A DNA stretch of 13,265 bases from a virus (lineage: Duplodnaviria; Heunggongvirae; Uroviricota; Caudoviricetes). The DNA lies in the IMG/VR virus record IMGVR_UViG_2939152649_000005, one strand, 5' to 3'. The translations under genes were made by a program, and so were the position numbers. The notes under the pieces are model-generated. The model was not told the origin of the DNA, did not search any database, and saw nothing but the letters and a program-made list of their open reading frames with translations. How positions within the stretch are numbered: the first letter of the stretch is position 1; every line of letters begins with the position of its first letter. Of the stretch, positions 1 to 13,265 are shown piece after piece.

Positions 1-1236
<1,236 letters not shown>

Positions 1237-1240
<4 letters not shown>

Positions 1241-1563
1241 TTTTTCCAGAGGCGGTCGAACTCCGCCTTCGCAAAATAAGCGGAAGCCTGGCGAAGGATA
1301 TCGTTACTGCGGCGCAGTTCACGATTTTCACGTTCCAGCTCTTTCAGACGCTGACGTTCAGCGCTGGTGAGCCCACCATCACCGCCCCCGGTATCCCGCT
1401 CATGCTGGCGAACCCAGACACGCAGAGTCTCCGGCGTACAGCCAATCTTTGGGGCAATGGAACAAATTGCCGCCCACTGTGAGTCATATTCATCCTGACT
1501 TTCCAGAACCATACGGACTGCCCGTTGACGGACTTCGGGGGAAAAACGAGTATTTTTAGTCAT
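1237..1563 (-). CDS. IS3-family transposase OrfA (HTH/leucine-zipper N-terminal part)
   Basis: 108-aa [33 protein letters not shown]...RLWKK, recalled as the IS629-group OrfA. Ends in an A-run (TGGAAAAAATGATG) overlapping the orfB start, as expected for a -1 frameshift window. Confidence 0.9.
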
Positions 1564-1617
1564 CCTGTTTACCTCTTTCTCAGGAAGTTTAGTCTCCAGG
1601 ATTCCCGGGGCGGTTCA

Positions 1618-2615
1618 TACCCCATTACGCGCAAAGCCTTGTTCACCGTATTCTCACTCATCGGCTTACGTGGATCGTGATCGCCCACAAAAATCAGCTC
1701 TCAATTTCCGCTCATGCTTTTGATCTTTTCCAAAATACTTAGGGCCTGCCGCGACAAAGGTACAAGGTGTGGTGTCCGCATCTTCGAGCCACGCTGAGAA
1801 TGCTTGACTCCTTCCAGTTGCTCACGCTCACCTGGGATTGTCCACATAGCCGTTTCAAAATCTACTTCTGACCAGCGGGCAAAATGCAGCTCGCTCGAAC
1901 GGATGAAAACCAATAAAGTGAGTTCAACCGCCAGTCGAGTTAACGGTCTGCCAGAATAGTGATCTATGCGATGAAGTAATTCAGGTATACGGTTCAGTTC
2001 AAGAGCTGCACGGTGCTGTCTTTTCGCCGTAGCAACCGCACCTGCAATCTCTTGCGCGGGGTTGTAGTCGATTAAGCCGCTCTGAACGGCAAAGCGCATA
2101 ATCGCGGTAGTACGCTGCTGTAAACGGGCGGCAACTTCGAGCCGCCCGGATGACTCGACTGCTTTAATGGGTACAAGAAGATCCCGCGTCTTCAGTTCCG
2201 CAATGTTCCGCTTACCGATAGCAGTAAAGAGATTATCCTCCAGACTTTTCAAAACACGAGCGCTATGCGATGCCGACCACTTCTGATTGCTGGCGTGCCA
2301 GTCTCTGGCGACTACTTCAAACGTTATCGCCTCTTGTTCCTGTTCTACCTTAACAGCTTTCTTGTTTTCACTGGGATCGACACCATTAGCTAAAAGCTTA
2401 CGAGCCTCATCCCGGCGTGCCCTGGCATCCGCCAACGACACTTCGGGGTATTTCCCCAATGCCAGCATCTTCTCTTTACCGCCAAAGCGATAACGTAGCC
2501 GCCAGTATTTGGAGCCGTTAGGGTGAACCAGCAAAACCATGCCTTCACCGTCGGTCAGCTTATAGGCTTTTGCTTCAGGCTTAGCCGAACGAACCTTCAC
2601 ATCACTCAGAGCCAT
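1618..2615 (-). pseudogene. int: P4-type (DUF4102 + tyrosine recombinase) integrase, inactivated by an in-frame TGA at 1701-1703 and truncated at the IS junction
   Basis: The N-terminus MALSDVKVRSAKPEAKAYKLTDGEGMVLLVHPNGSKYWRLRYR... (ATG at 2613-2615, AAGGA upstream) is collinear with the intact paralog at 12003-13265. The ORF stops at ...KSMSGN*, but the same frame continues ELIFVGDHDPRKPMSENTVNKALRVMGY, aligning with SGKGEVIFPSDHDPKKVMSENTVNSALRVMGY of the paralog; the stop replaces a Gly codon. Homology ends at MGY, exactly at the IS terminus, so the C-terminal ~85 aa are missing. Confidence 0.85.
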
Positions 2616-2813
2616 GATGAGTATCCTTTCAAGGGTTCTGTGTGGGTACAAACATTATCGAACCGGGAAATACCCGCAGTTGTACCCGCATCAGTAAGTT
2701 GATGTAGATTGAATCAGGTTGACTTAGGTTGAGTGAAAAAGCGAGGAAAGCCTTGCGGATACTGGATTTTAGGCACAAAAAAAGACGTCCGTTGACGTCT
2801 ATTGATGTTCCGA

Positions 2814-2835
2814 TGGTGCGAAGGCCGGAATAGAA
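2814..2835 (-). other. Candidate att core: partial 3' end of a tRNA-Leu (leuX-like) gene, not a complete tRNA
   Basis: The plus strand reads TGGTGCGAAGGCCGGAATAGAA, whose reverse complement ...TTCCGGCCTTCGCACCA resembles the acceptor-stem/CCA end of E. coli leuX as I recall it (...GTCCGGCCTTCGGCACCA). The sequence 5' of it on the minus strand is AT-rich and cannot form the rest of a tRNA. It lies ~200 bp from the 5' end of the integrase pseudogene, the usual tRNA-int spacing. Confidence 0.4.
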
Positions 2836-2883
2836 AAACACAATAACTACATGTATTATATAATAAATAAAAATAAAATTTTC

Positions 2884-2907
2884 TTTTATGCCCCCTTTTA
2901 TGCCCCC
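2884..2907. repeat. Perfect tandem duplication of the 12-mer TTTTATGCCCCC
   Basis: TTTTATGCCCCC TTTTATGCCCCC read directly at 2884-2907, immediately after a ~40-nt stretch of almost pure A/T. Confidence 0.8.
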
Positions 2908-3139
2908 ACTGAAATTTCACCACCATAACTTTGCTTGATTAATAACCAAATTACATGAATATTTTGGTTTGGGTCCGAATAACGGATACAAACCAGAACA
3001 GGACCTACCACCAGAACCGCTATTAGTTGTATCGAATTTGACACAATGCCCGCCCGCAGTAATCAAGCCGTCAAGCAAATATCGTTGTGCTGTTCATGAC
3101 ACACCTGATCCCTCAAGAATTGCTCACAGCGAGAAAAAT

Positions 3140-4195
3140 ATGGATACCCCGGACATAATTTCCGTACCAGAGGTCACTGCTGCGACAGAACCGCAGTCCT
3201 CTGCAGAATGCTTCACCTTTGGCGATCCCATTCCCGTACTGGACCGGCGCGAACTGCTGGACTATGTGGAATGCGCGCAGATGGATCGCTGGTATGAGCC
3301 GCCGGTGAGTTTTGCAGGGCTGGCACGTACCTACCGAGCAGCCGTACATCACAGTTCACCAATTGCCGTTAAGCGTGACATTCTCAGCAGTACCTACATC
3401 CCACACCGCCTGCTCAGTCAGCAGTCTTTTGCCCGTTTCGTTCAGGATTATCTGGTGTTTGGTAATGCCTATCTGGAAAAGCGTACTAACCGGCTGGGCG
3501 GCGTCCTCACACTGGAGCCAGCGCTGGCGAAATACACCCGGCGCGGCGTTGACCTGGAATCCTACTGGTTTGTTAACTATGGCCTGACAACGCAGCCTTA
3601 TGAGTTCACCAGAGGCAATATTTTTCACCTGATGGAACCGGATATTAACCAGGAAATTTACGGGCTGCCCGGCTACCTCTCCGCCATTCCGTCAACCCTG
3701 CTCAACGAGTCCGCAACGCTGTTCCGCCGGAAGTATTACATCAACGGCAGCCATGCGGGCTTCATCATGTACATGACCGACGCGGCGCAGAATCAGGAGG
3801 ATGTGAACAACATCCGCAAGGCAATGAAAAGCGCCAAAGGGCCGGGCAATTTCCGCAATCTGTTTATGTACTCACCCAATGGCAAAAAGGACGGCATCCA
3901 GATCATCCCGCTGTCAGAGGTGGCGGCGAAAGATGAGTTTCTGAACATCAAGAACGTGAGCCGTGATGACATGATGGCAGCGCACCGCGTGCCGCCGCAG
4001 ATGATGGGTATCATCCCCAGCAACACCGGCGGCTTTGGCGATGTGGAAAAGGCCAGCCGTGTTTTTGTCCGCAACGAACTGATGCCGCTGCAGAAGCGAC
4101 TGCAGGAGCTGAATAACTGGCTGGGCGAAGAAGTGATCTGCTTCGAGCCTTATTCTTTACAACTTGATGAAAGTGCTGATAGCAACAGGGGGTAA
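3140..4195 (+). CDS. Possible P2 gpQ-type phage portal protein (351 aa from the first ATG); the family assignment is tentative
   Basis: Long ORF with ordinary codon usage. The track ORF begins at a TTG at 2969; the first ATG is at 3140 (MDTPDIISVPEV...). Its size matches the ~340-350 aa I recall for P2 Q, and it is transcribed toward a structured candidate cos region, as P2 Q is. I cannot confirm the family from memory. Confidence 0.5.
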   Translation: MDTPDIISVPEVTAATEPQSSAECFTFGDPIPVLDRRELLDYVECAQMDRWYEPPVSFAGLARTYRAAVHHSSPIAVKRDILSSTYIPHRLLSQQSFARFVQDYLVFGNAYLEKRTNRLGGVLTLEPALAKYTRRGVDLESYWFVNYGLTTQPYEFTRGNIFHLMEPDINQEIYGLPGYLSAIPSTLLNESATLFRRKYYINGSHAGFIMYMTDAAQNQEDVNNIRKAMKSAKGPGNFRNLFMYSPNGKKDGIQIIPLSEVAAKDEFLNIKNVSRDDMMAAHRVPPQMMGIIPSNTGGFGDVEKASRVFVRNELMPLQKRLQELNNWLGEEVICFEPYSLQLDESADSNRG

Positions 4196-4198
4196 TGT

Positions 4199-4561
4199 AT
4201 GGGATGGATCGGCGTTGATCTGGATGGCACGCTGGCGGTGTACCCGCCAGAGAGCGGGGCGCTAATAGGTGATGCCATTCCCGGCATGGCGGAAAGGGTC
4301 CGCAAATGGCACAAGGATGATATTGAAGTACGAATTTTTACCGTCCGGGCTGGTTCGCGTGCCGGAGTGAAGCAAGTTAAAGCCTGGTTGAAAGCCAATG
4401 AACTGCCGGACCTGATGGTGACGAACGTTAAAGACAGCGGCATGGTGGAATTATGGGATGACAGAGCGATACGTGTTATCCGTAATACCGGTTCAGTATG
4501 CGCCGGTTGCAACGGCACATCGCAGTTCCACCACCATTCAGGAGATTTCACCAACTGCTGA
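4199..4561 (+). CDS. Small HAD-superfamily-like protein (putative minimal phosphatase/nucleotidase) with a Cys/His-rich C-terminal tail
   Basis: ATG at 4199 is 3 nt after the upstream stop and is preceded by AGGGGG. The N-terminus MGWIGVDLDGTLA matches HAD motif I (hhhhDxDGT). Motif-II-like Thr in RIFTVRAG, downstream lysines, and motif-IV-like ELWDDRA occur with spacing compatible with a cap-less HAD fold. The tail is SVCAGCNGTSQFHHHSGDFTNC. Confidence 0.6.
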   Translation: MGWIGVDLDGTLAVYPPESGALIGDAIPGMAERVRKWHKDDIEVRIFTVRAGSRAGVKQVKAWLKANELPDLMVTNVKDSGMVELWDDRAIRVIRNTGSVCAGCNGTSQFHHHSGDFTNC

Positions 4562-4592
4562 GCCGGCAGGCATTCCGTTAACCATTACCTGA

Positions 4593-4633
4593 ACGCCTCA
4601 GCAGCATTCTGCGGGGCGTTAGCTTTATTTATG
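4593..4633 (+). terminator. Rho-independent terminator candidate downstream of the HAD-like gene
   Basis: AACGCCTCAGCAG-CATT-CTGCGGGGCGTT forms a ~12-bp stem (one bulge, one G-U pair) with a 4-nt loop, followed by AGCTTTATTTAT. Confidence 0.5.
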
Positions 4634-4863
4634 GCATGAACCATGCCACGGCACATGCGCCGCTCAGGTTGCCATTTCCCCCCTCTGCGCGCGCTGCCCC
4701 CCACGCCTGCCCGCTTCGCTTAACAGAATGGTTTTCATGCACCCCGTAAATCGCCTCAGGAGCCGCCACACAAGGGCTTTCACGTCAAAAATGATGCATG
4801 AGACTCATGCGTTTTCATGCGCCATAGACATGCACTCATGCGCTCTCAGGCCAGCCAGGAAAA

Positions 4864-4897
4864 AGGCGTAAAAAATCCCGGTGCCGGGCCGGGATTA
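4864..4897 (-). terminator. Rho-independent terminator for the minus-strand late operon (after the delta-like gene)
   Basis: Perfect 8-bp stem AATCCCGG/CCGGGATT with a 7-nt loop. On the minus-strand transcript the hairpin is followed directly by a U-run (UUUUUACGCCUUUU). It lies 20-50 nt beyond the stop of the 4917-5189 gene. Confidence 0.6.
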
Positions 4898-4916
4898 GGT
4901 AGGCGTTTTTTGCTAA

Positions 4917-5189
4917 TCAGACAGGGATTTGCTGGCGGCTTGATAACTTTGATGCAGAGCCATAGCGATTGAGCGTTTGCTGTTGTTTTTCCGGCATTTG
5001 TGCTTTGTCTGATTCCTGTTCATTGCGCCGGGGCTTCATAATTATCTTATCCACACTTTCCAGAGCGGTAAATGTGCAGGAACATTCAAGATTCTGGCAC
5101 TGATACCATGAGCGTTTAACCGACGGTGCTTCATAGGCGGTGGTTCTGGCGTGTGCAACGGTGCCGCATTCAGGACATTTCAGCGCCAT
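4917..5189 (-). CDS. Ogr/Delta-family zinc-finger late-gene transcriptional activator
   Basis: 90-aa protein MALKCPECGTVAHARTTAYEAPSVKRSWYQCQNLECSCTFTALESVDKII... has the CxxC...CxNxxC arrangement and the HART/YxCxN motifs I recall from P2 Ogr and P4 Delta. Its ATG overlaps the stop of the upstream gene (ATGA), indicating translational coupling. Confidence 0.85.
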   Translation of the reverse strand: MALKCPECGTVAHARTTAYEAPSVKRSWYQCQNLECSCTFTALESVDKIIMKPRRNEQESDKAQMPEKQQQTLNRYGSASKLSSRQQIPV

Positions 5190-5950
5190 CAGATACCCTC
5201 CATATCACGGTTACGTTTCTGCAGCTCTTCACGTTCCTGACGGATCTTCATTTTGTGAAGGGCCGCCGGTGACGGGATTTTGCTTAAATCGACACGAGCC
5301 GCATAATCCGGCGCAACGCCCGCCAGTTTAAACACAGGGTCCTGTTCCGGCATCGCAGTGTTAGCAAGAGCCGGTTTGGTGATATGTTTGTGAATAAAGT
5401 CTTTCAGCAGTGTGTCCGGGTCATTAACTGAATTCACCACCCCCACAACGGCACTGGCTTCCCGCCCCATTGTGGTTTTGAGCAGGCTCAGTGTCTGGAT
5501 TAACGCCTTACCATGCGCCTGCATGAAGTCTTCCCAGATTTGCTTTGCGCGAATTTCCACAAGGGTGTTATGTGCGCTGATATACTGCCCGGCTAATTTC
5601 CCGGCTTCCTGCGGTAATAAGGCATTTTCGCTTTCCTGAGCTGCCAGCAGTTCATCAAAATCCTCAAGCGTTTCTCGTCCCAGCGCAATTTCCGTGCGCA
5701 GTTTTTTCATTTCCTTTGAGACTACGCCCTGACTTTCACGAAACAGCGTGCGCCACTCCTCATTCAGCGCGTTCGTCGTGGCTTCCATTTCAGCCCGGCG
5801 CTGGCGGATTGTCGCAATATTATCCGCTGCCGCTTTCTGCCGACGACGTGCTTCAAGCCATGCGCTTCTGGCTGTGTTCAGGGTTTCCATTGCCTGCTGC
5901 GTTACAGCCGGAAAAGTGGAAAGGTTGTTATTCTCTGCGGTGTTGTTCAT
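5189..5950 (-). CDS. Psu/Sid-family protein (P4 polarity-suppression / capsid-size-determination-like), 253 aa
   Basis: ATG at 5950 preceded by AGGAG. Segments QQAMETLNTARSAWL and EDFMQAHGKAL resemble regions of P4 Psu as I recall it (QQAFDTCQNNKAAWL, NDFMQQHGTAL). The protein is ~60 aa longer than P4 Psu, closer in length to Sid, and sits directly upstream of the delta-like gene as sid does in P4. Confidence 0.65.
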   Translation of the reverse strand: MNNTAENNNLSTFPAVTQQAMETLNTARSAWLEARRRQKAAADNIATIRQRRAEMEATTNALNEEWRTLFRESQGVVSKEMKKLRTEIALGRETLEDFDELLAAQESENALLPQEAGKLAGQYISAHNTLVEIRAKQIWEDFMQAHGKALIQTLSLLKTTMGREASAVVGVVNSVNDPDTLLKDFIHKHITKPALANTAMPEQDPVFKLAGVAPDYAARVDLSKIPSPAALHKMKIRQEREELQKRNRDMEGI

Positions 5951-5984
5951 GACTTCTCCTGCCGGGTAGGTTCGTTACGTCAAT

Positions 5985-6040
5985 TGTGTCGTGACTGACA
6001 CAAGCGCACTATCGGCGCTCAGTGTGTGGTGGCTGGCACA
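5985..6040 (-). promoter_or_regulatory. Candidate Ogr/Delta-dependent late promoter region upstream of the Psu/Sid-like gene: two TGT-N12-ACA dyads
   Basis: TGT-N12-ACA at 5985-6002 (inside the palindrome TTGTGTC-gtgact-GACACAA) and at 6023-6040. The second is centred ~80 nt upstream of the ATG, compatible with the -55 position described for P2/P4 late promoters. The motif is short, so chance is not excluded. Confidence 0.35.
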
Positions 6041-6127
6041 ACGGGCGTTTGCGGTTATTCAGACGCGGCCATGACAGCCAGCCAGATAAAAATGCCTCTG
6101 TTTCAGCCTGCTTTATGTCCCGGATGC

Positions 6128-6326
6128 GGTGAAACAGGTGGAACAGGTGTTACAGCATTGTTTTGTAAAACATTTATATGCACATCACAGGTGAAACATC
6201 GCAGGTAACAAGGTGGAACAGCGGATCGGCTGGCGTTCCACCTGTTCCACCTCACTATTTCAGAAGGTGAAACAGGTTTAGCCCTTGTAAAATACGGTTG
6301 TTCCACCTGTTACACTTGTTACCCTT
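6128..6326. repeat. Iteron array (about 10 copies of GGTGRAACA / TGTTYCACC in both orientations); candidate replication origin or crr-type site bound by the alpha-type primase
   Basis: Read directly: GGTGAAACAGGTGGAACAGGTG (6129-6150), GGTGAAACATCGCAGGTAACAAGGTGGAACAG (6190-6221), GTTCCACCTGTTCCACC (6236-6251), GGTGAAACAGG (6266-6276), GTTGTTCCACCTGTTACACTTGTTACCC (6298-6325). The core is close to the TGTTCACC type-I iteron I recall for P4 ori/crr. The array lies between the 3' end of the primase gene and the late operon. Confidence 0.6.
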
Positions 6327-6350
6327 AATAAATAAGACTCACGCAAAGCC

Positions 6351-9023
6351 TTAACCTAGAACCTCGCTGTTGAAGACATAGAGCCTGCGGGGATTCATCT
6401 CTGGCGGGCGAATGTTTGTCTGCAGCTTGCCATCGGTGGAGGGCAGCAGATATCCACGATCCGCGCACAGACGTGCCACCTTGCGCGGGTCAAATCCCCG
6501 GCAGATTTCTTTCCAGCCGGACGGCATGACGTAGAACGTGGTGACAGCTTCCGTGCCCTGCGCGGTACTGCCTTTCTCCACCCTGCGCCAGCCCACCATA
6601 TTGCCGGGGCGGTTGCGCTCGTCGTGCCAGTCAGCAAAGCGGCTGTACTGATTCGCGGTAAAGAAACTGCGTACCTGCTCCAGTGCGGCAATATCTTCCT
6701 GATTGGCGGTGTGCCCGCGATCTTTCAGCCATGCGTTTAGGCAGACGCGGGTTGCCCGCAGCGCTTCACCCTCAGGCCAGCCGGTAATACCCAGCCGGGT
6801 TGCCAGCTCGCCCGCCATCGCCACCAGTGCAAAGCGGTTCACAGCCCGGCCTACCTGATTACCCGCATCTTTCGGGGTCAGGGCGGCGGTATATTCCTTC
6901 ATCAGTGACTTTGCCTGTGCCGTCAGCCCGTTAAGGTCAGCGGTCAGGGCTTTCAGCCACTCCCTGAACGGCGAACCGTAGTAGCTGGACGTGGCCCACT
7001 CCAGATGTTCCGCCAGAGCCTTGCCGCTGTCGAAGCCGTGCAGCTCCTCAAATACGCCAAATTTCCCGGAATCGCTGGGGATCTGGATCATCCTGACTTC
7101 CATCCCGGCAAAGGTACGCTCACCGGCTTTTGCCGCATGTTCGGTCAGTGACAGCTCGCCGGTTGAAAAGAACAGCAGCCGCCACTGCTTACGGGTGCGC
7201 AGCTCACCGTCCGTACCGGCACGGCCCTTGCCCTGACCGTTTGCCAGCATGTAGGCGATATTACCCGCCTCGCGTCCGTCCACCTCCCGGATCTCATCAA
7301 GCATCATGGCGGCATCGTTGCGGCGGCTGGCGCATCCCTCCAGCGCGTTGCCGGTTGCCCGCCACGTCTGCCAGTAATCAGGCCCGCCACAAACGGAGGT
7401 TGCCGCTTTCATGGTGGTGGTCTTACCGTCAGTCGATTCCCCCTTGAGGTGGTAGCCGCCGCCGTCCATCCCAACCAGCCGTAACAGGGGTGCAGCAAAG
7501 GCCAGACTGACGGCAAACGCCACGCGGGAGTTACCGGTGCAGTAACGGGAAACGTGCTCCCGCCATTCCTCCGTTGTACCTGACACACGGAAATCGCGCC
7601 CCTGCACGGAAGTGGTCTGGAGAATGACACCCTCTGCACCTTCACCGCTGACCTCATCCTGCAGGACGTAAACCTGACCATGCCAGCCAGTGCGGCTGAC
7701 GCAGGTCACGCGGCGTTCCGGTTTACACAGCGAGATATATTCCATCAGGCGGGCGCGGGCCTCACCGGTGGTGCTGATATAGGACAGCCCGTTAACCAGC
7801 AGTACCCGGCGCAGTTCCTCACCGCTACCACTGAGCATTTCCATCGGCATCGCCCAGCGGCGGCGCTCTCCCCATGTATCTTCCCACTCCAGCAGTCGCC
7901 CGAAATTACCGCCATCGGCATCGCAGGTGATTGCCGTCACGCGCAACGGGTTGCATATTTTGACGTTCTGGATCTCCGTCTCACCGTTGCGCTGTACCTG
8001 TTTTTCATACCAGAGATATTCCTGGGTAAGACGGAACCCGTGCGGCAACTGCGTGCGGCCTTCTCCGCACAGTACAAGACCGTTACGAAAGGCTTCACGG
8101 GCACGTGTAATACCGTGCTCACGGTGGAAGTCATTCCAGTCAGCTTTAATTTCTCCCGGTGGCAGCGTCACCCAGCCACCGACTGATTTTGCCGCCCGTT
8201 CAGCAAAGGATCTGCCGGGATTCTCGCCCCCGTCCTGAAAATCGTTATCACCGGCGATGATAATTTTTACCTCAGGCCAGCGTGCCCGCAGCGCCTGTGC
8301 GACGTTGGGCAGGTTGCCCGCCGATATGGCCGCCACTACGCATCCGGCGGTGAGCTGGCTTACCGTCAGCGCCGTGGCGTAACCTTCGGTAATCACCACC
8401 TGTACCGGCGGTTCAGACGGTAACGGGCTGAGCGCCACAAACGCGCCTTTCATCGTGCTGCCGGGCAGTATGCTTTTTTCACCCGTCGGGGCGATAAGCT
8501 GTGCACCGGTCACGGCTCCGGCGTTCGTCGTGAGCGGTAACAGCAGGGAACCGGCAGGGAAATCCTTACCACTGATATGCTGCACGCTCCCGGTCAGGGA
8601 GGCCGGGTATCCGGCGAACCCTTTTCCGGTCAGATAGGGGCTTTCTCCCGTGTGACTCTCTTTCATCAGGGCCGCCACGGTAAGGCTCATATCGCGTTTA
8701 GGGGCTTTTTGCCTGGCGGGCTTAACGGGCAGTTCCTGCACATCCGGCACATTAAGCACCTGCGCCACCTCCTGCGCTGCCTTTCTGACGCCGTAACCGG
8801 TTATGAGCTTAACCAGATCCAGACCATCACCATTGCCGCACTGGCTGCAAATCCACGTCCCGCGCCCGTCGAGGTCATCGAGGCGGAAGCGATCCTTGCC
8901 CCCACATTTCGGGCAGGGACCGTGCCTGCCGTTTTCAGGTACATCAATACGCAGCATCTGCAGAATGACGGGCCATTTTCCCCGCGCTGCGGCTGAAATC
9001 TGCGTAACCGTCTGTGTTGTCAT
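6351..9023 (-). CDS. P4 alpha-type bifunctional DNA primase-helicase (zinc ribbon + Toprim-like primase + P-loop NTPase)
   Basis: 890-aa ORF. N-terminal CPKCGGKDRFRLDD...WICSQCGNGDG is a CxxC...CxxC zinc ribbon. IIAGDNDFQDGGENPG is a Toprim-like acidic DxD motif. GYHLKGESTDGKTTT is a Walker A (GxxxxGKT). Its ATG overlaps the stop of the upstream small ORF. Confidence 0.9.
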   Translation of the reverse strand: MTTQTVTQISAAARGKWPVILQMLRIDVPENGRHGPCPKCGGKDRFRLDDLDGRGTWICSQCGNGDGLDLVKLITGYGVRKAAQEVAQVLNVPDVQELPVKPARQKAPKRDMSLTVAALMKESHTGESPYLTGKGFAGYPASLTGSVQHISGKDFPAGSLLLPLTTNAGAVTGAQLIAPTGEKSILPGSTMKGAFVALSPLPSEPPVQVVITEGYATALTVSQLTAGCVVAAISAGNLPNVAQALRARWPEVKIIIAGDNDFQDGGENPGRSFAERAAKSVGGWVTLPPGEIKADWNDFHREHGITRAREAFRNGLVLCGEGRTQLPHGFRLTQEYLWYEKQVQRNGETEIQNVKICNPLRVTAITCDADGGNFGRLLEWEDTWGERRRWAMPMEMLSGSGEELRRVLLVNGLSYISTTGEARARLMEYISLCKPERRVTCVSRTGWHGQVYVLQDEVSGEGAEGVILQTTSVQGRDFRVSGTTEEWREHVSRYCTGNSRVAFAVSLAFAAPLLRLVGMDGGGYHLKGESTDGKTTTMKAATSVCGGPDYWQTWRATGNALEGCASRRNDAAMMLDEIREVDGREAGNIAYMLANGQGKGRAGTDGELRTRKQWRLLFFSTGELSLTEHAAKAGERTFAGMEVRMIQIPSDSGKFGVFEELHGFDSGKALAEHLEWATSSYYGSPFREWLKALTADLNGLTAQAKSLMKEYTAALTPKDAGNQVGRAVNRFALVAMAGELATRLGITGWPEGEALRATRVCLNAWLKDRGHTANQEDIAALEQVRSFFTANQYSRFADWHDERNRPGNMVGWRRVEKGSTAQGTEAVTTFYVMPSGWKEICRGFDPRKVARLCADRGYLLPSTDGKLQTNIRPPEMNPRRLYVFNSEVLG

Positions 9024-9403
9024 ACTTCCCCCTGATACAGCGAAACACCCGAGCTGCAGAAGTCATCAAATGCCGCCGGAAGTGTGCGGTACAGCTCCGC
9101 CATCACTTCACAGCCGCGCACAGTCAGTACCGGTGGCGCGGTCAGCAATGATGGCTCCAGCATGTCAGTCAGCAGCGCCAGTGCAGCCGCTGCTCCCTGT
9201 GCTTCGCCATATTCGTTAATCAGTGCGCACTCGATATGCAGGGCAATGGCCATTTCAATACGTTCAACCGTCAGGCTGTGCGGACCATAGTGATCGCAGC
9301 CGGTTTCGGTCAGCGCTTTCTGGCGCCAGGCCGATGCAATAGCCCGCCGGTAAAGCGCAGTGGTCATTTCTGCCGGAAAAATAGAAACCTGCGGCTGGTT
9401 CAT
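9020..9403 (-). CDS. Hypothetical protein (127 aa), last of four small coupled ORFs upstream of the primase gene
   Basis: Start overlaps the stop of the 9400-9684 ORF; stop overlaps the primase start. Same strand and operon as the primase. No motif recognised. Confidence 0.55.
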   Translation of the reverse strand: MNQPQVSIFPAEMTTALYRRAIASAWRQKALTETGCDHYGPHSLTVERIEMAIALHIECALINEYGEAQGAAAALALLTDMLEPSLLTAPPVLTVRGCEVMAELYRTLPAAFDDFCSSGVSLYQGEV

Positions 9404-9684
9404 TGGGTGCCTCCTTCAATCAGTTCGCAACTGTGCGCAATATCCGTCAAATCTGCCCGCAGGTACTCCATCAGCGCGGCGATGCCTGGCGCACATCCTG
9501 CATCCAGCGTTCCGCCCTGCGAGGGGTATTCAGAAAAGAGAAGCTGCAACATGTCGCAGGCCTTTCTGGCGCGGGCCAGCTTTCCGAAACCGTCCTCTGA
9601 CAACCCATACGCAAAAGCACCGCTATTGTGTTTTTCAGGCAAAGCGTGGCCCTGAGCACCGTTGTGCCCGTTTGAAATATTCAT
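9400..9684 (-). CDS. Hypothetical protein (94 aa) in the replication operon
   Basis: ATG at 9684 preceded by GGAG at about 9 nt; stop overlaps the start of the next ORF. No motif recognised. Confidence 0.55.
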   Translation of the reverse strand: MNISNGHNGAQGHALPEKHNSGAFAYGLSEDGFGKLARARKACDMLQLLFSEYPSQGGTLDAGCAPGIAALMEYLRADLTDIAHSCELIEGGTQ

Positions 9685-9715
9685 CGTGGATTACTCCGTT
9701 TTCAGCGGTGTTTTG

Positions 9716-10075
9716 TCAGAGAAACTTTGAATAGTGACTGTCGTCAGGTTCAGCAGAACGCCGTATGCTGCGCTCCCGCCAGCGGGTAAATACCACCGAC
9801 GGATGCAGCGTCAGCGAGCCAGAGCCGCTACCCCCCGCGGGAGCTGGCGAAGGTTTAAAGAGCGGCGCATCAAACAGGCGCGTATACCGCTGTTCAAACC
9901 ATGCCAGAGGGCAGGAAGAAAGCTGGTTGTCGCTGTCATGACGTATCAACACTTCACAGCTGAATTCAGGATTAACCAGCGCCACGGAGGGAGACGCTTC
10001 AATTAGTCGGATGATTGTTACGGTCCAGCCACGTTCATGCTGCCAGCGTTCGCCGGGTTGCGGATAATTACGCAT
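9716..10075 (-). CDS. Hypothetical protein (119 aa from the ATG at 10075) in the replication operon
   Basis: The track ORF is extended to 10105 by an alternative start. The ATG at 10075 is preceded by GGAGG (GGAGGTGAACATG) and overlaps the stop of the upstream 58-aa ORF (ATGCGTAA). Confidence 0.55.
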   Translation of the reverse strand: MRNYPQPGERWQHERGWTVTIIRLIEASPSVALVNPEFSCEVLIRHDSDNQLSSCPLAWFEQRYTRLFDAPLFKPSPAPAGGSGSGSLTLHPSVVFTRWRERSIRRSAEPDDSHYSKFL

Positions 10076-10244
10076 GTTCACCTCCACAGGGAATGCGACC
10101 GGCAAAGCTCAGCACATAGTCCGGGGCCAGTCTGCGCCGCGCTGAGCGCTCGTTATCTGCGGTGATCCTTAACATCACAGGACGGGCATTGCGTTGACTG
10201 CGGTTGATCGCCGCAAATAACCAGGTAAACTTCTGTTTAGCCAT
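10068..10244 (-). CDS. Small basic hypothetical protein (58 aa), first gene of the replication operon
   Basis: ATG at 10244 with GAGGA 8-9 nt upstream. The 244-aa track ORF 10068-10802 shares this frame, but its upstream part crosses an intergenic region, a terminator, and genes on both strands, so only the last 58 codons are credible. Confidence 0.45.
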   Translation of the reverse strand: MAKQKFTWLFAAINRSQRNARPVMLRITADNERSARRRLAPDYVLSFAGRIPCGGEHA

Positions 10245-10320
10245 CTTCGTTTCCTCATACAGCGGATTGGTCAGAAGCCCGGTTAGTGTTGCTGCACTGT
10301 CGGGCTTCGCATTCACAAGG

Positions 10321-10410
10321 TGAATCGCACCTTTGCTTTTAAAGCTACCCTTAAGTGAATCGCACTTCAAGTCTTTTATTATCATTTTTTTTGCGTATAC
10401 TGAATCGCAC
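10321..10410. promoter_or_regulatory. Three direct repeats of TGAATCGCAC in the divergent promoter region between the RHH gene and the replication operon; candidate operator sites
   Basis: Copies at 10321-10330, 10366-10375 and 10401-10410. The third directly follows a TATACT (-10-like) hexamer located ~30 nt upstream of the RHH gene's ATG. Confidence 0.5.
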
Positions 10411-10431
10411 CTAACGCAAGGAGATCCAGTA

Positions 10432-10617
10432 ATGGCAACGGGTTCAACTAACAACAAGTCGCAGCAACTTAATGCTCGTTTCCCACATGATGTAGTTGCA
10501 GAATTAGAAAGCAACCTTGAAGATGGAGAAACGAAAGCGCAATTTATTGTTACCGCTGTAAAAGGCGAGATTAAACGCCGACAGCGCAGGAAAAATAAGC
10601 CAGAGCAAGTAAACTGA
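10432..10617 (+). CDS. Small ribbon-helix-helix (Arc/MetJ-like) DNA-binding protein; candidate repressor
   Basis: 61 aa from the ATG at 10432, with a strong AAGGAG 8 nt upstream. NARFPHDVVAELE resembles the RHH N-terminal beta-strand/helix of Arc (NLRWPREVLDLV). It is divergent from the replication operon and followed by a terminator. Confidence 0.6.
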   Translation: MATGSTNNKSQQLNARFPHDVVAELESNLEDGETKAQFIVTAVKGEIKRRQRRKNKPEQVN

Positions 10618-10680
10618 ATAGAGAAGCGAACAGACGTTCTCTCAGGTTCCATGTCAATTTCAGTAAGCGACAATATTTTT

Positions 10681-10714
10681 AAGCCCACAAACTCAATTTG
10701 TCGGGCTTTTTTAT
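10681..10714 (+). terminator. Rho-independent terminator for the RHH gene, at the convergence with alpA
   Basis: AAGCCCACAA-actcaat-TTGTCGGGCTT hairpin (one bulge) followed by TTTTTTATT on the plus strand. Confidence 0.55.
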
Positions 10715-10944
10715 TAGTGATTTTCATGCCGTTCACCACGAGAGGCATATATTTGCTCTTGAATCCAGTGATCGACTTCGCTTTCAACAAATGAAATTGC
10801 ACGAGTTCCTATTTTCACCGGGCGGGGAAATGTATTGTTTGAAAGCTGTTTGTAAAGCCATGCCTTGCTACGCTGAACGCGTCTTAGCACCTCTTTTGCT
10901 GAGATAAGAGTCTGATTATCTGAAAGGTTGTTTGCATATTCCAT
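10714..10944 (-). CDS. alpA: AlpA-family phage regulatory protein (MerR-like HTH; excisionase/Vis-like)
   Basis: 76 aa from the ATG at 10944, with GGAG 7 nt upstream; the track ORF is extended by a GTG start. ...ISAKEVLRRVQRSKAWLYKQLSNNTFPRPVKIGTRAISFVESEVDHWIQEQI matches the AlpA signature I recall (L..EV....GLSRST.Y.....G.FP.P.K.G.R...W...E...W). Confidence 0.8.
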   Translation of the reverse strand: MEYANNLSDNQTLISAKEVLRRVQRSKAWLYKQLSNNTFPRPVKIGTRAISFVESEVDHWIQEQIYASRGERHENH

Positions 10945-11250
10945 CTTGTTACTCCGTGTTCTACTTAAGTTCACGGTGACTTTAAACAGTGTAAGAACAT
11001 GATTCTAGTGATAATGGAATCTATCGAAACCGATATAGTTTCTATTGAAAGATTTTTATTTCTATTAAAAATGAAATGCAAACTTGATCGGCATCTAGTT
11101 AAAAATAAAACACAATAATATCATAAAGTTAAATTATAACTTCGAGTTCAAAACATGGATTAAAGTCACTCAATGGGTATTCATTGCACTATAACACATC
11201 ATATTTCCCCATATCTCCCCAGTATTACGCAGTTTTAGCCAGTTTATTAC

Positions 11251-11290
11251 TATAGCCCCTTATAGCCCCTTATAGCCACTTATAGTCCTG
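11251..11290. repeat. 10-bp tandem repeat TATAGCCCCT x4 (two perfect, two degenerate copies)
   Basis: TATAGCCCCT TATAGCCCCT TATAGCCACT TATAGTCCTG read directly, 45-80 nt downstream of the 212-aa gene stop in an AT-rich spacer. Confidence 0.8.
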
Positions 11291-11333
11291 AATCAGGGTA
11301 AGAAATGAAAGACTTTTATCTACTAATAGAAAA

Positions 11334-11972
11334 TCATTTCCCATACTTAATAATATCATTCCCAATTTTTACTTTTTTATAAAACGTGGCTTTCTTAACC
11401 CCTTCCAGTGAAATTTGATGCTCATTACAAAAAGAGATAATATCATTATATATCACACTATTATCACCATAACTTGCCTTACCATATTTTTTGAGCAACT
11501 CAATTAATAATGAAATTAATTTACAATTATTATTATCTTCATCCTCTTTTCTGTATTGCCCTCTGCCATTACTCCTTAACTTTTTACCAACTTCATATAA
11601 TTCACTTCCTCCTAACATCATTAAAATATCGCCCCAATCTTTATTTTTTACTTGTTGTAGCAATGCGTTATCAATTCTTTCCTTAATTTCAGGAGGTACA
11701 ATATCTTCCCTCTGAAAGATATAAGCGGCAGTTAATACTAAATTCGCTTCCACTTTTTGCGTGGCGGATATGTTTTTATATTCATTAATTAATTGTAGAT
11801 TTCTGGTTATTGCCTTTCTTAACCTAATAACCTCTTTTAATTGAATATCAGTTAATTCATCATTTTCTGTATCATAGTCAAAACCATTCATAGCAAGCGC
11901 TACTTCGTGCGGCGTAATGTATGTTAACCTATTAAAATAAAACAAATTATTATCAGATTGAGTGTTATTCAT
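11334..11972 (-). CDS. Hypothetical protein, 212 aa, strongly AT-rich orphan cargo gene directly downstream of the integrase
   Basis: ATG at 11972 with GGAG 8 nt upstream, 30 nt after the integrase stop on the same strand. Asn/Lys/Ile-rich composition and AT-rich codons contrast with the GC-rich replication module. No motif recognised. Confidence 0.7.
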   Translation of the reverse strand: MNNTQSDNNLFYFNRLTYITPHEVALAMNGFDYDTENDELTDIQLKEVIRLRKAITRNLQLINEYKNISATQKVEANLVLTAAYIFQREDIVPPEIKERIDNALLQQVKNKDWGDILMMLGGSELYEVGKKLRSNGRGQYRKEDEDNNNCKLISLLIELLKKYGKASYGDNSVIYNDIISFCNEHQISLEGVKKATFYKKVKIGNDIIKYGK

Positions 11973-12002
11973 TTGAATTTCTCCTCAGAGCCACAATGGT
12001 AA

Positions 12003-13265
12003 TTATTTTCCATGCACACGCGCAAAATCATATGGTGTGATAGATCCATTCTTGTTAGCATCAATGTAATCAGCCCACCATTGCAGCATTAATTTTCTTT
12101 CTTCAAGATATTCAGATGTATGCATGTATGAACCTTTCACGTTTTTTCGTTCAACGTGACTTAGCTGTCTTTCAATGGCATCATCATTCCATAGTTTCGA
12201 CTCACTTAGCGCACCACGCGCCATAGTTCTAAAACCATGCCCACATACTTCTGTCTTCGTATCATATCCCATTACACGTAAGGCACTATTTACAGTATTT
12301 TCACTCATTACTTTTTTAGGATCATGATCGCTGGGAAATATAACCTCGCCTTTACCGCTCAAGGCATGTAAACGTTTAAAAATATCAAATGCTTGTTTGC
12401 TAAGCGGAACAATATGTTCAGTTTTCATCTTCATCCCACGCTCAGAGTGTTTTACGCCGGGAATAGGTTTACGAATTCCGGGTATCGTCCACTCGCTTCG
12501 TTCAAAGTTAACCTCACTCCATCGAGCAAAACGCATCTCACTTGAACGAATAAATGTGAGTAGCGTTAATTCAACGGCAAGCCGTGTCATTAGTCGCCCT
12601 TTATAGCGTGATAGTCTTTCAAGAAACTCAGGGATTCTTTTTGGGGGTAGTGCTGGGTGATGGGTTGCCTTAACGCTTAAAAGCGCTCCAGCCATATCAC
12701 TGGCAGGATTTGATTCAAGAAGGTCATTCTGCACACCGAAACGCATAATTGCGGTTACGCGCTGCATCAGTCGCTGCGCAACATCATGTTTACCTGCCGC
12801 ATCAACAGCTTTGATCGGATTGAGAAGCTGGCTGGTTCTCAACGTTCTGGCGTCAATTTGACCTATCGAGGGGAAAATATACTGCTCAAGCGTCAGCAGA
12901 ACGCGACGGCTATGATCTTCGCTCCAAGTTAGGTTACTTGCGTGCCATTGCCTTGCGATAGTTTCAAATAAATATGCCCCCTCAATTTCAGCTTGTGCCC
13001 CCTTTTGCTCAGCTTTGGGGTCAATGCCCTGAGACAACAATTTCTTTGCTGCATCGCGCTTACCCCTAGCCTCAGCCAAAGTGATCGTCGGGTATACACC
13101 AAAAGCGAGCCGATCTTCCTTTTTGTCAGATGGGCGGCGATATTTCATGCGCCAATACTTGGAACCTTTTGGGGAGACTTCAAGATACAAGCCGCCTCCA
13201 TCAGCCATTTTATAGGCTTTCTCTTTCGGCTTTGCGGTCTCTATCTGGCGAGCATTGAGTTTCAT
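12003..13265 (-). CDS. int: P4-type tyrosine integrase (DUF4102 N-terminal domain + catalytic domain), apparently intact, 420 aa
   Basis: The ORF runs from an ATG formed by the last 3 nt of the window to a stop at 12003. The N-terminus MKLNARQIETAKPKEKAYKMADGGGLYLEVSPKGSKYWRMKYR is collinear with the pseudogene at 1618-2615. It retains the C-terminal part the pseudogene lacks, including HGFRTMARGAL (box II H-x-x-R) and downstream Tyr residues. Confidence 0.9.
   Translation of the reverse strand: MKLNARQIETAKPKEKAYKMADGGGLYLEVSPKGSKYWRMKYRRPSDKKEDRLAFGVYPTITLAEARGKRDAAKKLLSQGIDPKAEQKGAQAEIEGAYLFETIARQWHASNLTWSEDHSRRVLLTLEQYIFPSIGQIDARTLRTSQLLNPIKAVDAAGKHDVAQRLMQRVTAIMRFGVQNDLLESNPASDMAGALLSVKATHHPALPPKRIPEFLERLSRYKGRLMTRLAVELTLLTFIRSSEMRFARWSEVNFERSEWTIPGIRKPIPGVKHSERGMKMKTEHIVPLSKQAFDIFKRLHALSGKGEVIFPSDHDPKKVMSENTVNSALRVMGYDTKTEVCGHGFRTMARGALSESKLWNDDAIERQLSHVERKNVKGSYMHTSEYLEERKLMLQWWADYIDANKNGSITPYDFARVHGK

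Follow-up and report, generated by a model that had tools for sequence, protein, structure and literature searches.

Why should one short stretch of chromosome carry two integrase genes of the same family, in the same orientation, with what looks like the end of a tRNA gene lying between them? The window analyzed here is the whole stretch of 13,265 nucleotides. It contains int1 (12003-13265) and int2 (1618-2615), both encoding P4-family integrases and both on the minus strand. A preliminary description of this DNA had already recognized the two as paralogous and similarly oriented, and in this it was right. We need to ask whether they belong to one element or to two, which of the two arrived first and what kind of element each is. 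We believe that the window very probably covers the leuX integration hotspot in a chromosome of Escherichia type, with two elements in tandem, of which a satellite (element 1) is newer than its neighbor (island 2).

The boundary between the two is an att core at 2814-2829. Read on the minus strand, 2829-2814 is TCCGGCCTTCGCACCA, which corresponds to the last 17 nt of leuX (TCCGGCCTTCGGCACCA) less one G, and it is situated 199 bp upstream of the int2 start; a partial tRNA-Leu-like 3' end about 200 bp before int2 had been noticed in the preliminary description. Such a short match to leuX could be due to chance, but there are genomes in which the site is empty. E. coli wlxctx60 and PCP06021 match the window over positions 1-2835 and 1-2829 with 99.8-99.9% identity, and in both an intact leuX directly abuts the same IS-truncated int2. 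Homology to strains without element 1 breaks inside the core, at 2829-2835, and a chance match is therefore rejected. Since leuX lies directly against int2 in these two strains, element 1 entered between leuX and a pre-existing island, and hence 2814-2829 is composite, being attR of element 1 and attL of island 2.

It could be suggested instead that the whole region is a single composite leuX island, within which an integrase gene was duplicated, and that 2814-2829 is a chance match or a relic. Both integrases are indeed of one family and point the same way, and the window itself holds a single copy of the core. Such a history would not explain strains that have island 2 alone with homology breaking exactly in the core, nor the presence of element 1 elsewhere beside quite different right-hand flanks (K-12-type intB, HsdR and others) and at an ectopic site. 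Moreover, int1 and int2 are just 56% identical and differ in their arm-type repeats. The empty-site genomes together with those having alternative flanks refute the single-island explanation, to which we assign practically no chance.

If two elements were inserted in tandem, the core should recur at the far end of element 1, next to a tRNA gene. Since the window goes no further than the int1 start codon, attL and leuX have to be inferred from near-identical elements in other genomes. ARAGORN found no tRNA in the window, as expected, because the tRNA sits past its right edge. In E. coli ET734 the element, at 99% identity, lies between leuX and an intact K-12-type intB, and the tRNA gene near int1 is leuX, beside ahr and yjgR. 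Among eight loci encoding an identical int1 protein, six have a tRNA-Leu(CAA) gene ending 164 bp upstream of the int1 ATG. The core is present at both ends of the element, with 10,667 bp between the repeats. A tRNA beside the int1 gene and a counterpart of the 2814-2829 repeat at the far boundary of the element, within the 3' end of leuX, were the two things by which the preliminary description proposed to judge its reading, and both exist.

The sequences flanking the core resemble those of P4. Element 1 has the P arm of its att site at 2830-3010 (minus strand), and sister elements conserve this arm as far as about 3010; the 100 nt adjoining the core share 72.5% identity with the P arm of P4 attP (positions 4077-4176). 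Two tandem P4-type arm-type Int sites, GGGGGCATAAAA, are found at 2884-2895 and 2896-2907, and two further ones within the int1 gene (12970-12981 and 12991-13002). These GGGGGCA(T/C) sites agree in number, spacing and orientation with those annotated in P4. The remainder of the P' arm, together with attL in leuX, would be some 165-181 bp past the window edge. In this copy the attR core is one G shorter than attL, and excision may be impaired if the missing G falls in the strand-exchange region. No excised attP junction was found in the viral or metagenome contigs searched.

What, then, is island 2? Its P' arm (2616-2813, minus strand), which directly follows intact leuX in wlxctx60, has a terminator-like hairpin with a T-run at 2783-2800, just past the tRNA-end repeat. 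GCGGGTA at 2671-2677 and 2683-2689 and an inverted near-copy, TACCCAC, at about 2642-2648 are candidate arm-type repeats. The integrase gene that comes next (1618-2615) is dead. Its product, 52% identical to P4 Int, shares the N-terminal domains of int1 in Pfam searches and retains just the beginning of the catalytic domain, roughly the last 100 residues of which are missing. There is an internal stop at 1701-1703, and the reading frame is cut off by an IS3-family insertion sequence, at whose right inverted repeat it stops; in RefSeq an identical copy is annotated as a pseudogene that has an internal stop and lacks the C-terminus. The insertion sequence itself (308-1617, minus strand) is bounded by 25-nt inverted repeats (308-332 and 1593-1617) and consists of orfA (1237-1563) and orfB (350-1240), with HTH_Tnp_1 and rve domains and a -1 frameshift signal (Rfam ALIL pseudoknot, 121.5 bits, 1166-1282). 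Beyond it is a fragment of an IS21-family istB (51-305, minus strand; Pfam IstB_IS21, 7.8e-24), annotated by RefSeq in wlxctx60 as a partial ATP-binding protein; this fragment is debris of island 2 and is outside the satellite.

The preliminary description took the region for tandem P4-like elements, one of them decayed. The tandem insertion at leuX stands; the second unit as a P4-like satellite does not, int2 being its only such component. One could nevertheless suppose that both units were once P4-like satellites and that the hijacking genes of island 2 have decayed or been replaced. After all, int2 is of the P4 family and has its own P' arm and tRNA-end repeat, and tandem P4-like elements with pseudogenized remains have been reported (PMC8628076). 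Yet in the empty-site strain the island past int2 is made of IS elements, TetR, a BCCT transporter, lpxM/virK, yeeU/cbtA and nanM/nanC; it contains no sid, psu, delta, alpha or cos, and no further core copy occurs within 50 kb of it. The K-12 counterpart, intB, heads an element that is not a satellite, and P4-family integrases are employed by many non-satellite leuX islands (PMC3202238). We regard a satellite origin for both units as unlikely. Island 2 is a mosaic KpLE2- or PAI-type leuX island with an integrase pseudogene and no demonstrable satellite. It shares its position with K-12 leuX-intB (cryptic prophage PR-Y/KpLE2) and PAI II of strain 536. As in intB and the leuX PAIs, a P4-family integrase gene comes right after leuX, the spacer has the same design (terminator, then arm repeats) and decay is IS-mediated. 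The P' arm is collinear in layout with the K-12 leuX-intB spacer, although the spacer sequences have clearly diverged, intB is another allele than int2 and the cargo of such islands varies by strain.

The following history would account for the layout. An older mosaic island would have been integrated at the leuX 3' end by int2. This gene would later have acquired a stop codon and been truncated by the IS3-family element, so that island 2 would have become fixed in place. Later still, Int1 would have recombined the satellite attP with the still-intact copy of leuX, which would have placed the satellite between the tRNA gene and island 2.

Element 1, which extends from 2830 to approximately 13446 (about 10.6 kb), is a mobile P4-like satellite. 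Its integrase gene is intact: int1 is a complete ORF of 420 aa, whose product contains Arm-DNA-bind_3, Phage_int_M and Phage_integrase domains and shares 72.4% identity with P4 Int. An AT-rich ORF (about 30% GC; 212 aa, 11334-11972, minus strand), matching phrog_30524 alone, lies between int1 and alpA and accompanies int1 in sister elements. The AlpA/Vis-type regulator (10714-10944, minus strand; Pfam Phage_AlpA, 1.9e-11) also matches excisionase PHROGs and is a putative excisionase. One genome has two copies of the element, at leuX and inside an hcp gene, with 100.000% identity over 10,689 bp. Copies with 99.5-99.96% identity are found in chromosomes whose flanks are just about 80% identical to K-12. 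Boundaries, insertion order, recent mobility and homologies are in this way demonstrated.

The early region of the satellite is P4-like in part. Its 890-aa primase-helicase (6351-9023, minus strand) combines a P4 alpha-like part, with Zn-ribbon and Toprim, and a DUF927 helicase, which replaces the D5_N/DUF5906/Pox_D5 module of P4; identity to P4 alpha is 37% and is confined to residues 6-316. What had been described as a P4-like primase is so in its Toprim half, and the helicase half is of another family. Just downstream of this gene, in the position that crr has directly downstream of alpha in P4, is a crr-like iteron cluster (6120-6320, both orientations) with five copies of GTTCCACC and variants GTTTCACC; the P4 type 1 repeat is TGTTCACC. 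On the other side are a DUF5375 protein homologous to P4 ORF106 (9020-9403, minus strand; 43% identical) and three small early-operon ORFs (9400-10244, minus strand), which were characterized by P4 comparison, PHROG and the RefSeq annotation of ET734. They encode 94 aa, 119 aa (weakly similar to P4 ORF151) and an Icd-like 58 aa similar to part of the P4 'cI' ORF. The sole plus-strand gene of the regulatory region encodes a YlcI/YnfO-family small protein (10432-10617; ET734 annotation, phrog_949). Pfam and Rfam searches detected no epsilon, Psu or CI/C4 RNA, meaning that helper derepression and immunity either differ from those of P4 or are absent. The 'full set of P4-like functions' claimed earlier therefore holds for AlpA, primase, iterons, Sid and Delta and fails for these three.

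Specific evidence for the kind of satellite comes from the late genes. The 253-aa protein encoded at 5189-5950 (minus strand) is an orthologue of Sid, the external scaffold that determines capsid size. It matches the Sid chain 7jw1_E over its full length (9.3e-11), P4 Sid in blastp (8e-13, residues 12-247 against 5-241) and phrog_6165 (7.8e-95). Psu was considered for this protein and rejected, the matches to Psu being partial and weak. The preliminary description had spoken of a psu/sid-like protein and of the lack of a separate sid; the family was correctly named, and it is Sid that is present and Psu that is absent. Next to it is a 90-aa single-domain Ogr/Delta late-gene activator (4917-5189, minus strand; Pfam Ogr_Delta, 1.1e-16), which shares 43% identity with the first of the two P4 Delta domains. 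A dyad search and comparison with P4 revealed a Psid-type late promoter at 5985-6040 (minus strand). Its two TGT-N12-ACA dyads are centered 43.5 and 81.5 nt upstream of the sid ATG, the same geometry as at P4 sid and in the Pantoea copy.

These late genes bear on the possibility that element 1 is a Gram-negative PICI or some other non-P4 satellite with a lambdoid or other helper. The succession of int, alpA and primase/replicase on one strand is a typical PICI layout, the DUF927 helicase is not of the P4 type, and epsilon and Psu are absent. However, a full-length Sid orthologue with an Ogr/Delta activator, a promoter with exact P4 Psid geometry, a P4-like integrase and attP, a cos-like block related to P2-like cos regions and a P2-type portal all speak against it, and no small-terminase or Rpp-like gene for packaging redirection was detected. 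We consider this possibility very unlikely and continue to treat element 1 as P4-like.

In comparison with P4 itself (NC_001609), element 1 has the same tRNA target and att design (core = leuX 3' end), an Int 72% identical, homologues of Sid, Delta, ORF106 and the alpha primase domain, iterons downstream of the primase gene as in crr, cos beside a variable cargo slot and a similar size (about 10.7 kb versus 11.6 kb). It differs in that sid and delta follow the primase gene on the same strand, an unusual order that the preliminary description had pointed out correctly, and in that the int-attP module is found upstream of alpA, its place in P4 being between cII and crr. It also has no Psu, no epsilon, no C4/CI RNA match, one Delta domain instead of two, a different helicase, a diverged cos core and a P2-type portal gene. 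Within the P4-like family (SatelliteFinder; Moura de Sousa & Rocha; PMC8628076, PMC10085698) element 1 possesses five of the seven core markers, namely integrase, Sid, Delta, AlpA and alpha-type primase. With two markers missing (Psu and Ash/epsilon) it falls into 'Type C', a class that was left out of the 2026 hotspot study. Enterobacterales hosts, a size of about 10 kb, a variable hotspot adjacent to cos and exchangeable integrases are features common to the family and element 1. The gene order departs from the family's 'very conserved' psu-delta-sid/alpA-epsilon-alpha and probably makes element 1 one of the rare order variants, which amount to roughly 1% (PMC8628076). The order int...primase-sid-(psu)-delta is shared with seven other species, where integrases and tRNA targets differ.

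At 2969-4916 are a cos-like block and, within a cargo cassette at 3028-4561, two genes on the plus strand, none of which the preliminary description had noticed. The conserved cos-proximal block (4684-4916, minus strand), with a cos-like core (GGCGTGGGGGGCAGCGCGC) at about 4690-4708, can be aligned both with the cos region annotated in phage Cartapus and with the cos ends of P4 when these are joined. In the P2-like phages whose portals are closest, the region on the cos side shares 68.6% identity with it along about 165 nt. A search for the 19-nt P2/P4 cohesive-end sequence was negative, even with 3 mismatches allowed, and we call the block cos-like on the strength of an alignment of diverged sequences. 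Sister elements keep it up to the core and then diverge into a variable hotspot, the same break right after the cos core that was described in 2022 (PMC9122126); their cos-att slot contains retron St85, DUF4062, or a DprA-like gene with a hydrolase.

In element 1 the slot holds a gene for a 351-aa P2-type, gpQ-like portal (3140-4195; Pfam Phage_portal; TIGR01540, 346 bits, cut-off 166), 86-93% identical in amino acids to Peduoviridae portals but with an acidic, satellite-specific N-terminus. Its dN/dS against another satellite-borne copy is 0.087, and the gene is under purifying selection. Upstream, likewise on the plus strand, two TGT-N12-ACA dyads (3028-3045 and 3086-3103) may form an Ogr/Delta-activated late promoter; they are perfectly conserved in MDK6L1 and Pantoea and absent from a sister element without a portal gene. 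Three nucleotides past the portal stop codon begins a gene for a HAD/PNK-phosphatase-like protein of 120 aa (4199-4561; PHROG 1238 and 415), likewise cargo, with no match in Pfam, PADLOC or NCBIfam. Its exact sequence occurs on 338 contigs.

Could these two genes be the remnant of a degraded P2-like prophage caught between the satellite and island 2? The closeness of the portal to Peduoviridae portals would suit that idea, and in P2-like phages the portal gene is the one nearest cos, with cargo between. Yet the core and P-arm Int sites (2814-2907) are to the left of the portal gene, so the cassette is inside the att-bounded unit. It travels with the element to the ectopic site and to other species, and homology to phages is limited to the portal interior, with no flanking fragment of a terminase or capsid gene. 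The ectopic copy (locus L011), where the cassette lies between the same att ends, contradicts a prophage remnant, which we hold to be highly improbable. The cassette belongs to the satellite, and in portal-bearing elements the slot of the hotspot paper (PMC9122126) reproduces the P2 arrangement of cos, cargo and portal inside a satellite.

How might such an element live? Most likely it is dormant until a P2-like helper is present. Int1 and AlpA would then excise it, replication would start from the iterons, Delta/Ogr would cross-activate late genes between satellite and helper, Sid would build small capsids out of the helper capsid protein, and the helper terminase would package the satellite from its cos site. 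The identity of the helper, like every step of this cycle, we infer from the biology of P4.

According to published surveys there is hardly any exchange between P2 and P4, and portal genes in P4-like elements go unmentioned there. Two elements in tandem at leuX are an ordinary layout; a helper-type portal gene inside a satellite is unusual.

The minus strand of the window carries all the notable genes except those of two short plus-strand stretches. At its right-hand end lies int1, an intact P4-type integrase of 420 aa (12003-13265, minus strand) that has all three Pfam integrase domains and is 72.4% identical to P4 Int over 410 residues. A second, truncated integrase, int2 (1618-2615, minus strand), is 52% identical to P4 Int and 56% to int1. 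The preliminary description had placed a partial tRNA-Leu-like 3' end about 200 bp before int2. This short repeat is present at 2814-2829, and 199 bp separate it from the start codon of int2. Read on the minus strand (2829-2814), it is TCCGGCCTTCGCACCA, which is the 3' end of E. coli leuX (TCCGGCCTTCGGCACCA) minus one G. A search of the window for the 17-nt core at up to three mismatches found no match, because the sole copy has a one-nucleotide deletion and not substitutions. ARAGORN detected no tRNA gene in the window, and an Rfam scan of it (E<=1) yielded only an IS frameshift pseudoknot (ALIL) and a sub-threshold RT-15 match.

The tRNA-Leu gene expected just outside the window, next to int1, is seen in near-identical copies of the element. 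In E. coli ET734, where the element is 99% identical, tRNA-Leu(CAA) lies 164 bp beyond the int1 ATG and adjoins ahr, yjgR and lptFG, the neighbourhood of leuX in K-12. An exact-sequence look-up of the int1 protein gave at least 300 blocks of the assembly collection; eight loci were read, and tRNA-Leu(CAA) is found at the same 164-bp distance in six of them. Since the window ends at the int1 ATG, attL and leuX are known from these copies and not from the source genome. The core is repeated at the two ends of the element, with attR at 2814-2829 and attL, together with leuX, in the near-identical copies.

The unoccupied site, in which both flanks are joined at the core, was found in two E. coli strains. 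They match the window at 99.8-99.9% identity, wlxctx60 over positions 1-2835 and PCP06021 over 1-2829. The match spans the istB fragment, the IS and truncated int2, and an intact leuX directly abuts this block. In a three-way alignment, attB consists of leuX and then the int2 spacer, attL of leuX and then the P' arm of the element, and attR of the P arm of the element, the core and then the int2 spacer. Together with the empty site, this alignment means that element 1, a P4-like satellite extending from 2830 to about 13446 in window coordinates, is a separate insertion, about 10.67 kb long. Island 2, the older genomic island to which int2 belongs, was already at leuX when element 1 entered, and int2 had by then been broken by an IS.

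Over the 100 nt adjoining the core, identity to the P arm of P4 attP is 72.5%. The annotated 12-bp arm repeats of P4 all contain GGGGGCA(T/C); two are in tandem in the P arm, two are in the P' arm, one is inverted at the int start codon and one is inside int. Element 1 has the same layout of arm sites. Two tandem GGGGGCATAAAA repeats lie in its P arm (2884-2907), complete copies of the element have two tandem repeats and one inverted copy immediately before the int1 ATG, and two arm sites are inside int1 (12970-13002). The int2 spacer (2616-2813) carries a terminator hairpin (2783-2800), then tandem GCGGGTA repeats and an inverted near-copy, a layout that mirrors the leuX-intB spacer of K-12. 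The repeat at 2814-2829 sits between the P arm of element 1 and the P' arm of island 2 and, flanked by one arm of each, it parts two tandem elements as had been proposed. Excision would give an attP circle with the junction ...GTGTTTTTCTATTCCGGCCTTCG(G)CACCATTAACACTTC...; an exact-pattern search for it in viral and metagenome contigs gave no match, which is uninformative about excision.

An internal stop is present in int2 at 1701-1703, and its homology to P4 int reaches as far as the right end of the IS, at 1618. RefSeq calls an identical copy of int2 in another strain a pseudogene. The IS is an IS3-family element (308-1617, minus strand) with inverted repeats and the Rfam ALIL match, and it lies between truncated int2 and a truncated IS21-family istB (51-305, minus strand, Pfam). 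This nested IS debris (51-1617) is 99.8-99.9% identical in at least two satellite-free E. coli strains and recurs on plasmids. In an empty-site strain, island 2 continues beyond int2 with TetR, DUF2254, a BCCT transporter, IS3, lpxM/virK and IS debris, next a yeeU/cbtA toxin-antitoxin module, an HNH nuclease and nanM/nanC, and then the fim genes. No sid, psu, delta, primase or cos was found in island 2 of this strain, so the suggestion of a decayed P4-like satellite lacks support and is improbable. Across 50 kb of the island the core (up to three mismatches) does not recur, and the island is therefore without a detectable distal end. Island 2 belongs to the mosaic genomic islands at leuX, of the KpLE2 or pathogenicity-island type, and uses a P4-family integrase. 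Islands with such integrases at leuX have been described (PMC3202238).

Within element 1 the order is int, orf212, alpA, ..., primase, sid, delta, cos-like site, cargo, attR, with all core genes on one strand. The gene next to int1 is an AT-rich ORF of 212 aa (11334-11972, minus strand), encoded in a 30% GC stretch between int1 and alpA (11000-12000). Its product matches phrog_30524 only, with nothing in Pfam, PADLOC or NCBIfam. It travels together with int1 and is absent beside the other integrases of the sub-family; because it tracks int1, this stretch may be a second accessory slot or may encode an integrase-linked factor. There follow AlpA (10714-10944, minus strand; PF05930, 1.9e-11, and excisionase PHROGs), a YlcI-like ORF (10432-10617, plus strand), three small ORFs (9400-10244, minus strand), a DUF5375 protein (9020-9403, minus strand, Pfam) and a primase-helicase of 890 aa (6351-9023, minus strand, Pfam). 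Beyond an iteron cluster (6120-6320) are a Sid/Psu-family protein of 253 aa (5189-5950, minus strand) and an Ogr/Delta protein of 90 aa (4917-5189, minus strand; PF04606, 1.1e-16).

The homologues shared with P4 are Int, the P arm of attP, ORF106/DUF5375 (43%) and Sid, and similarity is weak for ORF151 and the Icd-like end of the old 'cI' ORF. Delta is a single domain with 43% identity to the first domain of P4 Delta. In the primase-helicase, the Zn-ribbon and Toprim part is 37% identical to P4 alpha (residues 6-316), and the helicase part is DUF927, whereas P4 alpha has D5_N/DUF5906/Pox_D5. No close relative was found among deposited phage or satellite records.

The preliminary description had stated that no separate sid is present. 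The 253-aa protein gives a full-length alignment with Sid in the structure of the P4 procapsid (7jw1_E, 9.3e-11, residues 12-246 against 5-240), matches P4 Sid by blastp at 8e-13 and matches the Sid-length family phrog_6165 at 7.8e-95. Its match to Psu is weak and partial, and it is the sole Psu-family match in the window. Judged by these alignments, the protein is a Sid orthologue. The sister element of E. coli AJ6 has the same Sid-like gene and, between sid and delta, a separate true Psu (Pfam, 1e-44). Since both genes exist side by side there, it is psu and not sid that is absent from the window.

Two TGT-N12-ACA dyads precede sid (5985-6002 and 6023-6040), with centres 43.5 and 81.5 nt from its ATG. 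The dyads of P4 sid lie at exactly the same distances. We take these dyads to correspond to the Delta-binding sites at about -18 and about -55 of P4 Psid. The iterons, five GTTCCACC octamers and GTTTCACC variants, are directly 3' of the primase gene, and crr of P4, with its TGTTCACC repeats, is placed likewise relative to alpha. Past delta, sister elements have a conserved block of about 230 bp, which ends with AAGCGGGCAGGCGTG(G/C)GGGGC(A/T)GCGCGCGC, after which divergence is complete. The 19-nt cohesive end of P2 and P4, GGCGAGGCGGGGAAAGCAC, was not found in the window at up to three mismatches, and cos was then placed by alignment. The block can be aligned both to the cos region annotated in Cartapus, a P2-like phage, and to the P4 cos ends in joined form, and over about 165 nt it is 68.6% identical to the cos side of the P2-like phages that have the closest portals. 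We term it cos-like because the exact 19-mer is absent. Upstream of the cos-like core, at 4562-4916, are several GCATGA(G/A)-type repeats (e.g. GCGCATGAGTGCATG, GCGCATGAAAACGCATGAG and GGTGCATGAAAACCA), which may be terminase-binding sites.

The canonical P4-like order (int, hotspot, psu-delta-sid, alpA, epsilon, alpha) is not the order of element 1. P4 itself has int-attP between cII and crr, and its sid-delta-psu and alpA-to-alpha operons are divergent. The observation that the late genes follow the primase on the same strand, unlike in canonical P4, was accurate. No ORF of the window matches PF25738, the epsilon/Ash family matched by P4 epsilon, and blastp against P4 epsilon was empty. Nor did Rfam (E<=1) detect an immunity RNA of the CI/C4 type in the window. 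P4-like satellites have been defined by seven markers (PMC10085698). Element 1 has five of them, with Psu and epsilon missing, and so it is a 'Type C' P4-like element. The 2026 hotspot study left out elements of this type, and copies like that of the window were filtered out because two markers are missing. Is it then something else? It is not a Gram-negative PICI as judged by its content, since no small terminase of its own and no Rpp-type protein was detected, and Sid, Delta and a cos-like block of P2 type are present. It does not look like a capsid-forming PICI (cf-PICI) either, as the portal stands alone, with no capsid, protease, terminase or head-tail connector genes in the window. Element 1 is a variant of the P4-like family and not a new kind of system.

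The order int...primase-sid-delta is shared with seven other species. Representatives of these (L019-L025), from Citrobacter, Enterobacter, Shigella, Pseudocitrobacter and Pantoea, have the same architecture and primases that are 97-100% identical. They carry different, unrelated P4-family integrases and are found at tRNA-Thr(CGT) or tRNA-Arg(CCT). This points to very recent spread between genera with swapping of integrase modules. With the same backbone behind exchanged integrases, we are dealing with a coherent, currently spreading sub-family and not with a one-off rearrangement. It is an under-described branch of the P4 family, characterised by a DUF927 helicase, a Delta of one domain and core genes that all share a strand, in at least six genera.

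Copies in other assemblies match the element of the window with 99.96% identity over 8.3 kb, and the overall identity of this element to copies from probable Salmonella is 99.5%. One such genome, CP084290.1, has the element twice, with 100.000% identity between the copies over 10,689 bp; one is at leuX (L012) and the other lacks an adjacent tRNA (L011, 9820-20510). This genome is probably Salmonella because its leuX flank is only about 80% identical to that of K-12, and the source names agree. The ectopic copy interrupts hcp, the gene for the type VI secretion tube; this secondary site and the core have TCCGGCCTTCGCA in common. No unoccupied counterpart of this site was found in E. coli genomes or metagenome contigs, and the site was reconstructed from the reading frame of the interrupted gene. 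When the flanks are joined through the core, a 159-aa Hcp (PF05638, 4e-27) is restored only with a single G at the site. By such near-identity, element 1 appears to be active, or to have been so very recently. At another locus (L016, 9700-9836) the element lies behind a further prophage with a different integrase, which displaced the 5' part of leuX and left about 30 nt of the tRNA 3' end as a repeat. Judging by this repeat, a longer leuX core is used by a second element that is unrelated, and an array of three elements is possible.

The core of attR is polymorphic at one base. It has one G (TTCGCACCA) in the window, ET734, L012, L015, L016 and MDK6L1, and two (TTCGGCACCA) in L009, L010 and L014. 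The single-G copies adjoin four different right-hand flanks, both forms adjoin the same int2-type flank, and attL has GG in every copy seen. At the ectopic hcp site the chromosome had one G, yet attL has GG. There the GG must derive from attP, and therefore the exchange took place 5' of it. A single G beside four unrelated flanks is difficult to account for if it does not travel with the element, and such travel requires exchange 3' of the G. Strand exchange solely 3' of the polymorphic G is contradicted by the ectopic attL. Exchange solely 5' of it would need the same one-nucleotide deletion to have occurred independently beside four flanks, and we reject this as well. The simplest reconciliation, to which we would give an about even chance of being correct, is that the polymorphic G lies within the overlap region of strand exchange. 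Either allele would then segregate from heteroduplex products of the overlap, and a single-G attP could have arisen when the element passed through a secondary site. If so, the heterology between attL and attR may reduce excision of the copy in the window. In MDK6L1 (L008, about 3190-3215), an 8-nt unit, TTCGCACC, is triplicated at the place of the attR core.

The tandem architecture proposed from the raw sequence was correct, its predictions being borne out by the tRNA and empty-site comparisons. The site leuX is the classic attachment site of P4 and a hotspot for islands. In kind, the arrangement of a satellite at leuX followed in tandem by an older island with a related integrase is familiar. 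Tandem and two-integrase cases of P4-like elements have been noted as a problem of delimitation (PMC10085698, PMC8628076), and this locus offers a clean worked example with boundaries at the nucleotide level and an empty site. In this sub-family the integrase just past the cos-proximal cargo slot is int2 of the neighbouring island and not that of the satellite (window 1618-5189). Pipelines that read from psu to the next integrase would capture the hotspot but assign the wrong integrase and orientation. In AJ6 (L007, 1878-6291) the integrase past the cargo slot likewise belongs to a neighbouring island. The most interesting leftovers are the att-core polymorphism and a portal cassette with a putative late promoter.

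Between the cos-like core and attR is a slot whose cargo differs among sister elements. It holds retron St85 in AJ6 and about 20 other E. coli strains, DUF4062 and a portal in MDK6L1, and a DprA-like protein with a hydrolase in L013. A cos-proximal hotspot is known for P4-like satellites (PMC9122126). In the window (3028-4561, dyads included) the cargo is a full-length P2-type portal gene (3140-4195, plus strand) and a HAD-like ORF of 120 aa that starts 3 nt after it (4199-4561, plus strand) and has no match in PADLOC or NCBIfam. The portal clears the cut-off of the NCBIfam equivalog portal_PBSX and resembles the portals (gpQ) of Peduoviridae, with an identity of 86-93% for the protein and of up to 88.9% for the DNA. 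A search of the PDB with its sequence gave no match. Homology to phages is restricted to the interior of the gene (3195-4158), and the satellite portals have a common acidic N-terminus (MDTPDIISVPEV...) that replaces the basic one of the phages. Comparison of the window copy with that of MDK6L1 gives a dN/dS of 0.087 at a dS of 0.34, a sign of strong purifying selection. The portal ATG is preceded, at 45.5 and 103.5 nt, by two more TGT-N12-ACA dyads, which are invariant in MDK6L1 and a Pantoea copy; they are missing from the AJ6 element, which has no portal and in which the P arm diverges at around 3010. Of the window's six dyads, four are within 110 nt upstream of sid or portal, and about three are expected over the whole 13 kb.

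Could the portal be a separate remnant of P2 or belong to a neighbouring prophage? We reject this, because the cassette is inside the att-bounded unit and has moved with the element to the ectopic site and to other genera. There is also no gpQ-to-gpL head operon with terminase, scaffold and capsid genes as in a P2-like prophage, the neighbours of the portal being the att P arm and the HAD-like gene. The portal travels with the element in Escherichia, probable Salmonella, Pseudocitrobacter and Pantoea, and a 351-aa portal of the same 90% cluster is recorded from Citrobacter too. The cassette is rare, being covered to at least 80% in 4 of 5,426 complete E. coli genomes; the exact portal protein is found on 108 contigs, whose source names are mainly Salmonella.

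P4-type satellites are not known to encode a structural component of the virion. The portal cassette is clearly a recent gene transfer from P2 to P4, and the portal may be a satellite-encoded structural protein. We suggest only tentatively, and think it rather unlikely, that a P4-like sub-lineage carries a P2 gpQ-like portal as a working part of the satellite. We consider this because of the conserved Ogr/Delta-type dyads, the satellite-specific N-terminus, purifying selection and movement with the element. Were it so, the satellite would supply or substitute the portal vertex of stolen particles. Alternatively, the satellite may keep the portal as a homology arm, a mirror of the cos-cargo-portal hotspot of P2 through which cargo can pass between helper and satellite; the arrangement of cos, cargo and then portal on the opposite strand is the same in P2-like phages. 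Portal genes in P4-like satellites found no mention in the survey papers searched, and according to such surveys P2 and P4 almost never exchange genes. The portal cassette bears on the puzzle of this near-absence of exchange.

Follow-up and report, generated by a model that had tools for sequence, protein, structure and literature searches.

Two adjacent plus-strand genes, here called Q' and orf120, lie near the left end of a P4-like satellite in the window, the whole 13,265-nt stretch of DNA that we analyzed, which comes from the genome of Escherichia coli NCTC11023 (NZ_LS483297.1). A first-pass annotation of the sequence had described the pair as a cargo cassette made of a portal-like and a HAD-like gene; the two open reading frames sit exactly where it had placed them, and RefSeq annotates the same two CDS. 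The element that carries them is a P4-like satellite integrated at leuX, and all the P4-type core genes (int, alpA, the alpha primase, sid, and delta) were recovered from the list of open reading frames and from profile matches, which identified alpha as a Toprim/DUF927 protein and also found AlpA in the backbone. The features discussed below are collected in Table 1.

Table 1. Features of the Q'-orf120 region and of the satellite that carries it (positions are those of the window)
Feature	Positions	Strand	Basis
attR, 3'-terminal fragment of tRNA-Leu (leuX), left boundary of the satellite	2815-2831	-	17/18 nt match
Region resembling a P2-type late promoter, with the stump of the terminase gene P	3022-3139	+	
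Q', full-length gene of the P2 portal family, 351 aa	3140-4195	+	Profiles and identity to P2 gpQ
Tract 100% identical to the P2-like prophage ECONIH5	4141-4620	+	Sliding-window identity
orf120, predicted minimal capless HAD-type phosphatase, 120 aa, accessory gene of P2-like phages	4199-4561	+	
Terminator-like hairpin downstream of orf120	~4594-4632	+	Position
cos region, common to P4-like satellites and P2-like phages	4686-4840	.	Alignment
delta, Ogr/Delta-type late activator of the satellite	4917-5189	-	PF04606, 1.1e-16
sid-type capsid-size gene (Psu/Sid family)	5189-5950	-	PF07455, 3e-8
Psid-like late promoter, with a pair of TGT-N12-ACA dyads at about -17 and -55 (spacing, 38 bp)	5985-6040	-	Geometry only
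Integrase	12003-13265		Satellite core gene

We then examined the boundaries of the element. The attR fragment (minus-strand letters TCCGGCCTTCG-CACCA) matches the 3' end of leuX over 17 of 18 nt with one 1-nt deletion, which bears out the earlier proposal that an att fragment at ~2814 to 2835 marks the far boundary of the satellite. The direct-repeat finder missed this repeat owing to the 1-nt indel, and it was spotted by eye. The leuX tRNA-Leu gene, at positions 26631 to 26715 of the larger locus (L001) and just past the right end of the window, constitutes attL. An integrase pseudogene (positions 1701 to 2651) starts 165 nt from the att fragment, a spacing equal to that between the tRNA and the integrase at the right end. 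Given that the block has the att fragment on its left and that the integrase spacing is the same at both ends, Q' and orf120 are both inside the satellite, between cos and attR. This is also not an intact P2 prophage, as the first-pass annotation had stated, the P, O, and N genes being absent and the block being bounded by the att fragment.

In the backbone, the sid-type gene is 87% identical to the gene in the sid position of the sister element XYEH3314. This lineage has no separate psu gene, delta following directly after sid, whereas the order in XYEH3314 is sid-psu-delta. No open reading frames for a capsid, connector, or small terminase protein of the satellite's own were found in the window or in sister elements. 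An Rfam scan of the window returned the IS3 ALIL pseudoknot alone, and a 212-aa open reading frame had neither a PADLOC nor an NCBIfam match.

Judged by its family matches, the 351-aa product of Q' belongs with the P2 Q-type portals, in agreement with what had been suspected from its size and orientation. It scored 66.3 bits against Phage_portal (Pfam entry PF04860; cut-off, 39.1; E value, 3.5e-18) and 346 bits against portal_PBSX (TIGR01540; cut-off, 166), matched phrog_68 (1.3e-171), and is collinear with P2 gpQ, to which it is identical at 204 of 334 positions (61%; residues 10 to 343 against 11 to 342). Its closest relatives are the portals of Fels-2, Klebsiella, and Yersinia phages, with 86 to 93% identity (~90% to the Fels-2-type portals). 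A search of solved structures by sequence returned nothing for Q', and an AF2 model built on 40 close homologues had a pLDDT of 41.7, too low to be used. In satellites, the protein begins with MDNPDK, and several peptides (SFAGLAR, QQSFAR, WFVNYGLTTQPYEFTR, and IRKAMK) distinguish it from the helper Q.

The second gene, orf120, begins 3 nt past Q' on the same strand and is preceded by a GGGGG Shine-Dalgarno motif. On the strength of its motifs and predicted fold, its product is a HAD-type phosphatase: 55 homologues show little or no variation at the catalytic residues D7-L-D9-G-T11 (DLDGT), T48, K78, and D87-D88, the AF2 model has a pLDDT of 88, and the top Foldseek matches in the PDB are nearly all HAD phosphatases, albeit weak ones (best E value, 2.9e-3; TM up to 0.58). 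The HAD-like assignment made at first pass thus holds for the four motifs and the predicted fold, but no curated HAD family model of Pfam or NCBIfam matched. The protein also matched phrog_1238 and phrog_415 (1e-9 and 1e-8, respectively), and a search of solved structures by sequence gave nothing meaningful. Like the small capless HAD phosphatases (BT_0820 [2obb], GmhB, KdsC/YrbI, and the phosphatase domain of T4 Pnkp), orf120 has a Rossmann-like core, ~105 residues long, and the motifs DxDxT, S/T, K, and DD. It differs from them in belonging to no Pfam or NCBIfam family, in its weak structural scores (TM, 0.4 to 0.58; E value, at least 3e-3), and in its Cys-rich C-terminal tail (CAGCNGTSQFHHHSGDFTNC). 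Intact P2-like prophages encode an identical protein directly after Q.

Evaluation of the DNA upstream of Q' did not reveal the P-Q operon arrangement: P is absent, and only a stump of ~14 codons and promoter-like DNA are found in its place. TGT-N12-ACA dyads are located at positions 3028 to 3045 and 3086 to 3103, together with a -10-like TATCGT at 3080 to 3085, a predicted transcription start near 3092, and the ATG of the P stump at 3096 (MTHLIPQELLTARK...). The module shared between satellites starts at ~3022, and the dyads and the -10 element are invariant in the 8 satellites aligned (8/8); the ATG of the P stump varies by allele, being in frame, out of frame, or lost. When the region upstream of Q' was aligned without gaps to the 5' part of P and the O-P intergenic DNA, 59 of 119 positions (ECONIH5) and 57 of 119 (Fels-2) were identical, values reached by none of 2,000 shuffles. 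Significance is confined to this ungapped register test, promoter homology being not significant by Smith-Waterman, and P2's own promoter gave no significant match to the region upstream of Q'. We infer that this region is a remnant of the late promoter of the P operon, with putative activity. In P2, the activator site lies 56 nt from the transcription start of P. In Fels-2-type phages, the dyad center is only ~55 nt from the start codon of P, which makes the geometry of the transcription start uncertain.

On the other side of the two genes, the candidate cos of the first-pass annotation was recovered as a core shared with P2-like and P4-like elements, in a five-way alignment taking in three other satellites and one P2-like prophage. 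This core reads GCGCGCGC(T)GCCCCCCACGCCTGCCCGC...TGGTTTTCATGCACC, and variable hotspot DNA starts directly to its left; the satellite side of the cos region is common to ~750 E. coli genomes. The exact 19-nt cohesive end of P2 was absent when up to three mismatches were allowed, and searching phage records by blastn with the cos interval gave weak matches only (68 to 79% identity). The satellite uses a variant cos, as Fels-2-type phages do, in which the cleavage site is tentatively placed by its likeness to the P2 cohesive end.

Intact P2-like prophages have the order P-Q-orf120-cos, as in the satellite block, and homology to such a prophage runs from ~3194 through to the cos patches. Its degree varies along the block: the body of Q' is 73 to 92% identical to ECONIH5, against 100% over a 480-bp tract that takes in the final ~55 nt of Q', the whole of orf120, and the ~60 nt beyond it. 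By megablast, positions 4196 to 4618 are 99.5% identical to ECONIH5 and A29. This tract supports a probable exchange with helper phages. The hairpin that follows orf120 is no more stable than shuffled sequences (z = -0.78), so a terminator is suggested there by position alone.

We next looked into what other satellites carry at the same place. In sisters with the same backbone, the slot between delta/cos and attR contains Drt3a/b (C21) or an AAA ATPase and a hypothetical gene (XYEH3314); the presence of other cargo in exactly this slot identifies it as the P4 hotspot, as the first-pass annotation had proposed. Of the 5,426 complete E. coli genomes, 13 have the junction of the module, inserted at leuX or at a tRNA-Arg site and always within the same satellite backbone, compared to ~856 genomes harboring this backbone. 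Outside E. coli, the junction is present in Pantoea and Pseudocitrobacter, and the module in Salmonella. The exact Q' protein was located inside this satellite in all of its distinct contexts (8/8), one genome having two copies. The Q' module is rare but mobile, with several insertion sites.

The two genes had been viewed as a two-gene cargo cassette, but the comparison of alleles shows that they are not swapped as one unit: Q' is a constant flank, and only the gene between Q' and cos varies, being either orf120 or a gene encoding a DUF4062 protein. The latter gene is in E. coli essentially confined to these satellites, and its product had no NCBIfam match. Its identification with the DUF4062 cargo described in P2 hotspots by Rousset et al. 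was rejected, the satellite protein being a different one and absent from phage records.

We propose, with a probability of about 0.6, that Q' and orf120 are the cos-proximal end of the left arm of a P2-family (Fels-2-like) helper, which has become a heritable module of the satellite and is kept as a late gene. The right arm of the satellite would have joined the left arm of the helper, either by recombination or by cohesive-end joining, at the common cos, the sole homology between the two types of element. The far junction would lie just upstream of the late promoter of the P operon, nearly all of the terminase gene P having been deleted, and the capture would have left the promoter, the P stump, Q, orf120, the terminator-like hairpin, and cos. 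During helper development, the Delta protein of the satellite and the Ogr protein of the helper would both work through the TGT-N12-ACA dyad that precedes Q', as is expected of them at Psid, and a Q'-orf120 transcript would then be made. Q' would give portal subunits to procapsids composed of helper gpN and gpO under the control of Sid, and the orf120 product would dephosphorylate some substrate. Since Q' and cos both offer homology to helper phages, the gene between them could still be swapped with the helper in an ongoing exchange. The first-pass annotation had opposed a P2 left-arm fragment joined at cos to a portal variant encoded by the satellite; our proposal makes each alternative partly true. 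We also entertain, as a tentative idea, that this P4-like lineage is starting to encode a part of its own capsid. A diverged portal expressed from a captured helper late promoter might bias procapsid initiation or terminase docking in favor of the satellite, or might free the satellite from the P-Q dosage or the portal variants of the helper.

Alternatively, Q' could be hitch-hiking phage DNA without a role in the satellite, conserved in appearance only through recent capture or repeated gene conversion by co-resident helper portals, with orf120 or the DUF4062 gene as the sole selected cargo. The genes of the satellite backbone have dS values of 0 to 0.02, whereas those between Q' alleles are 0.17 to 0.50, so the module has a history separate from that of the backbone, as a passive remnant would. 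Phage-like patches in some Q' alleles (e.g., MGIMPSNVGGFG), the 480-bp tract identical to phage, and the published view of a very rapid turnover of hotspot contents (10.64898/2026.02.27.708500) also fit. However, Q' is intact (341 to 374 aa) in 26 of 26 junction-bearing loci, some of which are duplicate fetches of one genomic place, while the neighboring P stump decays. Six signature motifs, with substitutions common to all satellite alleles, occur together in 4 of 4 satellite-type portals, and the 140 phage-type portals have at most one each. The differences between Q' alleles are evenly spaced along the gene, the upstream dyads and -10 element do not vary, and at the DNA level the closest E. 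coli prophage Q is ~90% identical, versus 92.6 to 94.6% between satellites. The dN/dS ratio of Q' is 0.015 to 0.07 at the dS values given above, and these low values might in part have been inherited from phage portals and not have arisen by selection within satellites. Altogether, we consider it unlikely that Q' is a passive remnant.

Satellites interfere with their helpers, and Q' might act as a decoy or poison portal against helper or competing P2-like phages, or trigger or block an immune sensor. A place in a defense hotspot, where sisters carry Drt3 or an ATPase system, fits such a role, as does the DUF4062 partner of other alleles, a domain recorded among hotspot proteins. Yet Q', orf120, and the DUF4062 protein are all without a PADLOC match, which leaves the anti-phage role hinted at in the first-pass annotation unsupported. 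Furthermore, Q' is full length and strongly constrained throughout, as in working portals, the satellite relies on the same capsids that poisoning would hit, and orf120 next to Q is nothing unusual in intact phages. We therefore give this explanation little credence.

It is more improbable still that the selected trait is the DNA homology of Q' to helpers, which together with cos would capture cargo from the cos-adjacent hotspot of the helper. The identical tract does end inside the 3' end of Q' and just short of cos, and two different cargos are found between Q' and cos. Nevertheless, homology needs no intact frame, start codon, or promoter, all of which are conserved, and the DUF4062 gene was absent from phage records and, within E. 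coli, all but restricted to these satellites. Finally, the idea that both genes belong to a decayed P2 prophage beside the satellite and outside it, although their DNA is unquestionably of P2-like origin, is contradicted by the att fragment to the left of the block, by the lack of any other P2 genes, and by the fact that the same junction accompanies the satellite at other att sites and in other genera.

The proposal that Q' and orf120 derive from a helper left arm bears on the published picture of these elements. In the published description (PMC8628076), P4-like satellites show hardly any homology to phages and take all their structural proteins from the helper, a view that this lineage contradicts in a small way by its conserved, apparently late-regulated copy of a helper portal. 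In the papers covered by our literature search, no portal was found in P4-like elements, and Phage_portal has one entry in the tables of 10.64898/2026.02.27.708500, in the sheet of P2 pseudogenes. The same study reported that hotspot genes are hardly ever common to P2 and P4, a single case being recorded; in contrast, the 480-bp tract between the portal gene and cos is identical in phage and satellite, again a small contradiction. If the portal is used, it would offer a genetic handle on portal supply and specificity in the competition between helper and satellite and on how satellites gain structural autonomy. If the satellite is indeed beginning to encode its own capsid part, the lineage would stand midway between satellites that only pirate capsids, like P4, and those that form their own, and would give genes a lasting route between the hotspots of helper and satellite, regarded at present as isolated from each other.

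Compared to the P4 cos-adjacent defense hotspot (PMC9122126; 10.64898/2026.02.27.708500), the slot is likewise directly against the cos core and its content differs between near-identical backbones, but here this content is a helper structural gene and a phage accessory gene, with no recognizable defense system. Q' has the family, length, and orientation toward cos of P2 gpQ and of the Fels-2-type portals in the P-Q late operon of the Peduoviridae; orf120 is downstream in some of these phages, and the dyad-bearing upstream region resembles the promoter of their P operon. Q' differs from these portals by its residence in a P4-like satellite with P reduced to the stump, by five lineage-specific motif substitutions, and by ~20 N-terminal residues of its own, in a stretch that is hypervariable among phages too. 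Capsid-forming PICIs (cf-PICIs) are also satellites that encode their own portal. However, cf-PICIs are unrelated to P4 and carry a whole capsid module (capsid, portal, connectors, and terminase small subunit), whereas the P4-like element described here has the portal alone, as a near copy of that of its helper.

The window is 100% identical to a region of Escherichia coli NCTC11023 (NZ_LS483297.1), in which the portal-type gene (here termed Q') and the following 120-codon gene (orf120) are both annotated as CDS. The tRNA-Leu gene leuX, the P4 attachment site, is found 165 nt past the integrase start, just beyond the window edge. The first-pass annotation had tentatively placed the far boundary of the satellite at ∼2814 to 2835, and we found there a copy of the leuX 3' end (17/18 nt), referred to below as attR. 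With leuX and this copy as boundaries, the satellite measures ∼10.6 kb and includes Q' and orf120, located between cos and attR. A second P4-type integrase, a pseudogene, starts another 165 nt to the left of the attR fragment, and positions 1 to 2651 form a tandem island at leuX.

Features of the satellite and its surroundings (window coordinates unless a locus is named)
Feature	Position	Strand	Remarks
IstB-like fragment	51-236		
IS3-family element	350-1563		ALIL frameshift pseudoknot RF01497 at 1166-1282
Second P4-type integrase	1701-2651	minus	pseudogene, truncated by IS3-family element
attR (leuX 3'-end copy)	2815-2831		
TGT-N12-ACA dyads	3028-3045, 3086-3103		upstream of Q'
Q'	3140-4195	plus	351 aa, adjoins orf120
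orf120	4199-4561	plus	120 aa
cos region	4686-4840		intergenic, between Ogr/Delta gene and the Q'/orf120 pair
Ogr/Delta gene	4917-5189		
Sid-type gene	5189-5950		
Alpha primase	6351-9023		Toprim/DUF927
AlpA, then Icd-like and DUF5375 genes			between 212-aa ORF and alpha (right-to-left order)
212-aa ORF	11334-11972		AT-rich (GC ∼0.30), between integrase and alpA; phrog_30524, unknown function
P4-type integrase	12003-13265		rightmost gene of satellite
DUF4062 protein, 321 aa	L003 13364-14329; L004 13178-14143	opposite to Q'	alternative cargo

The proposal that the 351-aa protein is a P2 Q-type portal was borne out by profile searches, with a score above the Pfam cutoff for PF04860, 346 bits against the NCBIfam equivalog TIGR01540 (cutoff, 166), and an E value of 1e-171 for phrog_68. 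The alignment of Q' with P2 gpQ is collinear from residue 10/11 through the C terminus, at 61% identity; portals from Fels-2 and from P2-like phages of Klebsiella, Yersinia, and Salmonella are 86 to 93% identical to Q'. Proteolytic processing of gpQ takes place in maturation (PMC7552001). A phage counterpart is missing only for residues 1 to ∼20 of Q', a segment that is hypervariable among phage portals as well. The maturation cut of gpQ removes about 26 N-terminal residues.

The 120-aa protein, annotated at first as HAD-like, matched no model in Pfam, NCBIfam, or PADLOC. Alignment of 55 of its 1,151 homologues (∼105 to 185 aa) showed that the four HAD motifs (DLDGT, T48, K78, and D87-D88) are invariant or nearly so. 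The best PDB matches of its confident AF2 model (pLDDT, 88) are almost all HAD phosphatases (among them GmhB, BT_0820, KdsC, MDP-1, and the phosphatase domain of T4 Pnkp), with weak scores (best E value, 2.9e-3; TM up to 0.58). The HAD assignment thus holds, and the motifs and the model identify the product as a putative enzyme, a predicted minimal HAD phosphatase. The protein closes with a Cys/His-rich tail (CAGCNGTSQFHHHSGDFTNC; window 4520 to 4561), and residues 111 to 120 have low model confidence. The terminal C-x-x-C ... T-[ND]-C pattern is kept in enterobacterial homologues, and the tail is absent from most metagenomic ones.

We then looked at the same genes in phages. In the intact P2-like prophage of strain ECONIH5, N and O lie on one strand, and the opposite strand carries P, Q, and orf120, followed by cos, a HEPN hotspot gene, and A; its orf120 protein is identical to that of the window. 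The exact orf120 protein was found in ten contexts: five are P2-like phages, in which it is always encoded immediately downstream of Q, and the other five are this satellite. Homology of the window to this phage DNA begins at ∼3194, extends across Q' and orf120 to 60 nt past the latter, and picks up again in conserved cos patches. A five-way cos alignment revealed a core common to all satellites and the phage, GCGCGCGC-GCCCC-CACGCCTGCCCGC...TGGTTTTCATGCACC, whose left edge is the start of variable DNA in every satellite. We infer that the Q'-orf120 block is the end of a helper left arm, captured at cos, from which P was removed. Positions 4141 to 4620, which take in the terminal 55 nt of Q', all of orf120, and the 60 nt that follow it, are 100% identical to the ECONIH5 prophage, against only 73 to 92% for the remainder of Q'. 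This tract marks a recent phage-satellite exchange, in either direction, with one crossover inside Q and the other just before cos.

The two genes had been assigned to the P4 hotspot, defined as the slot between cos and int on the circular map (Rousset et al., PMC9122126), and sister satellites with the same backbone agree with this, as their slot from delta/cos to attR holds Drt3a/b (C21) or an AAA ATPase and a hypothetical gene (XYEH3314). The junction occurs in 13 of 5,426 complete E. coli genomes (backbone, ∼856), in satellites with differing integrases that sit at leuX or at a tRNA-Arg site adjoining dsdC. Between Q' and cos, these satellites contain either orf120 or the DUF4062 gene, and in the latter type the last ∼10 codons of Q' are also replaced. 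The DUF4062 gene reaches at least 80% query cover in only 9 complete E. coli genomes, and every copy examined lies in one of these satellites; its product lacks both a PADLOC match and a close homologue in phages. The exact Q' protein lies inside this satellite in 8/8 distinct contexts, and one genome (GCA_020271725.1) contains two Q'-bearing satellites at different sites (L020 and L021; CP084290.1, 2.44 Mb and 4.25 Mb). The protein is also on record from Salmonella and other Enterobacteriaceae, and the invariant junction 21-mer also matches Pantoea stewartii and Pseudocitrobacter vendiensis.

As side observations, psu is absent from this lineage, delta directly following the sid-type gene (4917 to 5950), and the closely related XYEH3314 element has the order sid-psu-delta. 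The loss of psu is independent of the portal, since C21 lacks both psu and Q'. Satellites at the tRNA-Arg site have a different 324-aa ORF in place of the 212-aa ORF, so the interval between integrase and alpA looks like a second variable slot.

Q' is intact (341 to 374 aa) in 26/26 junction-bearing loci, several of which are the same genomic place repeated; in KFu022, an additional copy is interrupted by an IS3-family element, and its satellite has a broken alpha gene as well. Six signatures (AECFTFGDP, SFAGLAR, QQSFARF, WFVNYG, FTRGNIF, and IRKAMK) occur together in 4/4 satellite-type portals, and no phage-type portal out of 140 contains two or more. The DNA of the window Q' is 92.6 to 94.6% identical to that of other satellites and at most ∼90% to any E. 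coli prophage Q. Among orf120-type alleles, differences are spread evenly along the gene. Pairwise dN/dS between satellite alleles is 0.015 to 0.07 (dS, 0.17 to 0.50), and the block appears to be kept now as a satellite module, with its portal gene under constraint. The hotspot module (2836 to 4740) differs by 5 to 10% among satellites that are 99 to 100% identical (dS, 0 to 0.02) in delta, sid, alpha, and DUF5375 (4740 to 9403), so module and backbone have separate histories. For this reason, and because some satellite Q' alleles contain phage-like patches, part of the constraint signal may come from phages.

The module common to all satellites starts at ∼3022, upstream of Q', where two dyads match TGT-N12-ACA, the motif bound by Ogr/Delta activators in P2 late promoters. 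Positions 3022 to 3140 agree, in ungapped register, with the O-P intergenic region and P start at 59/119 (ECONIH5) and 57/119 (Fels-2) positions, values reached by 0/2000 shuffles; the aligned remnant of P reads MTHLIPQELLTARK, and the phage protein reads MNTTLTPADLDPRR. In P2, 56 nt separate the annotated activator site from the start of P transcription. Because local alignment scoring gave no significant promoter-region homology, P2 itself gave no signal against 3022 to 3140, and in ECONIH5/Fels-2-type phages only ∼55 nt separate the dyad from the start codon of P, a late promoter upstream of Q' is something that we infer. A 1-nt indel in an A-run (window 3096 to 3158; L003, L005, L006, L014, and L036) sets whether the P remnant reads into Q'. 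In several alleles it does, giving an ORF in which MTHLIPQELLTARKN is fused to MDNPDK; the window type is out of frame and retains an upstream ORF of 20 codons overlapping the start of Q', and the EC1515 type has lost the ATG of the remnant. Two further dyads, 38 bp apart, are found upstream of the sid-type gene (5985 to 6040), near -17 and -55 relative to a plausible start, a layout like that of the sid late promoter in P4. Of six dyads in the window, four are upstream of sid or Q'.

We consider it most likely, with a probability of roughly one-half, that Q' and orf120 would be expressed late, in dependence on Delta/Ogr, and that Q' would serve as the portal in satellite capsids. That the block is a passive remnant is unlikely, even if its history separate from the backbone (dS, 0.17 to 0.50 versus 0 to 0.02) speaks for it. 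A role in interference or defense seems less probable still, and one as a recombination landing pad very improbable. A decayed P2 prophage beside the satellite is contradicted by the element boundaries and by the co-mobility of the block with the satellite. A portal in P4-like elements finds no mention in those papers on P4-like diversity and hotspots that could be searched. P4-like elements have been described as having very little homology to phages (PMC8628076), and hotspot genes as almost never common to P2 and P4 (10.64898/2026.02.27.708500).

Follow-up and report, generated by a model that had tools for sequence, protein, structure and literature searches.

The open reading frame at positions 4199–4561 of the window (the whole 13,265-nt stretch of DNA analysed here, IMG/VR virus record IMGVR_UViG_2939152649_000005) encodes a protein whose HAD-superfamily fold is supported at the superfamily level and which is probably an active phosphatase. 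The gene is, by its distribution, an optional late-operon cargo of the P2-like portal–cos junction, not a cofactor of the portal. It is also not specific to the satellite that carries it here: the identical protein is encoded in P2-like prophages. The type of enzyme is ordinary; the interest lies in the context, namely the exchange of a cassette, a portal gene in a satellite and a large unannotated family. Taken as a whole package (a HAD phosphatase, carried as late cargo of a portal unit, shared with helpers, acting on a nucleotide or nucleic-acid end and serving an accessory role), this reading is the one we favor, with somewhat better than even confidence.

Judged by gene content, the element is a P4-like satellite with a complete gpQ-type portal gene (Table 1). 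The window is 100% identical to the chromosome of E. coli NCTC11023 at the leuX tRNA-Leu island. To the left of the portal gene lie a second, truncated integrase and an IS3 element; a search for att sites in the form of direct repeats at the tRNA-Leu and portal ends of the island returned nothing longer than a 12-mer. The Ogr/Delta-like and Psu/Sid-like genes, whose region also has a match to phrog_6165 (7.8e-95), are on their homology the satellite's helper-subversion genes and stand on the opposite side of cos. The element thereby represents a small P4-like satellite lineage with its own gpQ-type portal gene, and the satellite surveys that we consulted make no mention of one in P4-like elements.

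Table 1. Features of the window around the putative phosphatase gene, with coordinates on the 13,265-nt stretch.
Feature	Position	Strand	Remarks
Candidate late-activator sites (Ogr/Delta type)	3028-3045, 3086-3103		two TGT-N12-ACA dyads upstream of the portal ATG
P2-gpQ-type portal gene	3140..4195	+	intact, 351 aa; TIGR01540 portal_PBSX 345 bits; phrog_68 E=1.8e-171; RefSeq portal protein
Cassette, 453 bp	4133..4585	+	100% identical to P2-like prophage of E. coli ECONIH5
Shine-Dalgarno-like AGGGGG	4187..4192	+	inside the portal gene, at its 3' end; 6-nt spacing to the HAD ATG; read from sequence
HAD-superfamily phosphatase gene (predicted)	4199..4561	+	120 aa; ATG 4199-4201, TGA 4559-4561
Motifs of the 120-aa HAD ORF	I 4217-4231, II 4340-4342, III 4430-4432, IV 4457-4462	+	D7-L-D9-G-T11; T48; K78; D87-D88
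C-terminal tail	4499..4558	+	C101-A-G-C104...T-N-C120; three Cys conserved in the P2-like-phage sub-lineage
GC-rich hairpin and U-rich tract	4592..4632 (hairpin 4592-4620)	+	12-pair stem; intrinsic-terminator-like
cos-like site	4689..4707	-	GGCGTGGGGGGCAGCGCGC; 13 of 19 positions as in the P4 cohesive end GGCGAGGCGGGGAAAGCAC
Ogr/Delta-like gene	4917-5189	-	Pfam Ogr_Delta 1.1e-16
Psu/Sid-like gene	5189-5950	-	Pfam Psu 3e-8
alpha-type primase gene	6351-9023		890 aa
212-aa ORF, AlpA, small regulatory ORFs	between integrase and primase, in this order		
P4-type integrase gene	12003-13265	-	right end of the window

Several features of the region suggest that the portal and HAD genes are expressed together. 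The portal stop codon (TAA, 4193–4195) is separated from the HAD start codon by three nucleotides (TGT), as the first-pass annotation had noted together with the 120-aa frame and its ribosome-binding site; the coordinates and the AGGGGG sequence confirm these points. A consensus scan detected no sigma-70-like promoter between the portal start and the HAD frame. The dyad TGT-N12-ACA, which we take to be the recognition motif of Ogr/Delta, has six matches in the window (vs. 3.0 expected). Four of these are paired: one pair precedes the portal gene, the other the Psu/Sid-like gene. The paired dyads and the missing internal promoter point to late, Ogr/Delta-dependent co-expression of the HAD gene with the portal gene, the assignment of the late promoter being based on the dyad motifs. 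The hairpin downstream is plausible as the terminator that closes this unit; it escaped the consensus terminator scanner, and the 84-nt region had a z-score of only -1.4. The HAD gene would then be the last gene of a late portal–HAD transcription unit that ends at the hairpin, just before cos. The flanks of the cos-like site align to the P4 cos text in the supplement of Rousset et al. (2022) and to the equivalent place in a P2-like prophage (L002).

The assignment of the product to the HAD superfamily draws on sequence conservation and on a structural model. Motif I of the form DxDx[T/V], motifs II–IV and a Rossmann-like alpha/beta core are all found. An alignment of 45 diverse homologues shows no variation at D7, L8, D9, G10, T11, T48, K78 and D87, and conservation of at least 90% at D88, R50 and R89. 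The best 120 database matches all have DLDGT; in some P2-like copies, DFDGV takes its place. The AlphaFold model has a confident alpha/beta core (mean pLDDT 84.8, pTM 0.77), and every top match in a Foldseek search with this model was a HAD structure. A profile search of the PDB returned 1xpj (E=2.7e-4), with the DxDGT, TAR, K and DDRAV motifs aligned: T48, K78 and D87-D88 of our protein line up with the TAR, K and DD of that structure. Besides 1xpj, the PDB sequence search yielded only 2obb, at a non-significant E of 0.96. Matches to the curated families were sub-threshold only, both in Pfam (LNS2, 15.8 vs. a cut-off of 27.7 bits) and in NCBIfam (TIGR01662, HAD-IIIA, 14.4 vs. 44.6 bits). PHROGs 1238 and 415, annotated as ‘phosphoheptose isomerase’ and ‘polynucleotide kinase’, match at ~1e-9. 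Because all four motifs are invariant and the structural matches are exclusively to HAD proteins, the fold and a probable phosphatase activity are supported.

These results largely uphold the first-pass annotation, which had described a minimal HAD-like protein with VDLDGTLA at residues 6–13 (nt 4214–4237) and correctly spaced candidates for motifs II–IV. The coordinates agree for motif I, and the other motifs are sustained by the conservation of T48, K78 and D87, not by their spacing. The annotation had named structure prediction and the conservation of DxDGT as checks on its proposal, and both came out in its favor. Its remark that the protein would be among the smallest HAD-type phosphatases is fair, as the conserved core comprises ~100 residues without a cap domain. 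The catalytic aspartates are D7 and D9, however, and not D8 and D10; the original numbering was off by one.

HAD phosphatases operate by a well-known, Mg2+-dependent mechanism that features an aspartyl-phosphate intermediate and an acid/base aspartate. If the protein follows this mechanism, Asp7 would attack the phosphate to form the aspartyl-phosphate and Asp9 would serve as the acid/base; Thr48 and Lys78 would hold the phosphoryl group, while Asp87 and Asp88 would bind Mg2+ together with Asp7. The product of the frame would thus be a cap-less, ~100-residue phosphomonoesterase of the HAD superfamily.

The gene has a great many relatives. A word-indexed search found 1,151 homologues, and an exhaustive profile search recovered 5,497 clusters at 50% identity with E<=1e-3 (3,873 with E<=1e-10). 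Comparison with a metagenomic copy (L016), from which the gene differs at 27 nucleotides, gave a dN/dS of ~0.10. The identical protein occurs on 338 contigs, and the named members of this identical-protein cluster come from Salmonella, Escherichia, Kluyvera, Enterobacter, Citrobacter and Pantoea. On such conservation, the frame is a genuine gene under constraint. The family as a whole is a very large one of ~100-residue HAD phosphatases, near the minimum size of the fold, for which no curated Pfam or NCBIfam model scores above its threshold. A literature search on 1xpj, 2obb, VC0232, BT0820 and phage HAD anti-defence phosphatases found no characterization of it.

Most homologues either belong to the replication or nucleotide modules of phages unrelated to this element or reside in cellular genomes. 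Some copies adjoin ThyX, RNR, DNA polymerase or MazG genes; others are next to genes for Dam methylase, ParB or DNA polymerase A, and still others are near T4-type portals or terminases. In large metagenomic phages, the genes nearby include RecA, Metallophos, clamp-loader and RNR, and a further set of myovirus-like contigs has the gene between the tape-measure gene and gpU/gpD. The domain also occurs in fusions. In Cronobacter and Vibrio podoviruses it is fused to DUF3310 directly after ThyX, and five of the ten large proteins that were tested combine it with an InPase domain. Other large fusions join it to 2H and the LigD 3'-phosphoesterase (with or without HD) plus DUF192, to SNF2 or to TerC, and further partners are Nudix, a PF04860 portal, the XkdF prohead protease, lysozyme and a T7 gp5.9-like RecBCD-inhibitor domain. 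The fusion partners are heterogeneous and single out no one substrate.

A scan of GTDB genomes found 545 relatives, many of them in Verrucomicrobiota (Opitutales) and Granulosicoccaceae, and TerC fusions were encountered there as well. The cellular copies have conserved neighbors: an Rrf2 regulator lies immediately downstream in 31 loci, and genes for phosphatidylserine decarboxylase, sulfatase, thioredoxin reductase and Leu/Phe-tRNA-protein transferase recur as well. We had entertained the view that the family is phage-borne and dropped it in light of these conserved neighborhoods in Verrucomicrobiota and Granulosicoccaceae. Seen across these genomes, the HAD domain is a general catalytic module of cells and phages. 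Since the cellular branch has housekeeping neighbors, a role in conflict between phage and host is not implied by membership in the family.

At the locus under study, the gene bears the marks of a recently moved cassette. The 453-bp block that is identical to the ECONIH5 prophage contains the final 63 nt of the portal frame, the entire HAD gene and 24 nt downstream; the nearest mismatches on its two sides are at 4132 and 4586, and the flanking portal DNA of the satellite and the P2-like prophage is 76–93% identical. The HAD gene itself is 100% identical in ECONIH5 and A29. In E. coli ECONIH5, the identical protein is annotated (WP_001547634.1) within a complete P2-like prophage, where the order is terminase P, portal Q, HAD, a HEPN gene, DinI and gpA. 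We examined ten loci with the exact protein. P2-like prophages (N-O-P-Q-HAD-...-A) account for five of them and P4-like satellites (portal-HAD-Delta-Psu-alpha) for the other five, and the 3-nt gap between portal and HAD genes is preserved in all ten.

Because of the 453-bp identity, the diverged flanks and the hairpin and cos-like site downstream, we conclude that the HAD gene is, as far as these alignments can be read, a cassette at the portal–cos junction that recently passed between a satellite and a helper-type phage, or that a single donor supplied to both. Recent recombination, with a helper-type phage or with that common donor, would have given the P4-like satellite the gene and the 3' end of its portal gene, and the single identical block is compatible with either direction of transfer between helper and satellite. 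The comparison documents a recent, sharply bounded exchange of a gene between a P2-like helper and a P4-like satellite. According to a 2026 survey, exchange of this kind is almost absent for defence genes.

The gene is rare. Among 5,426 complete E. coli genomes, nine have the HAD gene, two of them as partial copies only. Matches to a portal-region query were found in 1,459 genomes, mostly via P2-like Q genes; the HAD gene lies within a P2-like prophage in only two complete genomes. The satellite arrangement (portal plus Delta) is present in 14 genomes, of which five have the HAD gene and nine have, in its stead, a DUF4062 gene on the other strand. In one IMG/VR phage (L023), the HAD gene is inverted and truncated. 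Because helper prophages share the protein, DUF4062 fills the same slot in sister satellites and nearly all E. coli P2-like prophages go without the gene, we regard it as optional cargo.

This distribution bears on two functional suggestions made at the outset. The coupling to the portal-like gene had been taken to mean that the two products work together; in the strict sense this is not supported, as nearly all E. coli P2-like prophages lack the HAD gene, sister satellites have DUF4062, tail-bearing copies occur elsewhere in P2-like genomes and most homologues are in unrelated settings. A part in the exploitation of the helper had likewise been proposed; it is not supported either, in view of helper-type P2-like prophages that encode the identical protein. 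The role is most likely neither portal assembly nor a satellite-specific trick against the helper.

The protein ends in a short cysteine-bearing tail that sets its lineage apart. The pattern C-x2-C-x(12-19)-[TA]-[DN]-C-COOH recurs in the closest database relatives (P0001-P0008 and P0018), and the same C-x2-C...C-COOH tail is present in the IMG/VR P2-like copies whose tails can be read, whether these are located after the portal gene, near gpA or among baseplate genes. Most members of the family stop a few residues past a conserved N-T-G (the median tail is 10 residues long), and other clades have other appendages, such as ‘PCC’ in some phages and FLGTSYFARPKAPILPDE in Opitutales. Among the copies compared, only those from P2-like phages have the CxxC...C tail. 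It had initially been described as a Cys/His-rich metal-binding appendage of ~25 residues. The segment quoted has 20 residues (C101–C120), and its CxxC and C-terminal cysteine are indeed conserved in the sub-lineage from P2-like phages; its histidines, on the other hand, shift in position and are absent from two relatives (P0008 and L021), most of the family has no tail of this type, and the AlphaFold model gives it no confident structure, with residues 108–120 disordered (pLDDT <50). A zinc-binding Cys/His appendage would have four conserved metal ligands, and only C101, C104 and C120 are conserved here. A three-Cys metal site, or a site shared between subunits, is possible. We read the tail as a putative lineage-specific element for specificity or for binding a partner.

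What might such an enzyme act on? Because there is no cap domain, specificity would come from the lineage-specific tail, from oligomerization or from a macromolecular substrate. The fusion partners, the neighboring genes, a likeness to Pnkp and class C nucleotidases and the missing cap suggest, more weakly than holds for the catalytic mechanism and the late expression, that the substrate may be a nucleotide-derived molecule or a terminal phosphate of DNA or RNA. Nucleotides and phosphorylated DNA or RNA ends are, on these comparative grounds, the most plausible substrate classes, and the role would be an accessory one, in phage fitness or counter-defence. The fusion partners hint at nucleotide or nucleic-acid-end chemistry in the conflict between phage and host.

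The first alternative to be weighed is that the gene is anti-phage defence cargo that protects the lysogen, for example by dephosphorylating nucleotides that an incoming phage needs. Its location is the reason to consider this seriously. A variable hotspot near cos has been described for P2 and P4 (Rousset et al., 2022), and the gene occupies just such a position: in P2-like prophages it lies by cos between gpA and gpQ, in the satellite between the portal gene and cos. The slot is variable, with the alternative DUF4062 cargo in sister elements; the cassette is invertible, as L023 attests; and HAD hydrolases feature in validated or candidate systems of the hotspot (Rousset et al., 2022). Against this stand the properties of the gene itself. 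No PADLOC family matches the HAD protein, and PADLOC likewise gave nothing useful for the portal, the 212-aa ORF or the alternative cargo genes. The published hotspot HADs match Pfam HAD_2, whereas our protein exceeds the threshold of no HAD model in Pfam, and its accession was not found in the part of the supplementary tables of Rousset et al. (2022) that was available to us. The HAD gene follows the portal gene of the late operon at a distance of 3 nt and has no promoter of its own that could be detected, so that one would expect it to be silent in a lysogen. Moreover, this is a lone 120-aa enzyme without a sensor, and most of its relatives reside in the genomes of lytic or jumbo phages or in cellular chromosomes. 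We consider defence of the lysogen unlikely.

Improbable to a like degree is that the product is a portal- or head-associated virion protein, bound to the portal or packaged, that is delivered with the DNA and acts either on the DNA terminus or inside the cell just infected. This is a strong version of the first-pass proposal that the portal and HAD products work together. Among 80 IMG/VR loci, all ten of the closest relatives are beside a gpQ-type portal gene, despite portal identities that range from 98% down to 55% and HAD identities from 99% to 43%. This adjacency is, on the evidence of those loci, that of one viral family, and it amounts to a single evolutionary event followed by inheritance. 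Fusions lend the proposal some color: the domain is joined to a PF04860 portal and to the XkdF prohead protease, and one HAD-fusion gene adjoins a gene whose product is akin to the N-terminal part of an 828-aa protein with matches to head-morphogenesis PHROGs. By analogy, enzymatic domains fused to portal or MuF proteins have been inferred to be packaged and injected (Iyer et al., 2017). The portal fusion, however, represents one phage; its four contigs, which we had counted as independent support, are 100% identical and were dropped as such. In addition, almost every E. coli P2-like prophage forms its particles in the absence of the HAD gene, and tail-bearing copies are found elsewhere in P2-like genomes, near gpA, among baseplate genes or between the tape-measure gene and gpU.

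A broader conjecture, which we rate as doubtful, may be added. Minimal HADs linked to portals (adjacent to them, fused to them or contained in head-packaged polyvalent proteins) would form a large, undescribed class of ‘conflict’ phosphatases that are delivered with the DNA and dephosphorylate either a host immune nucleotide or a nucleic-acid end that is damaged or blocked; the three-Cys tail of the P2-like lineage would be a docking or specificity element, and the satellite would have taken a private portal and effector from its helper. If true, a virion-delivered or immune-signal-degrading enzyme of this kind would constitute a new enzymatic class among phage counter-defences.

Quite unlikely, in our judgment, is a sugar-phosphate phosphatase of the 1xpj/AfhF type that serves a DNA-hypermodification or surface-polysaccharide pathway. 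It derives its appeal from the fact that 1xpj is the only significant solved relative in the PDB profile search, that the structural matches include AfhF (9iqw) and phage ‘capsule biosynthesis phosphatases’ and that 1xpj-like proteins dephosphorylate arabinose phosphates in RB69, DLP3 and HY126 (PMC13326640). No gene cluster for sugar activation or glycosylation was found in the window or in the related P2-like loci. Finally, that the frame is spurious or an inactive remnant has next to no probability: the lack of an above-threshold match to a curated family (Pfam, NCBIfam), the in-frame stop at codon 53 of L016 and the truncation of the inverted copy in L023 would accord with it, but the conservation data (catalytic residues invariant in thousands of homologues, a dN/dS of ~0.1 and one identical sequence across Enterobacteriaceae genera and 338 contigs) effectively refute it already.

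With the accessory phosphatase as our preferred reading, the protein may be set beside known systems. By every test of sequence and of the modeled fold it fits the HAD superfamily, and its nearest solved relatives, 1xpj and 2obb, are uncharacterized. These structural-genomics minimal HADs, VC0232 (1xpj) and BT_0820 (2obb), are 22–24% identical to it, do not have the Cys tail and, with their functions uncharacterized, give no substrate. GmhB and the HAD-IIIA phosphatases are among the Foldseek matches, with a TM-score of ~0.41; membership in that group was rejected, the score for TIGR01662 being far below its cut-off. GmhB binds zinc through Cys/His residues, which are in an internal loop and not in a C-terminal tail. 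AfhF (HY126, PDB 9iqw) has 14% identity to the HAD protein; AfhF, RB69 gp51 and DLP3 gp81 are arabinose-phosphate phosphatases that belong to a dedicated sugar-activation cluster for DNA hypermodification (PMC13326640).

T4 Pnkp differs in that our protein has no kinase domain, and neither the window nor the P2-like prophage contains a kinase or ligase gene. Pfam HAD_PNKP did not match the protein at E<=0.1, and close homologues scored 13.6–17 bits against a cut-off of 27.6. Membership in the Pnkp phosphatase-domain family was considered and set aside as too weak (hhalign probability 30%, motifs I and II only). In some distant relatives, the HAD domain is fused to 2H and LigD-PE domains.

The HAD-like hydrolase of the anti-T7 system that pairs it with a transmembrane protein (Rousset et al., 2022) is likewise encoded by a HAD gene in the P4-like cos-proximal variable region. 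That ‘Hydrolase + 4TM’ protein depends on its 4-TM partner and aligns to Pfam HAD_2 and Hydrolase across more than 200 residues; ours has 120 residues, matches neither Pfam model, has no partner gene and is without a PADLOC match. The effectors of polyvalent proteins, as described by Iyer et al. (2017), overlap with the repertoire of HAD fusion partners and offer the other instructive comparison. An example given there is the InPase domain fused to the portal in BcepF1; packaging is inferred in that paper, and its main text makes no mention of a HAD or phosphatase domain. The family studied here differs from those effectors in having clearly cellular members, and it resembles them in that its domain occurs within multidomain proteins (with InPase in five, and with 2H, LigD_N, HD and SNF2), in fusions to portal, XkdF and lysozyme and, as in the satellite described here, on its own beside a portal gene.

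The P2 gpQ-type portal gene of the satellite is intact and lies in the company of P4-like satellite genes, namely those for alpha primase, a Psu/Sid-like protein and Delta (window 4917-9023), AlpA and integrase. Among the 5,426 complete genomes of E. coli, 14 have this portal-plus-Delta arrangement, and portals in P4-like elements receive no mention in the satellite surveys consulted for this comparison. Here a satellite of the capsid-hijacking kind keeps a portal of its own. Two pairs of TGT-N12-ACA dyads, one just 5' of the portal gene and the other just 5' of the Psu/Sid-like gene, look like Ogr/Delta activator sites; if they are, the portal-HAD unit of the satellite would be late-controlled.

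Features of the satellite, its left flank and the sister locus L003 (E. coli MDK6L1)
Feature	Coordinates	Strand	Remark
P2 gpQ-type portal gene	window 3140-4195		intact, 351 aa
TGT-N12-ACA dyads, pair 1	window 3028-3045, 3086-3103		
TGT-N12-ACA dyads, pair 2	window 5985-6002, 6023-6040		
DUF4062-domain gene, sister satellite	L003 9300-10265		slot equivalent to window 4153-4680
212-aa ORF	window 11334-11972	-	between integrase and alpA
IS3-family element	orfA window 1237-1563; orfB window 350-1240	-	within region 51-2651
Second P4-type integrase gene	window 1701-2651		adjoins IS3-family element

The HAD gene is not always what fills the portal-cos slot: nine E. coli genomes have there instead, on the opposite strand, a gene for a 321-aa DUF4062-domain protein. 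A PADLOC scan returned no match for this protein, and its gene is a candidate for alternative cargo or for a role in defence. The 212-aa ORF, which the sister satellite also keeps, may be the cargo of a second variable slot. Apart from a sub-threshold match to Cap4 nuclease (E 0.039), it had no match in the family search, and none in the PADLOC scan. On the left flank, the second integrase gene is annotated in RefSeq as a pseudogene that lacks its C-terminus, and the IS3 element abuts this gene; the arrangement suggests an island, tandem or decayed, beside the satellite. An att repeat was sought at the satellite's end and was not found.

HAD domains are also fused to other phage proteins. One uncultured phage (IMG/VR loci L087, L088, L089 and L091) encodes a 779-aa portal-HAD fusion and, 3' of it, an 828-aa protein that has a topoisomerase IB domain and matches head-morphogenesis PHROGs (region about 2067-6885 in L087); together the two look like candidates for packaged effectors. 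In another phage protein (locus L068, 230-766) the fusion partner is a RecBCD-inhibitor domain of the T7 gp5.9 type (Pfam E=3e-17), which links the HAD domain to DNA-end protection in at least one phage. Chromosomal homologues occur in Verrucomicrobiota (Opitutales) and Granulosicoccaceae (GTDB loci L110-L184; e.g., L128 4854-5429 and L151 3909-5417). The Opitutales copies examined share a conserved C-terminal extension specific to them, an Rrf2 regulator lies downstream of Opitutales copies at 31 loci, and several Opitutales-type genomes encode a TerC membrane protein fused to the HAD domain.

The satellite and the P2-like prophage of E. coli ECONIH5 (L002) share a 453-bp block of 100% identity (window 4133-4585; L002 10940-11392). 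Because this block sits within portal DNA that is just 76-93% identical between the two, the alignment indicates recent recombination between helper and satellite. For defence genes, a 2026 NAR survey reports a single case of helper-satellite recombination.

Follow-up and report, generated by a model that had tools for sequence, protein, structure and literature searches.

The question raised by this locus is what occupies the 355-bp gap at positions 4562–4916 of the window (the whole stretch of 13,265 nucleotides that was analysed). The gap is bounded by the stop of a 120-aa ORF at 4561 (plus strand) and by the stop of an ogr/delta gene at 4917 (minus strand), that is, by convergent genes, as an earlier reading made from the sequence alone (the sequence-only reading) had described. 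Our comparisons indicate that it is very probably the cos (packaging) region of a P4-like satellite prophage of ~10.6 kb located at a tRNA-Leu, and that its portal side adjoins DNA captured from a P2-like helper phage.

The gap lies in a P4-like satellite

Next to the tRNA-Leu, the window contains a satellite gene set composed of int, AlpA, a TOPRIM/DUF927 primase, a Sid-like protein and ogr/delta. Near-full-length matches to the window were found in complete E. coli genomes (megablast), and the RefSeq order of these matches, starting from the tRNA-Leu, is integrase, AlpA-type regulator, Icd-like, DUF5375, TOPRIM/DUF927 primase, capsid morphogenesis (Sid-like) and ogr/delta zinc-finger protein. 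Pfam concurs with this annotation for delta, Sid and the integrases. The core genes of P4-like satellites (integrase, AlpA, alpha-type primase, Sid, delta and Psu) are present except that the window copy has no separate psu, which its relatives do have; published schemes for these satellites tolerate one absent core gene (PMC13586616). The following features of this backbone and its surroundings are referred to below.

4917–5189, minus strand: ogr/delta-type late-gene activator, final gene of the satellite late operon (Pfam Ogr_Delta, E = 1e-16; RefSeq annotation of near-identical loci)
1701–2651 and 350–1563, strand not given: truncated P4-type integrase and IS3 element of a second, tandem island, with an ALIL pseudoknot at 1166–1282

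In the window, delta directly follows sid (4917–5950), and in five other satellites (L002 and L004–L007) a separate psu of 183 aa lies between these genes. Both the late-operon order (sid-psu-delta) and the orientation of the early block differ from those of P4. On the other side, positions 2814–2829 carry TGGTGCGAAGGCCGGA, a copy, with one base deleted, of the tRNA-Leu 3' end (a sequence that also forms the P4 attP core). This copy is found 163 bp upstream of the second, truncated P4-type integrase gene, and it therefore marks the far end of the satellite and the start of the second, tandem island, which is interrupted by the IS3 element.

Terminators close the gap on both sides

The sequence-only reading had placed a strong plus-strand terminator and a minus-strand terminator in the gap, and a small perfect palindrome between them. 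All three features were found, the palindrome one base away from the position first given (~4634–4648); none of the features of that reading was off by more than one base.

4592–4620, plus strand: Rho-independent terminator hairpin AACGCCTCAGCAGCATTCTGCGGGGCGTT of the portal-orf120 unit, with a U-rich tail to ~4632 (fold)
4870–4896, minus strand: Rho-independent terminator of the sid-delta late operon (inverted repeat; an 8-bp G+C stem, AAUCCCGG/CCGGGAUU, then a U run)
4633–4647, no strand: small palindrome GGCATGAACCATGCC (fold −8.8 kcal/mol, z = −2.59)

The plus-strand hairpin is followed by AGCTTTATTTAT and has a predicted stability of −18.6 kcal/mol (z = −3.06), which was not reached by any of 200 shuffled sequences. 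In P2-like phages a homologous terminator, with the tail TTCTTTTTT, follows the portal gene; the similarity includes a 25-nt match (96%) to Yersinia phage MLG42, and the hairpin was also aligned with the prophage of E. coli ECONIH5, so that it corresponds to the terminator of the helper portal operon. The fold of the minus-strand terminator was no better than that of shuffled sequences (62 nt tested, z = −1.18), and its sequence is conserved across the satellite family. Together, the two terminators close the two converging transcription units. Both were overlooked by a simple consensus scan for promoters and terminators, whose loop and tail criteria they did not satisfy; the only structure that it flagged was another, small hairpin, GCATGAGTCTCATGC, discussed below.

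The palindrome belongs to a stretch of 66 bp between the plus-strand terminator and the cos core for which no phage counterpart was found. As a candidate functional site it was rejected: it is broken in satellite L151 (GGCATGAACCTTACC) and absent from the phage homologues, and it is probably of no importance.

The gap contains a 55-bp core homologous to P2-family cos sites

A P2/P4-type cos site had been called tentatively in the gap, with alignment to the P2 and P4 cos regions suggested as a check. When the joined genome ends of P4, P2 and 186 were aligned with the minus strand of the gap, similarity to these regions was found at 4687–4741, with 37/55 identical positions to both P2 and P4, which supports the call. 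The G/C-rich tract that had also been pointed out is present; in this alignment it falls on the cos junction and corresponds to the 55-bp P2-family cos core.

4687–4741, minus strand: P2/P4-family cos core, formed by TGCATGAAAACC, 36 nt and CGCGCGC (37/55 ungapped to P2 and P4; 38/55 to the Fels-2/RE-2010 type)
4730–4741, minus strand: TGCATGAAAACC box, the outer left block of the core and a fourth (T)GCATG box (found independently in P2, P4 and 186)
4697–4716, minus strand: central block and start of the cohesive-end segment, AAGCGGGCA-GGCGTGGGGGG (alignments with P4, P2 and 186)
4671–4714, strand not given: G/C-rich tract
4671–4686, minus strand: semi-conserved element AGAGGGGGGAAATGGC on the portal side of the core, similar in P2-like phages and some satellites (alignments)

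On the minus strand, the core of the window reads TGCATGAAAACC-ATTCTGTTAAGCG-AAGCGGGCA-GGCGTGGGGGG-CAG-CGCGCGC, and that of P4 reads TGCATTAAAACC-GCCCCGCA-AAGCGGGCG-GGCGAGGCGGGG-AAAGCAC-CGCGCGC. That P2-family phages and P4 have such a 55-bp core in common is established in earlier work (PMC5694545; PMC9594776; both cite Ziermann and Calendar 1990). The outer blocks, TGCAT(G/T)AAAACC and (C/T)GCGCGC, lie exactly 36 nt apart at 4687–4741 (minus strand); between them are the central block, AAGCGGGC(A/G), and a G+C-rich segment starting with GGCG(A/T)GG. The site is also found where the end of the late operon adjoins variable cargo, since the delta stop is at 4917 and the backbone homology ends at 4680–4689. 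These alignments show that the segment 4687–4741 is homologous in sequence to the cos core common to P2-family phages and P4.

The element on the portal side of the core has the counterparts CAACGGGGTGAAATGGTGAA in MLG42 and ECONIH5, and CCAGAGGTGG in 186. In a short-query BLAST against phage genomes, the core matched the cos position of Yersinia phage MLG42 (E = 8e-6) as well as Klebsiella and Salmonella P2-like phages, and these matches sit between the DinI/replication gene (gpA) and the portal gene, the place where cos is expected. The similarity emerged only with a 74-nt query and E values up to 10; blastn of positions 4400–5000 against the same type of database at the default threshold gave no match, because the similarity of the cos sites is too short and diverged.

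The constancy of the frame was evaluated by scanning IMG/VR for the two outer boxes with a spacer of 28–44 nt allowed (a frame of 47–63 bp). The spacer was exactly 36 nt, that is, a 55-bp frame, in 119/123 matches, and in the remaining four, which have this frame too, a GCGCGCGC run makes the reading start two bases early. The presence of the TGCATGAAAACC box in this set carries no weight, since the search pattern required it. The right-hand GCGCGC box is degenerate in many members of the satellite family.

(T)GCATG boxes hold fixed positions beside the core

CATGC-type repeats had been noticed in the gap from the letters alone. They are present, with three 18-nt copies detected by a repeat finder within 4723–4851 (4723–4740, 4803–4820 and 4834–4851), and they correspond to the (T)GCATG boxes of the cos region.

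4796–4841, minus strand: (T)GCATG box block, with direct repeats at 4829–4834, 4815–4820 and 4805–4810; proposed terminase recognition sites

The three main boxes have start-to-start spacings of 13 and 10 nt and are located 69–93 bp from the core. Further copies are an extra one at 4836–4841, an inverted one at 4795–4801, and the fourth that opens the core. Within the 355 bp, GCATG/CATGC occurs nine times, seven of them in one orientation, where the frequency in the remainder of the window predicts 0.69 (Poisson P ~5e-8); any other 355-bp stretch outside 4200–5300 contains at most four.

To place these boxes relative to the core, we surveyed 111 distinct cos flanks from IMG/VR, including 81 phage and 10 satellite flanks. 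Leaving aside the core start, which is fixed by the search pattern, the only forward-strand box positions occupied in at least 40% of the 81 phage flanks were −95/−94, −82/−81 and −72/−71, a conservation that is partly ancestry given that these flanks are related by descent. The same three positions are occupied in the 10 satellite flanks, and an inverted copy occurs at −8/−7 in the phage flanks. In P2, P4 and 186 the spacings are 12–13 and 10 nt. The boxes are also kept in the satellites of Scandinavium and Pseudocitrobacter, whose delta and Sid proteins are 60–71% and 53–85% identical, respectively, to those of the window. According to the literature, helpers and satellites have no homology in common except cos, and yet the positions of the boxes are conserved in both, which argues that the boxes belong to the packaging signal. 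Longer P4 cos flanks have been reported to increase cosmid transduction more than 1000-fold (PMC9594776). Judging from these positions, the TGCAT boxes are probably the sites of the DNA-recognition subunit of the terminase.

Two other roles for the repeats were weighed. They could serve the transcription of the delta operon as a back-up terminator or attenuator, belong to a small RNA, or be bound by a transcription factor. On the minus strand, a hairpin, GCATGAGTCTCATGC, followed by ATCATTTTTG, does resemble a terminator (−6.7 kcal/mol, z = −3.35), and in P4 the stem of the psu terminator is built from two boxes. However, the hairpin partner, the inverted copy at 4795–4801, is absent from the phages, and the positions of the boxes with respect to the cos core are kept in P2-like phages that have different neighbouring genes and transcription units. 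The consensus scan found no promoter-like site in the gap, and Rfam gave no match there (whole window at gathering scores, gap at E values up to 5), which argues against a known structured RNA. A role in transcription rather than packaging is, in our judgement, quite unlikely.

It is far less credible that the repeats act as replication-origin iterons for the satellite primase, or that another DNA-binding protein of the satellite recognises them. Clustered direct repeats about one helical turn apart are typical of origins, and the P4 ori and crr have such repeats. The P4 origin, however, is elsewhere, upstream of and overlapping the 5' end of sid (9086–9809), with crr beyond the alpha gene, and the boxes are common to helper phages that use another replication protein. 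The P4 type-1 iteron, TGTTCACC, is absent from the gap, and the origin reading was rejected. Recognition of the boxes by the terminase thus remains our preferred reading.

The centre of the core is displaced in this satellite family

In the canonical sites of the IMG/VR set, AAGCGGGCR/GGCGWGGCGGGG always occupies one register, with the 19-mer starting 17 nt after AAAACC. In contrast, the central block of the window, AAGCGGGCA/GGCGTGG, sits 5 bp toward the portal side, nearer the GCGCGC box. The displacement is made up of a duplication of AAGCG (+5 nt) on the left and the loss of 5 nt from the 19-mer, so that the 55-bp frame stays intact. The canonical register is typical of all the phage members seen; it is not clearly a defining trait, since accepted members vary in the 19-mer, and for this reason we classed the site of the window as a family variant. 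The sequence-only reading did not recognise the 19-nt P2/P4 cohesive end because of this 5-bp displacement.

4694–4712, minus strand: predicted cohesive-end segment, with GGGCAGGCGTGGGGGGCAG or GGCGTGGGGGGCAG as register candidates

The displacement is common to all of the distinct satellite flanks in the family alignment (18/18). In IMG/VR, the 13 exact matches to AAGCGAAGCGGGCAGGCGTG are all satellites with delta ~200 bp away, and none is a phage. A scan of species-representative genomes for AAGYGAAGCGGGCAGGCG returned mostly chance matches in G+C-rich genomes; the full cos context was present in 6/103 matches, and these six are satellites from Citrobacter (two genomes), Enterobacter, Pseudocitrobacter, Scandinavium and a record labelled Pantoea stewartii. 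In IMG/VR and the species-representative genomes, then, the displaced form was found only in satellites, and the displaced cos centre appears to be private to this family.

For the cohesive end, two predictions can be made. If the frame is preserved, the segment would be the 19-mer GGGCAGGCGTGGGGGGCAG (4694–4712), which is 12/19 identical to that of P2; if the sequence sets the register, it would contain the 14-nt block GGCGTGGGGGGCAG at 4694–4707. Depending on the register, the identity to the P2 19-mer is 12–13/19, and the predicted end is either a different 19-mer or a shorter overhang of 14 nt, with neither placed above the other. The canonical sequence has a 5-nt periodicity (AAGCG GGCGG GCGAG GCGGG). 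This makes slippage by one 5-nt unit a plausible source of the shift, with similarity kept in both registers.

An alternative explanation is that the displaced block is simply damage, and that the gap holds a decayed cos relic in a domesticated satellite family that is no longer packaged. Several observations would agree with this: the limited identity of the cohesive-end segment to P2, the absence of the displaced form from autonomous phages, the degenerate right-hand box of many relatives, and the state of the window copy, which is without psu and flanked by the IS3 element and the truncated second integrase. However, the two 5-nt changes compensate exactly and keep the 55-bp frame, which is unexpected from random decay. 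The displaced form and the upstream boxes also persist across genera despite the divergence of delta and Sid mentioned above, and 16% of the complete E. coli genomes carry the family, whose int, primase, sid and delta genes are intact. We consider a relic improbable, and favour a packaging site whose centre has shifted. For such a site, the compatibility of the helper terminase with the displaced form is assumed, as no autonomous phage is known to carry this form.

One further locus (L017; IMGVR_UViG_2923272612_000005, ~3190–3245) has a displaced core of the satellite type, but its sequence has been replaced leftward from a point ~25 nt before the core. It has neither TGCAT boxes nor a nearby delta, and a primase fragment and an integrase are close. 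This locus may be a recombinant or a remnant, and offers a natural test of whether the TGCAT boxes are needed.

These results explain why the textbook 19-mer does not retrieve the sites of a satellite family that about one-sixth of the complete E. coli genomes carry. Moreover, a fixed 55-bp frame with a shifted centre, together with TGCAT boxes at fixed positions, provides testable hypotheses on what a P2-type terminase reads.

A helper portal module adjoins the core

To the left of the core, the window changes in character, as seen when the gap was compared by BLAST with E. coli genomes. Positions 4680–4916 were matched at 86–92% identity in 862/5426 genomes (16%) and positions 4562–4680 in only a handful, so that the homology of the satellite backbone ends at 4680–4689. 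Beyond the core, the cargo differs in each relative (retron, SIR2, AAA ATPase and others), and a variable hotspot directly beside cos has been published for P4-like satellites (PMC9122126; PMC8628076; PMC13586616). In the window, this place is taken by the following module.

3140–4561, plus strand: helper-type cargo, acquired from a P2-like phage, with a full-length P2-family portal gene (3140–4195) and the 120-aa ORF (4199–4561)

The portal ORF is annotated as a phage portal protein; its product is 93.5% identical to the MLG42 portal and 61% identical to P2 gpQ, and it matches phrog_68 over its full length (E = 1e-171). Positions 4150–4618 have 99.6% nucleotide identity to a P2-like prophage of E. 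coli ECONIH5; this complete prophage presents, in order, the terminase, the portal, the 120-aa protein (WP_001547634.1), the same terminator, and a canonical cos of its own. The ~20-nt element beside the core (4671–4686) is likewise common to the window and P2-like phages. By these similarities, the segment 4562–4686 and the genes to its left (portal, 120-aa ORF and their terminator) are helper-phage DNA. No remnant of a terminase gene was found upstream of the portal gene.

The 120-aa ORF lies between the portal gene and its terminator in P2-like prophages. It had no Pfam or PADLOC match, and the cargo as a whole had no PADLOC match and is not a recognisable defence system. In PHROG, this ORF weakly matched families that bear the names phosphoheptose isomerase and polynucleotide kinase. 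Large phages infecting Rhizobium, Ralstonia and Burkholderia, which are unrelated, encode homologues with 30–45% identity.

The window can thus be read as two genome ends that meet at cos: on the cosL side that of a helper, running from cos to the portal, and on the cosR side that of a satellite, with its late operon. Recombination at or near cos would give this structure. The remark in the sequence-only reading that the portal lies on one side of such a junction and the end of the late operon on the other holds literally here, with delta as the neighbouring late gene in the absence of psu. It does so because the DNA on the portal side was captured from a P2-like phage. Rousset et al. (2022; PMC9122126) put forward cos-mediated exchange between helpers and satellites only as a speculation, and the helper portal segment joined at cos is a worked example of it. 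For annotation, these comparisons settle where the cos core lies, where the cargo starts and where a P4-like satellite truly ends on the left.

The portal-bearing arrangement is present in ~4–6 of the 5426 complete E. coli genomes. Four satellite copies of the portal (window/L001, L029/L239 and L151) have a private N-terminus in common; their dS is up to 0.23 and dN/dS is ~0.08, which suggests that the portal gene is maintained by selection inside the satellites. One of these, L239 (NZ_CP046558.1, 464001–472000), is a near-identical portal-bearing satellite, with a portal 97.7% identical in amino acids, in a record labelled Pantoea stewartii ATCC 8199. Its presence in a chromosome with this label would mean wide transfer, unless the record is mislabelled.

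Upstream of the portal gene there are two TGT-N12-ACA dyads (3028–3045 and 3086–3103), where the chance of a single one in 310 bp is ~0.08. A similar pair precedes sid (5985–6002 and 6023–6040), and the block conserved among portal-bearing satellites begins at ~3024–3026, a few bases from the first dyad. TGT-N12-ACA is the activator motif of P2/P4 late promoters, and the dyads upstream of the portal could form a delta/Ogr-activated promoter for portal-orf120.

It is conceivable, though on balance we doubt it, that this lineage is acquiring packaging hardware and an identity of its own, with private cohesive ends and a helper portal that was captured by recombination at cos, is self-expressed and under purifying selection, and has a private N-terminus and an upstream dyad block. 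If this were true, a P4-like satellite would supply a virion protein, which current descriptions deny to these elements; they are described as being without packaging or virion proteins (PMC8628076).

Proposed packaging mechanism

From the arrangement of these features, packaging may be envisaged as follows. Upon induction of, or infection by, a P2-like helper, the helper terminase (gpM + gpP) would recognise the TGCAT boxes, one inside the core and three ~70–90 bp away, in a layout that recalls the cosB of lambda. Staggered nicks made by the terminase within 4689–4712 would produce G+C-rich 5' cohesive ends. The satellite genome, once excised and circularised, would then be packaged into small capsids shaped by Sid. 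The flanking terminators would keep converging transcription out of the region bound by the terminase.

Comparison with known systems

The closest reference is the cos of P4 (NC_001609, end junction, psu/gop). As in the window, it is located at the end of the late operon and beside variable cargo, and the two sites have in common the 55-bp frame with the TGCATKAAAACC, AAGCGGGCR/GGCGWGG and YGCGCGC blocks (37/55 ungapped) and TGCAT boxes ~70–95 bp away on the late-operon side. Unlike P4, the window has its central block 5 bp off, and the 19-mer of P2 and P4, GGCGAGGCGGGGAAAGCAC, is not present as such. Two boxes of P4 double as the stem of the psu terminator, whereas in the window delta has a terminator hairpin distinct from the boxes. 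The gene order also differs: delta is last, psu is absent and the early block is inverted.

The cos sites of P2, 186, Fels-2/RE-2010, MLG42 and the ECONIH5 prophage have the same 55-bp frame, outer boxes and TGCAT positions as the window. On the portal side, the P2-like (Peduoviridae) phages and the window also coincide in the ~20-nt element adjacent to the core, the portal-operon terminator, orf120 and the portal gene. These phages differ from the window in having the canonical register (for example, GGCGTGGCGGGGATACGAG) and in what lies on the other side of cos, which is cargo, DinI and the replication gene in the phages and the satellite late operon in the window.

The cos of lambda (cosN and the R sites of cosB) has no sequence similarity to the window and serves as an analogy of mechanism only. 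Binding of the boxes by P2 gpM is putative, and P2 is reported to package from circular monomers. The likeness is in the layout, a nicking site flanked by several short boxes in the same orientation and spaced by about one helical turn. The R sites of lambda are bound by the small terminase subunit.

As in the P4-like hotspots (Rousset et al. 2022, PMC9122126; Moura de Sousa and Rocha 2022, PMC8628076), the backbone in the window ends at cos and unrelated cargo follows. Unlike the published hotspots, the cargo is a helper-type portal with a 120-aa ORF and not a recognisable defence system. A cos at the gap is an ordinary and expected part of an element of this known kind, with a layout already published by Rousset et al. 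(2022); modestly unusual are the displaced cos centre that seems private to the family and the captured helper portal module beside cos.

Follow-up and report, generated by a model that had tools for sequence, protein, structure and literature searches.

A probable Psid-type late operon with sid and delta, without psu, in an integrated P4-family satellite at leuX

Region 4917 - 5950 of the window (the whole stretch of viral DNA that was analysed, 13,265 nucleotides) encodes one protein of the Psu/Sid family and one of the Ogr/Delta type, which raises the question whether this one capsid-binding protein acts as a size determinant, as a decoration or antitermination factor, or as both, and how its operon relates to the sid-delta-psu operon of P4 (NC_001609). 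Most probably, the region is a Psid-type late helper-subversion operon, consisting of sid and delta without psu, of an integrated P4-family satellite at leuX. A sequence-only reading had described the late operon as reorganised relative to P4, which is not supported, as the order of sid before delta, their coupling, and a promoter with two sites are those of P4; only psu is missing.

Signals of the operon and its activator gene

Two minus-strand open reading frames extend exactly from 5189 to 5950 (sid; 253 aa; Shine-Dalgarno sequence GGAG before the ATG) and from 4917 to 5189 (delta; 90 aa), in agreement with the two coupled genes read before. Their coupling junction (ATGGAGGGTATCTGATG; 5187 - 5203, minus strand) comprises the last Sid codons, the Shine-Dalgarno sequence of delta (GGAGG; 5197 - 5201), which lies 7 nt before the ATG and within the last sid codons, and the sid stop codon overlapping the delta start codon. 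The overlap had been read as ATGA but is TGATG, with a single base, the A at 5189, common to the sid stop TGA (5191 - 5189) and the delta ATG (5189 - 5187); ATGA is the sid/delta overlap of P4 (10314 - 10317). The one-base overlap was also present in the related loci L008, L011 - L013, L015 - L017, and L028 - L032.

Upstream of sid, two putative Ogr/Delta-type activator sites of the form TGT-N12-ACA were found on the minus strand, a distal one (TGTGCCAGCCACCACACA; 6023 - 6040) centred 81.5 nt and a proximal one (TGTGTCAGTCACGACACA; 5985 - 6002) centred 43.5 nt before the sid ATG, hence 38 nt apart. This geometry (-81.5/-43.5) is identical to that of P4 Psid. Moreover, in 17 of 18 related loci the sites were within 3 nt of the P4 Psid geometry, with the distal site 79.5 - 84.5 nt upstream, and the eighteenth (L023) has kept the 38-nt spacing, its distance to the ATG not being comparable on account of the start coordinate. 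In the P2 PF promoter, the centre of the annotated activator site lies about 83 nt before the ATG, and the distance to the annotated start is about 58 nt. Late activators of the Ogr/Delta type have cognate TGT-N12-ACA sites that precede the start of late transcription by about 55 nt. The argument for a promoter rests on the position and conservation of the sites and not on their number, since the motif occurs six times in the whole window versus 3.0 expected, which is not significant by itself. As judged from these sequence features, sid and delta appear to form a bona fide Ogr/Delta-type late operon, with predicted activator binding and a predicted transcription start.

The terminator noted after delta was recovered as an intrinsic one (4866 - 4896, minus strand; read and folded by hand), with a GC-rich 8-bp stem (AAUCCCGG/CCGGGAUU; 4874 - 4881/4889 - 4896), a 7-nt loop, and a T-run on the minus strand, giving the U-run of the transcript. 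Hairpin and T-run were kept in L009, L011 - L014, and L017, with altered loop and stem bases. The terminator was not listed by a consensus terminator scan and folding of the 66-nt stretch gave an unremarkable z-score (-1.1), so that its assignment relies on the hairpin, the U-run, and the conservation of both. Just beyond it lies a cos-like packaging site (4686 - 4741, minus strand), which could be aligned with the cos regions of both P2 and P4 and in which GGGCAGGCGTGGGGGGCAG (4694 - 4712) corresponds to the 19-nt cohesive end. The satellite loci were conserved up to cos and variable beyond it. As in P4-like elements, a P2-type cos is combined with a size, about 10.7 kb, that fits a small capsid. 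The operon also resembles that of P4 in being transcribed towards cos and in having ori-type iterons immediately before its promoter. Differences from P4 are that the operon follows the primase gene codirectionally, whereas that of P4 diverges from the early operon, and that the sid/delta overlap is TGATG instead of ATGA.

The second gene encodes a predicted zinc-finger late activator with one Ogr_Delta domain (PF04606; E 1e-16; residues 4 - 50; 60.9 bits versus a cut-off of 26.3), in which Cys5, Cys8, Cys31, and Cys36 form the zinc-finger pattern C-X2-C-X22-C-X4-C. P4 Delta (166 aa) matched PF04606 twice, and Delta of the window matched each half, with 43% identity to the first repeat. The single domain was reported correctly by the sequence-only reading, whereas its presentation as a peculiarity was not warranted. 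Indeed, the translated Delta proteins of 11 relatives measure 90 - 93 aa, and in each of the 21 loci whose delta gene is complete, the match covered 96 - 100% of the window protein. A single-domain Delta is hence the rule among the relatives and P4 the exception. The late activators P2 Ogr and Delta of retronphage phiR73 are single-domain proteins too. With P2 Ogr, Delta of the window shares the one C-X2-C-X22-C-X4-C zinc finger and 47% identity over 51 residues; unlike Ogr (72 aa), it has a low-complexity C-terminal tail that is 18 residues longer, is encoded by the satellite, and is coupled to sid. Short Delta homologues in P4-like loci have been mentioned before (PMC11718236).

Assignment of the 253-aa protein to Sid

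Sequence, PHROG, profile, and fold comparisons clearly identify the first protein as an orthologue of P4 Sid, the external scaffold that determines capsid size, and a corresponding capsid role is predicted; the neutral description as an enlarged Psu/Sid-family protein can be replaced accordingly. BLASTP aligned the 253-aa protein with P4 Sid end to end (25% identity over 246 aa; E 6e-14) but with P4 Psu over 110 C-terminal residues only (E 2e-5). Against PHROG families, it matched phrog_6165 over its full length (E 8e-95) and phrog_6366 with E 7e-10; the former contains P4 Sid itself (E 6e-116) and the latter P4 Psu. A profile of 29 family members found Sid in the PDB (7jw1_E; E 3e-18) across its length and Psu (3rx6) with E 6e-6. 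The alignment with Psu falls into two pieces (residues 16 - 43 and 111 - 235) around a gap of about 65 residues, which bears out the internal insertion relative to Psu noted before and identifies it as the longer coiled-coil stem that defines Sid.

The predicted structure agrees with this assignment. An AF2 model of the protein (pLDDT 85.5) contained helices at residues 15 - 72, 79 - 108, 112 - 166, and 228 - 251. With Foldseek, this model superposed on Sid of the P4 procapsid (7jw1_E) with TM scores of 0.73/0.78 and an rmsd of 4.3 Å over 237 columns, versus TM scores of 0.40/0.53 and an rmsd of 13.8 for Psu, so that the pairwise and structural comparisons proposed earlier both favour Sid. The hallmarks of Sid (PMC7552001) are an elongated coiled-coil stem, longer than that of Psu and permitting trimerisation, and, following a linker loop, a helix at the C-terminus. 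Both the long stem and the C-terminal helix are predicted in the fold of the 253-aa protein, as in P4 Sid, and its gene is the first of an Ogr/Delta-type late operon, with delta next. A full-length Psu, of about 182 - 190 aa with a short stem, is a different protein.

The databases suggest otherwise, for they call this protein 'polarity suppression' or 'septation initiation' protein, names that go back to PHROG labels and a partial Pfam match. Taken literally, they would make it a Psu or a septation initiation protein and leave the element without a size determinant. PHROG indeed labels phrog_6165 and phrog_6366 alike as 'Psu-like', and the Pfam Psu model (PF07455) matched with 33.8 bits versus a cut-off of 27.4. 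However, this match was confined to residues 117 - 235 (profile positions 59 - 174), phrog_6165 is the family of P4 Sid while Psu belongs to phrog_6366, the two-piece alignment and the poor superposition described above separate the protein from Psu, and the true Psu of relatives is encoded by a different gene of 182 - 190 aa. Indeed, homologues 46 - 91% identical to the 253-aa protein hold the sid position beside a separate 182-190-aa psu gene and a 90-aa delta gene (L004, L006, L007, L009, L010, L014, L018, L023, and L024), and in L009, L010, and L014 Sid alleles 87 - 91% identical to that of the window coexist with a real Psu. The literal reading of the names is hence extremely improbable. 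An outcome that would have spoken against the earlier interpretation, namely orthology to Psu only with a separate sid gene elsewhere, did not occur; the reverse was the case. Consequently, a widespread gene that goes by the names 'polarity suppression' and 'septation initiation' is predicted to encode a satellite capsid size determinant.

Another possibility is that the 253-aa protein is a dual-function, 'unduplicated-like' Sid/Psu, which would combine size determination with decoration and/or Rho inhibition and make psu unneeded. This possibility has been raised for psu-less elements (PMC8628076). It would fit the absence of psu and the fact that the C-terminal half of the protein exceeds the Pfam Psu threshold (33.8 versus 27.4 bits), whereas P4 Sid gave no match with the Pfam Psu model. 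Yet, the Sid allele of L009, 91% identical to that of the window, scored even higher on this model (39.5 bits) beside a bona fide Psu, indicating that the likeness to Psu is a trait of the lineage and not an adaptation to the loss of psu. The predicted fold is also far closer to Sid than to Psu. The last 14 or so residues of Sid, in the region of the capsid-contacting C-terminal helix, do differ from those of the alleles coexisting with Psu, but this tail, whose layout is common to carriers of a second paralogue, is the only systematic difference of the psu-less alleles. A double role is therefore unlikely, and nothing in the sequence points to Sid having taken over the jobs of Psu.

Among the 253-aa alleles, the dN/dS of sid was 0.08 - 0.33 (dS up to 0.57), indicating that the gene is under purifying selection. 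Some searches returned nothing for this operon: neither Sid nor Psu is represented by a model in NCBIfam, the sid-delta region gave no matches with a phage collection at the DNA level or by tblastn, and tblastn of P4 Sid against the window found no match, although BLASTP of both proteins was clear. The last result was attributed to composition statistics, and P4 was compared directly because it is too distant at database-scale E-values.

With a Sid orthologue in first position, the operon may work as follows. Helper Ogr and, later, satellite Delta would bind the two TGT-N12-ACA sites upstream of sid and turn transcription on. A single mRNA would serve for both Sid and Delta, ribosomes that terminate at TGATG starting Delta beside the GGAGG sequence, and the hairpin with its U-run would end transcription just before cos. 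Delta might then feed back on the sid promoter and act on the late promoters of the helper, while Sid, trimerised through its long stem, would build an external cage on the P2-type capsid protein of the helper. This cage would redirect assembly from T=7 to small (T=4) capsids that can hold the cos-bearing element of about 10.7 kb and not the helper genome. Without Psu, capsid decoration and Rho inhibition would simply be missing, and Psu would be dispensable for this element.

Absence of psu among related elements

A second gene of the Psu/Sid family was absent from the window, in agreement with the single such gene read before, and, in relatives sharing this layout, from flanks of 8 - 10 kb. 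All tblastn matches of P4 Psu, the Psu of L009, and a 270-aa paralogue fell inside sid. Layouts were compared across 22 related loci. Nine had sid-psu-delta, five had sid-delta followed by the 270-aa gene as a third paralogue, and two had sid-psu-delta together with this paralogue. The layout with sid and delta only is that of the window, L002, L003, L011, L012, L013, and L017; in L005, delta is frameshifted. Of five further loci with sid and delta only, two were from Salmonella Typhi, in a protein cluster that comprises 249 sequences, and three from other assemblies and metagenomes. Both the psu-less layout and its backbone were found in E. coli, S. Typhi, Citrobacter, Enterobacter soli, Pantoea stewartii, and metagenomes. 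Among complete genomes of E. coli, about 700 carried a close delta allele and at most 137 the direct sid/delta junction; the number of genomes with sid and delta only is lower than 137, as the junction is shared with the layout containing the 270-aa paralogue. The sid-delta layout is hence conserved and widespread and not a one-off deletion.

This distribution also bears on the view that the operon is a decaying remnant, in which psu was deleted from a defective and immobile island and the genes are turning into pseudogenes. E. coli often carries cryptic P4-like elements, and a second integrase gene truncated by IS3 as well as another IS fragment follow the element, so that local decay is possible. 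All genes of the element are intact, however, at least five genera have the layout, with a synonymous divergence up to 0.47 and a dN/dS of about 0.2, and the promoter sites, the coupling junction, the terminator, and cos are all conserved. Decay is therefore very unlikely.

The closest relatives suggest how this layout may have arisen. In the Klebsiella loci L009 and L010 and the Shigella locus L014, the integrase, AlpA, the DUF5375 protein, and the 890-aa primase were 98 - 100% identical to those of the window, Sid was 87 - 91% and Delta 88 - 94% identical, and promoter, terminator, and cos were the same; these sisters differ by a 183-aa Psu encoded between sid and delta, with a sid/psu overlap ATGA. 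Compared with L009, the window has 43 bp in place of precisely the 579 bp of the psu gene; these 43 bp encode the last Sid residues and contain the Shine-Dalgarno sequence of delta. The sid/delta junction of the window aligned contiguously with that of L008, which has the layout sid-delta followed by the 270-aa paralogue. Identity in the 5' half of delta is about 90% between the two layouts; for its 3' half (ending in TLNRYGSASKLSSRQQIPV) and the terminator, matches were restricted to elements with delta as the final gene. This mosaic suggests that psu was lost through a single crossover in the 5' half of delta, between an element with sid, delta, and the psu-like 270-aa gene and one with sid-psu-delta. 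Recombination between two alternative gene orders may thus be able to remove psu in one step. Besides loss of psu, independent gains are a conceivable direction of change.

Satellites without psu are not new as such. Psu-less P4-like clades have been reported, with the question whether Sid alone suffices (Moura de Sousa & Rocha 2021, PMC8628076), so that the psu-less layout, which is common in enterobacteria, is largely an ordinary one that was already described in principle. The element of the window resembles those in having a Sid homologue without psu in an intact-looking and conserved element. That study stresses a clade of Serratia and Yersinia with a canonical P4 backbone, whereas the layout of the window goes with a backbone having a DUF927 primase and occurs in Escherichia, Salmonella, Citrobacter, Enterobacter, and Pantoea. 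Four of the seven components of its P4 definition were found, namely integrase, Delta, Sid, and AlpA; Psu, an alpha protein with the Pox_D5 (PF03288) part, and, among ten open reading frames scanned, Epsilon/Ash were not. With a PF07455 criterion as used in surveys, Sid of the window would be miscounted as Psu. Elements of this kind can thus be misclassified, as their Sid passes the Pfam threshold for Psu while their primase and the missing epsilon fail the usual P4 markers. They may serve as a natural test case, even in S. Typhi, for the dispensability of Psu and for the hijacking of a P2-type capsid by Sid alone.

The element and the cassette beyond cos

In the window, leuX (tRNA-Leu) is the integration site of an element that shares 96% identity with an element of E. 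coli ET734. Measured from the 3' end of the tRNA-Leu gene to an imperfect, attR-like repeat of that end (2814 - 2829), the element of the window is about 10.7 kb long. On the minus strand, it encodes successively an integrase, a 212-aa protein, AlpA, small open reading frames (one Icd-like), a DUF5375 protein, and an 890-aa primase; 3' of the primase gene follow the iterons, sid, delta, the terminator, the cos-like site, and finally a plus-strand cassette with a portal gene and a HAD-like gene. The integrase is 72% identical to that of P4 and AlpA matched PF05930. The primase consists of a Zn-ribbon (Zn_Ribbon_Prim), a Toprim_3, and a DUF927 domain, and P4 alpha was matched over its residues 4 - 311 only. 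Other than in P4, DUF927 thus replaces the D5/Pox_D5 (PF03288) helicase part. In addition, no match with Epsilon/Ash (PF10554) occurred among the ten open reading frames of the window scanned, whereas canonical relatives do have PF10554. The stretch that separates the primase gene from the sid promoter contains eight copies of the ori-like iteron GGTGRAACAG in both orientations (6098 - 6307), out of 12 matches in the window versus 1.6 expected; these copies resemble the type-1 repeats of the P4 ori, which sit just upstream of Psid. Because of the DUF927 primase and the epsilon/Ash gene not found, the element is not a canonical P4-like satellite; the integrase and the hijacking module (Sid, Delta, Psid, and cos) are of the P4 type and the replication module is not.

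The neighbouring cassette (3028 - 4561, plus strand) lies outside the operon, converges with it on cos, and is located inside the att-bounded element. It starts with two conserved TGT-N12-ACA sites (3028 - 3045 and 3086 - 3103), followed by a portal gene of the P2 gpQ type (3140 - 4195; 351 aa) and the HAD-like gene (4199 - 4561; 120 aa). The portal protein shares 88% identity with that of Klebsiella phage ST15-OXA48phi14.1 along its entire length, and 92% within a matched part. Candidate helpers of the P2 type are a Gegavirus or Fels-2-like phage, with a portal about 90% identical to that of the satellite. A remnant of a P2-type prophage fused at cos was considered and rejected, as only 3212 - 4152, inside the portal gene, resembles helper phages at the nucleotide level, the cassette is part of the att-bounded element, and the portal gene is under strong constraint among the satellites (dN/dS 0.05 - 0.19). 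The satellite copies of the portal protein also share an acidic N-terminus that sets them apart, as well as a longer C-terminal tail.

In relatives, the cos-proximal slot holds the P2-type tail genes E/E'/T, for tail chaperones (E/E') and a tape-measure protein (T), preceded by two sites at -81.5/-43.5 as in Psid; the spacing of the two portal sites is unlike that of Psid. It is conceivable, albeit doubtful, that the cos-proximal slot of satellites with Sid only generally holds portal or tail genes that derive from helpers and are expressed late, and hence reflects a flow of structural genes from helper to satellite. Recent surveys of P2/P4 hotspots report almost no exchange (PMC13586616) and no such flow of structural genes. 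If real, portal and tail variants of their own might allow satellites to bias assembly in their favour, to offset the missing antitermination by Psu, or to poison assembly of the helper, and P4-family satellites with such late-promoter cassettes could no longer be seen as living on stolen structural proteins only. Carriage of a portal gene as a compensation for the loss of psu is not a rule, for L011 - L013 and the S. Typhi elements have neither psu nor portal gene, and L015 combines a portal gene with a second paralogue. The similarity to the element of Pantoea stewartii starts at the distal portal site.

Portal and tail cassettes next to cos

Within the satellite, a cassette on the plus strand (window 3028-4561), convergent on cos, consisted of a gene for a 351-aa portal protein of the P2 gpQ type, followed by a gene for a 120-aa HAD-like protein. 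The portal protein was 88% identical to that of Klebsiella phage ST15-OXA48phi14.1 and reached up to 93.5% identity, over the matched part only, with the portal proteins of helper phages. An acidic N-terminus and a longer C-terminal tail were common to the satellite copies only, and dN/dS of the portal gene was 0.05-0.19. Two conserved TGT-N12-ACA sites were located 103.5 and 45.5 nt upstream of the portal start codon.

In sister satellites, the cos-proximal slot that holds the portal gene in the window was occupied by P2-type tail genes, namely E, E+E', and a gene for a tape-measure protein. Such cassettes were present in the Klebsiella sister L009 (11857-15018; tape-measure protein of 877 aa) and in two loci with sid and delta only, L030 and L032 (8311-11704 in both; tape-measure protein of 954 aa in L032). 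The tail cassettes were preceded by two TGT-N12-ACA sites, at -81.5/-43.5 (or -82.5/-44.5) from the start codon of gpE, which is the geometry of the sid promoter.

Some elements carried, after delta, a third paralogue of the Sid/Psu family of about 270 aa (L008, 11063-11875; also the related satellite loci L015, L016, and L019-L022). This protein possessed an N-terminal extension, was about 30% identical to Sid of the window across about 75% of the length of that Sid, and matched the Pfam Psu model weakly (16.5 bits, under threshold). Sid, Psu, and this paralogue occurred all together in two loci.

Probable origin of replication and primase

Eight iterons (GGTGRAACAG), in both orientations, were found between the primase stop codon and the sid promoter (window 6098-6307). 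They are similar to the repeats of type 1 in the origin of P4, and the cluster is probably the origin of replication of the satellite. The primase itself (890 aa; window 6351-9023, minus strand) has a P4 alpha-like N-terminal part with Zn-ribbon and Toprim domains, 37% identical to alpha residues 4-311, whereas its C-terminal part contains DUF927 where P4 alpha has the D5/Pox_D5 helicase part. This primase was 98-100% identical among elements differing in late-operon layout and cargo.

Probable early control region and tandem islands at leuX

A small Icd-like ORF (window 10089-10232, minus strand) matched the P4 ORF annotated as 'cI' over the C-terminal part of the latter (54% over 48 aa). Together with an oppositely oriented ORF, annotated in relatives as YlcI/YnfO family (window 10333-10617, plus strand), it probably constitutes the region responsible for immunity and early control. 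A 212-aa protein (window 11334-11972, minus strand; phrog_30524, without Pfam match) was encoded by a gene situated between those for the integrase and AlpA. It was kept in the Klebsiella sisters L009 and L010 and in S. Typhi, but other genes took its place in L030-L032, and this stretch may represent a second slot for variable cargo.

At its right end, the satellite was delimited by TGGTGCGAAGGCCGGA (window 2814-2829), which imperfectly repeats the 3' end of tRNA-Leu. As a second P4-type integrase gene (window 1701-2651) starts directly past this repeat, two islands are arranged in tandem at leuX. The second integrase is 55% identical to the first one and is truncated by an IS3-family element (window 350-1563).

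Follow-up and report, generated by a model that had tools for sequence, protein, structure and literature searches.

A conserved twelve-iteron array beside a primase-helicase gene is a likely replication origin of a P4-related phage satellite

Genetic setting of the array

The viral DNA considered here, a stretch of 13,265 nucleotides that we refer to as the window, is a P4-related phage satellite. It contains the gene for an 890-residue primase-helicase, Pri-Rep (6351-9023), which like the other genes, the boxes, and the late promoter in this and the next paragraph is read from the minus strand. A P4-type integrase is encoded at 12003-13265, and a gene for a DUF5375 protein (9020-9403; Pfam DUF5375) overlaps the start codon of the Pri-Rep gene. 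The product of this smaller gene is a homologue of P4 ORF106 (cnr), with 43% identity, and P4 Cnr is a regulator of copy number (PMC8628076). An array of short repeats, or iterons, begins 25 nt past the Pri-Rep stop codon. The leader that separates the stop codon from the first iteron (6326-6350) is AT-rich, averaging 23% GC, and contains a TCTTAT box (6332-6337) that is invariant in 14 of 14 aligned arrays and is always positioned 8-10 nt before the first iteron. Compared by eye, the box does not fit the DnaA, IHF, or -10 consensus.

Past the array are the late genes. A second box, TCTGGCTGGC (6077-6086), lies between the array and the late promoter, and its CTGGCnGGC columns are kept in 12 of the 14 arrays. 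The TCTGGCnGGC box and part of the distal Delta dyad are complementary to each other. The Psid-like late promoter (5985-6040) aligns with P4 Psid and is made up of two TGT-N12-ACA activator (Ogr/Delta) dyads at 6023-6040 and 5985-6002, the first of them about 87 nt beyond the last unit of the array. The dyad centers are 38 bp apart and the second center is 43.5 nt from the ATG at 5950, distances that are identical in P4 Psid. The promoter is a neighbor of the origin proposed below and not a part of it. The first late gene downstream of the array (5189-5950) encodes a capsid-morphogenesis protein of the Psu/Sid type (Pfam Psu; phrog_6165, E 8e-95; PGAP names), and it is followed by a zinc-finger late activator of the Ogr/Delta type (4917-5189; Pfam Ogr_Delta, E 1e-16). 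Across 4917-13265, the single Psu/Sid-family gene and delta are thus downstream of, and co-directional with, the primase-helicase gene, unlike the order in P4; the canonical P4-like gene order is described in PMC8628076.

The remainder of the window holds several features of separate interest. At the far end of the element, beyond a variable slot, is a P2 Q-like portal gene (2969-4195, plus strand; phrog_68, E 1.8e-171), which is also present in E. coli relatives and is an unusual gene for a P4-like satellite to carry. Here, the slot that separates delta from the portal gene holds a 120-residue HAD/PNK-like ORF (4199-4561, plus strand), and in relatives it is occupied by a DUF4062 protein (EC1515, L002 5556-6521) or by the reverse transcriptase Drt3a (another E. 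coli, L003 1-82); it looks like a defense hotspot. No exact copy of the P4 cos 19-mer is found in the window. A C-rich stretch, TTTCCCCCCTCTGCGCGCGCTGCC, at about 4672-4700 is similar to the complement of P2/P4 cos and may serve as the packaging site. An IS3-family element within 350-2651 (orfA 1237-1563, orfB 350-1240, and an ALIL frameshift pseudoknot at 1166-1282) abuts a second, truncated P4-type integrase (1701-2651, minus strand), which suggests the remnant of a neighboring island. A tRNA scan found none, and no match to C4/isrK, the P4 CI RNA, was found in the window.

Architecture of the iteron array

The array is made up of 12 sites with conserved positions that fill 6128-6325, as established by reading the sequence and by alignment of 13 relatives. 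Seven of the sites are exact copies of the 9-mer GGTGRAACA and five are degenerate copies. Each unit is given below on the strand on which it reads GGTGRAACA, and this strand defines its orientation. Nearest the Pri-Rep gene is a minus-strand triplet formed by I1 (6317-6325, AGGGTAACA), I2 (6308-6316, AGTGTAACA), and I3 (6299-6307, GGTGGAACA). The next unit, I4 (6266-6274, plus strand, GGTGAAACA), is inverted relative to the triplet and is followed by the minus-strand pair I5 (6243-6251, GGTGGAACA) and I6 (6234-6242, GGTGGAACG). All of the remaining units are on the plus strand: I7 (6212-6220, GGTGGAACA), I8 (6202-6210, CAGGTAACA), which is degenerate with a GGTAACA core, I9 (6190-6198, GGTGAAACA), and finally the outer triplet of I10 (6146-6154, GGTGTTACA), I11 (6137-6145, GGTGGAACA), and I12 (6128-6136, GGTGAAACA). 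Read on the minus strand, which is that of the initiator gene, I1-I3 are direct, I4 is inverted, I5-I6 are direct, and I7-I12 are inverted. Tandem neighbors (I1-I3, I5-I6, and I10-I12) are spaced by exactly 9 bp. The central inverted pair consists of I5-I6 against I8 and I7, and the outer triplet I10-I12 is inverted relative to I1-I3, so that the two arms are complementary. A possible thirteenth unit on the minus strand, the degenerate GCTGAAACA at 6099-6107, has a conserved position only in the window's own clade and may be a chance match.

Spacer A (6275-6298) is 24 nt long with 42% GC, and its sequence is not conserved in relatives, while the center between I6 and I7 is a GC-rich stretch of 13 nt. 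Spacer B (6155-6189) is AT-rich (35 nt, 29% GC) and is a candidate DNA-unwinding element. It has three iterons on either side, and in the window I9 and I10-I12 point the same way across it; in many relatives they are opposite, I9 having the opposite orientation in several lineages. Opposite orientation is seen in the window across spacer A (I1-I3 against I4) and between the outer triplets. Spacer B also contains a near-consensus DnaA box, ATATGCACA (6176-6184), which was rejected as a conserved feature because it is absent even from the closest relatives.

An earlier note on this DNA, made from the sequence alone, had described about ten copies of the repeat in both orientations within 200 bp, and the stretch that it singled out fits the 12-site array exactly. 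Its view that such repetition exceeds chance is borne out by the counts. All seven exact copies of GGTGRAACA in the window fall within 6128-6307, on both strands, compared with 0.21 expected in the whole window, and none of 200 dinucleotide-preserving shuffles reached seven. Allowing one mismatch adds only the copies at 6234-6242, in the array, and 6099-6107, just outside it. No second iteron cluster is present in the 13.3-kb window, which may be less than the entire element, or within 3 kb on either side of the initiator gene in relatives. The array was also rightly placed between the 3' end of the primase gene and the late promoter, given the 25 nt from the stop codon and the Psid-like dyads beyond, and it is indeed non-coding: the PGAP annotation of E. 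coli relatives has no CDS there, and the longest open frames across it vary in strand, frame, and position among 14 relatives. A CRISPR array, which the note had already dismissed, would be made up of direct repeats of 23-50 bp at regular spacing, and is rejected here on the strength of 9-bp units that are irregularly spaced and found in both orientations. The array region matches no Rfam family, and a scan of 5800-6500 for promoters and terminators found neither a sigma-70 promoter nor an intrinsic terminator. Early transcripts may therefore read into the array, as the window has no intrinsic terminator there. In one relative (L037 5662-5690), a clear intrinsic terminator, GGAGGGGCGTAATGCCCCTTTTTTT, is located between the gene and the leader box.

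Conservation and concerted change in relatives

The array is widespread. Within E. coli, it is present at 90-98% identity in 325 of 5,426 complete genomes. When one genome of each bacterial species was scanned, 53 loci encoding relatives that are 57-99% identical were recovered, and 48 of these were examined. A dense array in the same layout is found in 47 of 47 Enterobacterales loci in which the gene is intact or carries only minor frameshifts, and this layout is kept from Escherichia to Xenorhabdus and Proteus. For 45 loci that include the gene together with its downstream flank, the first 450 nt past the gene contain 6-13 copies of one 7-mer. In two loci (L039 and L047), an inserted integrase-like gene displaces the array by 1.1 kb, and both the layout and the TCTTAT leader box have stayed with it. 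The array is missing from only one examined locus, L054, and there the gene is decayed, with 28 stops in its reading frame. In an alignment of 14 arrays, the majority base has a mean frequency of 0.80 in iteron columns, 42 of 106 of which reach at least 90%, compared with 0.57 and 4 of 86 for spacer columns. The spacers stay AT-rich while their sequence does not persist, and spacer B has at most 39% GC in 12 of 14 relatives.

The iteron unit itself varies by lineage and switches at all sites together. At least eight iteron types share a single conserved layout, and the class changes 15 times on the protein tree. In addition to the GGT-GGAACA of the window, these include GGT-GTAACA, GGG-GTAACA, CTG-GTAACA, GAG-GTAACA, GTG-GTAACA, GTG-GGAACA, GTG-GATACA, and GTAGTACA. 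Within the window's own type, the units vary mainly by G or A at position 5. That 12 dispersed sites change in concert while their layout stays fixed points to a sequence reader acting in trans, and this is the strongest argument for the iterons as protein-binding sites. In the window's clade, I1, I2, and I10 keep the GTAACA-type core that is common elsewhere, with GGAACA or GAAACA at the other sites, and these three may be lagging sites in a concerted switch.

The array DNA has no match among deposited phages, and tblastn of the helicase part returned only relatives below 34% identity; no characterized phage or satellite record therefore covers this Pri-Rep family. A full-text literature search for the iteron strings found unrelated primer sequences only. 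Records that might have pointed to a plasmid state give no evidence of one, as two of them represent a single 655-kb E. coli plasmid sequence with the element integrated in it and a third, a 6,989-bp 'plasmid', is a linear contig of a fragmented assembly.

The Pri-Rep protein and its link to the iteron sequence

Structurally, Pri-Rep can be divided into a Zn-ribbon and Toprim primase (residues ~30-305), a DUF927 ATPase/helicase (330-612), a helical linker, and a predicted C-terminal winged helix (~796-890). Residues 1-316 resemble P4 alpha, with 37% identity over 320 residues by BLASTP and with the Zn-ribbon, the Toprim domain, and the EGYATA motif in common, and the similarity ends at residue 316. 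The helicase part matches Pfam DUF927 (E 2e-90), and phmmer relates it to the SaPIbov1 replication initiator (8tch, 4.5e-15) and to the SCCmec helicase Cch (5dgk, 2.8e-13). An AF2 model, built on a shallow alignment of 30 sequences at least 55% identical and with a mean pLDDT of 79, predicts a fold that also matches 8tch and 5dgk, at 9-15% structural-alignment identity to the SaPI Reps. The predicted C-terminal winged helix resembles those of SaPI Rep, SCCmec Cch, and the oriT-bound TcpK, with a predicted recognition helix at residues 846-855 and a predicted wing at 866-871. A profile of the C-terminus found nothing among PDB sequences and showed no detectable similarity to the C-terminus of P4 alpha (hhalign probability 0.16%). 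Since the likeness to P4 alpha ends at residue 316 and the remainder is of the SaPI Rep/Cch type, Pri-Rep is, as judged from its sequence, a natural fusion of a P4 alpha-type primase to a SaPI Rep-type helicase and origin-binding module. The one correction to the earlier interpretation is that the origin-binding part is not of the P4 alpha kind; only the N-terminal primase third is homologous to the P4 protein.

Pairs of nearly identical proteins with different iterons have provided some insight into which residues may read the DNA. L024 and L028 encode proteins that are 98% identical (21 differences), and their units are GGTGTAACA and GGGTAACA, respectively. The differences fall at residues 11-252, 649, 807, 846, 867, 883, and 887, with none between 253 and 648. 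L025 and L026, at 97% identity, have the units GGTGTAACA and CTGGTAACA and differ in the C-terminal part at 807, 825, 846, 850, 866, 870, and 887. The differences that recur in these pairs (807, 846, 850, 866/867, 870, and 887) map to the recognition helix and wing of the predicted fold. A lysine is found at residue 866 where the upstream base triplet within the iteron has G as its second base, and an arginine where that base is T or A. This rule holds in every alignable locus (42 of the 45 loci on the tree), and the tree, which was built from residues 325-790, implies that four switches took place independently. The association could be due in part to physical linkage, because codon 866 is only about 100 nt from the array and both would fit in one recombination tract. 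No single protein column over residues 320-890 separates GGAACA from GTAACA iterons, and when segment identity was regressed on iteron class, the profile had only weak peaks, at residues 595-640 and 850-890. It is likely that the predicted C-terminal winged helix reads the iterons.

Comparison with known replication origins

The resemblance to the iterons bound by P4 alpha that had been proposed holds as a resemblance when the array is compared with P4 ori1 and crr. The window unit is equivalent to the type I octamer of P4, GGTGAACA, plus one purine, and the P4 iterons are TGTTCACC whereas the window units are 9-mers, TGTT(C/T)CACC. No exact P4 octamer is present in the array, nor within 500 nt downstream of the gene in 47 of 48 relatives; one is found in L039. 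The position of the array is also that of P4 crr, directly 3' of alpha, but P4 ori1 and crr are about 4.5 kb apart and the window has one compact cluster. P4 ori1 lies upstream of Psid, and the window array is likewise upstream of a Psid-type promoter. The array is thus in the crr and ori1 positions at once because the late genes here follow the alpha-type gene, with which they are co-directional, while in P4 they are divergent from the early operon. The order in P4 ori1, three direct, one inverted, and two direct, is that of I1-I6. A sequence similar to the 6077-6086 box, CCTGGCTTGCC, is located at the equivalent place in P4, between ori1 and Psid (L001 ~9464-9476). Both elements encode a Cnr homologue just upstream of the primase gene and an alpha-type Zn-ribbon/Toprim primase with homologous N-termini. 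The helicase and origin-binding parts of P4 alpha are D5_N, DUF5906, and Pox_D5, in contrast to Pri-Rep, which has DUF927 and lacks those domains.

A second point of comparison is provided by the staphylococcal pathogenicity islands SaPIbov1, SaPI1, and SaPI5. The C-terminal winged helix of SaPI Reps recognizes 6-12 iterons that lie immediately downstream of rep and surround an AT-rich center, with iterons in opposite orientation to either side of this AT-rich stretch and at least two per side (PMC9371898). Pri-Rep resembles these proteins in its Rep-type ATPase (DUF927, MCM-like AAA+), in its predicted C-terminal winged helix, and in having iterons 3' of its gene, here 12 putative sites of which the first lies 25 nt past the stop codon. 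SaPI5, like the window, has a primase fused to Rep, and the iteron sequence of SaPIs is lineage-specific (PMC9371898), as it is in this family, with at least eight types in one layout. There are also differences. The window host is Gram-negative, the satellite backbone is of the P2/P4 type (Psu/Sid-like, Ogr/Delta, and Cnr), and the primase domain is an alpha-type Zn-ribbon/Toprim. SaPI iterons are 5-6-mers and the window units are 9-mers in a near-palindromic 3-1-2/2-1-3 layout, and around the main AT-rich spacer I9 and I10-I12 point the same way, at variance with the strict form of the orientation rule, which does hold across spacer A, for the outer triplets, and, between I9 and I10-I12, in many relatives.

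Origins of the phage-inducible chromosomal islands (PICIs) of Gram-negative bacteria follow the same plan as those of SaPIs, and the pri-ori of EcCICFT073 replicates experimentally (PMC6092414). This E. coli satellite has int, alpA, and pri followed by an iteron origin with an AT-rich center (PMC6092414), a plan like that of the window. Its origin (L058 21997-22284) has CTGTCTACC iterons in an intergenic region, with the TGT..ACC outline that is also seen in the window. The EcCICFT073 Pri-Rep, however, is of the D5_N/DUF5906/Pox_D5 type and has no significant similarity to the window protein, and its helper is lambdoid and cos-type rather than P2-like. EcCICFT073 also lacks the Psu/Sid or Ogr/Delta module. 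The TGT..ACC outline is shared by the iterons of P4 (L001 4291-4590 and 9310-9413), EcCICFT073, and the window (TGTTNCACC and variants), and is thus common to three initiators with two unrelated origin-binding modules. The closest family for the window is the SaPI/PICI Rep-ori replicon, carried in a P4-type backbone.

Interpretation of the array

Taken together, the enrichment and position of the repeats, the type of initiator, the comparative conservation, the concerted change, the link to the protein, and the P4 context make it highly probable that the array is the vegetative or plasmid replication origin of this P4-related satellite, and that the 12 iterons are the cognate sites of Pri-Rep. 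A likely origin is also what the earlier note had proposed, and arrays of the same layout in 47 loci with concerted iteron change now lend support to it. One point against an origin is that crr, and not the site of initiation, occupies the corresponding position downstream of alpha in P4. Alternatively, then, the array may be a cis-acting enhancer similar to crr that is bound by the initiator, with DNA synthesis starting elsewhere, as in P4 with its crr and ori1. The N-terminal primase and the Cnr homologue are also P4-like, in keeping with this idea. We consider it unlikely because there is no second cluster, with the proviso that the window may not hold the entire element, and because the helicase and C-terminus are of the SaPI Rep type, which uses single origins adjoining rep; the array is, in addition, in the ori1 position upstream of Psid. 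The repeats may instead be operator or copy-control sites for the initiator, for Cnr/DUF5375, or for another regulator, acting through handcuffing or through control of read-through from early operon to late genes. Iterons of iteron plasmids also serve in autoregulation and handcuffing, and the array does separate the early operon from the late promoter, in an interval that lacks an intrinsic terminator. Such a role in place of an origin is decidedly unlikely, as conserved Ogr/Delta dyads that belong to the late promoter itself lie outside the array, the arrays of L039 and L047 keep their layout though another gene separates them from the primase gene, and twelve sites around AT-rich spacers follow the plan of an origin and not that of an operator. 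A control role would in any case add to origin function rather than exclude it.

It is also conceivable, if very improbable, that the array functions through nucleic acid structure (as a 3'UTR RNA, a cruciform, or a single-stranded DNA hairpin) and not as a set of protein-binding sites in duplex DNA. The minus-strand RNA of 6095-6350 folds at -88.5 kcal/mol compared with -65.8 kcal/mol in shuffles (z = -4.6), and the arms formed by I1-I3 and I10-I12 are complementary. This fold energy follows from the presence of the same 9-mer in both orientations, and half of the units are tandem direct copies in a constant 9-bp phase, an arrangement not required for a hairpin; nor is there a match to an Rfam family. 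Compensatory change does not discriminate between the structural and binding-site models because all units change together. That the repeats are inert, having arisen by chance or slippage, is scarcely credible given that none of the 200 shuffles reached the observed count and that taxa from Escherichia to Xenorhabdus and Proteus have kept the layout with the units changing in concert.

If the array is an origin, initiation may be pictured as follows, each step being modeled on homologous systems. The C-terminal winged helices of the hexameric DUF927 helicase would dock on the iterons, and the two inverted half-sites of six (I1-I6 and I7-I12) would fit two hexamers. Melting would occur in an AT-rich stretch, most likely spacer B, or alternatively in the AT-rich leader. 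The helicase would then load itself with no host loader, and the fused Toprim primase would make the first primers for host DNA polymerase III. The Cnr homologue encoded upstream probably modulates binding and copy number, as in P4.

A more speculative reading, which we regard as rather unlikely, is that the origin outlived its initiator. The TGT..ACC outline, the 3-1-2 order, the CTGGC box, and Psid all mirror P4 ori1 while the helicase and origin-binding part is SaPI Rep-like, a combination that could arise by domain displacement on a conserved origin or by strong convergence. The array would then be a compact palindromic origin of two times six sites that combines the roles of ori and crr and fits the loading of a double hexamer, and re-tuning of specificity at one or two wing residues (K/R866) would have been followed by concerted change of all 12 iterons.

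Significance

An iteron origin adjoining rep is in itself biology that is already established for SaPIs, PICIs, and P4. An origin together with its cognate initiator defines a minimal replicon, which is of use for satellite-based vectors, for the prediction of incompatibility groups, and for finding complete satellites in genomes. Initiators that are 97-98% identical and yet have different iterons make up a natural series in which the co-evolution of initiator and origin specificity can be studied. Finally, satellites of this family carry anti-phage defense genes in their variable slot, such as those for Drt3a and the DUF4062 protein in relatives.

Follow-up and report, generated by a model that had tools for sequence, protein, structure and literature searches.

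A small DNA-binding gene and three repeated boxes as the most likely silencing switch of a phage satellite

A large fraction of enterobacterial genomes contain phage satellites, the P4-like elements and the PICIs, which carry defence and virulence genes. The silencer is known for P4, in which it is an RNA, and for the Gram-positive PICIs, in which it is the Stl protein. In the immI region of P22, the Mnt and Arc ribbon-helix-helix (RHH) repressors are combined with the sar antisense RNA, and operators lie over both divergent promoters, whereas copy control of the plasmid pMV158 relies on the RHH repressor CopG and the countertranscript RNAII, which act on the replication initiator. For the Gram-negative PICIs, the master repressor at the Stl-like position has been described as “unclear” (Fillol-Salom et al., 2018).

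The locus analysed here lies in a stretch of satellite DNA of 13,265 bases (hereafter, the window) and brings together a small DNA-binding gene of the predicted RHH type, three repeated boxes and a predicted antisense RNA in front of a replication operon. The genes involved are the following.

6351-9023, minus strand: primase, 890 aa, with zinc ribbon, Toprim and DUF927; last listed gene of the icd-like operon
9020-9403, minus strand: small operon ORF, DUF5375
9400-9684, minus strand: small operon ORF
9716-10075, minus strand: small operon ORF
10068-10244, minus strand: icd-like gene, 58 aa, at the head of the operon (ATG 10244; NCBIfam NF033153, phage_ICD_like, 1e-24)
10432-10617, plus strand: ylcI-like gene, 61 aa, predicted RHH (ATG 10432, TGA 10617)
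10681-10714, plus strand: intrinsic terminator of ylcI (stem 10681-10708, then a U6 run; weak-looking in the reverse direction)
10714-10974, minus strand: alpA/vis-like gene, in convergent orientation to ylcI, located upstream of the operon (Pfam Phage_AlpA, 1.9e-11)

The ylcI-like gene is transcribed divergently from the icd-like/primase operon, which is the arrangement that an initial annotation of this DNA had recognized, and the segment 10245-10617 consists exactly of the intergenic region and the 61-codon ORF. That annotation had made its case depend on conservation of both the ORF and the repeats in the shared control region. We compared 45 related satellites, which represent about 20 genera. 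The ORF is intact in 45/45 loci, with dN/dS of 0.01-0.2, and the repeats are found at matching positions; by these comparisons, ylcI is a real, conserved gene under strong purifying selection.

The encoded protein is a member of NCBIfam NF041551 (YlcI/YnfO; 65.7 bits, above the cut-off of 30; E 2.8e-18), and an identical protein carries the RefSeq name “YlcI/YnfO family protein”. A literature search found no functional description for YlcI/YnfO/DUF3950, for P4-like elements with RHH proteins, for Icd with a repressor or for an AlpA inducer of EcCICFT073, and comparison of the region and the protein with 50,697 phage records (blastn, tblastn) gave no match. The protein consists of a predicted strand at approximately residues 11-17 (QQLNARF), helices at 19-27/30 and 35-55, and a basic tail. 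In the AF2 monomer model (pLDDT 86), the strand-helix-helix order characteristic of the RHH topology is contained within about 45 residues. The strand, S-Q-Q-L-N-A-R-F-P, is followed by proline as in RHH proteins, with R16 and P18 invariant or nearly so, and the turn expected at RHH helix 2 (G32-E33-T/S34) is conserved, E33 being almost invariant. An hhalign comparison with Arc (sequence verified against PDB) yields P 6e-4 at a probability of 28% and aligns Q12/N14/R16/P18 with Arc Q9/N11/R13/P15; that with Mnt is too weak for use (P 0.046). The nearest structural neighbours are the DNA-binding domains of the RHH antitoxins CopA_SO, Rv0298, MazE6 and TacA, the top one being of the CopG family. 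The model of the 61-aa protein has an RHH fold whose strand, Q-x-N-x-R-x-P, resembles that of Arc. Searches of Pfam with the protein (E<=0.01), 30 family members and 10 distant representatives yielded no family above threshold and none that would connect the protein to a curated RHH family; the only matches to RHH families, CB_ParB_C and PSK_trans_fac, were sub-threshold. The first model had no match in PDB by Foldseek, and sequence search of PDB produced nothing useful with the first profile and only 3no7, weakly (E 0.038), with a broader one.

The control region between the two divergent genes contains the following elements.

10319-10331: box 1 (O1), GGTGAATCGCACC, pseudo-palindrome GGTG-N5-CACC, at approximately +2 to +15 of P_L (next entry)
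10342-10370, minus strand: P_L, predicted promoter of the icd-like/primase operon (-35 TTGAAG 10370-10365, 17-bp spacer, -10 TAGCTT 10347-10342, start at about 10335)
10354-10366: box 2 (O2), AGTGAATCGCACT, occupying the start of the P_L spacer and reaching 2 nt into its -35
10396-10401, plus strand: predicted -10 (TATACT) of P_R, the ylcI promoter, with a poor -35 and a T-run upstream
10399-10411: box 3 (O3), ACTGAATCGCACC, covering the last 2 nt of the P_R -10 and its predicted start site
10420-10423, plus strand: ribosome-binding site GGAG of ylcI, 8 nt 5' of the ATG and kept in relatives

The core repeat, TGAATCGCAC, occurs in three exact copies in the window, starting at 10321, 10356 and 10401, all on the plus strand and no more than 90 bp apart; all of them fall into the 187-bp intergenic region between the ylcI-like ORF and the icd-like ATG (10245-10431), and no additional box was found in the window at up to two mismatches. 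In dinucleotide shuffles of this 187-bp region, any 10-mer was present three times in 14/20,000 cases, trivial T-runs included. Every box is a GTG-N5-CAC pseudo-palindrome, a symmetry that would fit binding by a dimer. Within one class that spans 5 genera, boxes 1, 2 and 3 show pairwise identity of 92-96% (box 1, 95%), compared to 55% for the spacer between boxes, and the distance from box 2 to box 3 is 45 bp in 34/39 loci. A generic promoter scan called the palindrome of box 1 terminator-like; the reading that we prefer for this element is the operator itself.

Both predicted promoters match the consensus weakly (P_L in its -10, P_R for want of a good -35), and neither is listed in the generic promoter scan of the window. 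The arrangement of their elements is nevertheless recurrent: TTGAnn followed at 17/18 bp by TAnnnT, with box 2 inside the spacer, is present in 38/44 loci; a -10-like hexamer, mostly TATACT, with a few TATAAT, TATTCT and others, begins 36 nt before the ylcI ATG in 41/44; and the box positions are fixed relative to the -35 and -10 elements. Because two of the boxes (1 and 2) lie over P_L and the third over the promoter of ylcI itself, we infer an autoregulated repressor, in line with the initial annotation, which had placed one of three repeats against a -10-like hexamer and read the layout as that of a repressor controlling the operon. Alternatively, the protein might activate one or both promoters: the lack of a good -35 in P_R is typical of activator-dependent promoters, and the RHH protein AmrZ is able to activate as well as to repress. 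We find activation scarcely credible, given that all boxes lie over the spacer, the -10 or the start site, where a bound protein normally occludes RNA polymerase, and none is located at -40 to -60.

That the boxes belong with the ylcI-like protein is supported indirectly by the pattern of variation among the relatives. The layout is conserved in the 45 satellites; where the boxes differ between them, all three differ together, along with the strand predicted to read the DNA (residues 11-17), and about eight strand/box specificity classes can be delineated. The strand QQLNARF is paired with GTGAATCGCAC (13 loci, 5 genera), QMTTVRI with GTGAAATACAC (14 loci), QL[FT]TVRV with TGAAACACAC (8 loci), QALKARV with GTGTGGCCCAC, and QKLQTRA with GTGGAYTCCAC. 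The model PICI of E. coli, EcCICFT073, which bears the same module, served as a held-out check and combines QALKARV with GTGTGGCCCAC, as the class predicts. Given that the gene and the boxes are only about 100 bp apart, part of the co-variation is linkage; the concerted change of three separate sites argues for more than linkage. The strand is not the sole determinant of the box, since long-form proteins from two loci (L007 and L019) have the strand QQLNARF or QQINARF, yet the right half of their box differs. On this evidence, the boxes are candidate sites of the ylcI-like protein. Comparison of closely related satellites delimits the unit of exchange.

10300-10599: swapped specificity cassette, comprising the three boxes, both promoters and approximately the first 55 codons of ylcI

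When the window is aligned with two relatives, L020 and L002, the flanks are 92-100% identical on both sides, and identity drops to 38-78% only within 10300-10599. Judging from these alignments and from the strand/box classes, the putative repressor and its candidate operators are inherited as a unit with several mutually distinct specificities.

The same natural swaps bear on the possibility that the boxes are iterons of the primase or another initiator, or sites for AlpA or a helper activator, and that the small protein has an unrelated job. In P4, ori and crr carry short repeated initiator sites (annotation of NC_001609), and AlpA is a DNA-binding regulator encoded adjacent to the boxes. 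However, the same AlpA (WP_001670042.1) is common to the close E. coli relative L001, with a control region identical to that of the window, and L002, with different boxes; the icd-to-primase flank is 94-96% identical in L002 and L020 (96.5% for the icd operon flank of L020) despite their differing boxes; and identical boxes occur with different primase families, DUF927-type in the window and others in L003 and L006. Hence AlpA, the Icd-like protein and the primase, as far as these sequences go, do not track the boxes. Furthermore, the boxes are locked to the -35 and -10 positions, and a helper factor would leave it unexplained that they change together with the strand of the adjacent protein. 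The iteron and AlpA-site readings were rejected on the basis of these swaps, and we consider them very improbable.

Besides the boxes, the control region contains a second conserved element, a predicted RNA transcribed toward ylcI from within the icd-like ORF.

10204-10231, plus strand: predicted antisense-RNA promoter, located within the icd-like ORF (-35 TTGATC 10204-10209, 16-bp spacer, -10 TAAACT 10226-10231)
about 10238-10317, plus strand: predicted SymR-like cis-antisense RNA, about 75-80 nt
10240-10271, plus strand: hairpin 1 of the antisense RNA, with the anti-Shine-Dalgarno CCUC in its loop
10242-10244, plus strand: anti-start codon CAU in the antisense RNA
10274-10308, plus strand: hairpin 2 of the antisense RNA, terminator-like

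The geometry is that of SymR: the predicted promoter lies in the target ORF, the RNA would be able to pair with both the start codon and the Shine-Dalgarno sequence, and a two-hairpin structure is supported on the plus strand only. The Rfam SymR model (RF01809) matches 10239-10311 on the plus strand over its full length with 23.2 bits and E 0.025, below the gathering score of 61; in the reciprocal search, a model derived from the satellite RNAs detects the annotated symR of K-12 (E 4.7e-5). In the alignment, 97.6% of the cells pair on the plus strand as opposed to 85.8% on the minus strand, and compensatory change is seen at 11/20 pairs, values reached in 0/500 shuffles; the MFE z-score is -3.2. 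Among 41 distinct loci, T1, A2 and T6 of the antisense -10 are invariant or nearly so, whereas its inner bases are variable, as are the Icd-like residues encoded there, and this TAnnnT keeps a distance of 10 nt to the anti-start codon (4 nt in one group). The terminator tail is U-poor in the window. The antisense RNA is predicted to cover the icd-like ribosome-binding site.

Searches of the whole window (E<=1) and of the control region against Rfam identified no C4, c4-a1b1 or isrK, the weak SymR match being the only one, and none of these three reached the gathering score in 20 relatives; P4, the positive control, gave 74.9 bits for C4, 60.8 for isrK and 44.1 for c4-a1b1. By this measure, the C4/CI RNA module of P4 is absent from the window. 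P4 has an ORF homologous to the icd-like gene, located after its C4/CI RNA. Since the SymR-like RNA covers the icd-like ribosome-binding site, RNA control appears to have been replaced rather than lost. The initial annotation had suggested protein control instead of RNA control and proposed looking for an analogue of the P4 CI RNA. Its candidate repressor with boxes stands, but the antisense RNA had been missed, and from the conservation of this RNA it follows that the protein would act alongside an RNA and not in its stead.

Imperfect inverted repeats between the leader (10230-10303) and a segment within ylcI (10519-10598) were considered as possible pairings of the seqA/seqB kind in a transcript reading through the region. 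They are not in a single register and were dropped. The best of them matches at 17/21 positions; by a rough estimate, chance would produce about 0.07 such repeats in the region, and about one for each of the others.

An RNA of this type raises the question of whether the locus is a stabilisation (toxin-antitoxin) module, with the Icd-like protein as the toxin, the SymR-like RNA as the antitoxin and the RHH protein as an extra lock, that serves retention of the satellite and not its life cycle. Proteins of the Icd family are annotated as cell-division inhibitors, SymR is an RNA antitoxin (Kawano 2007; PMC1891008), and the best structural neighbours of the 61-aa protein are the antitoxin domains listed above. 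This protein, however, has no toxin-binding extension past the RHH domain and the basic tail, its gene is divergent from the icd-like gene instead of being co-transcribed with it, and the controlled transcript runs on into the primase, all of which makes a toxin-antitoxin role distinctly improbable.

We propose that the ylcI-like RHH repressor, acting on the three boxes, and the antisense RNA, as a second layer, together silence the replication operon, and we regard this scenario as probable, with the small DNA-binding gene and its boxes being most likely the switch that keeps the satellite silent. A dimer or higher oligomer of the protein would read the three GTG-N5-CAC boxes through its N-terminal beta-strand. 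Occupation of box 2 in the P_L spacer and of box 1 at the P_L start would keep the operon of the icd-like gene, three small ORFs and primase off, whereas occupation of box 3, on the -10 and start of the ylcI promoter, would result in negative autoregulation. The antisense RNA, presumably constitutive, would pair with the icd-like Shine-Dalgarno sequence and start codon and prevent leaky transcripts from being translated; the analogy of P1 c4/icd/ant suggests that the downstream genes may be silenced as well, via polarity. The two layers would then stand in place of the C4/CI RNA immunity module of P4 at the same position, and the box and protein specificities, which fall into at least eight matched classes, are swapped as cassettes, like the immunity regions of temperate phages. 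As to how the switch is flipped, our guess is that helper-induced transcription of alpA might read convergently through ylcI into the operon.

A different division of labour is conceivable, in which the RHH protein only autoregulates or fine-tunes, in the manner of CopG, and the silence comes from the antisense RNA or from some factor of the host or the helper. The antisense RNA over the translation start of the first gene is conserved, and an RHH protein with a countertranscript is the copy-control design of the plasmid pMV158 (CopG/RNAII). Moreover, over-expression of AlpA alone is sufficient to induce EcCICFT073 with ylcI present (PMC6092414). Nevertheless, two of the three boxes are on the leftward core promoter and not on that of ylcI, and the exchange of matched classes as cassettes is the pattern of immunity regions, so that mere fine-tuning appears unlikely.

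With repression of the operon by both layers as the favoured reading, the locus offers a concrete candidate for the silencer, also in EcCICFT073; its candidate operators are mapped, an RNA layer is predicted and the specificity code can be read. A still wider proposition is that YlcI-type RHH proteins with the SymR-like RNA supply the master repression that is missing from the picture of Gram-negative PICIs and of a large share of P4-like satellites, with a code of strand residues and boxes that defines heteroimmune classes and with a flip by helper-induced alpA read-through; it is tentative and on balance somewhat doubtful. If it is true, the published view of Gram-negative PICIs as controlled by the AlpA activator alone would be incomplete. 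The ylcI and icd-like genes of EcCICFT073 have late RefSeq locus tags (C_RS30120 and C_RS30125), so they apparently were missing from the original annotation, which would probably account for the gap.

Among the known systems, P4 and P1 immI (c4-icd-ant) resemble the locus in position and presumed role: in P4, the immunity module also lies between vis/alpA and the icd-like first gene of a primase-leading operon, and it is also presumed to hold that operon off in the integrated state, whereas P1 shares an RNA that acts at the icd-like translation start. However, their RNAs are trans-acting and processed out of the same transcript, whereas that of the satellite is predicted to be cis-antisense, on the opposite strand, and the window adds a predicted protein repressor with operators. 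With P22 immI, the locus shares a small (predicted) RHH repressor divergent from the controlled operon, candidate operators on both divergent promoters, and a small antisense RNA that covers a ribosome-binding site and has its promoter inside the region of the first controlled gene; the strand motif is that of Arc. The differences are that Pfam Arc is not matched and the hhalign probability stays at the 28% given above, that the satellite has one repressor gene and P22 two, and three separated 13-bp boxes instead of one 21-bp operator, and that its operon contains the icd-like gene and primase with a SymR-like RNA, compared to an antirepressor and sar.

In pMV158 and in R1 (CopB/CopA), too, a small RHH repressor and a countertranscript over a translation start limit a replication initiator, and the top structural neighbour of the ylcI-like protein is a domain of the CopG family. 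Unlike ylcI, CopG is the first gene of its own repressed operon, and the satellite differs also in being an integrated element with three boxes on two promoters. The Stl/Rpr regulators of Gram-positive PICIs (SaPIs) are likewise divergent from an excision/replication operon, near int, but the Stl proteins are larger and contain a helix-turn-helix, an unrelated fold, and our data contain no evidence of a helper-protein antirepressor mechanism of the Stl type.

The K-12 namesakes in NF041551, YlcI (prophage DLP12) and YnfO (Qin), have the N-terminal domain in common with the satellite protein, YlcI being also strand-helix-helix (RNIRFP...). The K-12 ylcI gene lies beside cos/nohD at a lambdoid prophage end, with no icd-like gene or SymR-like RNA nearby. 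The locus described here gives the uncharacterised YlcI/YnfO family a likely function. Finally, SymR/SymE of E. coli K-12 involves an RNA of similar size, with its promoter within the target ORF, a start a few bases inside that ORF, complementarity to start codon and Shine-Dalgarno sequence, and two hairpins with a common GUGUUG..GCAC apex, and the two RNAs detect each other reciprocally. Its target is the AbrB-fold SymE and not an Icd-like protein, and symE has a LexA box, whereas the RNA described here is found within a satellite next to a predicted RHH repressor. The locus would tie SymR, a chromosomal RNA, to a module found widely among satellites.

The stretch represents a P4-like satellite with the following gene content.

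12003-13265, - strand: integrase
Also on the - strand: 212-aa ORF
10714-10974, - strand: alpA/vis-like gene
10681-10714, + strand: intrinsic terminator of ylcI
10432-10617, + strand: ylcI, 61 codons, between alpA and icd-like and on the opposite strand to both
+ strand: GGAG site, 8 nt 5' of ylcI
10068-10244, - strand: icd-like gene
Also on the - strand: three small ORFs, including a DUF5375 ORF
6351-9023, - strand: primase, 890 aa, zinc-ribbon/Toprim/DUF927
Also on the - strand: Psu-like gene and Ogr/Delta gene

A close relative from Escherichia coli (L001), which adjoins tRNA-Leu, is 100% identical to the window in 10000-11000 and ~96% identical outside this region. Past the Ogr/Delta gene, between the late genes and a truncated second integrase, lie a portal-like gene (2969-4192, + strand; Pfam Phage_portal, 5e-18), unusual in a P4-like satellite, and an adjoining 120-aa ORF (4199-4561, + strand). 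This second, P4-type integrase gene (1704-2651, - strand), whose catalytic domain lacks its end, abuts an IS3-family element (orfA and orfB; 353-1563, - strand) with an ALIL frameshift pseudoknot at 1166-1282 (121.5 bits), and the two look like what is left of a second element, either adjacent or in tandem.

The 61-aa ORF singled out in the initial annotation is a real gene, conserved in relatives and under strong purifying selection (median dN/dS 0.19 over 369 pairs; pN 0.008 and pS 0.52 between the window and the related locus L009). Its product matches the YlcI/YnfO family (NCBIfam NF041551; 65.7 bits, cut-off 30) and phrog_949, and no Pfam family. Homologues occur in Escherichia, Salmonella, Klebsiella, Citrobacter, Enterobacter, Dickeya, Pectobacterium, Yersinia, Serratia, Hafnia, Morganella, Proteus, Xenorhabdus, Photorhabdus and other genera; this is a narrow family (90 representative clusters in 1.84 billion proteins), and a literature search found no function for YlcI/YnfO. 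A long form of about 101-111 aa, with ~40 extra residues past helix 2 followed by the same basic tail, is present in L007 (2582-2887), L008 (2577-2882), L019, L036, L037, L040, L042 and L044-L048. The family namesake, in the DLP12 prophage of E. coli K-12 (L052 4252-4446), lies beside a lambdoid cos site and nohD, a context different from that of the satellites, with neither an icd-like gene nor a SymR-like RNA nearby; its sequence (RNIRFP...GSGNFS...) likewise reads as ribbon-helix-helix (RHH).

Sequence alone did not assign YlcI to a curated RHH family. The structural neighbours of its predicted model are RHH proteins (Rv0298, the PutA RHH domain, MazE6, AmrZ, HicB, NikR, omega, TacA and TraM), as were the top matches of an earlier, poorer model, and hhalign relates YlcI to P22 Arc (P 6e-4; Arc query checked against PDB), with Q12, N14, R16 and P18 aligned to Arc Q9, N11, R13 and P15. 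The base-contacting residues of Arc are Q9, N11 and R13. The RHH fold originally proposed is thus borne out at the level of the predicted model.

In the 187-bp region separating the divergent start codons, TGAATCGCAC is repeated three times without mismatch (10321, 10356 and 10401), the third copy overlapping a TATACT hexamer (10396-10401). This is just as the initial annotation had described it, with three operator-like repeats and a gene divergent from the operon. Any 10-mer occurred three times in just 14 of 20,000 shuffles of this region, and no other copy of TGAATCGCAC is present in the window, even with two mismatches allowed. A terminator scan marked AAGGTGAATCGCACCTT followed by TGCTTTTAAA at 10317-10333 as terminator-like; the marked sequence is box 1, a palindrome, which lies just past the second hairpin of the antisense RNA described below.

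We compared 45 loci, namely 7 from E. coli genomes, the 36 usable among 42 from a one-genome-per-species collection, the element EcCICFT073 and the window. All 45 share the gene order (on the alpA strand) int, variable genes, alpA-type HTH gene, ylcI on the opposite strand, icd-like, small ORFs and primase, with primases of different families. The repeats are not missing from these relatives: boxes 1-3 belong to the conserved layout, in which the fixed intergenic parts (structured leader, box 1, box 2, T-run, GTATACT, box 3 and GGAG) are kept base for base, with TCAAG or TCAAT directly 3' of box 2. The box sequence varies between elements, and the three boxes of one element change jointly and together with residues 11-17 of the protein.

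Protein residues 11-17 and the corresponding boxes
QQLNARF: GTGAATCGCAC, 13 loci, five genera
QMTT[VI]R[IV]: GTGAAATACAC, 14 loci
QL[FT]TVRV: TGAAACACAC, 8 loci
QALKARV: GTGTGGCCCAC, 3 loci
QKLQTRA: GTGGAYTCCAC
QIKNVR[IV]: GTGTGYAT
RQISIRI: TGAATCACAC

The outer GTG and CAC of the boxes are nearly invariant, as is R16 of the protein. Boxes of the QQLNARF class show 92-96% identity among Escherichia, Citrobacter, Dickeya, Pectobacterium and Morganella; for the spacer that separates boxes 1 and 2 the value is 55%. EcCICFT073, inspected after the strand/box rule had been set, combines QALKARV with two copies of GGTGTGGCCCAC and one of CTGTCCCCCACC.

Natural swaps exclude the neighbouring gene products as box readers. 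The same AlpA protein (WP_001670042.1) occurs in L001, whose 10000-11000 region is that of the window, and in L002, despite different boxes, which rules out AlpA. The Icd-like protein and the primase (with the boxes as iterons) are ruled out by L020, which is 96.5% identical to the window over the icd-to-primase flank and differs in the boxes, and by L003 and L006, which have the YlcI protein and boxes of the window and differ in AlpA, Icd-like protein and primase. Identity of the window to L020 and L002 is 92-100% on either flank and falls, to 38-78%, only in 10300-10599, the interval comprising the boxes, both predicted promoters and the first ~55 ylcI codons. The sequence comparison thus points to YlcI as the probable reader of the boxes, with the limit that the long-form loci L007 and L019 (40-aa extension) share the strand (QQLNARF or QQINARF) yet preserve just one half of the box, GTGAAT. 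In long-form loci with locatable boxes, boxes 1 and 2 are mostly inverted and about 20-23 bp apart, versus 35 bp.

The boxes coincide with predicted promoters. A TTGAnn, 17/18-bp spacer, TAnnnT arrangement is present on the - strand in 38 of 44 loci, in the window as follows.

On the - strand: predicted leftward promoter, -35 TTGAAG 10370-10365, -10 TAGCTT 10347-10342, start near 10335

Box 2 overlaps the -35 and occupies the beginning of the spacer; box 1 spans about +2 to +15, except in the classes with 23-bp spacing, where it falls on the -10. The + strand has a -10-like hexamer (mostly TATACT) that begins 36 nt 5' of the ATG in 41/44 loci, and box 3 falls on its end and on the predicted ylcI start site; boxes 2 and 3 are separated by 45 bp in 34 of 39 loci. 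Each promoter matches the consensus weakly, and a generic promoter scan listed neither. From this placement we infer that YlcI would act at boxes 1 and 2 to repress the replication operon and at box 3 to repress its own gene. The autoregulated repressor of the replication operon envisaged in the initial annotation is thereby supported, with a cis-antisense RNA as an addition.

P4 has no ylcI; directly 5' of its icd-like ORF lie c4-a1b1, an isrK-like element and the C4-family CI RNA. None of these elements was found in the window or in 20 ylcI-bearing relatives, and the P4 RNA immunity module is thus replaced here. A predicted cis-antisense RNA that is conserved and resembles SymR, together with a -10 of its own (10204-10317, + strand), is absent from the initial annotation and comprises the following parts.

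10226-10231, + strand: antisense-RNA -10, TAnnnT, antisense to icd-like
10238-10317, + strand: predicted two-hairpin RNA of ~80 nt, 3' of this -10

Among 41 distinct loci, the T, A and T of the -10 show no or almost no variation, in contrast to the inner bases and the encoded Icd-like residues. The 5' end of the RNA lies over the icd-like start codon, and its first loop carries an anti-Shine-Dalgarno sequence. On the + strand the pairs form in 97.6% of cells, with compensatory change in 11 of 20 pairs, values reached by none of 500 shuffles; the - strand structure does not hold (85.8% pair), and one stem position is G-U in 27/41 sequences, which would be C-A on the opposite strand. The RNA has a full-length, sub-threshold match to Rfam SymR, and the best non-self match of a covariance model derived from the satellite RNAs is the annotated K-12 symR (L053 2334-2418; 26 bits, E 4.7e-5), with no match in P4. 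This suggests a common origin of SymR and the satellite RNA (10237-10317), although their targets, SymE and the Icd-like protein, are unrelated. The symR promoter lies inside symE (PMC1891008); by analogy, the predicted RNA would act on icd-like as SymR acts on symE. The Rfam int-alpA RNA motif (RF02996), present between int and alpA in L004 (4975-5041) and L018 (6057-6125), was not detected in the window.

The whole module, i.e., ylcI, three boxes, icd-like and the antisense RNA (62.5 bits), is present in EcCICFT073 (L055, NC_004431 1377930-1388700), a model Gram-negative PICI and the element used by Fillol-Salom et al. (PMC6092414).

L055 10474-10653, - strand: EcCICFT073 ylcI
L055 10853-11053, + strand: EcCICFT073 icd-like gene

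Judging by their late RefSeq locus tags (C_RS30120 and C_RS30125), both genes were probably missing from the original annotation used in published PICI work. In Gram-negative PICIs, AlpA is an activator that is expressed in dependence on the helper phage and that, when over-expressed, causes uncontrolled replication (Fillol-Salom et al., PMC6092414). We speculate that the switch might be flipped by convergent read-through from a helper-induced alpA promoter over ylcI into the operon, which is consistent with the AlpA reporter data (PMC6092414) and with a ylcI terminator that looks one-directional. Antirepressor-type genes (KilAC domain, BRO-N domain) lie between alpA and ylcI, convergent with ylcI, in L004 (2975-3754) and L008 (3258-3836), and AntA/AntB are listed beside YlcI/YnfO in capsid-forming PICIs in a published table (PMC13612085).

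Taken together, the data support control by a protein repressor, its repression deduced from box placement, and a cis-antisense RNA, a testable candidate for silent-state control of Gram-negative satellites. YlcI is a new, uncharacterised candidate RHH repressor and not a new kind of system. The module fills the position of the CI RNA of P4; its pairing of ylcI with an antisense RNA resembles P22 immI, with its divergent Arc/Mnt-type repressor and sar RNA, and it may work in a manner similar to plasmid CopG/RNAII control.

What the first reader, a model, noticed from the sequence alone, without database searches (positions are those of the whole stretch)
11334..11972. AT-rich 212-aa orphan gene wedged between the integrase and alpA
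The gene sits 30 nt after the integrase stop on the same strand with its own GGAG RBS. Its composition (Asn/Lys/Ile-rich, AT-rich codons) differs sharply from the GC-rich replication module a few hundred bp away, arguing for separate horizontal acquisition. It is followed by an AT-rich spacer with tandem repeats before alpA. Single genes immediately next to the integrase of satellites and prophages are frequently abortive-infection, exclusion or toxin-like factors. I recognise no motif, so it is a candidate for an uncharacterised function.
Basis: partly seen in the sequence, partly recalled or inferred. Interest (0 to 1): 0.7.

Follow-up and report, generated by a model that had tools for sequence, protein, structure and literature searches.

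The report
Integrase-linked gene tied to alpA promoter boxes
A real, conserved but uncharacterised 212-aa gene sits right after the integrase of an E. coli phage satellite. It always co-occurs with a regular array of short DNA boxes in front of the satellite's master-switch gene alpA, so it is more likely a regulator of that switch than a swappable anti-phage cargo gene.

Summary
Window 11334-11972 (minus strand) encodes a 212-aa protein. It starts 30 nt after the integrase stop, behind a GAGGAG ribosome-binding site. GC is 29.7%, and an AT-rich, repeat-bearing spacer separates it from alpA.

It is not an orphan. It matches phrog_30524 and belongs to a small Enterobacterales family (33 clusters at 50% identity). 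It is under strong purifying selection (dN/dS 0.05-0.14). No Pfam, PADLOC or NCBIfam match reaches threshold, and a confident AlphaFold model (pLDDT 90.8) has no structural neighbour.

In all ~20 contexts examined, down to 21% identity, the gene directly follows a P4-type integrase, often overlapping its stop. In all but two of them a 270-590-nt spacer and alpA come next.

Within this lineage the gene is constant, and the swappable cargo (for example a retron) lies at the far end of the element.

New finding: ORF212-positive loci carry an array of TYRATRGAA boxes at 17-21-bp spacing, about 60-125 nt upstream of alpA. At least two boxes occur in 11/12 positive loci and 0/10 negative loci. Strictly spaced arrays occur in 16/23 positive loci and nowhere in 625 kb of negative loci.

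Best model (confidence about 0.45): a regulator co-expressed with integrase that gates the alpA promoter. Main rival (about 0.3): an accessory exclusion or defence gene.

The parts
12003..13265 (-). P4-type tyrosine integrase (420 aa). The window ends at its ATG. tRNA-Leu attL lies just beyond the window.
   Evidence: Pfam Arm-DNA-bind_3, Phage_int_M and Phage_integrase. tRNA-Leu lies 165 nt upstream in L001. The protein is 98% identical in Erwinia, Yokenella and Izhakiella elements.
11973..12002 (-). 30-nt int-ORF212 junction with a GAGGAG Shine-Dalgarno 8 nt before the ATG. No terminator or credible promoter was predicted, so co-transcription with int is inferred.
   Evidence: Sequence read directly. 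Promoter and terminator scan. In homologs the gap is 1, 2, 8, 29-49 or 98 nt, or a 1- or 4-nt overlap.
11334..11972 (-). ORF212: an all-alpha 212-aa protein of an uncharacterised family (phrog_30524). Conserved patches are T20..E23.ALA..G30, P93, G121-G122, G136-R-G-x-Y-R-K-x-D-E145, K151-L-I..L156 and G191..(S/A)-T-F-Y-x-K200.
   Evidence: AF2 pLDDT 90.8. No structural neighbour. dN/dS 0.05-0.14.
11323..11331 (+). Isolated inverted box copy (CTAATAGAA, one mismatch) 3 nt beyond the ORF212 stop. It is part of a 15-nt inverted repeat with the array region (arms 11039-11053 and 11318-11332).
   Evidence: Its significance is unknown.
11251..11288 (.). Class-2 repeats: TATAGCCCCT x3.5 in tandem with a 10-bp period. 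They are allele-specific, and other loci carry different 10-bp tandem units at the same relative place.
   Evidence: (nowhere else in the 34.7-kb L001). Possibly AlpA sites; this is speculative.
11003..11068 (-). Class-1 box array (consensus TYRATRGAA). On the gene strand: TTAATAGAA (11060-11068), TCAATAGAA (11040-11048), TCGATAGAT (11019-11027, abutted by an inverted half-site at 11011-11019) and TCACTAGAA (11003-11011). Spacing is 20, 21 and 16 bp. The array lies 59-124 nt upstream of the alpA ATG.
   Evidence: These include the only exact boxes and the only regularly spaced array in the window. The array is specific to ORF212-positive loci.
10945..11002 (-). Putative alpA promoter and leader: TTTAAA, then 17 nt, then TAGAAC (a weak -10), then the GGAG Shine-Dalgarno.
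   Evidence: Read from the alignment of upstream regions. This is inference only; the consensus scan did not call it.
10714..10944 (-). alpA (76 aa from the ATG at 10944). It is the master activator / excision regulator of Gram-negative satellites.
   Evidence: Pfam Phage_AlpA E=1.9e-11. RefSeq start. Role taken from PMC6092414.

Best explanation
ORF212 encodes a satellite regulator made together with the integrase while the element is quiescent. It recognises the array of TYRATRGAA boxes, placed on one face of the helix 59-124 nt upstream of alpA. Through this it gates transcription of AlpA, the activator that starts excision and replication.

The most natural version is a keeper or sensor, functionally analogous to Stl/Rpr, the master repressors of Gram-positive PICIs (phage-inducible chromosomal islands). 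It would hold PalpA, the alpA promoter, off, or poised, until a helper-phage product acts on it.

**Shown**
- The gene is real and under purifying selection.
- It is always int-proximal and often overlaps the int stop.
- ORF212, the spacer and alpA diverge together.
- The box array is present when, and essentially only when, ORF212 is present.

**Inferred**
- Co-transcription with int.
- DNA binding by ORF212.
- The direction of regulation (repression or activation).
- Any link to the helper phage.
For: 1. **Position.** In ~20 contexts the gene lies directly after int. The gap is 1-98 nt, or the genes overlap by 1-4 nt. In all but two contexts a 270-590-nt spacer and alpA follow.
2. **Module behaviour.** Between the window and Erwinia, Int is 98% identical, ORF212 70% and AlpA 83%. 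dS is 0.15 for int, 2.3 for ORF212 and 1.4 for alpA, with a breakpoint at the int stop. The AlpA clade with 'RVQRSKAWLYKQL' always comes with ORF212.
3. **Box array.** At least two boxes lie in -200..-20 of alpA in 11/12 ORF212-positive loci against 0/10 negative loci (Fisher p=3.4e-5). Each of the 11 positive loci with boxes exceeds its dinucleotide shuffles (P<=0.026). Three of four held-out loci fit the prediction, one of them upstream of an alpA that had not been annotated. Spacing-aware arrays occur in 16/23 positive loci, once each and always at PalpA, and nowhere in 625 kb from 78 negative int/alpA loci.
4. **Other readers are unlikely.** Boxes persist where Int, AlpA and ORF212 are only ~25-35% identical and the rest of the spacer cannot be aligned. 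L023 has an Int 80% identical and an AlpA 56% identical to the window's but no boxes, whereas L002 and L017, with AlpA at 26-44%, have them. This argues against Int or AlpA reading the boxes. The positive elements also use different helper types.
5. **Weak DNA-binding hints.** The C-terminal G-x-x-K-S-T-F-Y-x-K motif aligns with AlpA's turn plus recognition helix (hhalign P=0.0023). Sub-threshold Phage_AlpA, SpoIIID and Mu-Igamma HTH hits fall on that motif. Family pI is mostly 8.3-9.5.
6. **Open niche.** The literature says a global repressor of Gram-negative PICIs is 'unclear'. alpA transcription depends on the helper through an unknown inducer (PMC6092414).
Against: - No recognised DNA-binding domain reaches threshold.
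- The model shows a 9-residue loop where a canonical HTH has a tight turn.
- The window protein's pI is 6.8.
- ORF212 and the array lie <=600 bp apart and are inherited as one block. Their co-occurrence could therefore reflect linkage, with another factor (host, helper or AlpA) binding the boxes.
- L100 has the gene but no boxes. L099 has boxes in front of a non-AlpA gene.
- Related satellites work with an empty slot or with unrelated slot genes. The function is therefore dispensable for the satellite life cycle in general, as expected for an accessory gene.
- The array sits upstream of a weak promoter. That position suits an activator at least as well as a repressor.
- A reverse search for exact box pairs in IMG/VR found only unrelated loci.
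Confidence: 0.45

Rival explanations
1. ORF212 is an accessory 'moron' gene, a non-essential passenger gene: a single-gene superinfection-exclusion, abortive-infection or host-modulating factor. It is expressed from the integrase promoter in the quiescent satellite. On this view the box array is simply part of that alpA promoter allele and is bound by something else.
For: - The slot is variable across the wider family: unrelated 200-350-aa ORFs or nothing.
- Three different slot genes sit next to ~80%-identical AlpAs in the sister clade.
- The gene is AT-rich, like much horizontally moved cargo.
- In L100 the homolog is immediately followed by Abi_alpha and Mrr-type nuclease genes.
- The literature places PICI accessory genes between int and the regulator (PMC10085698).
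- P4-type integrases abut a defence hotspot in canonical P4 elements.
- EcCIMP1, which also has a gene in this slot, shows unexplained superinfection immunity (PMC11773190).
Against: - No PADLOC hit and no nuclease, ATPase, TIR, SIR2, toxin-like or transmembrane features in a confident model.
- Within the lineage the gene is constant in 203-205 E. coli genomes, while the distal cargo varies (retron versus portal-like).
- It keeps its position across three integrase clades down to 21% identity, unlike fast-swapping hotspot genes.
- This reading does not explain why a conserved, regularly spaced box array tracks the gene.
Confidence: 0.3
2. ORF212 is an integrase accessory factor. It would be translationally coupled to Int and would modulate recombination: directionality, att-site synapsis or Int stability.
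For: - Invariable adjacency to int, with 1-4-nt overlaps or 1-8-nt gaps in many loci, suggests matched expression.
Against: - The same Int (98% identical) pairs with ORF212 alleles only 65-71% identical.
- Int at 80% and 75% identity pairs with unrelated slot genes. Close Int relatives in canonical P4 elements have none.
- The family serves three Int clades that are only 24-30% identical to each other.
- AlpA is already the excision factor (PMC6092414).
- The box array lies 2 kb from attL. No box array was found in the stretches beside attL that were scanned; the distal att end was not located.
Confidence: 0.1
3. The array is an iteron-type origin or partition site, and ORF212 is its initiator or centromere-binding protein.
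For: Four direct repeats at ~20-bp spacing in AT-rich DNA resemble plasmid iterons.
Against: - The elements already encode an alpha-type primase-helicase (Toprim + DUF927). In Gram-negative PICIs the origin lies downstream of the primase gene (PMC10111431).
- ORF212 shows no winged-helix Rep or ParB-like fold.
- The array sits at a fixed distance from the alpA start codon, as expected for a promoter element.
Confidence: 0.05

Closest known systems
Stl / Rpr master repressors of Gram-positive PICIs (SaPIs)
   Same: - The gene lies next to int, between int and the excision/replication genes.
- It would be expressed in the quiescent island.
- It is all-alpha and of similar size.
- Alleles are highly divergent while the integrases stay conserved.
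- The proposed role is the same: gating the island's induction switch in response to a helper.
   Different: - No sequence or structural similarity was detected.
- It is co-directional with the regulated gene rather than divergent from it.
- DNA binding and anti-repression by a helper protein are untested.
- Its target would be the promoter of an activator (AlpA). It could itself be an activator.
AlpA / Vis / MerR-type winged-HTH regulators (Pfam PF05930)
   Same: A short C-terminal motif (G-x-x-K-S-T-F-Y-x-K) aligns with the turn and recognition helix of AlpA. Both are encoded in the 'integration zone' of Gram-negative satellites.
   Different: - ORF212 is three times larger.
- It is below every Pfam threshold.
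- It has no wing or beta-hairpin in the model.
- The similarity covers only 17 residues.
P4 psu-int defence hotspot cargo (Rousset et al. 2022; bioRxiv 10.64898/2026.02.27.708500)
   Same: The gene lies immediately beside a P4-type integrase at the same tRNA-Leu site. It is AT-rich and of unknown function. Satellites are known to carry defence genes there.
   Different: - In this lineage int is followed by alpA, not by psu-delta-sid.
- The gene is constant while the distal end varies.
- It has no defence-family match.
- It is conserved in position down to 21% identity, rather than swapped.
phrog_30524 (PHROGs v4, unknown function)
   Same: Full-length match, E=1.9e-105. This is the same family.
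   Different: The PHROG carries no annotation, so the match adds no functional information.

Membership tests
phrog_30524 | Full-length HMM match | tested here: met
   E=1.9e-105; residues 1-211 match profile positions 1-219 of 220. The function is annotated as unknown.
Stl/Rpr-type PICI master repressor (functional class) | Encoded next to int, between int and the excision/replication genes | tested here: met
   The order int-ORF212-spacer-alpA-...-primase holds in nearly all contexts; L099 and L100 differ after the ORF.
Stl/Rpr-type PICI master repressor (functional class) | Transcribed divergently from the operon it controls | tested here: not met
   ORF212 and alpA are on the same strand in every locus that has alpA.
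Stl/Rpr-type PICI master repressor (functional class) | Sequence-specific DNA binding (HTH) to operators in the regulatory intergenic region | tested here: inconclusive
   A candidate operator array tracks the gene. The protein has only sub-threshold, local HTH similarity and no structural HTH match.
Stl/Rpr-type PICI master repressor (functional class) | Derepression by binding a helper-phage protein | not testable with these tools
   This needs genetics or biochemistry with a helper phage.
Stl/Rpr-type PICI master repressor (functional class) | Homology to known Stl/Rpr proteins | tested here: not met
   No PDB sequence or fold match and no Pfam match.
Known anti-phage defence systems (PADLOC-DB v2) | HMM match to a defence protein family | tested here: not met
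   Zero families at E<=10. The Cap4_nuclease Pfam hit has E=0.039 and 14.6 bits against a cut-off of 26.2.
Known anti-phage defence systems (PADLOC-DB v2) | Protection against phage when expressed | not testable with these tools
   This needs plaque assays.
P4 psu-int hotspot cargo | Located between int and psu-delta-sid in a canonical P4 layout | tested here: not met
   Here int is followed by ORF212 and alpA. The sid-like and delta genes lie after the primase. Canonical P4 elements at the same tRNA-Leu carry SIR2, GmrSD or KwaB instead.
P4 psu-int hotspot cargo | Rapid turnover between closely related elements | tested here: not met
   The block is present in 203 of 205 E. coli elements with this integrase. 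By contrast, the distal cargo of the window is full-length in only 5 genomes.
Phage_AlpA / MerR-type HTH (PF05930) | Pfam gathering threshold (21 bits) | tested here: not met
   There is no hit for the window protein. Two relatives score 13-15 bits over ~20-25 residues. hhalign against an AlpA alignment gives 12% probability.
Recombination directionality factors (Xis/Vis/Cox type) | Small (<~120 aa) basic winged-helix protein acting with its cognate integrase | tested here: not met
   ORF212 is 212 aa, all-alpha, with pI 6.8. It is not tied to one integrase clade.

The most novel reading that the evidence does not exclude
ORF212 founds a new-fold family of helper-sensing master regulators for AlpA-type Gram-negative satellites. 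It sits on the TYRATRGAA array and blocks, or poises, PalpA until a specific helper-phage protein binds it. This would be the long-missing counterpart of Stl. Its allelic diversity would then reflect an arms race over which helpers can induce which satellite.
Probability: 0.25. Interest if true: 0.8.

Novelty: new variant of a known kind. Interest (0 to 1): 0.6.

Why it matters
How Gram-negative PICI and P4-like satellites sense their helper and switch on alpA is an open question. Fillol-Salom et al. 2018 state that a global repressor is 'unclear' and the inducer unknown.

This work identifies a conserved protein family of unknown fold that is genetically locked to a regular operator-like array in the alpA promoter. 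That provides a concrete candidate and defined DNA sites (window 11003-11068) that can be tested directly by EMSA, reporter fusions and deletion.

The block is present in about 4% of complete E. coli genomes and in Enterobacter, Citrobacter, Salmonella, Klebsiella and Erwinia.

If instead it proves to be an exclusion gene, it would be a new single-gene defence with no known relatives. Either way, the work separates the constant int-proximal module from the true variable cargo site at the far end of this satellite lineage.

Tried and rejected
- **Family libraries.** Pfam, NCBIfam and PADLOC gave nothing at threshold for the window protein. The Cap4_nuclease (E=0.039) and EncB (E=0.062) hits were rejected as noise.
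- **PDB sequence profiles.** The only hits were the ING5 coiled coil and a designed helical protein, both taken as helical-composition artefacts.
- **First AF2 run.** Twelve close sequences gave pLDDT 55, which was unusable. A 25-sequence alignment gave 90.8.
- **The search for related loci.** With the close alignment it found only 3 loci among the species-representative genomes.
- **Remote homology to the alternative slot proteins.** hhalign was not significant. A motif resemblance in L060 (WRGKNTAWKMIAGLAIAL) aligned at E=0.22 only.
- **Reverse test.** Exact box pairs in IMG/VR gave 102 loci. None had ORF212 or AlpA, so these are chance hits or unrelated repeats. The test was uninformative, partly because the ORF212-positive IMG/VR contigs have TTAATAGAA as their first box.
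- **Loose cluster rule.** Requiring >=3 boxes within 110 nt also yields about one chance cluster per 50 kb in AT-rich cargo. I replaced it with a spacing-aware rule.
- **Known RNAs in the spacer.** Rfam found none.
- **Other candidate readers of the boxes.** I considered IHF, H-NS, Fur, RcsB and Ogr/Delta sites from memory. None fits all box variants, and none was formally tested.
- **Residue-to-box covariation** (ATAGAA versus ATGGAA). There were too few independent lineages and one exception, so I dropped it.
Full report
**1. The observation**

The window matches E. coli NCTC11023 at 100% identity (NZ_LS483297.1). On the minus strand it carries a satellite integrated at a tRNA-Leu gene. The gene order is:
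- int (13265-12003)
- ORF212 (11972-11334)
- a 389-nt spacer
- alpA (10944-10714)
- a YlcI/YnfO-family gene on the opposite strand, an Icd-like gene, two hypothetical genes and a DUF5375 gene
- a Toprim+DUF927 primase (9023-6351)
- a Sid/Psu-like gene
- an Ogr/Delta gene

ORF212 starts 30 nt after the int stop, with a GAGGAG Shine-Dalgarno 8 nt before its ATG. Its GC content is 0.297 and GC3 is 0.249, against 0.448 for int, 0.420 for alpA and 0.603 for the primase. It is rich in Leu, Asn, Lys and Ile. The spacer has GC 0.316 and contains TATAGCCCCT x3.5.

**2. It is a real gene and not an orphan**

ORF212 matches phrog_30524 over its full length (E=1.9e-105). The word-indexed search found 22 clusters at 90% identity, one with 1315 member sequences. 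The named sources are Escherichia, Citrobacter, Enterobacter, Salmonella, Klebsiella, Erwinia and Yokenella.

An exhaustive profile search of 1.84 billion representatives found only 33 clusters at 50% identity. About 22 of these are full-length, standalone proteins of 206-241 aa. The int-ORF212-alpA block occurs in 205 of 5426 complete E. coli genomes, and in 203 of them it is essentially complete. dN/dS is 0.05-0.14.

**3. What the protein looks like**

Nothing reaches threshold in Pfam, NCBIfam or PADLOC. AlphaFold2 gave pLDDT 55 with 12 close homologs. With 25 diverse homologs it gave pLDDT 90.8 and pTM 0.62, an all-alpha model of ten helices. The invariant G-R-G-x-Y-R-K-x-D-E motif sits at the tip of a long helical hairpin.

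No structural neighbour was found:
- Foldseek against PDB: best E 2.3.
- Foldseek against BFVD: best E 0.65.

The conserved C-terminal motif G-(I/V/L)-x-K-(S/A)-T-F-Y-x-K resembles the turn and recognition helix of AlpA/resolvase-type HTHs. Support for this is weak. hhalign against an AlpA alignment pairs residues 188-204 with AlpA 21-37 (P=0.0023, probability 12%). Several relatives give sub-threshold Phage_AlpA, SpoIIID or Mu-Igamma HTH hits on that stretch. Family pI is mostly 8.3-9.5, although the window protein's is 6.8.

**4. Synteny**

I examined about 20 contexts: L001-L006, L011-L022 and L097-L101. In every one the homolog lies directly after a P4-type integrase (Arm-DNA-bind_3, Phage_int_M, Phage_integrase). 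The gap is 1-98 nt, or the genes overlap by 1-4 nt. In most loci a 270-590-nt AT-rich spacer, alpA and a DUF927 primase follow.

This holds down to 21% protein identity and at different chromosomal sites (tRNA-Leu next to ahr, and next to yicC). It also holds in elements with different downstream modules:
- Phage_ASH or AntA
- Icd plus DUF5375
- a P2-type capsid gene
- the capsid-forming-PICI-like vB_KppS-Ant, which carries terminase, capsid and portal genes

**5. Is the slot a cargo hotspot?**

I fetched 78 IMG/VR loci with integrases 99-31% identical to the window's and classified what follows int.

| Integrase identity to window | What follows int |
|---|---|
| 98-99% | ORF212 family, then alpA |
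| 80% | 352-aa DUF6387 protein, then alpA |
| 75% | 202/228-aa ORF, then alpA |
| 69-75% | mostly the canonical P4 layout: int, hotspot, then psu-delta-sid inverted |
| 58% | 246-251-aa ORF overlapping the int stop, then alpA |
| 47-51% | in several loci, an empty 470-620-nt spacer, then alpA |
| 32% | 241-aa ORF, then alpA |

None of the alternative ORFs is detectably related to ORF212. None belongs to a known defence family. Canonical P4 elements at the same tRNA-Leu in E. coli carry SIR2, GmrSD or KwaB next to int.

The slot is therefore variable at the scale of the integrase family.

Within the ORF212 lineage the gene is constant, and the variable cargo lies elsewhere. The common E. coli variant (L097) has sid-psu-delta followed by a retron St85 system at the distal end. 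The window has a portal-like gene plus a 120-aa ORF there and lacks psu. That cargo is full-length in only 5 genomes, against 205 for the int-ORF212-alpA block.

**6. Evolutionary pattern**

| Comparison | Int identity | ORF212 identity | AlpA identity |
|---|---|---|---|
| Window vs Erwinia / Yokenella / Izhakiella | 98% | 65-71% | ~82% |
| Window vs L014 | 89% | 41% | 57% |
| L016 vs L017 | 73% | 25% | 33% |

Synonymous divergence shows that this is mosaicism rather than fast evolution. Between the window and Erwinia, dS is 0.15 for int, 2.3 for ORF212 and 1.4 for alpA. Nucleotide identity drops from 97% to 60-67% exactly at the int stop.

ORF212, the spacer and alpA are therefore old, co-diverged alleles, and int is the recently exchanged part. 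Low GC is a family trait (0.30-0.38 in nine loci).

AlpA sequences fall into clades:
- The 'RVQRSKAWLYKQL' clade always has ORF212.
- A sister clade ('RTGYSKAWIYRLI') has three different slot genes.
- A third clade has an empty slot.

**7. The key new finding: a box array in the alpA promoter tracks ORF212**

Repeat analysis of the spacers revealed two classes of repeat.

*Class 1.* This lies just upstream of alpA and has the consensus TYRATRGAA, with about four direct copies at 17-21-bp spacing. The third copy is often abutted by an inverted half-site (TTCCATT). In the window, on the gene strand, the copies are:
- TTAATAGAA (11060-11068)
- TCAATAGAA (11040-11048)
- TCGATAGAT (11019-11027)
- TCACTAGAA (11003-11011)

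They lie 59-124 nt upstream of the alpA ATG.

The same architecture is present in loci whose Int, AlpA and ORF212 are only ~25-35% identical and whose spacers are otherwise unalignable (L002, L016, L017). It is absent from every ORF212-negative alpA promoter examined. The statistics are:
- At least two boxes (one mismatch allowed, same strand, -200..-20) occur in 11/12 ORF212-positive loci against 0/10 negative loci. Fisher p=3.4e-5. Each of the 11 positive loci with boxes exceeds its dinucleotide shuffles (P<=0.026).
- A held-out test on four divergent members fetched afterwards gave 3/4 positives. One of these (L101) lay upstream of an alpA that had not been annotated, which Pfam then confirmed at E=1.3e-10.
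- A loose cluster rule also fires about once per 50 kb in AT-rich cargo.
- A spacing-aware rule (>=3 boxes, consecutive spacing 16-23 bp) finds one array in 16 of 23 positive loci, always at PalpA (the alpA promoter) in gene orientation. It finds none in 625 kb from 78 negative int/alpA loci.

*Class 2.* These are 10-bp tandem repeats just after the ORF212 stop. They are allele-specific: AGGGGCTATA in the window, and CATTCAACAG, GGTATTGGCC and CAAAGCACTA in other loci. By eye, similar repeats also occur in ORF212-negative spacers, so they may be AlpA sites. That is speculation.

**8. Who reads the boxes?**

- *Int is unlikely.* L023's Int is 80% identical to the window's, but its alpA promoter has no boxes.
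- *AlpA is unlikely.* AlpAs at 51-56% identity lack boxes, while AlpAs at 26-44% identity have them. No recognition-helix feature is shared only by the positive set.
- *A helper-encoded factor is less likely.* The positive elements belong to satellite types that exploit different helpers.
- *ORF212 is the only gene found in all array-bearing loci and in none of the negative loci.*

This is an inference from co-occurrence. The gene and the array are physically linked, so shared descent cannot be excluded as the whole explanation. However, conservation of the boxes across saturated divergence shows that they are under selection.

**9. Mechanism proposed**

ORF212 is made with Int in the quiescent satellite. 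Co-transcription is inferred from the short or overlapping junctions and from the absence of predicted terminators or promoters. It binds the array on one face of the helix, immediately upstream of a weak alpA promoter. Through this it gates AlpA, which is known to auto-activate and to trigger excision and replication once a helper is present (PMC6092414; PMC11773190).

Repression relieved by a helper protein, as with Stl, is the most natural reading. Activation cannot be excluded, because the array sits where class-I activators bind. My confidence in this model is about 0.45.

**10. Rivals**

- *An accessory exclusion or defence 'moron' gene (a non-essential passenger gene), about 0.3.* This is supported by the slot's variability, the AT-richness, the L100 neighbourhood (Abi_alpha and Mrr) and precedents in satellites. 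It is weakened by the gene's constancy within the lineage, the lack of any defence signature, and the unexplained array association.
- *An integrase accessory factor, about 0.1.* This is contradicted by the promiscuous pairing with integrase clades.
- *An iteron/Rep or partition system, about 0.05.* This is contradicted by the fold and by the presence of the alpha-type primase.

**11. Comparison with known systems, and novelty**

Functionally, the closest analogue is the Stl/Rpr master repressor of Gram-positive PICIs. The two share position next to int, allelic diversity and the proposed role. Membership fails on homology and on divergent transcription, and DNA binding is unproven. ORF212 is not a member of any PADLOC family, nor of the P4 psu-int hotspot as defined.

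No paper in the library mentions this family or the accession of the common E. coli variant. I rate it a new variant of a known kind: a satellite induction-switch regulator built from an unrelated protein of unknown fold with its own operator array. Interest is 0.6.

Noticed in passing
window 350-2651: A second, truncated P4-type integrase (1701-2651, minus strand, 53% identical to the first) is cut by an IS3-family element. The element comprises orfA 1237-1563 and orfB 350-1240, with an ALIL frameshift pseudoknot at 1166-1282 (Rfam 121 bits). This looks like the remnant of a tandem island beside the satellite.
   Followed up: partly
window 2969-4561: At the distal end of the satellite, relatives carry psu followed by a retron St85 system. 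The window instead has a Phage_portal-family gene (Pfam E=3.5e-18) plus a 120-aa ORF with no family, on the opposite strand, and it lacks psu. The full-length version occurs in only 5 of 5426 E. coli genomes. A portal-like gene is unusual cargo for a P4-like satellite.
   Followed up: partly
window ~11973-12060 (3' end of int); L004, L006, L012: There is a sharp mosaic breakpoint at the int stop. int is 97-98% identical at nucleotide level (dS ~0.15) between Escherichia, Erwinia, Yokenella, Izhakiella and Pseudocitrobacter elements. The adjacent ORF212 and alpA are saturated (dS 1.4-2.3). The integrase gene has apparently spread or been homogenised recently across genera.
   Followed up: yes
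window 11251-11288; L002 7130-7169; L098 ~4830-4870; L099 ~4790-4825; L101 ~2330-2365: Allele-specific 10-bp tandem repeats lie just downstream of the ORF212 stop in many loci, with a different unit in each allele. Similar 10-bp tandems appear by eye in ORF212-negative alpA upstream regions (e.g. L089). They may be AlpA/excisionase-type sites; this was not tested.
   Followed up: partly
L100 1963-4895: In one degraded relative (fragmented int), an Abi_alpha gene, a 271-aa ORF and an Mrr_cat nuclease are inserted between the ORF212 homolog and alpA. That alpA promoter lacks TYRATRGAA boxes but has TCCGGAC x3 at ~20-bp spacing. This could be a change of specificity or a different regulator.
   Followed up: no
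L023 1402-2460; L099 1583-2400: DUF6387 proteins recur as occupants of the int-alpA slot. One is a 352-aa ORF after an 80%-identical integrase. Another is a split DUF6387 next to an inverted AlpA, beside an ORF212-bearing element. This looks like another uncharacterised family associated with this slot.
   Followed up: no
L060 6259-6999 and L065 6259-7014: The 246-251-aa slot protein of the Int-58% clade overlaps the int stop by 8 nt. It contains WRGKNTAWKMIAGLAIAL, which is reminiscent of ORF212's GRGxYRKxDExxNxxKLIGLLIxLL. hhalign aligns exactly this stretch, but at E=0.22. It may be a very distant relative.
   Followed up: partly
window 10950-10975 and equivalents in L003, L004, L006, L014: A conserved GTGWAC-N7-8-AGAACA element lies immediately upstream of the alpA Shine-Dalgarno in the window-type AlpA clade. 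Its role is unknown.
   Followed up: no
window 10432-10617 (+): A small YlcI/YnfO-family gene (phrog_949) is transcribed convergently toward alpA, between alpA and the Icd-like gene. It is the only plus-strand gene in the satellite's early region.
   Followed up: no
window 10714-10974: The mechanical ORF call for alpA starts at a GTG (86 aa). The ATG at 10944 (76 aa) has the GGAG Shine-Dalgarno, matches RefSeq and matches the homologs. All distances to the boxes are counted from 10944.
   Followed up: yes
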